Below are positions 1 through 64,000 of a stretch of DNA of 64,000 nt, piece after piece (positions within the stretch are counted from its first letter, which is position 1; each line of letters starts with the position of its first letter). The position numbers and the translations under genes were made by a program. Below the pieces are notes generated by a model. The model was given only the letters and a program-made list of their open reading frames with translations. It did not search any database and was not told the DNA's origin. Origin of the DNA: Thermodesulfobacteriota bacterium (GTDB taxonomy: Bacteria; Desulfobacterota_D; UBA1144; Nemesobacterales; JAJCZQ01); NCBI GenBank assembly GCA_965215275.1, contig OZ244044.1, positions 1,888,001 through 1,952,000 of the forward strand. The letters are read 5' to 3'.

Positions 1-79
1 TAAGGGTAAGCCAATAAATAAGGGGTATTTAGTAAGGTTTAACCTATTTTTAGACAGGTTAATAAATTACTGGATACGC

Positions 80-1015
80 ATGAAGGGTGACAAATATTTG
101 ATATATATCATGGGACAAAACAATTATAGTTCAAGAAACCTGTCTGTATCCAAGTTCACCGTAGTAATTACCTCTTACAATAAAGGGAAATGGCTGAAGC
201 AGGCAATTAACTCAGTTCTTAGCCAAACGTTGCAGGATGTGCAACTTATAGTAGTTGATGATTGTTCAGACGACCCTGAAACAATTAAGGTTCTGAACCA
301 GATTTCAAAGGATGTTCATGTAATAAGACTGGATAAGAACAGAGGAGTTTCAGCAGCTCGTAATGAAGGAATAAGGAATGCAGATTCTGAATATATATGT
401 TGTCTTGACGGGGATGATTATTTGGAACCGACCTATTTAGAGAAAGCAAGGAACGTGTTTGAAAACTATAAAGATGTTGGAATAGTGGCTTCTTCAATGA
501 AAAGGTTTGGAGATGTTACCTCAATGTGGAAAATACAAGAAGATGAGACAAGTTTATTTAGAATGTTATGTAGTAATTGTATACCTTCAGCGTCTTGCTT
601 CAGACGAGAGGTATCCGTTAAAGTGGGGATGTATGATGAAGGATTGAAGAGCCATGAAGATTGGGAGCACTGGATAAATATAGTTAAAGATGGATGGAAG
701 GTAAAAGTAATACCTGAATATTTAATTAACTATAGAATATATAAAGGTTCAAAGTATGTTAATAACGCCAATAAGGCAAATGTTTATTATTCCTACATCA
801 TAAATAAGCACAGAAAGTTATATGAAAAACATTGGGTTGAGGTCTTGTCCATAAAGCATCTGCAAACTAGTGATAGGCTAGTAGAAAATAACAGATTACG
901 AAGTTTCCTGTTATTACGGATTATGTTTTGGATATGGTTTAATGTACTCAAGAGATTTCTCCCTGAAGGTCTGCAGAAGTTAATATACAAATTATTGATG
1001 ATAATTGCTCTATAA
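80..1015 (+). CDS. Glycosyltransferase family 2 (single GT-A domain), paralog 1
   Basis: FTVVITSYN...VVDDCS...GVSAARNEG...CLDGDD and HEDWEHW motifs; C-terminal amphipathic helix; true start may be ATG at 110. Confidence 0.9.
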   Translation: MKGDKYLIYIMGQNNYSSRNLSVSKFTVVITSYNKGKWLKQAINSVLSQTLQDVQLIVVDDCSDDPETIKVLNQISKDVHVIRLDKNRGVSAARNEGIRNADSEYICCLDGDDYLEPTYLEKARNVFENYKDVGIVASSMKRFGDVTSMWKIQEDETSLFRMLCSNCIPSASCFRREVSVKVGMYDEGLKSHEDWEHWINIVKDGWKVKVIPEYLINYRIYKGSKYVNNANKANVYYSYIINKHRKLYEKHWVEVLSIKHLQTSDRLVENNRLRSFLLLRIMFWIWFNVLKRFLPEGLQKLIYKLLMIIAL

Positions 1016-1429
1016 AGGAATCCAGTGCCTGGATTAAGATTAGTCAGCTAAAGACGGGAACGACGCTTCCTATTTTATACATGTCCACGGGACGGAAAAA
1101 ACGCTGACCTCTACCGTTGTAATCAAACTGTTTCATAAGTTTATTGGTCGTGACGATTTGTTTATTAGATTTAACAAAGATAAAAAACTATGCAATCATC
1201 CGTAACAATAACAGTTTTAAGATACATAATAGTGATTTTATCAAGGAAGAAAAAACAGTTATTGCCTTTATTTTCTTTATAACTAAGATAGCTGAGAAGG
1301 ATAACAAAATCAGTACCATTATTATAATTTAGACGATTCTGTGTCAAGTTTTGATCAAACATTTTTACCAAGGTCATACCTCTTATAAGAGTGATTTGAA
1401 ATTCTTTCAGAATTGGAGGAATAGAACCT

Positions 1430-2719
1430 ATGAAGATTATATATACAAAATTAAAATCCTTTCCATATATCATTATACTGTTGGTTCTGGAGCTGAGCGT
1501 TGCGGCTGCTGATACCTCTACATATCATGTTACCATCCCGGCTGATAGTGGTACTGGTTCGCTACGAGATGCGCTGTCTAAAAAAGGAGTGATTAGAATA
1601 GTCCTCCTGCCCGAAGTCCGCACTATCAAGATTAAAAAACCTCTTATCTACGATGGTAAAATGCCACTGATTATCGTTGGTTCCGGTCAGACCATTAGTG
1701 GAGAAGGACTCGGGATGAACTTGTTAGAGGTTACAAACGGTGCAGACCTTACCATCTCCGACCTCAGTTTTACTGACGACAGAGGTTATTCAGTCAACAG
1801 GCAAGGTGGTGGTAGTGGTATTAAAGTTAAGGTGCCACCGAATCGGACCGGATCTGTTTCCGTAAGTCTCATCCGGGTCAATGTGACCGGTGTAGGTGAC
1901 CACGGCATCCATGTTCTTGATTGTGACCGTACTGATTGTGGGTCTGGTTCCGATGGCGACGGAAAAGGTTCTCGTGCCTCGATCAGTTTAACCTTGGACG
2001 AAGTCTTTATCAGAAATGTAGGCAACGGTCATTTTGATGCCGATGGTATTCGGGTGGACGAACGAGGTGAAGGTAACATAATATTCAATGCTACTAGTTC
2101 CAGTTTCATTGGCGTTGGCGCCGATGGTATTAAACTGGATGAGGGTGGAAGCGGCAGCGTGAAAATCACTGCAGATAACTTGGTGATGCGTGATAACGGT
2201 AGTTACTGTTCTCCCATTAAGCCTGCAAGACCACCCTATGCGGATGACAGATGCGTTGACAATACTGGAAGACGACCGGTGCTGGATCTGGATGACGGCT
2301 TTGACATTGATGAGGCAGGACCCGGTTCCATAACTGGTAGGATTTCCGACAGTAAGTTGCTCTTGAACTTTGATGAAGGTCTGGATTTTGACGAAGAAGA
2401 TGCCGGAGACGTCGATATCGGACTAATTAACGTCTATGCCTCCCAGAACAAAGATGAAGGCGTGAATATTTCCGAAGAGGATGAGGGTGATATTAAAGTC
2501 AAGTTGCGGGCAGTTCAATCAGTTCGTAATTTTGACGATGGCATACAGATAAAAGAGGAGGATGGTGGCAACCTTGGAGTTATTTTCAATGGTGTTATTA
2601 CCCGGAGCAACAGAAAGTTTGGTGCCAACGTCAAGCAAAGAGGCCCCGGTCGTGGTTACATTGTCGTCAAGCACTCTCAGATAGACAAACTTTACACCAA
2701 AGGCGTTAAGGCTAAATAG
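1430..2719 (+). CDS. Secreted right-handed beta-helix-like repeat protein, acidic
   Basis: Signal-like N-terminus, DSGTGSLRDAL cap, repeated DGIxxDExGxG motifs; visibly more GC-rich than flanks. Confidence 0.6.
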   Translation: MKIIYTKLKSFPYIIILLVLELSVAAADTSTYHVTIPADSGTGSLRDALSKKGVIRIVLLPEVRTIKIKKPLIYDGKMPLIIVGSGQTISGEGLGMNLLEVTNGADLTISDLSFTDDRGYSVNRQGGGSGIKVKVPPNRTGSVSVSLIRVNVTGVGDHGIHVLDCDRTDCGSGSDGDGKGSRASISLTLDEVFIRNVGNGHFDADGIRVDERGEGNIIFNATSSSFIGVGADGIKLDEGGSGSVKITADNLVMRDNGSYCSPIKPARPPYADDRCVDNTGRRPVLDLDDGFDIDEAGPGSITGRISDSKLLLNFDEGLDFDEEDAGDVDIGLINVYASQNKDEGVNISEEDEGDIKVKLRAVQSVRNFDDGIQIKEEDGGNLGVIFNGVITRSNRKFGANVKQRGPGRGYIVVKHSQIDKLYTKGVKAK

Positions 2720-2772
2720 CACATAAACCGTTGCGTGATTATCAGATGTAATTGTGTATAATTCCCTGTGTT

Positions 2773-4056
2773 ATGCAAGTGGTAAAAGTTACGAAAAGCA
2801 ATTTACGCAGGATTACAGACAGTATAGAAGAAGGATATCTGCAGTTTAACTCTAAACAGGATAATACAACTGAAAAGATCATCAAGGACGTTTTAAGGAA
2901 CGGAGATGATGCTCTTTTTAAATACACGAGAAAATTTGATGGATTTGAAGCTAATAAGAAGAACATCGTTGTCACAGATAAAGAAATAAAAGATGCTCTG
3001 GACTGTATTCCCAAAGAGATCACAGAAAGTCTGAAAATCGCTGCGGAACGGATAGAAAAATACCAAAACAGATTGCTGCCAAAACCCGGTTCCTTTAAAG
3101 ATGAGTTCGGAAATGAGCTTGGTTGGGAGATCAGAACGGTCGATAAGGTTGGTATATATGTTCCTGGTGGCAAAGCCTCTTATCCTTCCACTGTGCTTAT
3201 GGCTGCAATTCCCGCAAAGGTTGCAGGGGTAAATGATATTTCTATTGCCACTCCGTCTCATAATGGGATAATAAATCCTGCAGTTTTGGCAGCTGCTTCG
3301 ATCTGTGGAGTAAATAGAATATACAAGATGGGGGGAGCACAGGCGATCGCATCCCTTGCCTATGGGACTGGATCGGTCAGTAAGGTTGATAAGATAGTTG
3401 GACCCGGAAATGTATATGTAACAATTGCCAAGAAGGACGTTTATGGCACCGTGGGCATTGATACACTTGCTGGACCAAGTGAAGTGTTGATAATTGCCGA
3501 TGGTTCATGTCCGGCATCTTGGGTTGCAGCTGACCTGCTCGCTCAGGCTGAACACGATGAAATGGCAAATCCTACCCTAATAACAACCTCAAGCAGGTAC
3601 GCGGATGAGGTCAAAAAAGAACTATGTGAACAGCTAAGCAAGCTCCAGAGAATAAAGATCGCACAAAAGTCGATTAAGAATAACGGCAGGATATATGTTG
3701 TTAACGGCCTTGATCGTGCAGCGGATATTTCAAACAAGATAGCACCTGAGCATTTGGAGTTGTGCGTGAAAGCACCAAAGAGACTCCTCAAGAAGATAGT
3801 TCACGCTGGAGCGATATTCATAGGGGCGATGTCAACTGAGTCTTTTGGTGATTATATATCTGGACCAAGTCATGTACTTCCCACTGGAGGTGCCGCCAGA
3901 TTTTCCTCCCCGCTCAGCGTTTATGATTTTATAAAAATGCCCAGCGTGATCTGTATGTCCAGGAAAGGATTTAAGGAATTGTCCAATTCAGTGATAAATT
4001 TAGCTTATTCGGAAGGCCTTGAAGCACATGCGTTTTCGGTAAAAGTAAGGCTTTGA
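2773..4056 (+). CDS. hisD: Histidinol dehydrogenase
   Basis: GIYVPGGKASYPSTVLM, GPGNVYV, AGPSEVL, AQAEHD, APEHLEL, GPSHVLPT motifs. Confidence 0.97.
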   Translation: MQVVKVTKSNLRRITDSIEEGYLQFNSKQDNTTEKIIKDVLRNGDDALFKYTRKFDGFEANKKNIVVTDKEIKDALDCIPKEITESLKIAAERIEKYQNRLLPKPGSFKDEFGNELGWEIRTVDKVGIYVPGGKASYPSTVLMAAIPAKVAGVNDISIATPSHNGIINPAVLAAASICGVNRIYKMGGAQAIASLAYGTGSVSKVDKIVGPGNVYVTIAKKDVYGTVGIDTLAGPSEVLIIADGSCPASWVAADLLAQAEHDEMANPTLITTSSRYADEVKKELCEQLSKLQRIKIAQKSIKNNGRIYVVNGLDRAADISNKIAPEHLELCVKAPKRLLKKIVHAGAIFIGAMSTESFGDYISGPSHVLPTGGAARFSSPLSVYDFIKMPSVICMSRKGFKELSNSVINLAYSEGLEAHAFSVKVRL

Positions 4057-4074
4057 TTTGTTCTATAAGAAAAA

Positions 4075-5151
4075 ATGTCAGACATTAAAGATAATTACAG
4101 GGAAAGGTTGTGCAGAGGTCTGGAGAACATCGAGTCGTATTCAGCACCGGGGGTTATATGTGAGATCAAGCTGGATGGAAATGAAAGTCCTTTTGAGTTA
4201 AATTCGGAGATCAGGGATGAAATACTTGAAAAAATTCCATCTCTTAATTTAAATCGTTATCCGAGTTCCGGTGCTGTGTCCTTGAAAAAAGCGGTAAGCA
4301 GTCGCTATAACGTTCCGGAAGACAATATATTGTTTGGCAACGGTTCTGACGAGTTGATACAGATACTGATAGAGGTATTTACCGGAAAAAGTTCTACTGT
4401 GCTTGCTCCCCAACCTACCTTTTCAATGTACGCACTTTCAAGTTTGGTACTTGGAAAAAAGATAGTTGAAGTTAACCTGGACCATAATTTTGACATAAAC
4501 CTTGATTTTACGCTGAAATGTATAGAGCAGTATGATCCGGATATTACTTTCTTTTCCACTCCAAACAATCCTACGGGCAATTCTTTCTCAAGAGAGAAAA
4601 TACTTACGGTCCTGAACTCTACAAGCGGACTTATACTGGTTGATGAAGCCTATTTTGATTATCATGGAGAAACTTTTCTGCCTCTACTGAGTAAATTTGA
4701 TAATTTAGTTGTTATGAGAACGATGTCGAAAGTGGGTTTTGCATCAATAAGGCTTGGAATGTTATTTGCCAACGCTCATTTAATTCATGAATTGAACAAG
4801 GCAAGGCTTCCTTATAACGTAAATTCAATAACGCAGCTGGTTGCTGAAGTTGTTATCGATAAATATGAACTACTCGAATCCAGTTTCTCCGAGATAAAAA
4901 TAGAGAGGGACCTTCTATATGAAAGTCTGAAAAGGGTTCCCAATATAGAGGTTTTTCCAAGTGATGCCAATTTTTTATTGATTCGGGTTTCTGATGCCGA
5001 CTTGTATTTCAGCAAGTTGTTGGAAAGAGGTATTTTGGTGAGGAACTTCAATGGGACCCCGTGCCTTGATAACTGTATTAGAGTGACGGTTGGTACCTCT
5101 TTGGAGAATGCAAGGTTCCTGGATGCTTTCTCAGCCATATCGTCTTTTTAA
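4075..5151 (+). CDS. hisC: Histidinol-phosphate aminotransferase
   Basis: KLDGNESP, GNGSDELI, PNNPTGN, VDEAY, RTMSK motifs; directly follows hisD. Confidence 0.95.
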   Translation: MSDIKDNYRERLCRGLENIESYSAPGVICEIKLDGNESPFELNSEIRDEILEKIPSLNLNRYPSSGAVSLKKAVSSRYNVPEDNILFGNGSDELIQILIEVFTGKSSTVLAPQPTFSMYALSSLVLGKKIVEVNLDHNFDINLDFTLKCIEQYDPDITFFSTPNNPTGNSFSREKILTVLNSTSGLILVDEAYFDYHGETFLPLLSKFDNLVVMRTMSKVGFASIRLGMLFANAHLIHELNKARLPYNVNSITQLVAEVVIDKYELLESSFSEIKIERDLLYESLKRVPNIEVFPSDANFLLIRVSDADLYFSKLLERGILVRNFNGTPCLDNCIRVTVGTSLENARFLDAFSAISSF

Positions 5152-6702
5152 ATGTTTGTGAAATACAAATAATATGAACAAAGTTAAACATAACCAAGGG
5201 AATATATTGCCTACTTTCATATAAATGGTGTCGCTGTAAAGCAGGGCGACATGGTCTGTAAAAATCTCTTTTTTAAATATCTGTGTTTTATTTCTTACTT
5301 TTCCAACCGGAGTTACGACTGCACTTACACCGGTGTTTGTGGCTCTTACCAAGTAGCGGCGATTTTCCACGGCCCGTGGTATTGCAACGAGAAGATGTTC
5401 ATAAGGAGCGAACGACCTTCCAAACCATGCGTCATTTGTCAGATTAATCAAAATATTTGCTCCCTTTAAAGCGAATTTTCTGCTGAACTCCGGGATCAGG
5501 TCTTCATAACATATCAGAGTACCGATTTTTATACCTTTATCTCTGATACTTAAGACGTTTAGATCTGTACCAGGTGAGAGAAACCCTTCTGAGACAGCAC
5601 TCATGTATTTATTCCAGGGAATAAAATTTTCAAACGGTAGATATTCACCAAAGATAAGAAGTTTGTTCTTATCATATCTGTCAAGGACTTTTCCGTTCCA
5701 GTTGGTGAGGAAAGCACTGTTGTACTGTTCGGTTTCGGGACCGTGGACAATACTGTCTTCGTTGTATGAGACCCCTCCGATCAGAAAGTACGTGCCTTCG
5801 ATTTCTGGGATGATTTTTTCAGATCCGGGAAGTTCCAGATACTCAGAATGACGCGGTATTGGTTGCTGCACCGAAGCTTCTGGCCATATTATCAGATCGA
5901 CGTTACCGATCATCTCCGACATTCTTTTATGCTCTCTTATTATCCATCCCGAGTTATCCAGAATTCTTTCAAAAAAGTCAAAATTAGCTTGTACAACCCC
6001 GACGTTGATCTTTTCTGCTTTGGCAACTTTTGAAGTTATCTGATTTATTCTTACCGACCCATATATGATTAAAAAGGCTATAAGGGCTATTGATAAAGAT
6101 GTTGCAATGATGGGCTTTTTGTTTTCTAGGAAGATAGAACTTATTATCAAAAAAGCTGCAAGATTGACAAACACCATTATAAAACTCAGAAAAGAAACAC
6201 CCAGCAGATCGGATATCTGTATGATCTTTAAGTTGTATGCTTGAGTATTACCTAATCCGTAGGGAAAAAGGGACGGATAGAAATACTCAAGAACTGTCCA
6301 TAGAAAACATATAATTAGCAGATTGATAACTTTGGTATTTTGAATTAGCTTGAGTTTGCTTACAAGGCAGGTGAACAACGCATATTGAACCCCGAGGTAC
6401 AGGCAGTATATAAAGATAAGAACAAAGCTGACCCATATTGAAAATCCCCCGAACCTTGTAAGCGTTCCCACAAGCCAGTAGTGTCCTGCAAAACTGGCGA
6501 TGGTACCAAAAACAATGCCAATGCTGAAAGCTCTGCTGGGTTTTATCCTCAATGAGTAAAACAAGGGAACAAGCGAGACCCAAGCTATTAGTGAAAAATG
6601 TTCTGAGAGAAAGGGAAGAACAAATAAAATTCCGGACAGAACCGATAAAAGGTATTCAAATCTTAATAATTGTTTCATTAAGCATAGACTTCCGAATATC
6701 AA
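5131..6702 (-). CDS. lnt: Apolipoprotein N-acyltransferase
   Basis: Multi-TM N-terminus, IWPEA, YDKNKLLIFGEYLP, ICYED, TNDAWFG, RATNTGVS. Confidence 0.95.
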   Translation of the reverse strand: MIFGSLCLMKQLLRFEYLLSVLSGILFVLPFLSEHFSLIAWVSLVPLFYSLRIKPSRAFSIGIVFGTIASFAGHYWLVGTLTRFGGFSIWVSFVLIFIYCLYLGVQYALFTCLVSKLKLIQNTKVINLLIICFLWTVLEYFYPSLFPYGLGNTQAYNLKIIQISDLLGVSFLSFIMVFVNLAAFLIISSIFLENKKPIIATSLSIALIAFLIIYGSVRINQITSKVAKAEKINVGVVQANFDFFERILDNSGWIIREHKRMSEMIGNVDLIIWPEASVQQPIPRHSEYLELPGSEKIIPEIEGTYFLIGGVSYNEDSIVHGPETEQYNSAFLTNWNGKVLDRYDKNKLLIFGEYLPFENFIPWNKYMSAVSEGFLSPGTDLNVLSIRDKGIKIGTLICYEDLIPEFSRKFALKGANILINLTNDAWFGRSFAPYEHLLVAIPRAVENRRYLVRATNTGVSAVVTPVGKVRNKTQIFKKEIFTDHVALLYSDTIYMKVGNIFPWLCLTLFILFVFHKHLKRRYG

Positions 6703-7445
6703 CGGCGTCTTAGCTGATAGATCTTAATCACTCCTGTAAGTAATATCAAAACAGCTATAATTTGAGCGATAGACAGATTAGGCACGGGGCTCGGCGTGGT
6801 ATTTCGTATAAATTCTATAAAAAATCTCTCACTGCCGGCCAGTATGAGGTATAGTGAAAAAAGATAACCGGTTTTGAAATCCCGCTTTCTTATCTTCCAC
6901 AGATATAGGAATACAAGTCCTATAATTATCATTTCATATACCTGAGTTGGATGGACCGTTTCTATTGTCGGAGGAAGTCCTTGCGGAAATGACATAGCCC
7001 ATGGAAGGTCTGAGGGTATGCCATAGTCGTCTCCGACCAAAAAGCATCCTGTTCTGCCAATGGCATAAGCAATTGCCAAACCAGGGGCAGCTGCATCTCC
7101 CATAGCCCAGAAGTTCACTTTATGTCTTCGTCCAACTATCCACGCGAGAAGAACAGCTAAAAGCAGTCCTCCATAAAATGTCAGACCTCCTCGTGATAGA
7201 AAATGCTTGAACGGGTCGGCAAGGATTTCCTGCATCGGAACGTTTTCAAAGACATACATCATCTTTGCTCCGATGATTCCACCTGCCATCGCCACTAGAA
7301 AAACGTTATTCAGGGCGTCTTCGGACAGTCTTTTTCTTCTGAATTCCTTCAGACACAACATGTATGCTGTTAAAAAACCAGCAGCGACCATTACTCCGAA
7401 GGATGAAATGACAAAACCGTTTATTGTTAAAAGTTCTGGATACAT
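6699..7445 (-). CDS. lgt: Prolipoprotein diacylglyceryl transferase
   Basis: GGLTFYGG, IGRTGCFLVGDDYG, HPTQVYE, RFFIEFIR. Confidence 0.95.
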   Translation of the reverse strand: MYPELLTINGFVISSFGVMVAAGFLTAYMLCLKEFRRKRLSEDALNNVFLVAMAGGIIGAKMMYVFENVPMQEILADPFKHFLSRGGLTFYGGLLLAVLLAWIVGRRHKVNFWAMGDAAAPGLAIAYAIGRTGCFLVGDDYGIPSDLPWAMSFPQGLPPTIETVHPTQVYEMIIIGLVFLYLWKIRKRDFKTGYLFSLYLILAGSERFFIEFIRNTTPSPVPNLSIAQIIAVLILLTGVIKIYQLRRR

Positions 7446-7724
7446 TTTGAGAATTATCCTCCGTTGGTCCTTTGATCCAGTTTGTTTTTCAGTTTGTTAC
7501 TCGAGCGTATGAGTAAAAATATTGATATGAAGGTGACGATACACAGAAAGATTTGAAAGTAGAGATTGGTTATAATGTTCATTAATAGTTTCTTAACGAT
7601 ATTTTAGCTGGAAAAATTAAAATATAACAGTAGAAATAAAATACAACCATGAAAATAAAAACATCCATTTAAATTAGAAGATAATTCTTGCACACTTTTT
7701 TTCAATAGGTAGGCTGGTTTTAAT

Positions 7725-8321
7725 ATGCTTTCAAGTCCGGTGCTTGTGTTAAACAGATTTTTCATGCCTATTTCAGTTACAAGCCTCAAGAGAGCCTTCA
7801 TACTTCTTTATGGCGGTGCTGCAAAGGCCGTGTCAGTGGATTATGAAATATTTGATTTCAATTCATGGTCTGAGGTAGCTGCATCTGCCGAGGATGACTG
7901 TGTCAGGACGGTTTCTCATATTATCAAAGCCCCTAGGGTTATTATACTTATAAGGTATGAAGGAAATCACAGAAAGCAGCCGAAGTTCAACAGGATAAAT
8001 ATATTCAGAAGGGATGGAGGAAATTGTCAGTATTGTGGCAAGTCTTTTCCCAGACAGGATTTGACCCTTGATCATGTTATTCCTAAATCTCAAAATGGAA
8101 GTAGCACTTGGGAGAACATGGTTTGTTGTTGTGCAAAATGTAACAGAAAAAAAGGTGGTAAAACCCCTGCGCAGGCAGGAATGAAACTCCTGAACAAACC
8201 TGTAAAGCCGAGGTGGAACCCTTTTTCAAACGTGTTTGTAAGAGCAGTTCAGTATAAAGAGTGGGAACCTTTTCTGAACTTTGTGGACGTATCTTATTGG
8301 AACGTGGAACTGCAAGATTAG
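7725..8321 (+). CDS. Stand-alone HNH endonuclease (McrA-like)
   Basis: VLVLN N-terminus, RDGGNCQYCG...LTLDHVIPKS...WENMVCCCAKCNRKKG. Confidence 0.88.
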   Translation: MLSSPVLVLNRFFMPISVTSLKRAFILLYGGAAKAVSVDYEIFDFNSWSEVAASAEDDCVRTVSHIIKAPRVIILIRYEGNHRKQPKFNRINIFRRDGGNCQYCGKSFPRQDLTLDHVIPKSQNGSSTWENMVCCCAKCNRKKGGKTPAQAGMKLLNKPVKPRWNPFSNVFVRAVQYKEWEPFLNFVDVSYWNVELQD

Positions 8322-8394
8322 CGGATATAGGTATTTATATCTGTCCGTAGTGTGATTATAATCTAGTTATACTAACTATGTTTTAAATAGATTT

Positions 8395-9681
8395 GTGATG
8401 AAAAAGCTACTGTTAACTTTATTTTTAATGTTGTTCATTTTTATTGGGTACAATTCCTACTCGCAGATACTCCTGCCCGGAGTGTCGTCCCCTACAATTC
8501 AGAAAATATCCGTTGTGATCGCTCCACTTGAGAACCTAGGTATAAAAAGCCCTTACGCGGACAGCTTTGAACAAGTTCTGAAAAACGACCTCGAAAACGC
8601 TGCGTTATTTGACGTCAGGTATGAACCGGTTTCTGACTCAGAAGGAGGAAGTATTGATTTTCAATCTCTTTATGAGAAGGGAATAGATGCCGTCATTGCA
8701 GGCCAATATAAGATAGTTGATAATAAACTGATCTTGTCGCTTAGGGTCTTTGATGTTTGGTGGGAGCGTCCGTTAGATGGAAAGACATATACTGCCAGTC
8801 CTCTAAAGATCAGAGAAGCTGCCCATAGATTTGCAAACGTAGTAATAAAAAGTTTGACGGGAATAGATGGCTTTTTTACCTCCAAGGTGGTTTTTGTTAA
8901 AGGGGATAAGAAGAAAAAAGACCTTTTCATAATGGATTATGATGGATTCAACGTTAAAAAGCTGACTTCCCATCAAGCCAACGTTATGTCACCGGACTGT
9001 TCCCAAGATGGACGCAAACTCATTTTTAATTCAGATAAGGACTGGGACCACGATGTTTATGTCCTGTATCTGCTTCCGAGAAAGTGGGAACAAAAAGAAC
9101 AAAACATTTCCAAGGCTTTTATTCTTGAGCAAAGTGCAGAATGGTCTCCTGACGGTTCACATATTGCCTTTAGCTCCAAAGGAGATATATACGTGTCAGA
9201 TAAAAGGGGCAAAGGTTTAAAAAGGCTGACACGAGGATACAAAATTGACGTTTCACCAACTTGGTCCCCCGATGGAAAATCAATCGCATTTGTGTCAGAC
9301 AGGTCAGGGAGTCCACAGATATATGTTGTTAGTGCTAAAGGAGGCAAATCACGAAAGATTACCTCCTCAGGAAATTATAATACCAGTCCTTCATGGTCAC
9401 CAAATCCGAGAGTGAACAAGATAGCTTACGTTAGTGTAAAAGGCTTACATTCCAATGTATTTACCGTGAATCCCGACGGTAGCGACGTTAAGCAACTTAC
9501 GTTCGGGTCGAAAAAGAACGAAAACCCTTCATGGTCTCCCGACGGATACTTTATTACGTATTCTTCCGATTCAAATGTAAAGGGTAAGGATGGCATTTAT
9601 ATAATGTACTTTACTGGTGAGAATCAGAAAATGCTTACAAAAGATAACGGAAGGCGATTTCCTGTTTGGTGTAAAAGATGA
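8395..9681 (+). CDS. tolB: Tol-Pal beta-propeller protein TolB
   Basis: Signal peptide, TolB N-domain (AHRFAN), PD40 repeats (SPTWSPDG, FVSDRSGSPQIY). Confidence 0.88.
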   Translation: MMKKLLLTLFLMLFIFIGYNSYSQILLPGVSSPTIQKISVVIAPLENLGIKSPYADSFEQVLKNDLENAALFDVRYEPVSDSEGGSIDFQSLYEKGIDAVIAGQYKIVDNKLILSLRVFDVWWERPLDGKTYTASPLKIREAAHRFANVVIKSLTGIDGFFTSKVVFVKGDKKKKDLFIMDYDGFNVKKLTSHQANVMSPDCSQDGRKLIFNSDKDWDHDVYVLYLLPRKWEQKEQNISKAFILEQSAEWSPDGSHIAFSSKGDIYVSDKRGKGLKRLTRGYKIDVSPTWSPDGKSIAFVSDRSGSPQIYVVSAKGGKSRKITSSGNYNTSPSWSPNPRVNKIAYVSVKGLHSNVFTVNPDGSDVKQLTFGSKKNENPSWSPDGYFITYSSDSNVKGKDGIYIMYFTGENQKMLTKDNGRRFPVWCKR

Positions 9682-10057
9682 AACTAACATTTTAAGTAAG
9701 GATTTCATTAGAGTATTTTTGCGGTTTTGCTACAGTAGGCAGCTAAGAAAAAGATTGCGGGATATATTAGATATCTGAAAAAATGGTAGAGAGGGTCAAG
9801 TGGAAAAAAGAGAGAAATATACTTAATACTCAAGTTTATGAGGCTTTTTGAAAGCGATATGATTCCGAACCAAAAAATCTCCTCTTTCTACCTTTTACTA
9901 TCGACCCGTGTTTTTCAAACAAATCAGGAAGTATATTTTTGGGGATTATACGGAAAACTTGACAAGGTAAATAATTGCCTATTTTTAGATTTTGCAATAT
10001 GAAATATAGACTTAAACTTGCTGTCACTTGTATTAAAATTCTTCTTATAAAAATTTA

Positions 10058-10473
10058 GGGAATTATATAGGAAAGTTGACAAAATTCCATAACTCACTTT
10101 AATCATTAACTTCTTTTATAAAAGGATTTACTTTAGAATCTACTACTAATTTAAACCTTTTTTCAGTTCTTCTTTAATTGGTTTTTTAGGTTGTTTATGC
10201 GGGATCGACCCCATTTGTAAGAACATCTATTGCTTGTTGTTTTTCTTTTTTGCTTTTAATTTTTTCATTATAAAACGAATAACTACTATATATAATTAAG
10301 ACTCCTCCATACTATGTTATCACTACTTAATTCTTCAAAGGTAATAGTTTTTCTTACCATACTGTAAAAAGAGCATCCGACCGGTCTTGTGTTTCTGTTT
10401 TAACAATCATCATGAAAACCTATCTATATACTTCTCAAATTGCTATTTTGTCAATTTTCCTATATAGTTCCCC
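10058..10473 (-). mobile_element. IS1595-derived MITE, family A copy 1
   Basis: Imperfect TIRs gggaattatataggaaagttgacaaaat / attttgtcaattttcctatatagttccc; minus strand keeps a transposase-like C-terminus and a decayed small ORF; homologous to 12511-12957. Confidence 0.8.
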
Positions 10474-10491
10474 TTATTGAACGTCTGCAAA

Positions 10492-10521
10492 GATCCAGTT
10501 GAAGTTCTGAGGTATGAATGA
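10492..10521 (+). pseudogene. 3' remnant of a LolC/E permease gene
   Basis: Encodes DPVEVLRYE*, a typical LolC/E C-terminus; stop overlaps the lolD start (ATGA); MITE end lies 19 bp upstream. Confidence 0.65.
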
Positions 10522-11201
10522 TGAAAAACGTATTTGAGGTCGATGGTATTTACAAGACCTTTTCAAATAAGAAAAATAAAGTCGAAGTTTTAAAGGGAAT
10601 AACCCTTAATATACGCGATGGTGAAACGTTCGGTATACAGGGAGTATCAGGGGCCGGCAAGAGCACTTTACTGCATATACTGGGAACTTTAGAGAAACCA
10701 ACGGAGGGCAGGGTTCTGTTCGATGGGGTAGACGTCTTTAAGCATGATGACAAAGACCTGTCACGTATCAGGAACGAGAAGATAGGGTTCGTATTTTTGT
10801 ACCCCTATCTTCTTCCGGACCTAAATGCCTTGGAAAATGTTATGTTACACTGTTTGGCGAACGGAATGGAAAATAAAACAGCAAAGGAAAGGGCCTTGGC
10901 CATGTTGGAAAGGGTCGGTTTAGCAAATAAATCAAGCCATAAGCCAAGTGAACTGTCAGGTGGTGAACAGCAAAGAGTTGTAATTGCAAGGTCTGTTGTT
11001 TTAGGTCAAAAAGTAGTGCTTGCAGATGAACCGGTAGGTAACCTGGACTATAAAACAAAGATGAGTATAGTCGACCTCTTTTTAGGATTGAACGAGGAAA
11101 AAGGCATTACGTTCGTGATAATTACCTATAGCTCCAGGATATTTGACAGACTGAGCAGAAGGGCAATACTGTCGGATGGGAAAATAGTCGATGTTAACTA
11201 A
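10518..11201 (+). CDS. lolD: LolD-like ABC ATPase, degenerate
   Basis: GVSGAGKST, LSGGEQQRV and LADEP present, but Q-loop (FVFLYPY) and H-loop (IITY) substituted. Confidence 0.7.
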   Translation: MMKNVFEVDGIYKTFSNKKNKVEVLKGITLNIRDGETFGIQGVSGAGKSTLLHILGTLEKPTEGRVLFDGVDVFKHDDKDLSRIRNEKIGFVFLYPYLLPDLNALENVMLHCLANGMENKTAKERALAMLERVGLANKSSHKPSELSGGEQQRVVIARSVVLGQKVVLADEPVGNLDYKTKMSIVDLFLGLNEEKGITFVIITYSSRIFDRLSRRAILSDGKIVDVN

Positions 11202-11266
11202 AATTTATAGTGTTATTAAGTTCTTTCTCGCTTTTGTCACTAAAGCATATAATTCCTTTCGGATCA

Positions 11267-11383
11267 GGGGAACGACTGAGAGAATTAGAACAATATATTG
11301 CTAAAGCAAAAGAACAATACAAGGAAGCGACCCATGACTTTTACGGTTATATGAGGAAGCAATTGCAGACTTCGATAAAGTAG
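11267..11383 (+). pseudogene. 3' fragment of a TPR paralog
   Basis: Reads GERLRELEQYIAKAKEQYKEATHDFYGYMRKQLQTSIK*, the C-terminus shared by the TPR family. Confidence 0.75.
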
Positions 11384-11715
11384 TAGAGATCGACCCGCAA
11401 GATATAAACTACTGTTACAGATGGATAGCAAATTCGGACAAGAGAAATAACTGAGAGAGATAGAACAAGATAAAGCCGCTGCAGGTTTAGAGCGTGCCGG
11501 CAGATTGCGGAAAAAAAGATATTTCGAAGAAGTTCGCTTAGTGTATACAGAAAATACTTTATGAACTCCTTAGCAGAGGTAACTGGCTGATCGGAGTATT
11601 AAATCCCGATCTTTTAGTTATGGTAAAAGAGTTCAAATTTTTTCAGACGATATAAACCTTCTGCAATTTGTACTGTATAATAGTCAGTAAAGGATACAAC
11701 TTTCAGATAATAAAC

Positions 11716-12556
11716 ATGGACAGATCAAATACCTTACCAGAACCAAGAGATGCAAAAGGATACTTTGAACGCGGAAAAGACTTTTTGAACAAAGGAGAGA
11801 TTCTAAAAGCCATTGATGATCTAGATGAGGCAGTCCACCTTAATCCCCAATTTGCAATAGCTTACTATCATAGAGGGCTTGCCAAAAATGAACTTGGACA
11901 ATATAAGAAAGCGATCGAGGACTTTGATAAAGCAATAGGGAGCAATTTCCCCCCCCCCTCGAGATACAGAAATCTACTACCGCAGAGGGCTTGCCAAATA
12001 TAAACTTGGGCAATACAGAGAAGCAATTAAGGAGTTTGACAAACTAATAGAGGTCTATCCGCAATTAATAAGAAGTTACCATCTCAGAGGGATTTTCAAA
12101 AAAGCACTTGGTCAACACAATGAAGCACTTAAAGACTTTGGCAAGGTCATAGAGATTAATCCGAAATTCACAAGAGACTACTATCATAAAGGGCTTGTCA
12201 AAAATGAACTTGGACAATACAAGGAAGCGGTCAAGTACTTTGACAAAACAATAAAGTTCTCACGATTTCCAAGAACTTGCCATCAAAGAGGGCGTGCCAA
12301 ATACAAACTTGGTCAATACAATGAAGCACTTAAAGATCTTGACGAAGCAATAGAGATTAATCCACAATTAACAGAAACATACTATGACAGAGGGTGTGCC
12401 AAATATAAACTTGGTCAATACAGAGAAGCGACCCATGACTTTTATCGTTATATGAGGAAGCGATTTTGCAAGATACAAAATCTTGCTATTACAAGGGTGA
12501 TAGCAAATTTGGGGAATTATATAGGAAAGTTGACAAAATCCCATAACTCACTTTAA
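11716..12556 (+). pseudogene. TPR protein A, one frameshift at C10 tract 11949-11958; 3' end runs into a MITE
   Basis: With C9 the frame continues without stops through further TPR repeats and EATHDFYRYMRKR to TAA at 12554-12556 (translated by hand). Confidence 0.85.
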
Positions 12557-12957
12557 ATAGTTAACTTCTTTTATAAAAGGATTTACTTTAGAGGTTACTA
12601 CTGATTTAAACCTCTTATTCAGTTCTTCTTTAGGTGGTTTTTTTAAGTCGTTTGTGCGGGATTAGTTCCATTTTTAAAAACATCATTGATGCTTTATCTA
12701 TTGTTTGTTGTTTTTCTTTTTTTTGCTTTTAATTTTTTCATTATAAAACAAATAACTATTAAATATGATCAAGACTCCTCCATACTGTATTATCATTACT
12801 TAATTCTTCAAAGATAATAATTTTTCTTAACATACTGCTAAAAAGAGCATCCAATCGGTCTTGTGTGTCTGTTTTAACAACCATCATTTAACTTGAACGA
12901 AAATTCACCTATATACTTCTCAAATTGCTATTTTGTCAACTTTTCTATATAATTCCC
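12511..12957 (-). mobile_element. IS1595-derived MITE, family A copy 2
   Basis: TIRs ggggaattatataggaaagttgacaaaat / attttgtcaacttttctatataattccc; minus strand encodes transposase-like tail VKTDTQDRLDALFSSMLRKIIIFEEL. Confidence 0.8.
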
Positions 12958-13341
12958 ATAATTTTACTTATCTGTTAAATCCCTTGAAAGTTTCAAACTT
13001 GAAACTCCTTTAAGATTTGTTGTTAACAAGTAAACAGAGATAAGCCAAATCTGGAGTGGTAATTTGCTTTGCTCTAATATCGTCCCCTGTCTGATACTAA
13101 ATCTTTTTCTGCAATCCTTAATATTACCATAATATCAATTAGTCTTTTTGATTCTTTGGGTAATTAAGTATATATTCCCCTTAAATATCAAGATACTTAC
13201 TAAGGCATTAAATATATATAAAAGAGATTAATATAGGTAAACCTCTTTCAGCTATTCATCCTGTATTGGGAATAATATGACTCTAGCGGTGACCTGAAAC
13301 TTCTATTAAATGGTAAAGAATACACCTTTCGGAGAATAAAC

Positions 13342-14585
13342 ATGGACAGATCAAATACCTTATCAGAACCAAAGGATGCAAAAGGATACTTTGAACGCGG
13401 AAACGCGTTTTTGGACAAAGGAGAAGTCTTAAAAGCTATTGATGATCTGGATGAGGCGATTCATCTCAATCCCCAATTTGCAAGAGCTTACTTTAATAGA
13501 GGGCTTGCCAAAAATGAACTTGGACGATACAAGGAATCGATTGAGGATTTTTATAAAGCAATAGGGACCAATCCCCCCCCCTCCCCCATCAAGATGCAGG
13601 GTTTTACTATTGTAGAGCTGAATATTGTACAGGGCGAGAGCCTGTCAAAAACGAACCTAGGGAAACGATCAAAGACCTTGACAAAGTAATAGAGGTCTAT
13701 CCCCAATTTGCAAGAGCTTACCAACGTAGAGGGTTTGCCAATTATAAACTTGGGCAATACAGAGAGGCGATCAAGGACTTTGACAAAGTAATAGAGGTCT
13801 ATCCCCAATTTGCAAGTGCTTACTATCGTAGAGGACTTGCAAATTATGAACTTAGGCAATACAGAGAGGCGATCAAGGACTTTGGCAAAGCAATAGAGAT
13901 CTATCCCTATCCGCACCTTATAAGCCTTAACTATCAAAGAGGACTTACCAAAAATGAATTTGGGCAATACGAGAAAGCAACCAAAGACTTTGATGAGTCA
14001 AAATCCTACTATGACAGAGGGTGTGCTAAATGCAGGCTTGGGCAATACAAGAAAGCGATCGAATATTTTGACAAATCAATAGAGACCAACCCGAAATTAT
14101 CAGAAGACTACTTTACGAAAAAGTATGCCAAAAACAGACTTAAATACTACAAGTACATAATTACAGAAAATTACTATAACAGAGGACTTGCTAAAGTCAG
14201 GCTTATGCAATATAAAGAAGCGGTCGAAGACTTTGACAAGGCAATAGAGATCAATCCGCAATTAACAATAGCTTATTATAACAGAGGACTTGCTAAAGTC
14301 AGGCTTATGCAATATAAAGAAGCGGTCGAAGACTTTGACAAGGCAATAGAAATCAAACCGCAATTGGTAATAGCTTACAATGACAGAGGGTCTGCCAAAT
14401 ACGAACTTGGACAATATAAAGAAGCGGTCGAAGACTTTGACAAAGCAATAGAGATCAATCCGCAATTAACAATAGCTTACAATAACAGAGGACTTGCTAA
14501 AGTCAGACTTAGACAATACAAAGAAGCGACCCATGACTTTTACGGTTATATGAGGAAGCGACTGCAGACTTTGATAAAATGGTAG
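13342..14585 (+). pseudogene. TPR protein B, one frameshift at C9 tract 13573-13581
   Basis: Adding one C joins ORF 13342 to ORF 14205 through a stop-free TPR frame (414 aa). Confidence 0.88.
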
Positions 14586-14898
14586 AACCGACCTGCAAGA
14601 TGCAAAATCCTATACTGACAGAGAATTTGCTAAAACCCGACTTAGGCAATACAAAGAAGCAATTAAGGAATTTGACAAGGCAGTAGAAATTGATCCAGAT
14701 GAAGATCACAACTGCTATGAACGGGCAATTATGAAACTATGCCTGAGTGAATAGGAAAGTGCCAAAGCAGACCTGATCATTATTATAAAATGGTTTAATA
14801 TTGCCTGCTTTTTCCACGATGAGCATAAAAGCGTCACTGAATTAGAGAAAAGATTTAATGTTATACTGCAGGCAGAGATCAAGACGCTGCTGACCTGA
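14586..14898 (+). pseudogene. Decayed TPR repeat and C-terminal domain relic
   Basis: Fragments QYKEAIKEFDKAVEIDP and AKADLI...FHDEHKSVTELEKRFNVILQAEIKTLLT* with frame disruptions. Confidence 0.5.
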
Positions 14899-15207
14899 TA
14901 AGATGAAGATTGAAGATCAGGCGCAAAAGGATGCTTTGAACGCTGAGATGATAATTAAACAAAACCGGTGATTTTTAACCTCTTGAAAATTCCAAAGACA
15001 CCTTTACTTATCCCGCAAGTCTTTCACAGCTGAGGAGTTGCTGAAATAACCTTGTACAAGTTGTCAGCACGGATAAATAAAGCAGTCAGTTAAATGCAGC
15101 ATAAAGACTAAAAGATCTGAAAGTTAAGCATCTGACCTAACTTAGCTGCTGAAGGTATATGGCCTTAATTTATCTGTTAAAAAAGCTCTTTATGGTTTAT
15201 TATATTG

Positions 15208-15452
15208 GGGGACTATATACTTAATTATCCAAAGAGATCTAACTACTTGTTATCATTAACTTTTAATTTATTTTTAAGTTTTCTTGCCTTGATAATAGCT
15301 TTTTGTTTAGCAAATATAGCATCCACTACCTCTTCCATAGAAACTTTTACAGGCTGTATTAATTTTGGTTTTATTCCCATTTATCCCCCTCTCTCTTAAT
15401 ACTTAATATATCCCCTTTTTTGATTTTATGGGGAATTAAGTATATAGTCCCC
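15208..15452. mobile_element. 245-bp IS1595-derived MITE carrying only a small ORF
   Basis: Perfect 19-bp TIRs ggggactatatacttaatt / aattaagtatatagtcccc; interior homologous to the 3' end of the IS at 39900-40970. Confidence 0.88.
15243..15380 (-). CDS. 45-aa basic IS1595 accessory protein (MGIKPKLIQPVKVSMEEVVDAIFAKQK...)
   Basis: Intact ORF with AGAGGGGG RBS inside the MITE; frameshifted homolog at 40793. Confidence 0.6.
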   Translation of the reverse strand: MGIKPKLIQPVKVSMEEVVDAIFAKQKAIIKARKLKNKLKVNDNK

Positions 15453-15787
15453 TTAATTTTTGCCACTTCTTAAGTTTGTTTATAAGATTTGGGTTGTGAA
15501 TAAATTCTTACGGGTTCTCAATTCCTCACTGACTATTTTTGTAATTTTTCTACATTCATGTCCATCGTCAAAAAATACTCTGTTGCATCGTTATTTTGCT
15601 TAGTTTGTTTTTTATAAACTTGCAGTTCTCTATATGACTCAAAAGTCATTTTCTTGTATACAACAAATTTGCCAATTATAGATTGAGAAGTATCAGAGTC
15701 ATAACCCCAATTATGATTTTTATAATTTGACAATTTGTTATAGTTTAAGGAAAATTTATCTTCAATACAATTTACTTGGAGATAAAG

Positions 15788-16102
15788 ATGTTAGCTGTAA
15801 TCAAAACCTGCGGGAAGCAGTATATGGTTAAACCCGGCGATGTAATTAATGTTGATAAGATACAAGGGGAGCATGGGTCCGAAGTACAGTTCAGCGAAGT
15901 TCTCATGTTATCAGATGGAGAAGGAAGTGTGAAAGTAGGAACTCCATTTGTTGATGGCGCACTGGTTAATGGTATAATCCTTGGAGAGAAGAAGGGAGAG
16001 AAGTTAACCATATTTAAGTTCAGAAGAAGAAAAGGTTATAGAAAAAAAACGGGACACAGACAAAGATATACATCAGTTAAAATAAATAGTATTAACGGCT
16101 AA
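15788..16102 (+). CDS. rplU: 50S ribosomal protein L21
   Basis: [12 protein letters not shown]...[17 protein letters not shown]. Confidence 0.97.
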
Positions 16103-16116
16103 ACCGGGAGGTTCTT

Positions 16117-16371
16117 ATGTCTACTAAAAAGGGTGGCGGCAGCACAAGCAACGGAAGAGACTCTGCCGGTAAAAGGTTAGGAGTTAAGAAATTCGGAGGT
16201 CAATCCGTTAGAGCCGGTAATATAATTGTGAGGCAGCGCGGTACGAAAGTTCATCCCGGTCCGAACGTCGGACTTGGCAAGGACTACACGCTTTTTGCAC
16301 TGATCGATGGTTCCGTTAAGTTCGAAAGATTCAAAAAAAATAAAACTAAAGTAAGTGTTTATCCCAATTAA
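16117..16371 (+). CDS. rpmA: 50S ribosomal protein L27
   Basis: [24 protein letters not shown]. Confidence 0.98.
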
Positions 16372-16488
16372 GTTCCCCGTTTTTCACTTATTCCTCTACA
16401 AATTTAACCATTAGCGTATTCTTTCATTGTACGTACAATGTATAATATAATTAGTGTCAGGGTTTATCTGATACTAACGTGGGATTTT

Positions 16489-18042
16489 ATGAATACCAGA
16501 TCGGCTAAAGGTTATATTAAATTTTCGTTTTCATTGTTCATCACATTTTTGACATGTGTGATTATAGCTGTTGGCGTGGCTTTGTTTCACAGCCAGTACT
16601 TTGCCAATAAGATCATTGAATATAAGTCCTCCGAAATATCACAGGAGTTCAATAACTCTGACTCCCTTTCTCTTACTGCAAGGAATATGCTTCATAAGAG
16701 AGACGATATAAGCTACTTGAATATATTCAACGAAGAGGGTGTGTTACAAGAAAACTTTAGCATCGGCGATGCTGTCGGGACCAAAGAGGTTGTTTTAAAG
16801 TTATTTGACGGCCAATTTATAGGTTTGGGGTTAAGAACCGACGTGGTCCCACTCGTGGATTCCTATGCACTGTCTTGGAGTCTTATTATTGGTATAATTT
16901 CGGCTATTATTTTGCTCTTTATCATTTCAATCAGGGATTCAAAGGAGACCAAGCCGTTAAAGGAGTTTGAAAAAGCGATGGAAAGCATTTCTCAAGGTGA
17001 TTACACTGTCAGATTGGGCGGTTCTTTTCTTGGTCAAGATGGTAGTAAAAAAGATTATAACAGCACTTATATGATCTTTAATAAGATGGCGAGACATCTA
17101 TACGTAAAATACAGAGAGCGGAATATCTCTTATGTCCCGTCTATGGATGTACCACTTGAACTGAAAGAGAATAATGACCTTGATAATGGTGTGTCTGATA
17201 GCAGTTCAGAATTAGAATATAAATTAGAAGATGAACCAGAAGACACGAGTGCCGGACTTATTGGCCAGGAGTTTTTATTGGATGAAGGGAATAAGGACGA
17301 GGGATCTGAGGTGAAAGTGAAATTGGAGACTTCAGATATATCTACAGAACAAGATAACAATAATAACGGTGAGGTAATGGACCAAGTGGAAAAGACAGAA
17401 GACGACCTTGATGGACAAGAAATCCAAGAAGTCCCGAAAGAACCCGAGACTAGCGTGGAAGAAACAGTAAGACGTTCGTTTTTCGTCTCGGCAGTTGCCA
17501 AGTCGCATGAAGCACGTTCTGACTTGAGACATGTGAGCGTCCTTGTTGTTATAACAGAAGGTCTTGAGAATCTGCCCTGTGAAGAATATATGCAAAGTTT
17601 TTCAGAAATGATCGTAAGTTATGGAGGGAAGATAGACCATTCATTGCAAAGTGTGTTTGTTGCTGTTTTTAATCCTTCCGATGATAACTATCCATGTATG
17701 AGACCAATGTGTGCGGCGGTGGAAATATTAACAAAGCTTGCAGATACTGCGATAAGAAGCAAATCTGAAAACATGAAAACCGTGACCGGCAAAGTCGGTA
17801 TAAGCACAAAATCACTGTCCGATGTTTCAGATTCGCTTGAAGATTTGATAGAAGATGCCAAGCAGATCTGTGAGATTACACAGACTTGGAAGCTTTCAAT
17901 TTCCTCTGAGTTGTACGAAGAGGTAAAAGATTTTGTTGAAGCAAGGAAGTACACGGTTGATGGCAAGGATATTTATTCAGTTAAAGGTGTTGAGCATGGA
18001 GTGGTCCGTCCTGAAGGGAGACCTGAAAAAACCGACATGTGA
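16489..18042 (+). CDS. Membrane protein: 2 TM, HAMP, acidic linker, degenerate class III nucleotide cyclase-like domain
   Basis: TM segments; KPLKEFEKAMESISQGDYTVRL HAMP; cyclase-like pattern VSVLVV...YGGKIDH...VAVFN...KVGIS. Confidence 0.55.
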   Translation: MNTRSAKGYIKFSFSLFITFLTCVIIAVGVALFHSQYFANKIIEYKSSEISQEFNNSDSLSLTARNMLHKRDDISYLNIFNEEGVLQENFSIGDAVGTKEVVLKLFDGQFIGLGLRTDVVPLVDSYALSWSLIIGIISAIILLFIISIRDSKETKPLKEFEKAMESISQGDYTVRLGGSFLGQDGSKKDYNSTYMIFNKMARHLYVKYRERNISYVPSMDVPLELKENNDLDNGVSDSSSELEYKLEDEPEDTSAGLIGQEFLLDEGNKDEGSEVKVKLETSDISTEQDNNNNGEVMDQVEKTEDDLDGQEIQEVPKEPETSVEETVRRSFFVSAVAKSHEARSDLRHVSVLVVITEGLENLPCEEYMQSFSEMIVSYGGKIDHSLQSVFVAVFNPSDDNYPCMRPMCAAVEILTKLADTAIRSKSENMKTVTGKVGISTKSLSDVSDSLEDLIEDAKQICEITQTWKLSISSELYEEVKDFVEARKYTVDGKDIYSVKGVEHGVVRPEGRPEKTDM

Positions 18043-18069
18043 TCCCATCAGTGTGTTTGATCTTAAGCA

Positions 18070-19131
18070 ATGCAAATGCAAGTCCAAAACATTAAAGAGT
18101 TATCGCCGAACAAGCTTGAAGAAGCCATTCTGGATATTGGAGAAAAATCCTACCGTGCCGGTCAAATTGGCAGATGGCTTTATCAAAAATACATAAGTAA
18201 CTATGACGATATGACGGATTTATCCGTCGGGTTGAGAAACAAGCTACGAAATGTTCTTCCCATAAATAGAACCCTGCATCTGGTAAAGGAGCAACTGTCC
18301 CGGGATGGAACGATCAAATATCTTTTTATGCTCAACGACGGCAACAGGATTGAATCAGTCTTAATTCCTGATAAAAAAAGATTTACACTGTGTGTTTCTT
18401 CACAGGTTGGTTGTGCCCTTGGGTGTAAATTTTGCCTTACTGCAACCGTGAGAAGGATAAGGAATCTGAACACTGCAGAGATCATTGATCAAGTGTTGTA
18501 CGTGAATTCGGTTAGAAGTAAGCCGATTACAAACATTGTCTTTATGGGAATGGGAGAACCTCTGGATAATCTGGATAACCTTGTTAGCTCAATTCAAATA
18601 TTAACGGATAAAAGGTGCTTTGGAATATCTCCGAGGAAAATTACCGTGTCCACTTCTGGACTGGTTGATCAGATAGAGGAACTTGGAAAGAGGGTAAGCG
18701 TGAACTTATCCATTTCATTAAATGCGTCCAACGATGGAACAAGAAGCGATATAATGCCTGTAAACAAAAAATACCCGATCCGGCAGTTACTTACTGCTGC
18801 TGTTAAATATCCTTTGCCAAAGAGAAAACTGCTGACATTTGAGTATGTTTTACTTAAAGGCGTTAATGACTCCGATTTTGATGCGTCGGCACTTGCGGTC
18901 CTGTTAAAAGGTTTAAACGTTAAGGTTAACCTTATTCCCTATAACGAATCTCACCCTCTTCCTTACAATAGCCCTGACGCAGACAGAGTATTGAACTTTC
19001 AGAAAATACTTATGAATTCCCATATTAATGCAAAGATCAGGAAAAACAGAGGTAGAGATATTCTAGCTGCCTGCGGACAGTTGGCTTCGGGATATTCTCA
19101 TAACACTGTGTTTGAGAGGAACTGTTATTAA
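18070..19131 (+). CDS. rlmN: Dual-specificity RNA methyltransferase RlmN
   Basis: CVSSQVGCALGCKFC, MGMGEPLDN, DILAACGQL. Confidence 0.96.
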   Translation: MQMQVQNIKELSPNKLEEAILDIGEKSYRAGQIGRWLYQKYISNYDDMTDLSVGLRNKLRNVLPINRTLHLVKEQLSRDGTIKYLFMLNDGNRIESVLIPDKKRFTLCVSSQVGCALGCKFCLTATVRRIRNLNTAEIIDQVLYVNSVRSKPITNIVFMGMGEPLDNLDNLVSSIQILTDKRCFGISPRKITVSTSGLVDQIEELGKRVSVNLSISLNASNDGTRSDIMPVNKKYPIRQLLTAAVKYPLPKRKLLTFEYVLLKGVNDSDFDASALAVLLKGLNVKVNLIPYNESHPLPYNSPDADRVLNFQKILMNSHINAKIRKNRGRDILAACGQLASGYSHNTVFERNCY

Positions 19132-19146
19132 TTACTGACGGACGCC

Positions 19147-21795
19147 ATGCAAACAATGACTGGAAGTGAAATAAGAACCCTTTTTTTGGATTATTTTAAA
19201 AGCAAGGGACATATGGAAGTAAGTAGTTCTTCTTTAATTCCAAAGGACGACCCAACGCTTCTTTTTGTCAACGCGGGTATGGTGCAATTTAAAAATGTGT
19301 TCCTTGGAACGGAGAAAAGAGATTATAAACGTGCAGTTTCATCTCAAAAATGCGTGCGTGCAGGTGGAAAGCATAATGACCTTGACAACGTGGGATACAC
19401 TTCCCGTCATCACACATTTTTTGAAATGCTGGGCAATTTTTCATTTGGAGATTATTTTAAGAAAGAGGTCATTGAGTTTGGATGGGAACTTATTACAAGT
19501 GTATATGGGATAGCGGAAGATAAGCTATGGGTAACTGTATTTAAAGAAGACGATGAAGCATACGACCTTTGGAAGAACCATATAGGCATCAGTGACGGCA
19601 GACTGGTAAAGATGGGGGAGAGTGACAATTTCTGGTCAATGGCTGATACCGGACCGTGCGGTCCCTGCTCTGAGATCATTGTTGATCAAGGTGAGAGATT
19701 TGGCTGCGGAAAAAAAGATTGTAAAGTCGGATGTGATTGTGACAGATATCTGGAAATATGGAACTTGGTATTTATGCAGTTTTATAGAGATGATGCTGGC
19801 AATTTAACCAGACTTCCTAATCCGAGCATTGACACGGGGATGGGACTAGAGAGAATAGCGGCTGTGCTTCAGGCCGTAAAAAGCAATTACGAGACCGATC
19901 TTCTTCTTGAGATTATAGAAGATATCTCCGCGTTTTGTGGAACTGAGTACAAAAGAGGAACCAGTGAGAGTGATATTTCTATGAGGGTTATTGCAGATCA
20001 CTCAAGAGCGGTGAATTTTCTGATTTCCGATGGAGTATTTCCCTCTAACGAGGGTAGAGGATATGTTCTCAGACGAATACTGCGCAGAGCTGTAAGGCAT
20101 GCAAAAATGCTCGGGGTTGACAAACCGTTTCTTTACAAAACACTACCCAGCGTAAACAGGATATTCGGAGATGTCTATCCTGAACTTATAAAACGAGCGG
20201 ATTTTGTTTCACGAGTTGTTAGAACTGAAGAAGAGAGATTTCTGGAGACCATTGACCGTGGGCTTGAGCTTCTTGAGACTGAGGTAGCTGAACTTCAGGA
20301 AAGCAGTATCTTATCTGGAAAAGTAGCATTCAGGCTATACGACACTTACGGCTTTCCCTATGATCTGACAGAGGATATTACAAAAAGCAAAGGAATAAAA
20401 ATTGACTCTGCTGAGTTTAACCTGGCAATGAAGAAGCAGCGTGAACAATCAAGACAATCATTGAGGAAGACCGATGAGGGATTTACTGCCGGTTTATACG
20501 GAGACTTTGTCGCAGGAGGTTTGAGTGTTGATTTCACGGGCTATGAGCAGTTGGAGGGTCAGGCCCTGATTATGATGATAATAAATAACAATCAAGCTGT
20601 CGATAGTGCTTCTGAAGGAGACCTAGTGGAATTGATAACCGACTCAACGCCGTTTTATGGCGAATCCGGAGGACAGATAGGAGATAAAGGCAGGATAGAG
20701 TCCGGCAGGTTCAAGGGTGAAGTAGTTGACACGAAAAAACCGTTTACAGATCTTATAGTTCATAAAGTTAAGATAAAGAGAGGCACAGTATGGGTCGGTG
20801 ATAGGGTGAGTCTTATAGTGGACAAGGATTTCAGATCGGGAGTAAGTGCTCATCACACCTCCACGCATATACTTCACGCCACTCTTAAGGAAATACTTGG
20901 TGACCATGTAAACCAGGCAGGGTCGCTCGTAACCCCAGATAGACTGCGTTTTGATTTCAGCCATTATTCAGGGATAGAAAGTAAGGATTTAAGAAAGATA
21001 GAAGAGTTGATGAACGAGAGAGTGAGAACAGATGATGCCGTTGAAGTTCGTAGTAATATTCCATACGATGAGGCTATAAAGGATGGAGCCACGGCGATTT
21101 TTGAGGAAAAATATGGCGACAAGGTAAGAATTGTATCCATTGGAGATTATAGTAAGGAGCTTTGTGGTGGCACGCATTTATGCAGTTCAGGGGAGTCGGG
21201 ATTTATAAAGGTGATTAGTGAGGCGGCATCTTCAGCTGGAGTTAGGCGAATTGAAGCTGTAGCATCTGAATCTGCCGTAAAACTTTTCCATTACTACAAT
21301 AAAATAATTGAGAATGTAAGGTCTGAATTACAAGTTCCACATTCGCAGCTGATAAAGGGACTGAAAATGGTTGTTGATGAGAATGAGAGTCTGGTAAAGA
21401 AGTTGAAGAAATTTAAAGACCGTACTTTTTACAACGAGGTGGAAAGTTTTATAAAAAATGTTAAAAAAGTCAATGGTATAAAACTGCTCATCCAGGATAT
21501 AGAAGGTGCATCCGCGACGGATTTGAGAACCGTCTGGGACAGTGTTAAGCCAAAGATCTGTTCTGGTGTAACGGTCCTTGCGAGCAAAAATTCCGAGAAA
21601 GTTTTCCTGCTGGTTGGTGTTACAGAGGACCTTCTGGAAAAATATCACGCTGGTAATATTGTCAGGGAATTATCACGGATCGTTGGGGGGAAAGGAGGTG
21701 GAAAACCTGACCTTGCACAAGGTGGGGGAAGTATTACTTGTAAAATGAACGAAGCATTGGCGGCCGCTGGGGAAATAATAGAGGGAACATTTTAG
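19147..21795 (+). CDS. alaS: Alanine--tRNA ligase
   Basis: DDPTLLFVNAGM, HHTFFEMLGNFSFGDYFK, ELCGGTH, GGKGGG. Confidence 0.98.
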   Translation: MQTMTGSEIRTLFLDYFKSKGHMEVSSSSLIPKDDPTLLFVNAGMVQFKNVFLGTEKRDYKRAVSSQKCVRAGGKHNDLDNVGYTSRHHTFFEMLGNFSFGDYFKKEVIEFGWELITSVYGIAEDKLWVTVFKEDDEAYDLWKNHIGISDGRLVKMGESDNFWSMADTGPCGPCSEIIVDQGERFGCGKKDCKVGCDCDRYLEIWNLVFMQFYRDDAGNLTRLPNPSIDTGMGLERIAAVLQAVKSNYETDLLLEIIEDISAFCGTEYKRGTSESDISMRVIADHSRAVNFLISDGVFPSNEGRGYVLRRILRRAVRHAKMLGVDKPFLYKTLPSVNRIFGDVYPELIKRADFVSRVVRTEEERFLETIDRGLELLETEVAELQESSILSGKVAFRLYDTYGFPYDLTEDITKSKGIKIDSAEFNLAMKKQREQSRQSLRKTDEGFTAGLYGDFVAGGLSVDFTGYEQLEGQALIMMIINNNQAVDSASEGDLVELITDSTPFYGESGGQIGDKGRIESGRFKGEVVDTKKPFTDLIVHKVKIKRGTVWVGDRVSLIVDKDFRSGVSAHHTSTHILHATLKEILGDHVNQAGSLVTPDRLRFDFSHYSGIESKDLRKIEELMNERVRTDDAVEVRSNIPYDEAIKDGATAIFEEKYGDKVRIVSIGDYSKELCGGTHLCSSGESGFIKVISEAASSAGVRRIEAVASESAVKLFHYYNKIIENVRSELQVPHSQLIKGLKMVVDENESLVKKLKKFKDRTFYNEVESFIKNVKKVNGIKLLIQDIEGASATDLRTVWDSVKPKICSGVTVLASKNSEKVFLLVGVTEDLLEKYHAGNIVRELSRIVGGKGGGKPDLAQGGGSITCKMNEALAAAGEIIEGTF

Positions 21796-21837
21796 GCAAG
21801 ATATGGCGGAATGCTCAGTAAGTCCGAACAATCCCTG

Positions 21838-22740
21838 TTATAGGCTAACGTCTTTTATCCCTTGTTTACTTAAAACATCTTTAACTTTTTTTAAAGCTGC
21901 GATTTTAATTTGCCGTACTCGTTCGCGCGATATACCGTATCTCTTACCAATTTCCTCAAGTGTCAATGGATTATCGCTGAGAACATTATGTTTAATCACG
22001 TATTTTTCTCTTTTCTTTAGTGGCTTGAGTATTTCGTTGATATTTTCTCTGATAGCTGATTCAATCTGATTTTTGGCAATTAAATCTTCCTGATTATATT
22101 TTTCATCTTTCAGATAGTTTATAAAACTGGTTTGCTGGCCGTCTCCTATTTTGGCATCAAGGGAAAGGTCTTTATGGGTCATCCTCTGATCCATTTTTAC
22201 TACTTCTTCTACCTTTACCCCGAGTTGTTTTGCAATCTTTGAATAATCATCATCATTTATTACATTTGTTTCCTTACCAAGCGTGTTCTTAGTTGATCTT
22301 AACTTATAAAATAACTTTCGCTGTGCTTGATTTGTTCCTAATTTGACCAAGCTCCATGATTGTATAAGAAAATTATGTATATATGCTCTGATCCACCATA
22401 CTGCGTAGGAGATCAGTTTATATCCCTTTGTCGGATCAAATCCTTTTACGGCTTGCATGAGCCCTATGTTCCCTTCTTGTATTATGTCCATAATATTTAC
22501 GCCGTAGTTCTTGTACTCATGAGCAATTTTTACAACGAACTTGAGGTTGCAAGAGACAAGTTTTCTGGCGGCTTCAAGATCGCCTTCTGTCTTGTATCTC
22601 ATAGCTAACTCATATTCTTCTTTTCTGCTCAGAATTGGGTTGTTACTTATATCGGCTATGTATCTTTCAAGTGAATTAGTAGTTGTTGGAAGATTTGCTG
22701 AATAACTTTTTGTTTCTTCTTTTTCCCTGCTTTTCATCAT
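21838..22740 (-). CDS. rpoH: RNA polymerase sigma factor, RpoH/sigma32 family
   Basis: QEGNIGLM, YAVWWIRAYIH, RpoH-box-like QRKLFYKLR, SRERVRQI. Confidence 0.85.
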   Translation of the reverse strand: MMKSREKEETKSYSANLPTTTNSLERYIADISNNPILSRKEEYELAMRYKTEGDLEAARKLVSCNLKFVVKIAHEYKNYGVNIMDIIQEGNIGLMQAVKGFDPTKGYKLISYAVWWIRAYIHNFLIQSWSLVKLGTNQAQRKLFYKLRSTKNTLGKETNVINDDDYSKIAKQLGVKVEEVVKMDQRMTHKDLSLDAKIGDGQQTSFINYLKDEKYNQEDLIAKNQIESAIRENINEILKPLKKREKYVIKHNVLSDNPLTLEEIGKRYGISRERVRQIKIAALKKVKDVLSKQGIKDVSL

Positions 22741-22771
22741 GATGAATTTTAGATTCTTATCATAATCGTTT

Positions 22772-24064
22772 GGGAATTATATACAATAGTGACGAAGCCT
22801 GGATTATTTCTTGTTTTTTGAACGTTCAGCAATGTGTTTCTTTACACCCTTCTTTTTAACATTGACAGGCTGGAGGATAGCTTTTGCTAACTTTTGCGGA
22901 GTTGTATAAATAGCAAACGGATGCTCTTTCTCTTCTTCTGTTGGTTCATAACTGCCTGGTAAGATCTCTGTTGTTTTTTTCTTATTCGTCATTGTAAGTT
23001 TATTTTATTTTTTTGGTCTGTTTTTTATCGTATAACATTATTCATCTTACCTTATCAGTTCTTTATAAGGCAAGATTTTTCCATACATTGCCTTTGCTAT
23101 TGTTCCCATCTGATCTTTCGTATCCAGTCTTCTTATATTATGCCTTCCCGCAAACTCATTTACATAACGATTTAAATGCTTTTTACTCATTCTGTGGAAT
23201 GTGCAGTTATATCCTCTTTTTAACATTGCCCAGAATGATACCACTCCGTTTACATATGCCTGCTCTTTAACATATTCCCTTACACTATGATTCACGCTTT
23301 CATGGTCATAAGGCAGCCCTGTATAGCTTTTATGATCATCGGTATATATTTTTACTCCCCGACCGACCTTCTTTACTATAAAAACCCTGTATTTCCTCTT
23401 TACTCCGTTCACCAACAAGTTGTGCTATCACTCTGTTTGTCTCTCCGTTCTTCATTCCTGTAACAATTGACTTCCCACCAGGCCCTCGTGTATGACTACG
23501 CTTGTCCTTATGTTTATTTCTCTCCTTTCCACCTGTAAACACTTTCAGTTCTTCTCTGTTCCATGCCTCTCTGATCCGATGCGATAAATGCCATGCTGTT
23601 CTCTGGGTAATATCCAGATCTCAATGCAGTTTCATACTTGATACTCCCTTTAATGACGTGGTAAATAGATATATAGCTACTGCCCAAACCTGATACTTGA
23701 TATTAGAGGACTGCATAACTGTCCTGATACTTACACTAAACCATTTTGCACATCCTTTTTCCCTGAACCTGTACGACATGGTCTTATGACCTATTCCAGT
23801 TTGAACGTTTCTTGTCCCACAATACGGACAAACGGGTTCCTTTCCCCACCTCTGTTCGGAAAACCATTTCTCTGCAACGGCATCGTCAGGAAATTTCTTG
23901 AATAAATTAACTAACGATATCCCTTTCCTGTATGATTTCCCATGTGCTTTGTTTGACATATAACTTCCTCCCAATTATTTAACTTTCTTACCTCTAATAC
24001 TGACAAAACTTTAGCTTTGTCAACTGTTTATTTGGAGACTTCGTCACTATTGCATATAATCCCC
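22772..24064 (-). mobile_element. IS1595-family element, defective, copy 1
   Basis: 29-bp imperfect TIRs ggg(g/a)attatatacaatagtgacgaag(t/c)ct; broken transposase plus 62-aa ORF 22804-22992. Confidence 0.93.
22804..22992 (-). CDS. 62-aa basic IS1595 accessory protein
   Basis: Intact and identical in all three IS copies, directly downstream of the transposase. Confidence 0.6.
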   Translation of the reverse strand: MTNKKKTTEILPGSYEPTEEEKEHPFAIYTTPQKLAKAILQPVNVKKKGVKKHIAERSKNKK

Positions 24065-24317
24065 ATTTTTATATAATTAAAAAGTCGGGCTTTTTAATCC
24101 TCTAATCAACCAGCTACTTCTGCTACGGAGTTCGTAAATGTTCTCCGTATACATTAAATAAACTTCTCAGAAATCTCTTTTTTCAGCAATCTGTCGGCAC
24201 GCTCTAAACCTGCAATGGCTTTACCTTGTTCTAGTTCTCTCAGTCGTTCTCCCAATCCGAATTTTCTATTCCCTCTGTAACAGTAGGTTTCTACATCTAC
24301 ATCTTGCAGGTCGGTCT

Positions 24318-25526
24318 CTACCCTTTTATCAAAGCCTGCAATCGCTTCCTCATATAACTGTAAAAGTCCTGGGTCGCTTCTTTGTATTGTCTAAGTCTGG
24401 CTTTGGCAAGTCCTCTGTTATAATAAGTTTTTGCATCTCGCGGATCTATCTCTATTGCTTTGTCATAGTCCTTAATCGCTTCCGTGTATTGACCAAGTCC
24501 GCCTTTGGTATTTCCTCTGTTATTGTAAGTTTCTGCAATCGCTTCCTTGTATTGATTAAAGTTTTTTTCGGCAAAAAATCTGTTGTTAAAGTAATTTCCT
24601 GCTAATTGAGGATCAAGTTCTGTGGTTTTGTCAAAGTCTTTAATTGCTTCTCTGTATCGTCTAATGTAGGTTTTGGCAAGTCCTCTGTTATAGTAAAGGT
24701 TTGCAATCGCTTTCTTGTATCTACCAAGGTCTTTTTTGGCAAACTTGCTGTTAAAGTAATCTCCTGCGAATTGCAAGTCGGTCTCTATTGCTTTGTCAAA
24801 GTCTTCGACCGCTTCCGCATATTGACCAAGTTCATGTTTGGCAAGCCCTCTATTATAGCAAACTCTTATAAACTGTGGATAGACATCTATTGCTTTGTCA
24901 AAGTCTTCGACCGCTTCCGCATACTGACCAAGTTCATGTTTGGCAAGCCCTCTATTATAGCAAGGTTTTGCAAATCGCGGGTCGATCTCTATTGCTTTGT
25001 CAAAGTCCTTAATTGCTTCCTTGTATTGACCAAGTCTGTTTCTGGCAAGCCCTCTGTTATGGTAATATCTTGCAAATTTCGGATGGACTTCTATTGCTCT
25101 GTCAAAGTCCTTAATTGCTTCTCTGAATTGCCCAAGCCTAAAATTACCAAGCCCTCTACTGTAGTAGAGTTCTGTATATTGTGGGGGGAGAGATTTAGTC
25201 CCTACTGCTTTGTAAAAGTCCTTAATCGCTTCCTTGTATTGACCAAGTTTGTTTCTAGTAAACCCTCTATTATAGTAAGCTCTTACGAATTGCGGGTCGA
25301 TCTCTATTGCTTTGTTAAAATCCTTGACCGCTTCCGCATACTGACCAAGCCTGTTTCTGGCAAGCCCTCTGTTATGGTAAGCTCTTGCAAATTGGGGATC
25401 AAGATGGATCGCCTCATCTAGATCATAAACAGCTTTTACGACCTCTCCTTTGTTCAAAAAGTCGTTTCCGCGTTCAAAGTATCCTTTTGCATCCTTTGGT
25501 TCTAATAATGTATTTGATTTACCCAT
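24318..25526 (-). CDS. TPR protein D, in frame (short G6 tract 25183-25188)
   Basis: Canonical 34-aa TPR repeats YYNRGLA...LGQY.EA..DFDKAIEIDP. Confidence 0.93.
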   Translation of the reverse strand: MGKSNTLLEPKDAKGYFERGNDFLNKGEVVKAVYDLDEAIHLDPQFARAYHNRGLARNRLGQYAEAVKDFNKAIEIDPQFVRAYYNRGFTRNKLGQYKEAIKDFYKAVGTKSLPPQYTELYYSRGLGNFRLGQFREAIKDFDRAIEVHPKFARYYHNRGLARNRLGQYKEAIKDFDKAIEIDPRFAKPCYNRGLAKHELGQYAEAVEDFDKAIDVYPQFIRVCYNRGLAKHELGQYAEAVEDFDKAIETDLQFAGDYFNSKFAKKDLGRYKKAIANLYYNRGLAKTYIRRYREAIKDFDKTTELDPQLAGNYFNNRFFAEKNFNQYKEAIAETYNNRGNTKGGLGQYTEAIKDYDKAIEIDPRDAKTYYNRGLAKARLRQYKEATQDFYSYMRKRLQALIKG

Positions 25527-25865
25527 GTTTATTATCAGAAAGTTGGATTCTTTACCAACTACTATACAGTAACAATTGCAGAAGGTTTATATAGTCTGAA
25601 AAAATTTGAACTCTTTTACCATAATTAAAAAATCGGGCTTTTTGATACTTCAATCAGCCAGTTACCTCTGCTACGGAGTTCGTAAACGTTCTCCGTATAC
25701 ATTAAACAAACTTCTTATAAATCTCTTTTTTCAGCAATCTGTCGGCACGCTCTAAACCTGCAATGGTTTTACCTTGTTCTAGTTCTCTCAGTCGTTCTCC
25801 CAATCCGAATTTTCTATTCCCTCTGTAACAGTAGGTTTCTACATCTACATCTTGCAGGTCGGTCT

Positions 25866-28800
25866 CTACCCTTTTATCAAAGCCTGCAATCGCTTCCTCA
25901 TATAACTGTAAAAGTCCTGGGTCGCTTCTTTGTATTGTCTAAGTCTGGCTTTGGCAAGTCCTCTGTTAAAATAAGTTTTTGCATCTCGCGGATATATCTC
26001 TATTGCTTTGTCATAGTCCTTGATCGCTTCTTTATATTGCATAAGCCTGACTTTGGCAAGCCCTCTGTTATTGTAAGTTTCTGCAATCGCTTCCTTGTAT
26101 TTACCAAGGTCTTTTTTGGCAAACTTGTTGTTAAAGTAATCTCCTGCGAATTGCAGGTTGATCTCTATTGCTTTGGCAAAGTCTTTAATTGCTTCTCTGT
26201 ATCGCCTAATGTAGGTTTTGGCAAGTCCTCTGTTATAGTAAGCTTCTGCAATCGCTTTCTTGTATTTACCAAGGTCTTTTTTGGCAAACTTGTTGTTAAA
26301 GTAATCTCCTGCGAATTGCAGGTTGGTCTCTATTGCTTTGTCAAAATCCCTGATCGCTTCCGCATATTGACCAAGTTCATGTTTGGCAAGCCCTCTATTA
26401 TAGCAAACTCTTATAAACTGTGGATAGACATCTATTGCTTTGTCAAAATCCTTGATTGCTTCCGCATATTGACCAAGCTTATGTTTGGCAAGCCCTCTGT
26501 TATAGTAAGTTTTTGCAAATCGTGGGCTGATCTCTATGTCTTTATCAAAATCCTTGATCGCTTCCGTGTATTGACCAAGGCTGTTTTTAACACGTCCTCT
26601 GTTATAGTAAGCTCTCGCAAATTTCGGATAGATATCTACTACTTTGTCAAAGTCCTTGACTGCTTCCTCATACTGACCAAGTTTAACTTTACCAACCCCT
26701 CTGCTGTAGTAAAGTTCTGTATATTGGTGGGGGGGGGGGTATTGGTCCTTATTGCTTTGTAAAAATCTTGGGTCGCTTCCTTGTATTGACAAAGTTTGTT
26801 TCTAGTAAGCCCTCTGTTATAGTAAGCTCTTACGAATTGCGGGTCGATTTCTATTGCTTTGTTAAAATCCCTGACCGCTTCCGCATACTGCCCAAGCCTT
26901 TTTCTGGCAAGCCCTCTGTTATAGTAAGCTCTTACGAATTGCGGGTCGATTTCTATTGCTTTGTTAAAATCCCTGACCGCTTCCCCATACTGCCCAAGCC
27001 TAAAATTACCAAGCCCTCTGTTATAGTAATTTTCTACAATTGCTTTCTGGTATTGCCCAAGCCTTTTTCTGGCAAGCCCTCTGTTATAGTAAGCTCTTGC
27101 AAATTGCGGGTCGATTTCTATGGTTTTGTCAAAATCCCTGACCGCTTCCGCATATTGACCAATCCTGTTTCTGGCAAGCCCTCTGTTATAATAAGCTCTT
27201 ACGAATTGCGGAGACATCTCTATAGCTTTGTTAAAATCCTTGACCGCTTGCGCATATTGACCAATCCTGTTTCTGGCAAGCCCTCTGCTGTAGTGGAGTT
27301 CTATTTCTTGTGAGAGGTGAAATTTGCTCCCTATTGCTTTGTCAAACTCCTTAATTGCTTCCTTATATTGACCAAATTTGTTTTTGGTAAGTCCTCTTTC
27401 ATAACAAATCCAATAGATACGTTCTGCAAATCCCGGATTGAGTTTTATTGCTTTATTAAGATCCTCAATTGCTTCCTCATATTGACCAAGGCTGCTTTTG
27501 GCAAGCCACCTGTTATAATAAACGCAAGGATAGAATATATCCTCAAATTGGGGATTGATCTGTATTGCTTTGTCAAAATCCTTGATCGCTTCCTTGTATT
27601 GTTCTTTTGCCTTAACAGTATCTTGTTCTAATCTTCTCAGTTGTTCCCCTAGTCCTAATTTGCTATCCCCTCTGTCATAGTAGGATTTTGCATCTTGTGG
27701 ATTGATCCTTATTGCTTCGTCAAAATCTTTAATCGCTTCCTCGTATTGCTCAGATTTTAATTTGGTATTTCCTCTGCTATAGTAACTTTCTGCATTTTGC
27801 GGACCGATCTCTATCACTTTATCAAAGTCCTTGATCGCTTGTTGGTAGCATCCAAAGTTGTATTTTGTAATTCCACTGCTGTAGTAGACTTCTGCATTTT
27901 GCGGACCGATCTCTGCCACTTTATCAAAGTCTTCAATAGCTTCTTCTAAATTTTCATCCCAGTTCTCAACCTCCTGCTTACATGATCCAAACAAAGCTCT
28001 GGCAAGTCCTCTATTATAGTAGGCTTCTTCATCTTGTGGGTTTATCTCTATTGCTTTGCTAAAGTCTTTGATCGCTTCCTCATATTGACCAAATAAAATT
28101 CTGACACGCCCTCTGTTACAACGGGATTCCGTGTCTTGAGGAGCCACCGTTATTAATTCGTCAAAATCTTCGATCACTTCTCCGTGTAACTCAAGCAAGT
28201 TCTTGGTAACCTTTCTACCAGCGTGGGCAAACAGATATTTCGGGTCGACTTCTATAACTTTGTCAAAATCCTCAATCGCTTCTTTGAGTCTCCCAAGGCT
28301 GCCTTTGGCACGTCCTCTTTCATAATAATAGTGAAAATCCACAAATTGTGGTTTGTTTTTTATGACTTTATCAAAGTCCTTGACCGCTTCTTTGTATTGC
28401 CCAAGTTCGTTTCTAGCAAGCCCTCTGTTATAGTAAGCGCCTATTAATTGCGGATTGCTCCCTATCGCTTTGTTAAAGTCCTTAACCGCTTCTCTGTATT
28501 GTTTAATGTAGGTTTTGGCAAGTCCCCTGCGATTCCAAGACTCTGCATCTTTCGGGTTGATCTCTATGGCTTTGTTAAAATCCTCAATTGCTTCTTTACA
28601 TTGCAAAAGTTGGGTTTTAGCAAATCCTCTGTCAGTGTAGTTTTTTGCATCTTTCGGGTTGATCTCTATGGCTTTGTTAAAATATTCAATTGCTTTATCG
28701 TATTGCTCAAGTTTGACCGTGGCAATCCCTCTGTCAGTATATGCTCTTGCAAATTGGGGATCAAGATGGATCGCCTCATCTAGATCATAAACAGCTTTTA

Positions 28801-28888
28801 CGACCTCTCCTTTGTTCAAAAAGTCGTTTCCGCGTTCAAAGTATCCTTTTGCATCCTCTGGTTCTGATAAGGTATTTGATCTGCCCAT
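25866..28888 (-). pseudogene. TPR protein C, one frameshift at G11 tract 26729-26739
   Basis: ORFs 26639-28888 and 25866-26792 join into a 1007-aa TPR protein if the tract is 12 long (9 also restores frame). Confidence 0.88.
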
Positions 28889-29020
28889 GTTCTCCGGAAG
28901 TTTGACTCTTTACCACCTAATACAAGTTTCAGGTCACCGTTAGAGTCATATTATCCCAATACAGGATGAATAGCTGAAAGAAACTTACCTAGATTACTCT
29001 GTATATACATTTAATGCATT

Positions 29021-30313
29021 GGGGATTATATACAATAGTGACGAAGTCTCCAAATAAACAGTTGACAAAGCTAAAGTTTTGTCAGTATTAGAGGTAAGAA
29101 AGTTAAATAATTGGGAGGAAGTTATATGTCAAACAAAGCACATGGGAAATCATACAGGAAAGGGATATCGTTAGTTAATTTATTCAAGAAATTTCCTGAC
29201 GATGCCGTTGCAGAGAAATGGTTTTCCGAACAGAGGTGGGGAAAGGAACCCGTTTGTCCGTATTGTGGGACAAGAAACGTTCAAACTGGAATAGGTCATA
29301 AGACCATGTCGTACAGGTTCAGGGAAAAAGGATGTGCAAAATGGTTTAGTGTAAGTATCAGGACAGTTATGCAGTCCTCTAATATCAAGTATCAGGTTTG
29401 GGCAGTAGCTATATATCTATTTACCACGTCATTAAAGGGAGTATCAAGTATGAAACTGCATTGAGATCTGGATATTACCCAGAGAACAGCATGGCATTTA
29501 TCGCATCGGATCAGAGAGGCATGGAACAGAGAAGAACTGAAAGTGTTTACAGGTGGAAAGGAGAGAAATAAACATAAGGACAAGCGTAGTCATACACGAG
29601 GGCCTGGTGGGAAGTCAATTGTTACAGGAATGAAGAACGGAGAGACAAACAGAGTGATAGCACAACTTGTTGGTGAACGGAGTAAAGAGGAAATACAGGG
29701 TTTTTATAGTAAAGAAGGTCGGTCGGGGAGTAAAAATATATACCGATGATCATAAAAGCTATACAGGGCTGCCTTATGACCATGAAAGCGTGAATCATAG
29801 TGTAAGGGAATATGTTAAAGAGCAGGCATATGTAAACGGAGTGGTATCATTCTGGGCAATGTTAAAAAGAGGATATAACTGCACATTCCACAGAATGAGT
29901 AAAAAGCATTTAAATCGTTATGTAAATGAGTTTGCGGGAAGGCATAATATAAGAAGACTGGATACGAAAGATCAGATGGGAACAATAGCAAAGGCAATGT
30001 ATGGAAAAATCTTGCCTTATAAAGAACTGATAAGGTAAGATGAATAATGTTATACGATAAAAAACAGACCAAAAAAATAAAATAAACTTACAATGACGAA
30101 TAAGAAAAAAACAACAGAGATCTTACCAGGCAGTTATGAACCAACAGAAGAAGAGAAAGAGCATCCGTTTGCTATTTATACAACTCCGCAAAAGTTAGCA
30201 AAAGCTATCCTCCAGCCTGTCAATGTTAAAAAGAAGGGTGTAAAGAAACACATTGCTGAACGTTCAAAAAACAAGAAATAATCCAGGCTTCGTCACTATT
30301 GTATATAATTCCC
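29021..30313 (+). mobile_element. IS1595-family element, defective, copy 2
   Basis: Same TIRs and identical ORF translations as copies 1 and 3; inverted relative to copy 1. Confidence 0.93.
30093..30281 (+). CDS. 62-aa basic IS1595 accessory protein
   Basis: Identical to 22804-22992. Confidence 0.6.
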   Translation: MTNKKKTTEILPGSYEPTEEEKEHPFAIYTTPQKLAKAILQPVNVKKKGVKKHIAERSKNKK

Positions 30314-30517
30314 AAACGATTAATACTTGTCTAGTGTAATCTTTAAAGTATAACACCAGATAATTGTTTATGAAAATTATGTATTTTTGTCCACATAAAA
30401 GTTTTATTTGATGAGAAAAACCCATAAACTTGATGGGCATGCTTGTCCTCAAATCAACTATCAAAGTTTCTTGACTGACTACTTTTTAACATTTAAACTA
30501 ATCCACTTTGACGCAAG

Positions 30518-30593
30518 TCCGGCGTAGCTCAGTTGGCAGAGCGGATGACTGTTAATCATTAGGTCGCAGGTTCGAACCCTGCCGCCGGAGCCA
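30518..30593 (+). tRNA. tRNA-Asn(GTT)
   Basis: Cloverleaf, anticodon loop ctGTTaa, GGTTCGAA T-loop, encoded CCA. Confidence 0.97.
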
Positions 30594-30629
30594 GTATATT
30601 CAATTTTGTAGCAAACATGACTTTTATAG

Positions 30630-31601
30630 TACTGGTGGCAAGATTGTGATAAGCATTTTAGTGTAAGAACCAACACATTATTATCTGAGAGCAGGATACC
30701 CCTTCATAAATGGCTAATGGTTGTATACTTGCTGAATACTGATCTGAAAGGAGTATCCAGTTGTAAACTGGGTAGGGATATAGGAGTAACGCAAACGACC
30801 GCCTGGTATTTAGGACATAGAATAAGAAAGGCGTTTGAAGAGCAGTCTGACGATCCATTACTGTCTCCGGTAGAGATGGATGAGACGTATGTAGGAGGAC
30901 TGGAAAAGAACAAACACGCAAGTAAGAAGACAAAAGGGACACAAGGTAAAAGTACCAAGACCAAGACAGCAGTAGTGGGAATAAAATCAAGAGTAGATAA
31001 GAAAGTAAAAGCAAAGGTAACAGAAACTGTAAAAAGAGAAGAACTACAAAGTATGATAAAAGAAACAGTTAGAGATGGATCAACGATCTATACAGATGAG
31101 AATTTGGGATATAGGGGACTGAACAAGAAGGGATATAAGCACGAGAGGGTAAATCATAGTTCAGGAGAGTATATAAAAGGTCAAGCCCATACCAATGGGA
31201 TGGAAAGTTTCTGGTCTATGTTAAAAAGAGGACATAAAGGAGTGTATCACAAGATGTCTAAGAAACACCTGCAGCGTTATGTAGATGAGTATGCAGGCAG
31301 GCACAATAACAGAGCATTAGCAACAATGGATCAGATTGAAAAAGTGATAAAAGGATTGTCAGGTAAGCGTCTTCAATACAAAGAGTTGATCAGTTAAAAT
31401 GGCAAGATCAGCAGGTAGAAAACAAAAGATAATCCCTCATATACCAGGGACTTTAGAAGAAACAACAAGAGCAGTTTTATCTCCTAATTTTCAATTTATT
31501 CAGAAACAGAAACAAAAAAATATTAATCAAAAAACAAAAAGTAAAAAATCTAATAAATCTAAATAGTTATATTATCTTCGGTACTTAACTATATAATCCC
31601 C
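30630..31601 (+). mobile_element. 5'-truncated IS1595 element with intact DDE domain (ORF 30717-31397)
   Basis: VEMDETYVGG, YTDE, HTNGMESFWSMLKRG; right end cttaactatataatcccc; left end and most of the Zn-finger missing. Confidence 0.88.
31399..31566 (+). CDS. 55-aa basic IS1595 accessory protein (MARSAGRKQKIIPHIPGTLEETTRAVLSP...)
   Basis: ATG 1 nt after the transposase stop; intact; ends before the TIR. Confidence 0.6.
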   Translation: MARSAGRKQKIIPHIPGTLEETTRAVLSPNFQFIQKQKQKNINQKTKSKKSNKSK

Positions 31602-31745
31602 TAAATTAGTGTATAAAGTGTTGAAAGAGAATTACAGAGAGACGGGGAAATATACACAAGACACATAAGCGAGTATGATTATAAAAAAACAGAGCAGTTA
31701 GGGATTGAATGATATTCCGTTTGTTTACTAAAGTATATAATTCCC

Positions 31746-32060
31746 ATTTAAAAAGACTATTTCCCAGAGCGTATGACTGGCTACTTAGACACAAAAACTA
31801 TTAATTAGAGATAAAGATGAATTTGATTCTAATAAGTGTTATAGCTTTGGTAGAGAAGTGTCTATAGTTAAAGGATTTTTGAGAAAATATTGATTTCTTG
31901 TGTGAATCTTAAACCAAATTTTCAATATTGTGTGGATACGATTCTCTGTTTGATGGTGGATACTACATAAAAACCAATTCCAAGTATCAATGTAAACACT
32001 TTATTTGAAGAATTAAACACAGTACATTTATGGAGAGATGTATCTTATTGGTATCTCATC
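31746..32060 (+). pseudogene. Possible decayed DNA methyltransferase specificity-domain fragment
   Basis: Broken frames FPRAYDWLLRHK / RDKDEFDSNKCYSFGREVSI resemble TaqI_C-like regions (from memory, unverified). Confidence 0.3.
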
Positions 32061-32100
32061 TATATAAGAATGGATAGAATCGTAATCAAGCATTAAATAA

Positions 32101-33012
32101 TCAAAACGGACTAATATATTTTAATACCTTCTTCAACAAACTTTGAGGGATAAAGTTTTCAGAAGTTTTTAATATCCAAGAGGTAATCCGAAATAACGGA
32201 AAACTTTTAAACTTTCTGACTTGGATGTGATAATTGCTACATTGAACATTTTTTTCAACAAGGATCTCAACCCAATATTTTTCATACAATTTTTTGTGCT
32301 TATTTATAATATAAGAACAATAAACATTTACCTCTTTGATGTTATTCTCATACTTTGAACCTTCATGTAGTCTATAGTTAATTAAATATTCAGGTATTAT
32401 TTTTATCTTCCATCCATCTTTAACTATGTTTATCCAGTGCTCCCAATCTTCATGGGATTTCAAATTTTCATCATACATCCCCACTTTAACGGATGCCTCT
32501 CGTCTGAAGCAAGATAATGAAGGTAGACAATCATTACATAGCATTTTAACTAAATTTGTCTCATCTTCTTTCATTTTCCATGTTGAAGTAAACTTTCCAA
32601 AAAATTTTAAAAAAGAAGCCACTATCCCGACATTTTTATAGTTTTCAAACACATTCCTTGCTTTCTCTAAATAGGTCGGTTCCAAATAATCATCCCCATC
32701 AAGACAACATATATATTCAGAGTCTGCATTCTTTATTCCTTCATTACGAGCTGCTGAAACTCCTCTGTTCTTATCCAGTCTTATTACATGAACATCTTTT
32801 GATATCTCATCCAGAACCTTGATCGTCTCAGGTTCGTCCGAGCGATCATCAACTACTATAAGTTGCACATCCTGCAACGTTTGGATAAGGACCGAGTTAA
32901 TTGCCTGCTTCAGCCATTTCCCTTTGTTGTACGAGGTAATTACTACAGTGAACTTAAACCCGTAAGATAGTTTATTTGAATTTGAACCGTTATACTCTTT
33001 AAAATCTGACAT
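32101..33012 (-). CDS. Glycosyltransferase family 2, paralog 2
   Basis: Near-identical N-terminal GT-A core to 80-1015. Confidence 0.9.
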   Translation of the reverse strand: MSDFKEYNGSNSNKLSYGFKFTVVITSYNKGKWLKQAINSVLIQTLQDVQLIVVDDRSDEPETIKVLDEISKDVHVIRLDKNRGVSAARNEGIKNADSEYICCLDGDDYLEPTYLEKARNVFENYKNVGIVASFLKFFGKFTSTWKMKEDETNLVKMLCNDCLPSLSCFRREASVKVGMYDENLKSHEDWEHWINIVKDGWKIKIIPEYLINYRLHEGSKYENNIKEVNVYCSYIINKHKKLYEKYWVEILVEKNVQCSNYHIQVRKFKSFPLFRITSWILKTSENFIPQSLLKKVLKYISPF

Positions 33013-33019
33013 GAAATGT

Positions 33020-33184
33020 GGAGATTATATATTTTAGTAAACAAGAATATCAATCAAAAATAGATAAACTTTATAAAACAGTATAATATAACTACTATGA
33101 GAAAGAATGGAAAGATTGATACATTTGAGTTTATGGAGACGTTTCCTGATAAAGAAATCAGTCAGAAAACACATTGAAAGTTTA
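33020..33184 (+). mobile_element. Left end and transposase N-terminal fragment of another IS1595 element
   Basis: TIR ggagattatatattttagtaaacaa matches the inverse of 31721-31745; MRKNGKIDTFEFMETFPDKE; cut by another IS end at 33185. Confidence 0.7.
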
Positions 33185-33937
33185 GGGAATTATATAGGAA
33201 AGATGAAAAATCTTGTGGTCATTACGTTAATATAAGAACTATAAAAAGAGTCTACAAGTTGGTGAAGCAAGTCCACCAACGCTTTCAAAAGCCTTCTTAT
33301 TAAACAGTGCCTGTTGTTCATTAAATATGAAAGAGTTTAATGGGTAGAAAACCAAAGATATTTCCACTATGTATAAGTCATACCATATGTAGCTAAAAAA
33401 GGTCTTGCTCTAATGGCAAAACCAAAGTTTTACATGGATGGATTCAAGATAGGTTGAGAAATATGATTAGTGAATAATACACAATAAGAGGAATAATTAA
33501 TATATCCAGGACGGAGGAATTAGTACAGGGTATATGTTATCCCAAAAAGTTAATATTGTTATTAAAAGAAATAATTGTGATATTGGAGTTATTAGCTTTA
33601 AATTTGTTAATCCTAATTTGTAGTATAGGCGGAAGTGAATAATTACTTTGAACAACAGATAGGAAAACGGCAAATTCCAGTCGGAGTAATGTTAGTTTTT
33701 ATTCATATAACATACCTTACTAAACCTATACCTTATTACCGCAACGATGAGTATATTAGTAAGAATGACATTAATAGTTATAATGTATATAGTTTCCCTT
33801 TATTATATTTCGTTATCTGTATTGTTTTATTTCTTGCGTAGGTTGTTGGCCTGTTTTTGTCAATCCCGTTACGGTACTAATCAGATACTACTATCACTAT
33901 TTACGGTTAAGCATAATAATACACCGACTTTGTTAAA

Positions 33938-35656
33938 ATGAAAAACAACCTCAAGGATTATCTCGATTTAAAATTAGAGCATAAAAAGCCACCGCTCTCA
34001 ATAGAAAAGTATAGTGATAGTATAGAAGAGGTTAATTCATATAATTTGCAAGATATCCAAGAGCCCTGGATAAGTTTTTTGCTGGTTGCTCATAATGAAG
34101 ATGATTTATTGTTCAGAGCATTAAATTCTATCACATGTGCCAAATCAAAGTCGTATGAAATAGTAGTTGTTGATAATGGTCTATCCGAACCAGCTAAAGA
34201 GAAGTTACGGTCCTATTCCCTAAAGCATATTGTTATGAATAAAAACGTGGGAGGTGGAACGGGAAGGAACATAGGGAGTTTATACTGCAATGCACCCGTT
34301 ATTTTTTTTGTTGATGCCGATGGTTATCTTGAAGACGTGGACATAGCGTTTGATAAGGTTCAAGTTTTGATGAATGACGCTAAATTAGTGGCAATTAGAG
34401 GTAAGGTAAAACAGATCCATACCGGTTTGATTAGAACTGAACCGTGTCATTATGATTTAGGAGATGAAGTTATTCCTTGCTGTATAAATACTGAAGGTGT
34501 CTCGATGTTCAAGAGGAAGGATTTTATTGAGGTAGGAGGTTTTGAGGATGGTCTGTCTACACATGAAGGCTTGTTTCTGTGTTTTAGAATGGTTGAGTTC
34601 TATGGATATGACAAGGATTCTTTTCTTTATGATCCGGAATTAGTTTTATTTCACAATTATTATGATGACTTAACACATCTTTCATTAAAGTTAGAGAAAA
34701 TTGATGATTTATTTCATATATTGAGTCTGAAGTATCCACTTATACAAAGTTTTCGTAAGTATTATAAAGATATTGAATATAAATTAATGTTAAAGTTCAC
34801 CGTAGTAATTACCTCGTACAACAAAGGGAAATGGCTGAAGCAGGCAATTAACTCGGTTCTTAGCCAAACGTTGCAGGATGTGCAACTTATAGTAGTTGAT
34901 GATCGCTCGGACGAACCTGAGACGATCAAGGTTCTGGATGAGATATCAAAAGATGTTCATGTAATAAGACTGGATAAGAACAGAGGACTTTCAGCAGCTC
35001 GTAATGAAGGAATAAAGAATGCAGATTCTGAATATATATGTTGTCTTGACGGAGATGATTATTTGGAACCGACCTATTTAGAGAAAGCAAGGAATGTGTT
35101 TGAAAACTATAAAGATGTCGGGATAGTGGTTCCCTTTTATAATGATTTTGGAGATATTACTGGCAAGCAGAGTCATAGCAAAGGCAATATGAGTTTAGTC
35201 AGAATATTAACACAGAATTATATAGGAGTAGGAACATCTTGCTTCAGACAAGAAGCATCCGTTAAAGTGGGGATGTATGATGAAGGATTGGAGAGCCATG
35301 AAGATTGGGAGCACTGGATAAACATAGCTAAAGATGGATGGAAGATAAAAGTAATACCGGAATACTTAGTGAATATCAGAAGGCACGGACATTCAAAGTA
35401 TTTGAGTAATGTCAGTAAGGCAGGTGTCAATTGTACTTATATTACAAATAAGCACAAAAAGTTATATGAAAAACATTGGGTTGAGGTTTTAGCTGCAAAA
35501 CATCAGCTAGTTAATGACGTCTCAGTTAGACATAGAGAATTACAAAGTTTCCTGTTATTGCGGATTATATCTTGGGTATGGTTTAATGTGTTCAAGAGAT
35601 TTTTCCCTTCAAGTTTGCAGAAATTAATATACAAATTATTGTTTGGTTATAAATGA
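33938..35656 (+). CDS. Two-domain GT2 glycosyltransferase, paralog 3
   Basis: Two GT-A domains (VVVDNG...FVDAD; VVDD...LDGDD). Confidence 0.9.
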   Translation: MKNNLKDYLDLKLEHKKPPLSIEKYSDSIEEVNSYNLQDIQEPWISFLLVAHNEDDLLFRALNSITCAKSKSYEIVVVDNGLSEPAKEKLRSYSLKHIVMNKNVGGGTGRNIGSLYCNAPVIFFVDADGYLEDVDIAFDKVQVLMNDAKLVAIRGKVKQIHTGLIRTEPCHYDLGDEVIPCCINTEGVSMFKRKDFIEVGGFEDGLSTHEGLFLCFRMVEFYGYDKDSFLYDPELVLFHNYYDDLTHLSLKLEKIDDLFHILSLKYPLIQSFRKYYKDIEYKLMLKFTVVITSYNKGKWLKQAINSVLSQTLQDVQLIVVDDRSDEPETIKVLDEISKDVHVIRLDKNRGLSAARNEGIKNADSEYICCLDGDDYLEPTYLEKARNVFENYKDVGIVVPFYNDFGDITGKQSHSKGNMSLVRILTQNYIGVGTSCFRQEASVKVGMYDEGLESHEDWEHWINIAKDGWKIKVIPEYLVNIRRHGHSKYLSNVSKAGVNCTYITNKHKKLYEKHWVEVLAAKHQLVNDVSVRHRELQSFLLLRIISWVWFNVFKRFFPSSLQKLIYKLLFGYK

Positions 35657-35980
35657 CTATTGCTCTATAAAGGACTAATTTATCCGTTCGTATAGATTAT
35701 ATTTGTTAAATATATGGTAAGATAAGTTCCTATTTATCCTACTATATATACAAGTTCCTTGTTTTTTATAAGTCCTGATAATTTAAGTTTAGGGTATTAC
35801 ATTTACAGATGTAATACCACCACATATTTTATGCCCAGAGTATTTTTTCAAGTATGATCTGATGTAATGGCAAGATGTGGTAGCTCATCAGTCAAGAAAT
35901 GGTTGTCTGGAGAGCATAAAATACAATTTTCCAGTGAGGATTAGACAATGGACAGGAGTCTCCTCTGCGTTTTATATATT

Positions 35981-37274
35981 GGGGATTATATACAATAGTG
36001 ACGAAGTCTCCAAATAAACAGTTGACAAAGCTAAAGTTTTGTCAGTATTAGAGGTAAGAAAGTTAAATAATTGGGAGGAAGTTATATGTCAAACAAAGCA
36101 CATGGGAAATCATACAGGAAAGGGATATCGTTAGTTAATTTATTCAAGAAATTTCCTGACGATGCCGTTGCAGAGAAATGGTTTTCCGAACAGAGGTGGG
36201 GAAAGGAACCCGTTTGTCCGTATTGTGGGACAAGAAACGTTCAAACTGGAATAGGTCATAAGACCATGTCGTACAGGTTCAGGGAAAAAGGATGTGCAAA
36301 ATGGTTTAGTGTAAGTATCAGGACAGTTATGCAGTCCTCTAATATCAAGTATCAGGTTTGGGCAGTAGCTATATATCTATTTACCACGTCATTAAAGGGA
36401 GTATCAAGTATGAAACTGCATTGAGATCTGGATATTACCCAGAGAACAGCATGGCATTTATCGCATCGGATCAGAGAGGCATGGAACAGAGAAGAACTGA
36501 AAGTGTTTACAGGTGGAAAGGAGAGAAATAAACATAAGGACAAGCGTAGTCATACACGAGGGCCTGGTGGGAAGTCAATTGTTACAGGAATGAAGAACGG
36601 AGAGACAAACAGAGTGATAGCACAACTTGTTGGTGAACGGAGTAAAGAGGAAATACAGGGTTTTTATAGTAAAGAAGGTCGGTCGGGGAGTAAAAATATA
36701 TACCGATGATCATAAAAGCTATACAGGGCTGCCTTATGACCATGAAAGCGTGAATCATAGTGTAAGGGAATATGTTAAAGAGCAGGCATATGTAAACGGA
36801 GTGGTATCATTCTGGGCAATGTTAAAAAGAGGATATAACTGCACATTCCACAGAATGAGTAAAAAGCATTTAAATCGTTATGTAAATGAGTTTGCGGGAA
36901 GGCATAATATAAGAAGACTGGATACGAAAGATCAGATGGGAACAATAGCAAAGGCAATGTATGGAAAAATCTTGCCTTATAAAGAACTGATAAGGTAAGA
37001 TGAATAATGTTATACGATAAAAAACAGACCAAAAAAATAAAATAAACTTACAATGACGAATAAGAAAAAAACAACAGAGATCTTACCAGGCAGTTATGAA
37101 CCAACAGAAGAAGAGAAAGAGCATCCGTTTGCTATTTATACAACTCCGCAAAAGTTAGCAAAAGCTATCCTCCAGCCTGTCAATGTTAAAAAGAAGGGTG
37201 TAAAGAAACACATTGCTGAACGTTCAAAAAACAAGAAATAATCCAGGCTTCGTCACTATTGTATATAATTCCCC
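35981..37274 (+). mobile_element. IS1595-family element, defective, copy 3
   Basis: Identical ORF translations and TIRs; sits at the junction of the GT2 duplication. Confidence 0.93.
37053..37241 (+). CDS. 62-aa basic IS1595 accessory protein
   Basis: Identical to the other two copies. Confidence 0.6.
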   Translation: MTNKKKTTEILPGSYEPTEEEKEHPFAIYTTPQKLAKAILQPVNVKKKGVKKHIAERSKNKK

Positions 37275-37454
37275 AAAATAGATGACATTAATAGTTATAA
37301 TGTATATAGTTTCCCTTTATTATATTTCGTTATCTGTATTGTTTTATTTCTTGCGTAGGTTGTTGGCCTGTTTTTGTCAATCCCGTTACGGTACTAATCA
37401 GATACTACTATCACTATTTACGGTTAAGCATAATAATACACCGACTTTGTTAAA

Positions 37455-39863
37455 ATGAAAAACAACCTCAAGGATTATCTCGATTTAAAATTAGAGCATA
37501 AAAAGCCACCGCTCTCAATAGAAAAGTATAGTGATAGTATAGAAGAGGTTAATTCATATAATTTGCAAGATATCCAAGAGCCCTGGATAAGTTTTTTGCT
37601 GGTTGCTCATAATGAAGATGATTTATTGTTCAGAGCATTAAATTCTATCACATGTGCCAAATCAAAGTCGTATGAAATAGTAGTTGTTGATAATGGTCTA
37701 TCCGAACCAGCTAAAGAGAAGTTACGGTCCTATTCCCTAAAGCATATTGTTATGAATAAAAACGTGGGAGGTGGAACGGGAAGGAACATAGGGAGTTTAT
37801 ACTGTAATGCACCCGTTATTTTTTTTGTTGATGCCGATGGTTATCTTGAAGATGTGAACATAGCTTTTGATAAGGTTCAAGTTCTGATGAATGACGATAA
37901 ATTGGTGGCAATTAGGGGTAAGGTAAAACAGATCCATACCGGTTTGATTAGAACTGAACCGTGTCATTATGATATAGGAGATGAAGTTATTCCTTGCTGT
38001 ATAAATACTGAAGGTGTCTCAATGTTCAAGAGGAAGGATTTTATTGAGGTAGGAGGTTTTGAGGATGGTATGGTGGGACACGAGGGTACATTTTTGTGTT
38101 TTAGAATGGTTGAGTTCTATGGATATGACAAGGATTCTTTTCTTTATGATCCGGAATTAGTTTTATTTCACAATTATTATGATGACTTAACACATCTTTC
38201 ATTAAAGTTAGAGAAAATTGATGATTTATTTCATATATTGAGTCTGAAGTATCCACTTATACAAAGTTTTCGTAAGTATTATAAAGATATTGAATATAAA
38301 TTAATGTTAAAGTTCACCGTAGTAATTACCTCGTACAACAAAGGGAAATGGCTGAAGCAGGCAATTAACTCGGTTCTTAGCCAAACGTTGCAGGATGTGC
38401 AACTTATAGTAGTTGATGATCGCTCGGACGAACCTGAGACGATCAAGGTTCTGGATGAGATATCAAAAGATGTTCATGTAATAAGACTGGATAAGAACAG
38501 AGGACTTTCAGCAGCTCGTAATGAAGGAATAAAGAATGCAGATTCTGAATATATATGTTGTCTTGACGGAGATGATTATTTGGAACCGACCTATTTAGAG
38601 AAAGCAAGGAATGTGTTTGAAAACTATAAAGATGTCGGGATAGTGGTTCCCTTTTATAATGATTTTGGAGATATTACTGGCAAGCAGAGTCATAGCAAAG
38701 GCAATATGAGTTTAGTCAGAATATTAACACAGAATTATATAGGAGTAGGAACATCTTGCTTCAGACAAGAAGCATCCGTTAAAGTGGGGATGTATGATGA
38801 AGGATTGGAGAGCCATGAAGATTGGGAGCACTGGATAAACATAGCTAAAGATGGATGGAAGATAAAAGTAATACCGGAATACTTAGTGAATATCAGAAGG
38901 CACGGACATTCATTACATTTGAGTAGTATTGGTAAGGCAGATACCTATTATGCTTATATTATAAATAAGCACAGAAAGTTATATGAAAAACACTGGGTTG
39001 AGGTCTTAGCCGCAAAACATCTGTATATTGAAAATTTGAGAGTCTGGCATAGAAAAGTGAAGGCCCAACATAAAGATTTAGAAGTTAAACATAAAGATTT
39101 AGAAGTTAAACATAAAGATTTAGAAGTTAAACATAAAGATTTAGAAGTTAAACATAAAGATTTAGAAGTTAAACATAAAGATTTAGAAGTTAAACATAAA
39201 GATTTAGAAGTTAAACATAAAGATTTAGAAGTTAAACATAAAGATTTAGAAGTTAAACATAAAGATTTAGAAGTTAAACATAAAGATTTAGAAGTTAAAC
39301 ATAAAGATTTAGAAGTTAAACATAAAGATTTAGAAGTTAAACATAAAGATTTAGAAGTTAAACATAAAGATTTAGAAGTTAAACATAAAGATTTAGAAGT
39401 TAAACATAAAGATTTAGAAGTTAAACATAAAGATTTAGAAGTTAAACATAAAGATTTAGAAGTTAAACATAAAGATTTAGAAGTTAAACATAAAGATTTA
39501 GAAGTTAAACATAAAGATTTAGAAGTTAAACATAAAGATTTAGAAGTTAAACATAAAGATTTAGAAGTTAAACATAAAGATTTAGAAGTTAAACATAAAG
39601 ATTTAGAAGTTAAACATAAAGATTTAGAAGTTAAACATAAAGATTTAGAAGTTAAACATAAAGATTTAGAAGTTAAACATAAAGATTTAGAAGTTAAACA
39701 TAAAGATTTAGAAGTTAAACATAAAGATTTAGAAGTTAAACATAAAAGATTACAAAGTTTCTTGTTATTACGGATTATGTCTTGGGTATGGTCTAACGTA
39801 TTCAAAAAATTGCTCCCTAATGGTCTGCAGAAGTTAATATACAAATTATTGTTTGGTTATTGA
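37455..39863 (+). CDS. Two-domain GT2 glycosyltransferase with 32x HKDLEVK heptad insert, paralog 4
   Basis: Duplicate of 33938-35656 plus an in-frame tandem repeat before the C-terminal amphipathic helix. Confidence 0.9.
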   Translation: MKNNLKDYLDLKLEHKKPPLSIEKYSDSIEEVNSYNLQDIQEPWISFLLVAHNEDDLLFRALNSITCAKSKSYEIVVVDNGLSEPAKEKLRSYSLKHIVMNKNVGGGTGRNIGSLYCNAPVIFFVDADGYLEDVNIAFDKVQVLMNDDKLVAIRGKVKQIHTGLIRTEPCHYDIGDEVIPCCINTEGVSMFKRKDFIEVGGFEDGMVGHEGTFLCFRMVEFYGYDKDSFLYDPELVLFHNYYDDLTHLSLKLEKIDDLFHILSLKYPLIQSFRKYYKDIEYKLMLKFTVVITSYNKGKWLKQAINSVLSQTLQDVQLIVVDDRSDEPETIKVLDEISKDVHVIRLDKNRGLSAARNEGIKNADSEYICCLDGDDYLEPTYLEKARNVFENYKDVGIVVPFYNDFGDITGKQSHSKGNMSLVRILTQNYIGVGTSCFRQEASVKVGMYDEGLESHEDWEHWINIAKDGWKIKVIPEYLVNIRRHGHSLHLSSIGKADTYYAYIINKHRKLYEKHWVEVLAAKHLYIENLRVWHRKVKAQHKDLEVKHKDLEVKHKDLEVKHKDLEVKHKDLEVKHKDLEVKHKDLEVKHKDLEVKHKDLEVKHKDLEVKHKDLEVKHKDLEVKHKDLEVKHKDLEVKHKDLEVKHKDLEVKHKDLEVKHKDLEVKHKDLEVKHKDLEVKHKDLEVKHKDLEVKHKDLEVKHKDLEVKHKDLEVKHKDLEVKHKDLEVKHKDLEVKHKDLEVKHKDLEVKHKDLEVKHKDLEVKHKRLQSFLLLRIMSWVWSNVFKKLLPNGLQKLIYKLLFGY
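39069..39740 (+). repeat. Perfect coding tandem repeat, 32 x 21 bp (cataaagatttagaagttaaa)
   Basis: 672 bp = 32 units; no mismatches or spacers seen. Confidence 0.97.
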
Positions 39864-39899
39864 TGACTATTGCCTTATAAAGGACTAATTTATCCGTTT

Positions 39900-40970
39900 G
39901 CTGAAAGGTTATGGGGTAAAGATGAGAAGAACAGGTTTTGTCCTCGCTGGGGAAGTGTGAGAACGGTAAGAGATAAACATGCAATGCCGTATAGATGTAA
40001 GGATTGCAGAAAAAGGTTTAGTGTGTCAGACAGGGGACTATATTAGAACAAAGCAAATTATCGCTCCATATTTGGTTTATGTCTGTTTACTTATTAACAA
40101 CCAATCTTAAAGGAGTTTCAAGTTTGAAATTTTCAAGGGATTTAGAAGTAACGCAAAAGACAGCTTGGTTTTTAGTGCCCAGTATAAGAAAAGCGTTTGA
40201 AGAGCAGTCGGATAATCATTTACTGTCTCAAATAGAGATGGATGAGACCTATGTAGGTGGATTATCAAAGAACAAACATGCCAGCAAGAAGACAGAAGGG
40301 ACACAAGGTAGAAGTACTAAGACTAAGTCTGCAGTAGTAGGAATTAAGTCAAGGGTAGATAAGAAAGTTAAAGCAAAGGTAACAGAAACTGTTGAGAAGT
40401 AAGAACTACAGAGTATGATAAAAGAGACAGTTAGAGATGAATCAACGGTTTATACAGATGAGAATTCAGGATATAGCGAACTGAATAAGAGAGGATATGA
40501 TCACGAGACAGTTGATCATAGCGTGGGAGAGTATATATTAAAGGTTGAGCACATACCAAAGGGATAGAGAGTTTCTGGTCTATGTTCAAAAGGGGATATA
40601 ATTGCAACATATCACTATATGAATAAGAAACACTTGCAACACTACATTGATGAGTACGCGGGCAGCCACAATAACAGACTATTATCCACTATGGATCAGA
40701 TCGCAAAGGTCATAAAAGGATTGGTCAGGTAAGCGTCTTAGATACGAGGAATTAATTAGATGAATGTATATCTTAAGTGAGAGAGGGGATAAATGGGAAG
40801 AAAACCAAAATTAATACAGCCTATTAAAGTTTCTATGGAAGAGAAGAGAGAGTGGATGCTATATTTGCTAAACAAAAGGCTATTATCAAGGCAAGAAGAC
40901 TTAAAAACAAATTAAAAGTTAATGATAACAGGTAGTTAGATCTTTTTGGTTAATTAAGTATATAATTCCC
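39900..40970 (+). mobile_element. IS1595 pseudo-element (stops and frameshifts) with frameshifted accessory ORF at 40793
   Basis: IEMDETYVGG and YTDENSG fragments; right end aattaagtatataattccc; paralog of 30630-31601. Confidence 0.85.
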
Positions 40971-42141
40971 TTTTATAATGCTCAATTGCGATTTTGTTTA
41001 ATTTATGTAAGTCATGGTTTTTCTCTATCTTTTTTCTTGCGTTTCTTGAGAGTTTTTCTCTTAAACAAGGGTTGTCAATTAATTTTTGCAATGCTTCTGA
41101 TAGTTCGTTAATGCTTTTTTCCTGCACGAGCAGTCCTGTGACGTTGTTTTCTACAAGTTCAGGGATTCCACTGTGGAAAGTTGATAACACGGGCAATCCC
41201 GTAGCCATTGCCTCCATTAAAACAACTGGTATTCCTTCCATATCATCATTCTCAGCAGTTACTGAAGGCAGAATAAATATATCTGAGGAATATAAGTGGT
41301 CTCTGATTTTATTTTTTGCTACTGCACCGATTAATCTTACTTTGTTATTTAGCTTATTCTCCTGGATTAGATTATTGAGAGCAGTGTACTGATCGTAATT
41401 AGTGTGTACAGGACTGCCCCCAATGATTTCATAAACGATATTTTTATCTGGATTTTTATTCAGATAACTTTTAAATGCAAGAATGCTGTAATAAAATCCT
41501 TTCTTTTCAACTAATCTTCCAATACTTAGTAATTTTGTGGGTTTTTTATCAGGGTTTTTATATTTGAAATAATTTAAATCTATACCCATCTTATGGACTT
41601 TTATTTTTGATTCTGGAAATCCTAAACTGACTAATTTTGATTTCCAATACTTACAGACCGGCAAAAACAGGTCGCCATTATTCATTAAATCCGCATATAC
41701 CCCCCCCCTATACTTAAGAAATGCGCTAATATCATAGCCGTGAAAAGAGGTTATGATTTTACCGTTGAAAAATTTTAATTGTTTTAATTTAGAAACTAAA
41801 CGTCCAAGTGTACCGAAGTGGCAGTGAATAATATCTGGACGTTTAGCTAATAGATAGATTAATAGAGAAACTTCCTCGGGCGAAATCTTTATTCTAAAAT
41901 GTTCAGGATAAAACCTGATTTTATTTATTAGTAAAGAAGCGATTCTATCAGAAATGTGTTTATCAAGATAATCCACTATGTTTATCACATTCTCAAATTC
42001 GTCATGTTTTGTGTATACATCTAAATGTTTTAACGATAGGACTCTTATATTAATATTTGAATTTAACAGGGATACAATTTGGTTTAATATGAAACTTTGA
42101 GATATCTCTGGAAATCTATCTACCAAGAATAGTATTTTCAC
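40954..42141 (-). CDS. Glycosyltransferase family 4 (WcaL-like), in-frame G9 tract at 41700-41708
   Basis: IHCHFG, SIGRLVEKKG, DMEGIPVVLMEAMATGLPV. Confidence 0.9.
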   Translation of the reverse strand: MKILFLVDRFPEISQSFILNQIVSLLNSNINIRVLSLKHLDVYTKHDEFENVINIVDYLDKHISDRIASLLINKIRFYPEHFRIKISPEEVSLLIYLLAKRPDIIHCHFGTLGRLVSKLKQLKFFNGKIITSFHGYDISAFLKYRGGVYADLMNNGDLFLPVCKYWKSKLVSLGFPESKIKVHKMGIDLNYFKYKNPDKKPTKLLSIGRLVEKKGFYYSILAFKSYLNKNPDKNIVYEIIGGSPVHTNYDQYTALNNLIQENKLNNKVRLIGAVAKNKIRDHLYSSDIFILPSVTAENDDMEGIPVVLMEAMATGLPVLSTFHSGIPELVENNVTGLLVQEKSINELSEALQKLIDNPCLREKLSRNARKKIEKNHDLHKLNKIAIEHYKRELYT

Positions 42142-42401
42142 TGATGGTTTAAAGGATAATTTAACAATGTTTATGTATAATTAAGATGTGTTTCTATAAT
42201 TACCTAAATTTAAAAGGTGATAATATATACAAGAAAGTTAACAAAATAGCAATAGCGAAGAATCTAAAAAATGGTTTTGCTTTAATATGTTGTTTATAAG
42301 AATACATCTAATGTTTTATGACGAAAACAATAAAGAAGAATAAAATATAGTTTGTCAACTAAATATAGATAATTTTTGTGAATTAAAGGTAATTCCAGTT
42401 A

Positions 42402-42893
42402 ATGAAAACAAGATATTTTGTTTCAAGAGCACTGTTGCTTTGTTTGCTTATTGTTCCTGTCATTTTAATCCATGGTCCTTACCGTATTGAACCTTATCCT
42501 GCGGTGATTTTGCCAAGAGGAGGTCATCCAGGCAAATATTTGGGTAGTGAGTTTAGAGTTCAGCGTGAGTTTAGACTTTATATATTAAAGAAAAATGCAG
42601 AGGTGAAAGTTGATTATATACAGTTTTTTAGACCTATGTCTCGTTATGCAAAGTATATAATGAAAAATAATTTTGGATTAGGTAAGGAGGGGGGGGGTAA
42701 ATTCCACGGACTCTCGGCAACAACCAGGAGGGAAGGGATAAAATGGATAAAACATCGTTTAAATAAACTAACTGGTTTGGATAAAGAAGTGATTAAAGGA
42801 TTAAAATACGAGCAGTGCAGATTAGAAATATATTATGACCCGGAACGGCCAAATAAAGAAAGATGTTATATTAAAAGTGTAATACTTTTTTAG
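42402..42893 (+). CDS. Membrane-anchored hypothetical protein, partner of HTTM-like gene; in-frame G9 tract 42689-42697
   Basis: N-terminal TM, EPYPAVILP motif; paralog at 49616-50112. Confidence 0.75.
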   Translation: MKTRYFVSRALLLCLLIVPVILIHGPYRIEPYPAVILPRGGHPGKYLGSEFRVQREFRLYILKKNAEVKVDYIQFFRPMSRYAKYIMKNNFGLGKEGGGKFHGLSATTRREGIKWIKHRLNKLTGLDKEVIKGLKYEQCRLEIYYDPERPNKERCYIKSVILF

Positions 42894-42907
42894 TTTATAA
42901 GTGAGTT

Positions 42908-44083
42908 ATGTCTATTAAAACTGTATTTAAAGTATTGCTCTATTTGGAAAACAGGCTGCATGATGTTGCCTATATGGACGCGAGATCATTATCCATATTC
43001 AGGATTATTTTTGCGTCATTTTGGTTGTTTTTTTTCAAACCGCCAAAATATTCATGGATATCAGAATACCCAGATATATTCTATAATCCACCTGTCTTAT
43101 CAATAGCTGCTCTGTTCAGCAAATTTCCACCAGATGCTTTTTTTCAAGTAGTGGACTTTTTATTACCTCTGCTTTTTATACTCCTACTTTTTGGTTACAA
43201 GACAAGATACGTTTCATTGGTTCTGTCTTTATTAATTATTATCTGCGACTCTTTTCATTACTCGTTTGGCAAAATTGACCACATGCTTCATCTACCGGTA
43301 ATTATGCTTTTCCTGATGACCTTTTCCGACTGGGGAAGATATTACTCAATTGATTCCTATAACAGGACTAGAAAGAAGTTTAGCAAAAAAAGAAATTACG
43401 TATTGTCATTGATAGCTCTATGTATATGCTTTGGTTTTTTTACCGCGGGTGTTCCAAAACATACATGGTTTGATCTTGATCTATCAACTCAAGCTGTACG
43501 AAGGTGGTTAAATGACACATATTATATTAAAAAAACAGATAGATATCTCGTTGGCTATTTTGTAGAGTTAACAAACAATTTGTTTTGGGAATTAATTGAC
43601 AGCCTAGCATTTTTATTTGAAATAATATTTATTACCGCTTGTTTTACAAACAGAAAGATATTTAGAGCCTATCTTTGTCTTGCTGTGTTCTTTCACCTTT
43701 CTAACTATTTGATGCTCAATATAGCTTTCTCTCATACCGTTTTGGCATATGGTGCATTTGTTGACTGGAGAAGTATCATCCTTGCAAATAAAGATTGTAA
43801 AGGTTCTCATGCCTATTGTGATTTTATAAAGCGGCTTTCTTTAATGTTTCTTGGTATGGTCCTATTACTTGTGATGGCTTTGAGTTTGCTGGGAATTAAA
43901 TACCAAAGTTTAATATCTGATAAACACCTATTTATACTTTTGACCGGTTCTATTATTGCTGTTTGTTACCTTCTGTCTATTTTTTTATCACGGTTTGTAT
44001 TCAAGTTGTATAAAAAGGATACAAAACTGATTCATAATAGAAATGCTACACTGCTAATAATCTTATTGTTTTCACTCTTTTAG
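42908..44083 (+). CDS. Multi-TM HTTM-like membrane protein, copy 1
   Basis: RSLSIFRI, GYKTR, YSFGKIDH, YSIDS, FH motifs typical of HTTM-type proteins. Confidence 0.6.
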   Translation: MSIKTVFKVLLYLENRLHDVAYMDARSLSIFRIIFASFWLFFFKPPKYSWISEYPDIFYNPPVLSIAALFSKFPPDAFFQVVDFLLPLLFILLLFGYKTRYVSLVLSLLIIICDSFHYSFGKIDHMLHLPVIMLFLMTFSDWGRYYSIDSYNRTRKKFSKKRNYVLSLIALCICFGFFTAGVPKHTWFDLDLSTQAVRRWLNDTYYIKKTDRYLVGYFVELTNNLFWELIDSLAFLFEIIFITACFTNRKIFRAYLCLAVFFHLSNYLMLNIAFSHTVLAYGAFVDWRSIILANKDCKGSHAYCDFIKRLSLMFLGMVLLLVMALSLLGIKYQSLISDKHLFILLTGSIIAVCYLLSIFLSRFVFKLYKKDTKLIHNRNATLLIILLFSLF

Positions 44084-44441
44084 TACTACCATTATTAAAA
44101 TAATAATATGGTTTTTGGTGAACCTCTTGACCCTATCAAGATTGTGATTGACTATAACAAATATCTTTTTATCATTTTTCGTTAGCTGGTTTATCTGTAG
44201 CGCATTTTTATCACGAAAAGATTGATTATCACTGAAAAACCTAACCTTACGGTCATACCGGAAGAATATTTCTTCACAGATGTGTTCTGAAATTTATTTT
44301 CCCTTGGGTGAAAATAATTCTATGTTTCTGGAGCAAGCTACAATTCCAAAATTGTTCTTTAAAGTCAAGTAAGTTATGTTGAGGCAGTTGGAAGACTCCT
44401 TTGCATATAGAGATAAGGAGTTGGGATTATCTGATTCAGGG

Positions 44442-45368
44442 CTATATTCCTAACCTCCACCCAGATTTGACCCTGTGTCCTCTTAAAAAATCCTCCGTCT
44501 TTATTTTTCTCCCTCCTTCAATTTGAATCTCTAATAAGTTCAATGATTTTTCTCCAGTACCAATCCTTAAAGTTCCGGGATTAGACCGTAGTATCTCTCC
44601 TGGCTTACCGCTGTCGTTGCTTACGGATGCTTTGAATATTTTCAAAATTTTATTATTTAGGGTTGTAAAAGATCCAGGCCAAGGCTGCGTTCCTCTAATT
44701 AAATTATTGATCTCTTCGGCTTTTTTCTCCCAGTTGATCTTCCCCACATCCTTTTTAATTATTGGTGCATAGGTAGCGTCGACGTCGTTTTGTCTTATAG
44801 GTGTTAGTTCATTTTGTTCTAATTTGTCTATTGTTTCCATCAACAGGGTTGCTCCATATTCTGCTAACTTTTGACTTAACTCTATTGATGTTTCCTCTTC
44901 CTTTATTTCAACTTTTGTTTTTGCAAGTATATCTCCTGTGTCCATGCCTTCGTCCATAAGCATTATGGTGACGCCCGTTTTTTTTTCTCCGTTTATTATC
45001 GCCCAGTTTATAGGTGCTGCACCTCTGTATTTTGGCAATAGGGACGCGTGTACGTTAATACATCCATATCTGGGGAGTTTCAGTATATCCAGCGGTAGTA
45101 TTTTCCCGTATGCAGTTACACATATCAGGTCGGGATTAATGTCGCTGATCTGCCTGTAAAATTCATCCGTTTTTATTTTTTCAGGCTGCAGGAGTGGAAT
45201 TGCCATTTCTTTGGCCAAGGACTTTACCGGCGAAGAGGTTATTTTTCTACCTCTTCCCTTGGGTTTATCAGGTTGACATACAATACCAACAATTTCGTTC
45301 CGTGAGTTTATCAGTTTCTTCAAGCACGGTACTGCAAATTCTGGAGTTCCCATGAAAATTATCTTCAT
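44442..45368 (-). CDS. fmt: Methionyl-tRNA formyltransferase
   Basis: MKIIFMGTPEFA, INVHASLLPKYRGAAPI, MDEGMDTGDI. Confidence 0.98.
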   Translation of the reverse strand: MKIIFMGTPEFAVPCLKKLINSRNEIVGIVCQPDKPKGRGRKITSSPVKSLAKEMAIPLLQPEKIKTDEFYRQISDINPDLICVTAYGKILPLDILKLPRYGCINVHASLLPKYRGAAPINWAIINGEKKTGVTIMLMDEGMDTGDILAKTKVEIKEEETSIELSQKLAEYGATLLMETIDKLEQNELTPIRQNDVDATYAPIIKKDVGKINWEKKAEEINNLIRGTQPWPGSFTTLNNKILKIFKASVSNDSGKPGEILRSNPGTLRIGTGEKSLNLLEIQIEGGRKIKTEDFLRGHRVKSGWRLGI

Positions 45369-45444
45369 AGTTAGTGTAGTCTGAACAAATTAAGTACTAT
45401 GGTTATGATAAATCGTTGGTCTTGCCTGTCAAATATTACTTTAG

Positions 45445-45461
45445 TGCTTAATTTATAGGCA
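45445..45461. promoter_or_regulatory. Candidate NtrC-type enhancer site
   Basis: TGC-N11-GCA dyad (tgcttaatttataggca) about 100 bp upstream of the sigma54 motif. Confidence 0.5.
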
Positions 45462-45557
45462 TTCTTTAGTAAGTTTGTCTTTCTCGGTTTTAGATTTATA
45501 AAAATTCTGCTTTCTTTTCAATATGTTACACCCATTTTACTATTTTGTTTATCGATT

Positions 45558-45573
45558 TGGCATTCAAGTTGCA
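45558..45573 (+). promoter_or_regulatory. Sigma54 -24/-12 promoter of amtB
   Basis: TGGCATTCAAGTTGCA matches TGGCA-N6-TTGC. Confidence 0.75.
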
Positions 45574-45701
45574 ATTAATAACGGCATAAATTCAAGCAGT
45601 GGAGGATTGTAAGAGATGAAAAGTCTTATTTTATCAGTTCCAAAATCACCTTATATGCGCTTATTACTCATTCCAGTTATAACTACTTTTTTCTTATAGG
45701 G

Positions 45702-46952
45702 GTGAAGGTTTATGCGCAAGAGGATGGACCAACGGCAGAGCATGCGTTGTTTGTTGCAAATAACGTGTGGATGCTCGTCGCAACTTTTCTGGTGTTTATT
45801 ATGCACCTTGGATTTGCAACTTTAGAATCGGGGCTTACAAGATCCAAGAACACAATAAATATCCTGTTTAAAAACACGTTTATTATCTCAATGGGAATTA
45901 TTATGTACGCAATCTGCGGATTTAACCTTATGTACCCCGGGGATTTCTCAATTGGGCAGTTTTTTGGATTTGCAGGACCTTGGATATCCGCACCACTTGG
46001 CGCAGATGGACTTATTGCTTACGCAGACGGTGGATATACTTACTGGACGGACTTTATATTTCAAGCAATGTTTGCCGCAACTGCCGCGACCATAGTATCT
46101 GGTGCGGTTGCAGAAAGGGTAAAGCTCAGCAGTTTCCTAATCTTTGCAACGGTCTTTGTGGCCCTCGTTTACCCGATTGCAGGTTCATGGAAGTGGGGTG
46201 GGGGTTGGTTGGACCAAATGGGTTTTTATGATTTTGCAGGTTCGACCCTTGTGCATAGCGTAGGTGGATGGGCAGCCTTGGTATGTGCTTACATACTTGG
46301 TCCTAGAATAGGTAAATATACTTCATCAGGAATGAAGTTAATACCTGGTCATTCTATGCCGCTTCCGGCAATAGGAGTATTTTTACTATGGGTTGGCTGG
46401 TATGGATTTAATGGTGGTTCGGTGCTTTCTGCGGAGCCAGAACTTATATCGTTGGTATTTGTTACCACAACGCTTGCTGCTTGTGCAGGAGTAGTAGGAG
46501 CAATGATACTTTCCTGGATGATGAACAAAAAGCCTGACCTGTCCCTTACTTTGAATGGTGCTCTTGCAGGTCTTGTAGGTATTACTGCTGGGGCTGACGT
46601 TATGACACCAGGTAGTGCTACTTTAATAGGATTGATAGCTGGATTTATAGTAGTGGTATCCGTAATGTTCTTTGATAAAATTAGAATCGACGACCCAGTC
46701 GGAGCAATTTCCGTTCATCTTGTATGTGGAATCTGGGGAACCTTGGCGGTGGGTTTGTTCAGTACCAATCCTGAACATAGCTTTTTTGTGCAGTTTATAG
46801 GAGTGGTTGCCTATGGGATCTTCACCATTCTCTGTTCGTTTGTAATATTCATGATAATTAAAGCTGTTATGGGAGTGAGAGTAAGTCGGGAAGAGGAGAT
46901 CACGGGTTTGGATCTTGCGGAGCATGGTATGGAAGCCTATCCGGACTTTTAG
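45702..46952 (+). CDS. amtB: Ammonium transporter; signal peptide from ATG 45616 is out of frame
   Basis: FQAMFAAT, SGAVAER, DFAGSTLVH, GWYGFNGGS, DDPVGAISVH. Confidence 0.95.
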   Translation: MKVYAQEDGPTAEHALFVANNVWMLVATFLVFIMHLGFATLESGLTRSKNTINILFKNTFIISMGIIMYAICGFNLMYPGDFSIGQFFGFAGPWISAPLGADGLIAYADGGYTYWTDFIFQAMFAATAATIVSGAVAERVKLSSFLIFATVFVALVYPIAGSWKWGGGWLDQMGFYDFAGSTLVHSVGGWAALVCAYILGPRIGKYTSSGMKLIPGHSMPLPAIGVFLLWVGWYGFNGGSVLSAEPELISLVFVTTTLAACAGVVGAMILSWMMNKKPDLSLTLNGALAGLVGITAGADVMTPGSATLIGLIAGFIVVVSVMFFDKIRIDDPVGAISVHLVCGIWGTLAVGLFSTNPEHSFFVQFIGVVAYGIFTILCSFVIFMIIKAVMGVRVSREEEITGLDLAEHGMEAYPDF

Positions 46953-47031
46953 TTTGGTAAAAGGTATTTAGATAATGATTATAGGAAAGATGGAGATAGA
47001 AATGAAAAAAATTTTAGAAAAGGAGGGTAAA

Positions 47032-48141
47032 ATGAGAAAAATATTTTTACCTGTTTTATTAGCTGCTTTAATGCTTACCGTAATTCCAAGGCAAGCAGAA
47101 GCAGGTCACAGTATGTTAGATGTATTAAAGGAAATTAATGTTGGTTTTTCTGTTGATACAACATATCAGTATATGTTTGATAGAGACATTGGAGAAGGCG
47201 ATATTAAGGAAAGAGGTCTTTATCCGGAACACAACGATTTTTCCATAGATGCATTTACCGTTTCAATTGAAAAAACTCCAACTATGGAAGGAGAGATTAA
47301 AGACCTAGTTGGTTTTCGAGCAGACATACTTTTTGGTGAACAGGCTGAACGCCTTGGTTTTGGCTTCGATACTGACAACGAGGGTGCCGCCGATGGTGCC
47401 GTCAGTCCTTATCAAGCTTATATAAATCTACTTGTTCCAACCGAAGCAAGCAGTTTTAACGTTTATGCCGGGCAGTTCACTACCTTGGCCGGTTGGGAAC
47501 TTATAGAGGCAAAGGATAACACTAATATAACCAGGTCACTGCTCTTTTATAGGATACCTTTTGCACACTCTGGTATTCGTACCACGTTCAGTTCAGGACT
47601 AATTGATTTTGCTTTGGGCTTGAGCAATGACTGGGATGCGGTTGACGATGAAAATGATGGAAAAACATTCGAATCTCAAATTGCTATAAATCTTCCTGAT
47701 GATGGTTGGTTAGGGGTTACAGGATACTTTGGAAATACTGGGGAGGAACCCACTGATGAACTTAGAAGCCTCATTACCGTTGTTGGTAGTATGACCTTTA
47801 TGGAGAAAATTACCCTCGTTGGGGATTTTGAGTACACATGGGACGACATAAGCGGAGACCGCTGGGGTTTTGCTGGTTACGCGACCTTTGCTCTTTCAGA
47901 CCCTGTGACTGTTTCTTTAAGAGGTGAATACATTGATGATAGTGAAAGGACCGGAGAAGGGGAAAATGTGGAACTTTATGAATTTACCTCCACTTTCATT
48001 TTTAAACTTTTTCCCAGTGATACTGGGAACACTGAGGCAAGACTTGAATACAGATATGATAAGGCAGATGGTGTTGATGGCTATTTTGAAGGAGACGATT
48101 CACAGCATGGTGTTGCCATTCAACTTTTGTACTGGATATAA
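47032..48141 (+). CDS. Putative outer-membrane beta-barrel porin
   Basis: Signal peptide; GQFTTLAGWELIEAKDNTNITRS; EYRYD; aromatic C-terminus; downstream of amtB. Confidence 0.75.
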   Translation: MRKIFLPVLLAALMLTVIPRQAEAGHSMLDVLKEINVGFSVDTTYQYMFDRDIGEGDIKERGLYPEHNDFSIDAFTVSIEKTPTMEGEIKDLVGFRADILFGEQAERLGFGFDTDNEGAADGAVSPYQAYINLLVPTEASSFNVYAGQFTTLAGWELIEAKDNTNITRSLLFYRIPFAHSGIRTTFSSGLIDFALGLSNDWDAVDDENDGKTFESQIAINLPDDGWLGVTGYFGNTGEEPTDELRSLITVVGSMTFMEKITLVGDFEYTWDDISGDRWGFAGYATFALSDPVTVSLRGEYIDDSERTGEGENVELYEFTSTFIFKLFPSDTGNTEARLEYRYDKADGVDGYFEGDDSQHGVAIQLLYWI

Positions 48142-48235
48142 AAAGCCGAAGAGAAAAAGATAAAAACACTTAGTTTCGTAGGATAGTTACTTAACTCTCA
48201 TCTCTCAATACCTCCGTTTCTAAAGTGTTTATTAC

Positions 48236-48276
48236 GCGGGACCTGTTATTACTTCTTATTTCAGGTCCCGCTTTTT
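48236..48276 (+). terminator. Rho-independent terminator candidate
   Basis: gcgggacctg...caggtcccgc stem followed by a T run. Confidence 0.6.
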
Positions 48277-48473
48277 ATTTTGGGGATATATAAAGATTAT
48301 TTGGCAAATAAATTATCTCTACCGTTCTTGGTGCAGTATCACTTTTCACTTCCTTTTGATTTTCAATGTTATTAGTGCTAATGGAACTCATGCTTAGCTG
48401 TTCAACCTGATACAAATACAAATTTGTTGAAAAACCATTTTTGTTCACTAAATCCACAATTTTGATAGTTTCC

Positions 48474-49601
48474 CTATGGATCAGGTTTTGTATCCTTTTT
48501 ATGATTTGAATACAATCCATGATATAAAATAGACAGAAGGTAACAAACAGCAATAATAGAACCGGTCAAAAGTATAAATAGGGGTTTATTGGATATTAAA
48601 CTTTTGTATTTAATTCCCAGCAAACCCAAAGTCATCACAAGTAATAGGACCACACCAAGAAACATTAAAGAAAGCCGCTTTCTAAAATCACAAGAGACAT
48701 GATAATCTTTACAATCTTTATTTGCAGGGATGATATTCCTCCAATCAACAAATGCACCATATACCAAAATGGTATTGTGGAAACCTATGTTGAGCATCAA
48801 ATAGTTAGAAAGGTGAAAGAAGACAGCAAGACAAAGATAAACTCTAAATATCTTTCTGTTTGTAAAACAAGCAGCAATAAATAGTATTTCAAATAAAAAT
48901 GCGAAACTGTCAATTAATTCCCAGAATAAATTGCTCGTTAACTCTACAAAATAGCCAGTGAGATATTTATCTGTTTTCTTAATATAATATGCTGTATTTA
49001 ACCAACCTCGCACGGCTTGGGTTGATAGATCAAGATCAAGCCATTTATATTTTCCAATACCCGCGGCAAAAAAAGCAAAGCATATACATAAAGCCATCAG
49101 TGACAACCCGTAATTTCTTTTTTTACTGAACTTCTTTTTAATTCCGTTATACGAATCAATTGAGTAATACTTTCCCCAGTCGGAAAAGGTCATCAGGAAA
49201 AGCATAATTACCGGTAGATGACGACCGTGGTCAATCTTGCCGAACGAGTACTGAAAAGAGTCGCATATAATAATAAGCAAAGACAGGGTCAATGAAACGT
49301 ATCTTGTCTTGTAACCAAAGAGCAGGAGTATAAAAAGCAGAGGTAATAAAAATTCCACTACTTGAAAAAAAGCATCTGGTGGAAACTTGCTGAACAGAGC
49401 AGCTATTGATAAGACCGGTGGATTATAGAATATATCTGGGGATTGTGATATCCATGAATATCTTGGCGGTCTGAAAACGAACAACCAAAGTGACGCAAAA
49501 ATAATCCTGAATATGGATAATGATCTTGTGTCCATATAGGCAACGTCATGCAGCCTTTTTTCCAAATAGGTCAATACTTTGAATACAGGTTTAATAGACA
49601 T
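48474..49601 (-). CDS. Multi-TM HTTM-like membrane protein, copy 2
   Basis: Close paralog of 42908-44083 in inverted orientation. Confidence 0.6.
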   Translation of the reverse strand: MSIKPVFKVLTYLEKRLHDVAYMDTRSLSIFRIIFASLWLFVFRPPRYSWISQSPDIFYNPPVLSIAALFSKFPPDAFFQVVEFLLPLLFILLLFGYKTRYVSLTLSLLIIICDSFQYSFGKIDHGRHLPVIMLFLMTFSDWGKYYSIDSYNGIKKKFSKKRNYGLSLMALCICFAFFAAGIGKYKWLDLDLSTQAVRGWLNTAYYIKKTDKYLTGYFVELTSNLFWELIDSFAFLFEILFIAACFTNRKIFRVYLCLAVFFHLSNYLMLNIGFHNTILVYGAFVDWRNIIPANKDCKDYHVSCDFRKRLSLMFLGVVLLLVMTLGLLGIKYKSLISNKPLFILLTGSIIAVCYLLSILYHGLYSNHKKDTKPDP

Positions 49602-49615
49602 AACTTACTTATAAA

Positions 49616-50112
49616 TTAGAAGAGTATTACACTTTTAGTCTTACATTTTTCTTTATTTGACCGTTTCGCATCATAATATATTTTTAAATAGCACTTCTCG
49701 TACCTTAATCCTTTAATTGCTTCTTTGTCCACACCAGTTAGCTTATTCAGACGATCTTTTATCCAGTTTACTCCATCCCTCCTGGTTGTTGCCGAGAGTC
49801 CGTGGGACCTACCCCCCCCTCCTTACCTAATCCAAAATTATTTCTCATTACCATCATTCCATAGTAAGGACGAATAGGTTTAAAAAACTTTATGTAATTA
49901 ACTTTCACCTCTGCATTTTCCTTTAACATATAGAGTCTAAACTCACGCTGAATTCTAAACTCACTACCCAAATGTTTGCCTGGTGAACGACCGCTTCCTG
50001 GAAGGATCACCGCGGGATAAGGTTCAAGACGGTAAGGACCATGGAGTAAAATAACAGGAACAACAAGTAAACAAAACAACAGCGCTCTTGAAATAAAATA
50101 TCTTGTTTTCAT
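49616..50112 (-). pseudogene. Partner of HTTM-like gene, one frameshift at G8 tract 49812-49819
   Basis: G9, as in the paralog, restores a 165-aa ORF ending ...KSVILF*. Confidence 0.85.
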
Positions 50113-50241
50113 TAGAACTTTAACGATAAATAAAAACTTGGATATAGTCAAAATATTCTGTTAATACTAAAAAATTACTCTCTTGAAACAGCGACTTATC
50201 TTGATAAAATTAAAATTCTTTTTATTATTTATTATCAATCT

Positions 50242-50317
<76 letters not shown>

Positions 50318-50438
50318 TACCACTCTTTTACTATATAATCATTGTTATTATGACGTGACCTGATATATAATATTATCAGTATAGCAATACGGTGTAGTTT
50401 TAAGGCAGTTGTGTAAATATTGATCTGGGAGGTCATAT

Positions 50439-50852
50439 ATGAGATTTTCTGAATACCTTAAAGATAAAAGAAAACAGAATAACATTACTCAGGAAAATTT
50501 GGCACGCAGTCTCAATGTTTCAAGTGTGTTTATCCATCAACTTGAAACTGGAAAGGTCGATGCACCGTCTTATGAAAGATGTAAGCAGCTTTCTCTTATT
50601 TTAAAGGCTGATACCGAAGAGTTATGGAATGTGGCTCAAAGAGAGAGATTTAAAAGGTTTATAGAGAAACAGGGAATAGACGAGACCAACCTTGAGTTAT
50701 TGAGCAGAGAAGAAAAGTTGATAATTAAACTTCACAGAAATCTTGATAGTGACATGAAAAAAGATTTCAGTGGTATGATCTTTATGCTGCTGCGTCATTC
50801 CCAGAGCGAGGAGCTAAAGAAAGTTTTAGATGAATTTATGAAATGCGCATAA
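50439..50852 (+). CDS. XRE-family HTH transcriptional regulator
   Basis: ITQENLARSLNVSSVFIHQLETG helix-turn-helix. Confidence 0.85.
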   Translation: MRFSEYLKDKRKQNNITQENLARSLNVSSVFIHQLETGKVDAPSYERCKQLSLILKADTEELWNVAQRERFKRFIEKQGIDETNLELLSREEKLIIKLHRNLDSDMKKDFSGMIFMLLRHSQSEELKKVLDEFMKCA

Positions 50853-51634
50853 AAGGAAAAATTGAGTTAGTTGGGAAGATATTTCTGGTTGAGTTCATCA
50901 TTTTGATGCTCATAGGTGTAGTGTTTTATTTTCAGTTTTCAAACGCAAGAGAGGAGTTTATAAGTAAGACAAGATCCGTTGCCGAAACTATAGGAGATCA
51001 GGCAAGCACCTATTTTTCTGATATAAGCAAACATACCGGTATAGAAAAAAATGCTACAAGTGATGAGTTTTTTCTTTTTCTTGATGAAAGACTTGGAAGG
51101 GAGAAATTATTTCATGTATTGGACATTTCCCCTGAATTTTTTAGCGTTGTATTCAAAAAAGATGTGGATAGAGGTTTCGTTAGGGGTTATTTCAACAAGG
51201 ATTTTTATCCGGACGCAGGATATTCAGTGCAAAAAAAAGAAGGTTTAATTTCCGTTACGGTTCCGTTTATAACGCGTGAGCAATCCGAACCATTTGGTCT
51301 TGTAAAGATAAGTTCCGATAATATGACAATTCTAAAGCAGGTTTTTTCGGATAATTTTCTGCTTTATGTTGCAATGTTGATTTTATTCAATAATCAGGCT
51401 TACATTTTTTATTTGTTTACACGCAAAAAGAAGGAAGAGGTCCTGGTCGATAAAGGTTATTTGAAAGAGCATTCCATAGGAGCATTGAAAATTATGCACA
51501 GGGTCCTTGGAGAGATTATTGAAGATCATTCCGGCAGCAGTGACAAGGTTAGCTCAACACAGCCAAAGGTGGAGGAGTCGGTAAAAAACGTTATTTCAAT
51601 TTCTAAAGTAGCTTTGAGAAAAGAAAAACAATGA
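50843..51634 (+). CDS. Two-TM hypothetical membrane protein
   Basis: Two hydrophobic segments flanking a periplasmic region; overlaps both neighbours. Confidence 0.7.
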   Translation: MRIKGKIELVGKIFLVEFIILMLIGVVFYFQFSNAREEFISKTRSVAETIGDQASTYFSDISKHTGIEKNATSDEFFLFLDERLGREKLFHVLDISPEFFSVVFKKDVDRGFVRGYFNKDFYPDAGYSVQKKEGLISVTVPFITREQSEPFGLVKISSDNMTILKQVFSDNFLLYVAMLILFNNQAYIFYLFTRKKKEEVLVDKGYLKEHSIGALKIMHRVLGEIIEDHSGSSDKVSSTQPKVEESVKNVISISKVALRKEKQ

Positions 51635-51990
51635 AGACACCAGTCGTATTATTATTATTATTTGCTCTGACAGTGTTGGGCTGTGATGGCAGTGTGGAAA
51701 GGTCCGTTATACTGGATGGTCCAATAATGGAAACTGTTACTGAAACTGGTGAACTTGAATATAATGGTGCTTTGATAAATGTTTCTGATAAATCCGTTTC
51801 ATCTGTTCTTGTAGTTATTATTCTGAAAGATGAAGATGGTGAAGTTATTGAGATAAAATCAATTGGCACTGATGATGAATTTGAATCTACAAACCTGATG
51901 CCGGGGGAAAGTGTATTTTTTACACTTAGTTTTGATGTAAATCCTGATATGGTTATTGCTAAAGAAGTAGAGATTTATTATGATGAATAG
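51631..51990 (+). CDS. Lipoprotein, FxLYD-like domain
   Basis: Lipobox VLGC; G.L.N.S...L.D.DG.VI...L.PGES..F pattern. Confidence 0.65.
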   Translation: MKTPVVLLLLFALTVLGCDGSVERSVILDGPIMETVTETGELEYNGALINVSDKSVSSVLVVIILKDEDGEVIEIKSIGTDDEFESTNLMPGESVFFTLSFDVNPDMVIAKEVEIYYDE

Positions 51991-52232
51991 TAATTTTATA
52001 GAGTGATTTGTGGCTTGTTAACTCTACTATTTTCAGTCCTTTGTTTCTCACGAATAATTATGTAATGGTCTCCTTTCAGACTAATTGAAAGAATTCAATT
52101 TAGGTTCGATATTATTTAAGGGTCGTGATCTGAAGCAGCAAAGCAGGACTGTCCTGATTGATATTTCTAGGTTTATTTTACTGTATAAAGAGAATTAGAA
52201 AAACTGGTAAAATGGGGATGAATTGATACTTT

Positions 52233-52415
52233 TTAATCCTTTGATGGAATTAAATGAACTATTATAGACACCGTTGCTGCTATCATTGCAACAATCCCCA
52301 AGAGTTTGAAATAATTGTTCCAGTCAATTGATATTTGAAGCAGCATACCAATGGATACTAATGAAAAGATAATCAATACTATAAACAGACTGCCGATTAT
52401 ATTTGTTTTTAACAT
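52233..52415 (-). CDS. Small two-TM hypothetical protein
   Basis: 60 aa, hydrophobic, GGAG RBS upstream. Confidence 0.45.
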   Translation of the reverse strand: MLKTNIIGSLFIVLIIFSLVSIGMLLQISIDWNNYFKLLGIVAMIAATVSIIVHLIPSKD

Positions 52416-52654
52416 ATTAACTCCGAAGTGTTTAATTGTTGAAAAACTATTCTATCTTGATGTTGTATATTATTCAACTATTAAATTTCAGACGCTGTAA
52501 GTTTTTCTTAAGCTGATCACACAAAGATTTTTAGGGTGGAATATCTGTCATTTCAGTTTTGGGATTTATTACAATATGGTTGTACGGAATTAAATAAAAT
52601 CATATGTGATATTAGGATGAAAGAACAAGTGGATCAAAGGTCAGAGGTGCCGTT

Positions 52655-54349
52655 TTGAAAAAAAAGAGATTAACAAACTCAAAAAAGCCTTTTAAAGGTG
52701 CAATAGACAGGGTTATAGGAGAAGTACAAAAAAAACAGGGCAAATATTTTATCTCTTCGAGAGTAGATGAGATCCAAAACATTAGGGTACAAGATATTCA
52801 AAAGTTAAATTTGAAAAAACATACTCTTGTTGGTTTAAAGATTAATACTGAAAGTGGTGAGATAAAAATTGACAAGGTCTTTGGGAAATCACAAAAGATC
52901 GAAGTAGAGAAAGAGGCAATTGTTTTTAAATACAATATTTCCGATAAGTTTTCCAGAAAAGTAACCAAAGAAGCAGAAAAACTTTCCGGGGAATTAAGTT
53001 CAGAAGATATAGTAAGCAGAATTGATCTGAGAAAGAAGTTGTTTTTTACGATAGACGGTGATGATGCGAGGGATTTTGACGACGCCGTGTGTATTAATAA
53101 GGTAAGAAACGGGTACAAGCTTTTTGTGTCAATTGCAGATGTGTCCGCTTATGTTCCTCATGGTTCATCTATAGACCGCGAAGCATTGAAAAGAGCCAAC
53201 AGCGTTTATCTGCCGGGCAAGGTATATCCTATGCTCCCCGAGACTTTGTCCAATAATATATGCAGTTTGGTCCCCAAAGAAGACCGTTTGACCAAGACTG
53301 TTGAAATAAATTTTTATTCCGATGGATCGGTTAATAATTACCGAATATATAACAGCGTTATTAACAGCAAGGCGCGGTTAACTTACAGCAGGGTTTCTGA
53401 TCTATTAAGCGGCAAGGCAGAGTTAAGGTATGAGGAAAAAAATATAGTAAGAGCTTTAAATCTTATGAATGAACTTTATAAGAAACTGAAGAGGAAAAGA
53501 ATGGATGCTGGTGAGTTGGATTTTGATTTTCCTGAACCGGAACTTGTCAGGGATAGAAATGGAAAAGTCATTAACGTTAAAAAATCTGAACGAAGTACTG
53601 CACACGGATTAATAGAGGAGTTTATGATCGCGGCAAACAACGTTGTTGCTGGGTTTATTTTAGATAACAAAGTAGCATCTATATACAGGACTCACGAAGA
53701 TCCTGATCCGGCTTCCGTGTATGAGTTAAGACAGGATTTGGATGAGATGGGGTATAAAATGAAAGCAGGGAAAAAGATCAGCCCGCAAGACGTCCAGAAA
53801 GTTATGCTTGAAACTAATAAAAGACCAGATGGAAATGTAGTGAACATGCTGATACTTAAATCTCTCAAGAAAGCGGAGTACTCTACAAAAGAAATAGGAC
53901 ATTTTGGATTAGCTCTTAGTCGATATACACATTTTACTTCTCCTATAAGACGTTACGCTGATCTGATAGTTCACAGGATAACAGAATCTTTGATTAACAA
54001 TAATGGCTATAAAATTGATAAATGGCAGTTAGATGAAATAAGTTCGCATTGTAGTAAAACAGAAAGAACATCTGACGAAATAGAAAGGGAATTACTTGAC
54101 CTAGAAAGAGCAGGCCTTATGGGGGATAAGATCGGTAAGGTGTATGAGGGAAAAATCATCAGTATTATGCCGTTTGGAATGTTCGTTGAACTTAATCCAA
54201 TATATGTTGAAGGTTTTGTACATAAATCTGATATGAGGATGATCGGTAATAACGGGAAGAGGCGATGGTTTGTCGTTGGGCAGAAAGTAAAAGTGAAGGT
54301 GAAAGAAGCAGATATTGCAAGGAGAAGGGTCAGATTTTCTCTTGTTTAG
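52655..54349 (+). CDS. rnr: Ribonuclease R / RNase II family
   Basis: TIDGDDARDFDDA, YTHFTSPIRRYADL, C-terminal S1 domain. Confidence 0.9.
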   Translation: MKKKRLTNSKKPFKGAIDRVIGEVQKKQGKYFISSRVDEIQNIRVQDIQKLNLKKHTLVGLKINTESGEIKIDKVFGKSQKIEVEKEAIVFKYNISDKFSRKVTKEAEKLSGELSSEDIVSRIDLRKKLFFTIDGDDARDFDDAVCINKVRNGYKLFVSIADVSAYVPHGSSIDREALKRANSVYLPGKVYPMLPETLSNNICSLVPKEDRLTKTVEINFYSDGSVNNYRIYNSVINSKARLTYSRVSDLLSGKAELRYEEKNIVRALNLMNELYKKLKRKRMDAGELDFDFPEPELVRDRNGKVINVKKSERSTAHGLIEEFMIAANNVVAGFILDNKVASIYRTHEDPDPASVYELRQDLDEMGYKMKAGKKISPQDVQKVMLETNKRPDGNVVNMLILKSLKKAEYSTKEIGHFGLALSRYTHFTSPIRRYADLIVHRITESLINNNGYKIDKWQLDEISSHCSKTERTSDEIERELLDLERAGLMGDKIGKVYEGKIISIMPFGMFVELNPIYVEGFVHKSDMRMIGNNGKRRWFVVGQKVKVKVKEADIARRRVRFSLV

Positions 54350-54413
54350 ATGACAGTATTTATGTCTGTCAATATTGTGTTATCTGATAATTTGCTGTAA
54401 ATGGCATTGATCT

Positions 54414-54454
54414 TATTACCTTAATAAATTCATTTTATATTTATTAAGGTAATA
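54414..54454. terminator. 16-bp perfect AT-rich hairpin between convergent rnr and tRNA-Ser
   Basis: tattaccttaataaat-N9-atttattaaggtaata. Confidence 0.55.
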
Positions 54455-54494
54455 GTATTTTTATCAAGAGAGTTAAAGTGAAAGTACTACAAAT

Positions 54495-54585
54495 TGGCGG
54501 AGGGAGTGGGATTCGAACCCACGAGACTCTAAAAGAGCCTACTGGTTTTCGAGACCAGCGCCTTCGTCCTCTCGGCCATCCCTCC
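54495..54585 (-). tRNA. tRNA-Ser(CGA)
   Basis: Long variable arm, ctCGAaa loop on the minus strand, CCA. Confidence 0.95.
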
Positions 54586-54681
54586 TTGGGGTTACTAAAA
54601 CTAAATTACCAATTTAACCCCCTATAAGCAATTATGGTTATAATTTGAAAGTTAAGTCTTTTACGTGTAGAGGTTTAATTT

Positions 54682-57192
54682 GTGATAGAGAAGTTGTTTT
54701 CACAAGATATTATTGAAGCAATAAGGTCAGAAATTTCAGCATCTCTGGGTAATGAAGTTTTTTTTGTTGGGGACTTTGACAGTAGTGGTTTGTGTTCAGA
54801 AATTGAGGTTTTAGCACGAGGAAATGAATTTTCTGTTCCAGCAATCATTGACTCTGCCAGATCCGGGCAAATTGTTTTACATAACCATCCTTCCGGTAAC
54901 TTAACACCATCTGAACAAGACGTTTATCTTGCTTCTATATTTGGCAACAACGGAGTAGGTTTTGCCATAGTTGACAATGAAGTGAGCGATGTTTACGTGG
55001 TAGTTGAACCGTTCAGAGAAAAAAAGAATCTGAAAATAGATTTAAACGAGGCAAAAGGCTACTTAATTCCGGATGGTCCTATATCTGACCTGTTGGGAAA
55101 TAATTATGAATTCAGAGAGGAACAGATACTTGTTTTAAACCGGGTCTTGTCATCATTTAACAATAACAGCATTGAACTTATAGAAGCCGGTACCGGAACT
55201 GGAAAAACTTTTTCATACTTGATTCCATCGATCTTGTGGGCACTGAAAAACAATGAAAGGGTTGTGGTCTCCACAAACACAATTAATCTGCAAGAGCAAC
55301 TTATTCATAAGGATATTCCTCTTATGGCTAAGGTAATTCCGGAAAAATTCAGATATTCACTGGTTAAAGGTATGAAGAATTATGTATGTTTGCTTAGAGC
55401 AGAGACTTTAGCTGATAATCAGATGGATATTTTTGAGGACGGTCACATAACTGAAATTAACGACTTGATAAACTGGTCAAGAACAACGGACCAAGGTTCT
55501 TTATCTGACTTGAATTTTACTCCAAACGAAGATGTGTGGGATAAGATCTCTGCTGAAAGCGATAGTTGTATAAGAACGAAATGCCCTTATTATTCACGAT
55601 GTTTTTTCTTTAAAGATAGAAGAGAAATTGCTGCGTCTCAGCTGGTTGTGGTTAACCATCATATGTTTTTTTCCGATCTTGCAATAAAAATAGCAACCCA
55701 GGACAATCAATTTGGGATTCTACCATCTTACCGAAGGGTTATATTTGATGAGGCTCACAATATTGTTGATGTTGCTACTTCTCATTTTAGCTCACGCATC
55801 TCAAAATACGGATTGATGCGAGCTATAAGAAGACTTAAAAGCAAAAATAAGAAAGGAGAGGTCAAGGGTCTTATTTATTACTGTACTTCAGTATCAGCAA
55901 AACTTTCTCGAAAACAAAAACATGAGGACATTAACTTGTTGAAAATACTTTCCAAAACCGAAGAAGTATTTTCTCCCAGAGTTGATCAAGTTGAAATTCT
56001 TGTAGACGAAACGTTCGACCTGCTTGGAGAATTTGCCACTTTTGCCAATGATTCTGCGAGTCAAAGTGTAAATAATTTTAACATCAGAATTACAAAAGAT
56101 CTGATAAATACGCAGCAGTGGGCGATGGCAAAGTTAAAATTCAATGATTTAAAAAAATATATAAGGGGCTTAATTGATGAAATTAAAAAATTAGTTTCAT
56201 TATTTGAAAAGGATGAAGATGAGGACTTTGTGTTGAATATTCTTGTGGAGTTTAGAAGTATAGTCTATAAACTGGAGTATTACGCCGAGGTCGTGGATGA
56301 ATTTTTCTCAGAGAATGATGATTTGAAAGTCAGGTGGATTGAAATTAAAGAAAGAAATAAGAATATCTCTTATTCAATCGGTATCTCGCCAATTGATGTT
56401 TCTGATTATTTGCAGGAGAATATGTATAAGAATCTTGACTCAGCAGTCATAACTTCTGCTACTTTGGCTATTGATAAAAACTTTGAGTTTAGTAAAGAGC
56501 AGATGGGTTTACAAGAATTAGACGAGGTGAATGAGGTTCTTGTAGAGTCCCCTTTCAACTTTAAAGAGCAGGTGACATTATGTATTCCAATAGACGTTCC
56601 CGGACATGAAGACAAAAATTATGCTCAAAAGATGTCACTGTATCTAAAAGAACTTTTTTTACTTACTAATGGTAATGCATTGATTCTCTTTACATCTTAT
56701 AAGATGCTGAACACAGTCTATTCAGCTATTAAACAAGAGTTCTTGGACGGTATAAATTTATTGGTTCAGGGAATGGAACCGCGAAACCAGTTGATAGGTA
56801 GATTTAAGCGAACTAAAAACTCCGTTCTTTTTGCCACGGATAGTTTCTGGGAAGGAATTGATGTGCCTGGTGACTCTCTCAGGCTTTTAGTTATTATGAA
56901 ATTGCCTTTTAAAGTGCCAACTGATCCAATCTTTGCAGCAAAGAGTGAATACCTTGAATCTCAGAACATTAACCCATTTTTGGAATATTCCGTCCCTCTT
57001 GCCGTAATAAAGTTCAAGCAGGGATTTGGAAGATTAATAAGGTCAAAGAAAGAAAAAGGAGTGGCAGTTGTATTGGATAAAAGAGTGGTAACGAAACACT
57101 ACGGAAAATATTTTATAAATTCTTTACCTGATTGTAACGTTATACGTGGAAAATTTAGAGGTTTGCTGGGGAAAATAGAGGAATTTTTATGA
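54682..57192 (+). CDS. dinG: DinG/YoaA-family helicase with N-terminal JAB/MPN-like domain
   Basis: HNHPSGNLTPSEQD; EAGTGTGKT; DEAH; Fe-S cysteines; FWEGIDVPG; QGFGRLIR. Confidence 0.88.
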   Translation: MIEKLFSQDIIEAIRSEISASLGNEVFFVGDFDSSGLCSEIEVLARGNEFSVPAIIDSARSGQIVLHNHPSGNLTPSEQDVYLASIFGNNGVGFAIVDNEVSDVYVVVEPFREKKNLKIDLNEAKGYLIPDGPISDLLGNNYEFREEQILVLNRVLSSFNNNSIELIEAGTGTGKTFSYLIPSILWALKNNERVVVSTNTINLQEQLIHKDIPLMAKVIPEKFRYSLVKGMKNYVCLLRAETLADNQMDIFEDGHITEINDLINWSRTTDQGSLSDLNFTPNEDVWDKISAESDSCIRTKCPYYSRCFFFKDRREIAASQLVVVNHHMFFSDLAIKIATQDNQFGILPSYRRVIFDEAHNIVDVATSHFSSRISKYGLMRAIRRLKSKNKKGEVKGLIYYCTSVSAKLSRKQKHEDINLLKILSKTEEVFSPRVDQVEILVDETFDLLGEFATFANDSASQSVNNFNIRITKDLINTQQWAMAKLKFNDLKKYIRGLIDEIKKLVSLFEKDEDEDFVLNILVEFRSIVYKLEYYAEVVDEFFSENDDLKVRWIEIKERNKNISYSIGISPIDVSDYLQENMYKNLDSAVITSATLAIDKNFEFSKEQMGLQELDEVNEVLVESPFNFKEQVTLCIPIDVPGHEDKNYAQKMSLYLKELFLLTNGNALILFTSYKMLNTVYSAIKQEFLDGINLLVQGMEPRNQLIGRFKRTKNSVLFATDSFWEGIDVPGDSLRLLVIMKLPFKVPTDPIFAAKSEYLESQNINPFLEYSVPLAVIKFKQGFGRLIRSKKEKGVAVVLDKRVVTKHYGKYFINSLPDCNVIRGKFRGLLGKIEEFL

Positions 57193-57229
57193 TTTTTATA
57201 TTAATTGTGTAATTATATAAATTATTTTA

Positions 57230-57300
57230 TTGACATTGATTGTTGATTGACTATTATAATCTTTCCCTTATTTATAGGGAATTTACTGATCTTTGAAAAT
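57230..57300 (+). promoter_or_regulatory. rrn promoter and boxA-like element
   Basis: TTGACA 57230, TATTAT/TATAAT 57252-57260, hairpin, gatctttgaaaat. Confidence 0.75.
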
Positions 57301-57361
57301 TAAATAGCAGCAAGAAGCGAGTTAAGGGTAAATTCCAATAATTTTTTAAATTATTTTTCAA

Positions 57362-58895
<1,534 letters not shown>

Positions 58896-58973
58896 TTAAC
58901 GGAGAATTGACCTGAGACTTCCTTCTTTGCTGTTATTTATTTAAATTTGGTGTTCTCAATAGCAAGTTTATCA

Positions 58974-59047
<74 letters not shown>

Positions 59048-59064
59048 CTGAAGTTTATATGTGA

Positions 59065-59140
59065 GGGGGTGTAGCTCAGCTGGGAGAGCGCCTGCTTTGC
59101 AAGCAGAAGGTCAGCGGTTCGATCCCGCTCACCTCCACCA
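59065..59140 (+). tRNA. tRNA-Ala(TGC)
   Basis: ttTGCaa loop; CCA. Confidence 0.96.
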
Positions 59141-59289
59141 ATTCATTACCAAAGATATTATTTTCCACAAGACCATTTTCAGCCATATTCTGAAACTATG
59201 TTTCCATATTGTTCAAAGTAATGGTCGCTCCGGATTTATCTTGTTGGATTTTATCAGTTTTTCTTTTTCAGATATTTGAGTTTATTATA

Positions 59290-59361
59290 TTGACATTGAG
59301 TTGTAAGTTGATTATTATAAAAATCCCCTTGGTTTTATAAGGGGTTTTGATCTTTGACAAT
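59290..59361 (+). promoter_or_regulatory. Second rrn-type promoter upstream of 23S
   Basis: TTGACA-17bp-TATTAT, hairpin, gatctttgacaat; same layout as the 16S promoter. Confidence 0.7.
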
Positions 59362-59437
59362 TGAATACAATGCTGAGTAATTAAACGTGCCATTATGTAT
59401 TGCAAAAAGGCGAGTTTGAGGATTTTTATACCTCGCA

Positions 59438-62364
<2,927 letters not shown>

Positions 62365-62531
62365 TGCGGGGTTTAAAAATTCTCAATCTGATGGCCGTTA
62401 GTTCTCAGTGTTGTATTCATTATTGTGTTTTTCTAATTCAAAAATCTTTCTTATTGACCTAATTTATTGTCTTTTTACCAATATTATAGTAAAACAATTA
62501 ATGAATTTTACTTGTGGGAGGAATTATCCTA

Positions 62532-63875
62532 ATGAAAAAACTAAACTCTTTAATCGTATTAGTCCTGATTTTAGTGTGCTTTTCTTTGTTTTACACTGGC
62601 TGTGATGACGATAATGAGTGTGGTGATTCTTTCTGCATAGGAATTGTTTTACCTGAAACGGGACCTTCTGCGTCAGGTTTTCCGACTATGAAGGCAGCTA
62701 TTGATCTTGCAGTGTCAGATATTAATGCAGCCGGAGGGAACATCAAGGTCTTTTTTGGGGATAGTAAGGGTGTCCCTAGTGAAGCTGACAAAATTGCAGA
62801 GGAATTTTTAAATATTGGAGTTCATGGAATTGTTGGTGCTTGGTCTTCTGCAGTTTCTCTTGGTATGATCGATCGAGTGACCGGAAACGAAGTAGTTATG
62901 ATATCGCCTTCAAATACATCCCCCAGTTTAACTGAATATAATGAGGGTTTTTTAGCGAGAAGGGATGTTCAATACCCCTATTACTACAGAACCACTCCTT
63001 CGGATGTTTTTCAGGGACCATTAATGGTAAGTACTATAGCTGCTGATGTTCCTGCTGACCCAGTTGACATAGCACTTATCTATCGTAATGACAATTGGGG
63101 AGAAAGACTATCGGCAGAGATAGAAAAGTCGATTGAATCTACCACTTCGGCTTTTGGTGCCAGAACTGTTAATTTATCAAAAGTATCTTATGATCCTGAT
63201 CCTAACAACTTAGATACTGCAACCATAATCTCAGATATTGAGAGTATTGTTGATACCAATACAGACGTCATAATTCTTCTCGTTTTTGATGAGGGCAGTG
63301 AAATACTGAGAGAGATGATAAAATCAACTGCAATCCAAGATCCAGGCACTGTCAAATACTATCTGGGAGATGGTTATACGCATACAGATATAGATGATAG
63401 AGTGAGTGACGGAGATGCTAACTTAATGGGGAAAACTAGTGGTATTAAGGCCATCCGCGCAACCGCGGATCAGTGTAGATTTCCGGAGTTTCAAACAGCT
63501 TTGCAAAGAATTAATCCAGAACTGATAGACTTTGCGTTCACCAGTGAAGTTTATGACGCTTTAGTGCTTCTTGCATTGGCTTCCTTGTCTGCGGGTAGTA
63601 ATGAACCTACAGAATATGTTTCTGAAATGATTAAAGTTTCCAAAGATGGAATGTCTTGTACTACTTACAGAGAATGTGCTGAACTTCTGACTGATGGTGA
63701 TAACGCCAATGACGACATTGATTACAATGGGATTTCAGGTATGATAGGGTTTGATGAGAATGGAGATATATCCAGTGCGTTCTATGCTATTTTAGAGTAT
63801 GACGGCAGCGGCATTGGAAATCGTAGTGTGGTTAATAGAGATGGCACTCCTGTAGGATCTTGTCCTCAAAATTAG
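62532..63875 (+). CDS. ABC substrate-binding lipoprotein, branched-chain amino acid (LivJ-like) family
   Basis: Lipobox YTGC; IGIVLPETG; VGAWSSAVS; ISPSNTSP; YYRTTPSDVFQG. Confidence 0.85.
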   Translation: MKKLNSLIVLVLILVCFSLFYTGCDDDNECGDSFCIGIVLPETGPSASGFPTMKAAIDLAVSDINAAGGNIKVFFGDSKGVPSEADKIAEEFLNIGVHGIVGAWSSAVSLGMIDRVTGNEVVMISPSNTSPSLTEYNEGFLARRDVQYPYYYRTTPSDVFQGPLMVSTIAADVPADPVDIALIYRNDNWGERLSAEIEKSIESTTSAFGARTVNLSKVSYDPDPNNLDTATIISDIESIVDTNTDVIILLVFDEGSEILREMIKSTAIQDPGTVKYYLGDGYTHTDIDDRVSDGDANLMGKTSGIKAIRATADQCRFPEFQTALQRINPELIDFAFTSEVYDALVLLALASLSAGSNEPTEYVSEMIKVSKDGMSCTTYRECAELLTDGDNANDDIDYNGISGMIGFDENGDISSAFYAILEYDGSGIGNRSVVNRDGTPVGSCPQN

Positions 63876-64000
63876 ATTATATTATAGCTGTTATATATTT
63901 TTTGGGAATTATAAATACTCATTTTATTTTGGCTAATATATATATTTTTTTCTGTAATTCTTGAAAAAGCTGAAAATTAGAAAGATAAAGTGTATGACAA

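Follow-up and report, generated by a model that had tools for sequence, protein, structure and literature searches.

Poly-C tracts at a homologous repeat turn in a TPR paralog family of a Thermodesulfobacteriota bacterium: a candidate phase-variable system

We found ten sister TPR genes in one 1.99-Mb single-contig genome of a Thermodesulfobacteriota bacterium, and slipped-strand phase variation of this TPR repertoire is, as judged from the sequence, probably the best explanation of their structure. Eight of the ten contain inside the ORF a phase-setting homopolymer of at least 8 bases, a poly-C tract of 9-11 C at a homologous spot. Four tract copies are in frame and four are out of frame; one further member has an interrupted tract and is in frame, and the last is without the turn. 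We propose that the C runs of the eight genes gain or lose one base in replication, which would set the frame, and that individual cells would thereby differ in which full-length basic TPR binding proteins they produce.

The TPR genes and their origin

A sequence-only reading of the window (the whole 64,000-nucleotide stretch analysed) had described four paralogous TPR genes with common start and end motifs, and the N- and C-terminal motifs are present in all four (Table 1). The three long tracts which it reported were all found and belong to the ten-member family. Alignment of genes A, B, C, and D places the tracts at one inter-repeat turn and agrees with the in-frame lengths that had been given. 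The short C run of its fourth, in-frame copy was also recovered, and we add that this run lies inside an interrupted tract; gene D is likely locked on. As had been stated, the frames beyond the tracts are stop-free, with 198, 333, and 286 codons in genes A, B, and C, respectively. The current product of gene A has 95 aa, consisting of 2 repeats and a frameshifted tail that ends at a stop at 12003. In gene B, the first post-tract repeat is damaged by in-frame indels (a 21-nt insertion and a short deletion). The post-tract frame of gene C contains the family C-terminal helix, and the 5' part of the gene resembles a tract-less paralog whose end is like FRG-TPR proteins. Because the gene C tract is placed after codon 716, slippage there would be a length switch between the current 749 aa and about 1000 aa. 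The TPR remnant upstream of gene A is a tandem-duplication scar. The transposase of the plus-strand IS1595-family element is broken by one stop and one frame change. A promoter scan gave 19 sites, compared to 13.3 +/- 3.6 in shuffles, with none before gene A.

Table 1. Features of the window around the four TPR genes
Feature	Position	Strand	Remark
ABC-transporter ATPase gene	10518..11201	+	co-duplicated with several of the genome's TPR loci
3'-end remnant of an earlier TPR copy	11258..11472	+	upstream region of gene A
TPR gene A	11716..12556	+	out of frame at the tract
C10 tract, gene A	11949..11958	+	turn after repeat 2; in-frame length 9
TPR gene B	13342..14585	+	out of frame; product now 115 aa
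C9 tract, gene B	13573..13581	+	followed by T and C5 (to 13587); in-frame length 10
IS1595-family element	22763..24065	-	99.9% identical to the 29020..30322 copy, inverted
TPR gene D	24318..25526	-	in frame, 402 aa; tract interrupted
C6 remnant, gene D (G6 on plus strand)	25183..25188	-	inside the interrupted tract TCTCTCCCCCC
TPR gene C	25866..28888	-	chimeric and long; product now 749 aa, with its stop at 26639
C11 tract, gene C (G11 on plus strand)	26729..26739	-	in-frame length 9 or 12
IS1595-family element	29020..30322	+	brackets genes C and D together with the 22763..24065 copy

Pfam TPR_1 matches, a structure model, and a fold search identified canonical TPR repeats, present in increased copy number in the genome. 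No domain besides TPR and no fused effector domain was found in these TPR-only proteins. The family N-terminus was matched in only two of four family relatives (G001 and G002), each with one tract-less progenitor gene. On these comparisons, the TPR family has expanded only in the present genome, from a single acidic progenitor common to the two relatives. No run of at least 7 was found in a TPR-like ORF at 46 loci of relatives, some of which overlap. Protein searches for the same genes at other tract lengths gave best identities of just 42% and 52%, pattern scans of metagenome contigs gave 0 stretches, and neither yielded a conspecific genome or protein. One ancestral tract may have formed in the turn that follows repeat 2 and then multiplied through duplication and repeat shuffling. 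Slippage would then flip a 2-repeat stub to a 7-11-repeat superhelix and back, and with eight such switches as many as 256 states would be possible.

G/C tracts across the genome

The genome contains 139 G/C runs of at least 8, 133 of them of at least 9, and no run of exactly 7. Runs of 6, 7, 8, 9, 10, and 11 number 78, 0, 6, 68, 32, and 18, respectively, and tract lengths range from 8 to 26. The geometric expectation for lengths 7 to 11 is about 12, 1.7, 0.26, 0.04, and 0.006; thus, the tracts are not chance products. By hand assignment from Pfam matches, clusters, and motifs, 128 of the 139 tracts fall into six gene classes (surface-protein 85, restriction-modification 19, glycan-modifying 9, TPR 8, lipoprotein 4, hypothetical family 3), and 11 are unclassified. 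This listing by gene class, which had been proposed as a check, is dominated by surface-protein, restriction-modification, and glycan genes; with only 8 TPR tracts, the tract system is not TPR-specific. The claim that housekeeping genes are free of G/C runs of at least 8 held for the window, where the longest run is at most 6 in all 12 housekeeping genes named. Coding strands carry C in 85 of the 104 tracts that have a long downstream frame. This run spectrum and these gene classes are the profile of slipped-strand phase variation. Besides these, the window has long runs at 41700, 42689, and 49812, all three overlooked before.

Slippage of the Campylobacter/Helicobacter type is associated with absence of the MutS/MutL pathway. 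Unlike in that type, MutS and MutL are present here in open frames of 868 aa and 617 aa, so mismatch-repair loss would not explain a high slippage rate. Among 91 genomes, several order-level relatives have 133, 130, 113, 75, and 53 runs of at least 9. A 16S search against plasmid sequences reached only about 79% identity, with alphaproteobacteria. One tract site, in a methylase-Mrr gene, is common to the present genome and the same-genus G001 with different lengths, C9 vs. C13 (1 shared site in 20 loci retrieved, of 21 tracts).

The out-of-frame copies and alternative explanations

We compared out-of-frame with in-frame copies downstream of the tract. Mismatches in the TPR core are 57/406 in out-of-frame and 66/518 in in-frame copies, and the core pN/pS is 0.35 and 0.26, respectively. 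If the four out-of-frame frames had been neutral since the nearest-paralog split, the chance that all would be stop-free is about 4e-7, counting substitutions only. Because these frames are stop-free and the TPR core is kept about as well as in in-frame copies, long-dead pseudogenes are unlikely. In the post-tract tree, three of the four out-of-frame copies have a supported in-frame sister group (88/93, 89/93, and 98/98), and the nearest flank of gene A is an in-frame copy at 90%; the out-of-frame copies do not form one clade in this analysis. The closest in-frame/out-of-frame pairs have dN/dS values of 0.82, 0.78, 0.67, 0.63, and 0.47, compared to 0.38, 0.47, and 0.50 for close in-frame pairs, a hint of relaxed selection. 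The downstream frames thus appear to be under purifying selection with some relaxation in pairwise dN/dS. Neutral decay downstream, which the sequence-only reading had named as a finding that would speak against switching, is largely contradicted by the open frames and kept core.

The higher dN/dS values of pairs with out-of-frame copies also speak for one-way recent gene loss. On that reading, redundant paralogs carry a mutational hotspot in their C run, and drift has fixed the four out-of-frame copies as young pseudogenes. The damaged repeat of gene B, the lost family start codon of the out-of-frame copy at G000:1964984, and the richness of the genome in IS elements agree with such loss, as does the identical length in all spanning contigs; slippage-driven decay has been reported for a nascent symbiont (PMC4948707). 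We nevertheless judge gene loss unlikely. Decaying tracts should accumulate at length 7, where the genome has no run, and MutS and MutL are intact. Among out-of-frame surface-protein genes, 38 of 41, as judged by eye, still reach the C-terminal anchor, and the tracts of these genes are located directly after the start codons. The TPR core downstream of the tract is also kept.

A fixed DNA tract could instead be recoded by slippage of RNA polymerase or the ribosome, giving a constant share of full-length protein. Unchanged tract lengths in contigs and conserved downstream frames are in line with recoding, but the correction required is unequal among paralogs, with gene A one base too long and the three other out-of-frame copies one too short. 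Moreover, four of the eight copies with a tract need no correction, and tract lengths scatter from 8 to 26. Transcriptional slippage is known mostly from A/T runs. Recoding is therefore very improbable.

Contigs from four of four public runs (3 samples, one study) span the 13573 and 26729 tracts without gaps, and in a second study one contig (depth 2.5) has the same C9 at 13573. No alternative tract length was found in any spanning contig among the matches listed, contigs being assemblies that drop minority alleles, and no contig piece among these matches crosses the 11949 tract. Runs X4 and X5 have a gap of one base at 11947. We considered this gap as a switch and rejected it, since it travels with paralog-matching substitutions at 11946 and 11961. 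Since two tracts are unchanged across these runs, assembly error, the other finding named as adverse to switching, is unlikely for two of the three window tracts. That homopolymer errors disrupt otherwise intact genes has only a slight chance of being true: the single-contig genome probably comes from long reads, the public runs may include its own source, and the 11949 tract is spanned by no contig piece among the matches listed, but errors would not yield 133 runs of at least 9 restricted to few gene classes, nor surface genes that are out of frame in either direction (26 one way and 15 the other). Phase variation stands as the best explanation, but no TPR tract was seen to switch: every spanning contig among the matches listed has the length of the assembly.

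Protein properties and relation to known systems

The TPR family proteins are strongly basic (pI 9.4-9.7; progenitor, 4.9). By a rough spanning-tree count, pN/pS is 1.23 at groove positions 2, 5, 6, 9, 12, and 13 and 0.32 at structural positions. One in-frame copy was modelled as a TPR superhelix of canonical form (pLDDT 90); the fold search led to generic TPR superhelices without any hint of a ligand, and PADLOC gave just weak generic TPR matches. No N-terminal signal was seen by eye in the family proteins, and no FHIPEP, VirB4, or VipB match marks a type III, IV, or VI system in the genome; the secretion genes found are one secretin and HlyD-like matches below cut-off. The proteins are predicted to stay inside the cell and act in the cytoplasm. 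The apparent absence of signal peptides, the strong basicity, and the variable groove positions are new features.

Chlamydia pneumoniae Cpn1054/ppp is a paralog family with a common poly-C tract at a homologous site; its members are inclusion-membrane-type proteins with 5' tracts. The present family consists of TPR proteins with the tract mid-gene in a repeat turn. CPn_1054 has been listed with the most variable genes.

According to the accessible text on Campylobacter phasomes (PMC6321876), G/C homopolymers there also lie inside ORFs with a length peak at 9-10 (53% and 26% of tracts, respectively), non-variable homologues have shorter or interrupted tracts, and glycan-modifying and restriction-modification genes are targets. 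The same text reports coding-strand C in only 5% of tracts, compared to 85/104 here, and a maximum of 81 tracts, compared to 139 in 2 Mb here, and it has no match for TPR (PMC6321876). The present genome further differs from that phasome in having MutS and MutL and in targeting a TPR-only paralog family. For the TPR-family gene UM032_0224 of H. pylori, Table 6 of PMC5381349 lists an intragenic homopolymer whose change left the gene a pseudogene in derivatives adapted to the mouse. There too a change of tract length inactivates a TPR gene, but it is one gene rather than a repertoire. The mechanism is already known, and a variable tract has been published for this one TPR gene of H. pylori; what would be new is the mechanism's application to a TPR paralog family. 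In the mostly open-access literature searched, we found no description of a family of TPR paralogs that is phase-variable.

Lineage-specific amplification of TPR-only genes is shared with the eukaryote-like repeat proteins of sponge symbionts (PMC8163846) and, from partly accessible text, with Orientia tsutsugamushi TPRs; no tract switching is described for these expansions in the accessible text (PMC8163846). The earlier framing by sponge symbionts found no support; no signal peptide was seen by eye in the family proteins, and type III, IV, and VI markers were not found in the genome. FRG-TPR and TIR-TPR defence-like genes occur in the present genome, G002, and G005. Their TPR repeats are similar to those of the switched family, but the latter is without an effector domain and the defence-like genes are without a tract.

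In-frame proteins might bind acidic partners, either proteins or nucleic acid, through the diversified groove. Conflict with phages or mobile elements is perhaps the most likely driver, because the tract system also controls about 19 restriction-modification sites. More speculatively, and with considerable doubt, this young family may be a bet-hedged innate sensor library of intracellular TPR receptors, phase-varied in combination. The scaffold would stay constant, the basic grooves would be hypervariable, and eight frame switches would act independently, so that a clonal population could field as many as 256 sets of binders against proteins or nucleic acids of phages or mobile elements. The poly-C phasome around them would rank among the largest yet seen in any bacterium whose mismatch repair is intact. 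Most documented cases of phase variation concern surface structures and methylases in pathogens that can be cultured. In practice, half of the TPR genes described here would be called pseudogenes or assembly errors by annotators. If the tracts switch, the same device would also shuffle a probably cytoplasmic binding-protein family in an uncultured deep-branching lineage.

TPR genes and poly-C tracts

The four TPR genes of the window lie where the sequence-only reading had placed them, as do all three long tracts and the C6 of gene D, and DNA alignment confirmed the tract lengths that it had given for an open frame. In this alignment the tracts of genes A to D fall in one turn separating TPR repeats; the tract of gene D is interrupted, and a tract-free version of the turn sequence occurs at an internal turn of gene C. 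The frames following the tracts of genes A, B and C are free of stops, as had been claimed, and terminate in the family helix. The proposed ON/OFF switching does not hold for gene C, which is a length switch because its present product already has 749 residues (95 and 115 for genes A and B, respectively). Genes C and D are bracketed by two inverted IS1595 copies that are 99.9% identical. Three nearly identical IS1595 copies, each with its transposase split in the same way, lie in the window; between copies one and two, identity runs about 9 bp past the terminal repeat, which hints at a past inversion or conversion.

Features in the window and in G000, the genome holding it
Feature	Position (strand)	Tract (in-frame length)	Present frame	Post-tract codons
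TPR gene A	window 11716..12556 (+)	C10 at 11949 (9)	out	198
TPR gene B	window 13342..14585 (+)	C9 at 13573 (10)	out	333
TPR gene C	window 25866..28888 (-)	C11 at 26729, minus strand (12 or 9)	out	286
TPR gene D	window 24318..25526 (-)	C6, interrupted		
Other tract-bearing TPR copies	G000:19539, 20737, 31545, 1068992		in	
Other tract-bearing TPR copy	G000:1964984		out	
TPR copy without the turn	G000:1750466			
Progenitor	G000:837669			
IS1595 copies	window 22763-24065, 29020-30322, about 35970-37276			
GT4 glycosyltransferase	window 40954-42141 (-)	G9 at 41700, coding strand	in	
Two-gene units	window 42402-42893 (+), 49620-50151 (-)			
Two-gene unit, third copy	G000:1975150		in	
TPR-GyrB frame	G000:C1:845135-848941 (-), L178:636-4442			
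FRG-TPR and TIR-TPR genes	G000:C1:343792-345438, 968895-970946			

G000 and its family relatives G001 (same genus) to G004 were searched with the 77-residue family N-terminus. Ten close copies, a progenitor (a tract-less TPR gene resembling this N-terminus) and one more distant copy were found in G000; G001 and G002 have the progenitor only, one each, and G003 and G004 gave no match. In 8 of the ten close copies the turn contains 9-11 consecutive C; four of these are in frame and four out. The loci of this family bear tandem-duplication marks, with an ABC ATPase gene co-copied at several. Among 46 partly overlapping TPR loci taken from relatives, none has a run of at least 7 in a TPR-like ORF; thus, the poly-C device is specific to G000 among the genomes examined.

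Other TPR genes were also observed. A complete DNA gyrase B, the sole GyrB match in G000, shares an open frame of 1269 codons with about eight TPR repeats, and their junction has a duplicated DSYTAEQIK motif; an internal start may exist. FRG-TPR (PADLOC PDC-S15 matches) and TIR-TPR genes occur in G000, G002 (L118) and another relative, G005 (L119), and in G002 a TIR-TPR gene with a ThsB-like match adjoins the progenitor.

G/C tracts across the genome

G000 is a single contig of 1.99 Mb (GC 42.5%, rated 99.87% complete) with intact MutS and MutL, and the window covers positions 1888001-1952000 of this contig (C1). Among the named matches listed, its alanyl-tRNA synthetase is closest to a Deltaproteobacteria MAG (67%); Thermodesulfobacteriota MAGs gave 51-57%. 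The organism may belong to Dadabacteria (Desulfobacterota_D), a tentative assignment. G/C runs of length 6, 7, 8, 9, 10 and 11 number 78, 0, 6, 68, 32 and 18, where geometric extrapolation gives expected counts of about 12 for length 7 and 0.26 for length 9. This abundance is not due to chance. The 139 runs of at least 8 were classified by hand into a secreted S8-protease-fold, Ig-repeat protein family (85), glycan-modifying genes (9), TPR genes (8), lipoproteins (4), one hypothetical family (3) and unclassified (11), while restriction-modification genes or remnants (19) were assigned by Pfam for 7 and by cluster or motif for the rest. C reads on the plus strand in 109/139 tracts, in both replichores, because the surface-protein genes mostly share one orientation. 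With 133 runs of at least 9, G000 tops 91 genomes of its order, followed by 130, 113, 75 and 53; most have fewer than 30, all counted at uncontrolled GC content. One genus of this order (G011, G025, G072, G067) includes several genomes with 53-130 such runs.

S8/P-domain/Ig-repeat surface proteins occupy 57 loci across G000 (e.g. L097-L103). All 49 missing the catalytic His, Ser or both bear a signal-peptide tract; the 8 retaining both have none there, and four have a tract elsewhere. At 28 loci there are two tracts, spaced by about 70 bp and flanking an ATG. Of 50 scorable signal-peptide tracts, 41 are out of frame and 9 in frame. The paralogous two-gene units of the window (small hypothetical plus membrane protein; Atlas matches are unnamed clusters) differ in the small gene, which has an in-frame G9 in one unit and an out-of-frame G8 in its paralog.

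One of 20 loci fetched, a methylase-Mrr gene, has a tract site common to G000 and G001 (C9 vs. C13). G9-G10 runs separate a TTGACA box from a TA-rich hexamer 5' of G001 lipoprotein genes (L144, L145, L148) and, from this placement, are likely a promoter-spacer switch. In-frame G9-G10 runs also lie inside two conserved G001 genes (L156, L146), which we take from their motifs to be dnaK and an RNR-like gene; tracts are therefore less strictly avoided in the core genes of G001 than in those of G000.

Tests for recent loss, neutral decay and assembly error

Recent loss would fit the out-of-frame TPR copies. Pairwise dN/dS is 0.47-0.82 with an out-of-frame member vs. 0.38-0.50 for close pairs, in-frame indels disrupt one gene B repeat, and one TPR copy has lost its start. 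These features also fit copies spending part of their history off. The out-of-frame copies are not one clade and at least three have in-frame sisters, although the closest flank to gene B is another out-of-frame copy (82% vs. 81% identity).

Under neutral decay since the nearest-paralog split (age taken as half of pairwise dS, 0.10-0.12; 169 of 198 gene A codons used), 2-5 stops are expected per out-of-frame region, and all four together would be stop-free with a probability of about 4e-7. Conservation of the TPR core is similar in out-of-frame and in-frame copies (mismatches 14.0% vs. 12.7%; pN/pS 0.35 vs. 0.26).

Assembly error was tested with sequencing-run contigs (3 samples of one study that may have supplied the assembly itself; its platform is not on record): those of 4/4 runs span 13573 and 26729 without gap or substitution, thus both frameshifts are real majority alleles, and none of the pieces listed spans 11949. 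A depth-2.5 contig of a second study, which could derive from the same strain or from cross-contamination, has an identical C9 at 13573. Contigs spanning these two sites contained no second tract length, and contigs drop minority variants.

TPR proteins and comparison with known systems

An in-frame copy is predicted to be a plain TPR superhelix (pLDDT 90), with consensus TPR designs and OGT as best fold matches. No effector domain and, by inspection, no signal peptide were found in family proteins; no type III/flagellar, IV or VI secretion markers were found in G000, which has one secretin. Family proteins have a pI of 9.4-9.7 and a net charge of +17 to +27, a basicity reached by 15% of long ORFs in G000; the progenitor is acidic (pI 4.9). 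In 62 distinct post-tract repeats, pN/pS is 1.0-1.75 (mean 1.23) at groove-facing positions, which we assume to follow the conventional TPR numbering, and 0.32 at structural positions; these values are rough estimates that make no correction for multiple hits or conversion. Judged from these substitutions, this is the pattern of a putative binder repertoire. Among candidate ligands, we tentatively rank first foreign proteins or nucleic acids, from phages or mobile elements. Partners within the cell itself, e.g. the co-duplicated ATPase, are possible but doubtful, host molecules after release are unlikely, and a family without function is quite improbable.

According to PMC6321876, tract lengths in the Campylobacter phasome peak at 9-10 and homologues with interrupted tracts occur, as in G000. 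The TPR system shows three of five properties tested or listed for a classical simple-sequence contingency locus, and by this analogy its tracts would work like one. For H. pylori, Table 6 of PMC5381349 lists a single TPR gene whose intragenic tract had changed; our literature search did not uncover a published family of TPR paralogs that switch at a common turn. The proposed switching would use a long-known mechanism on a new class of target and in a new lineage.
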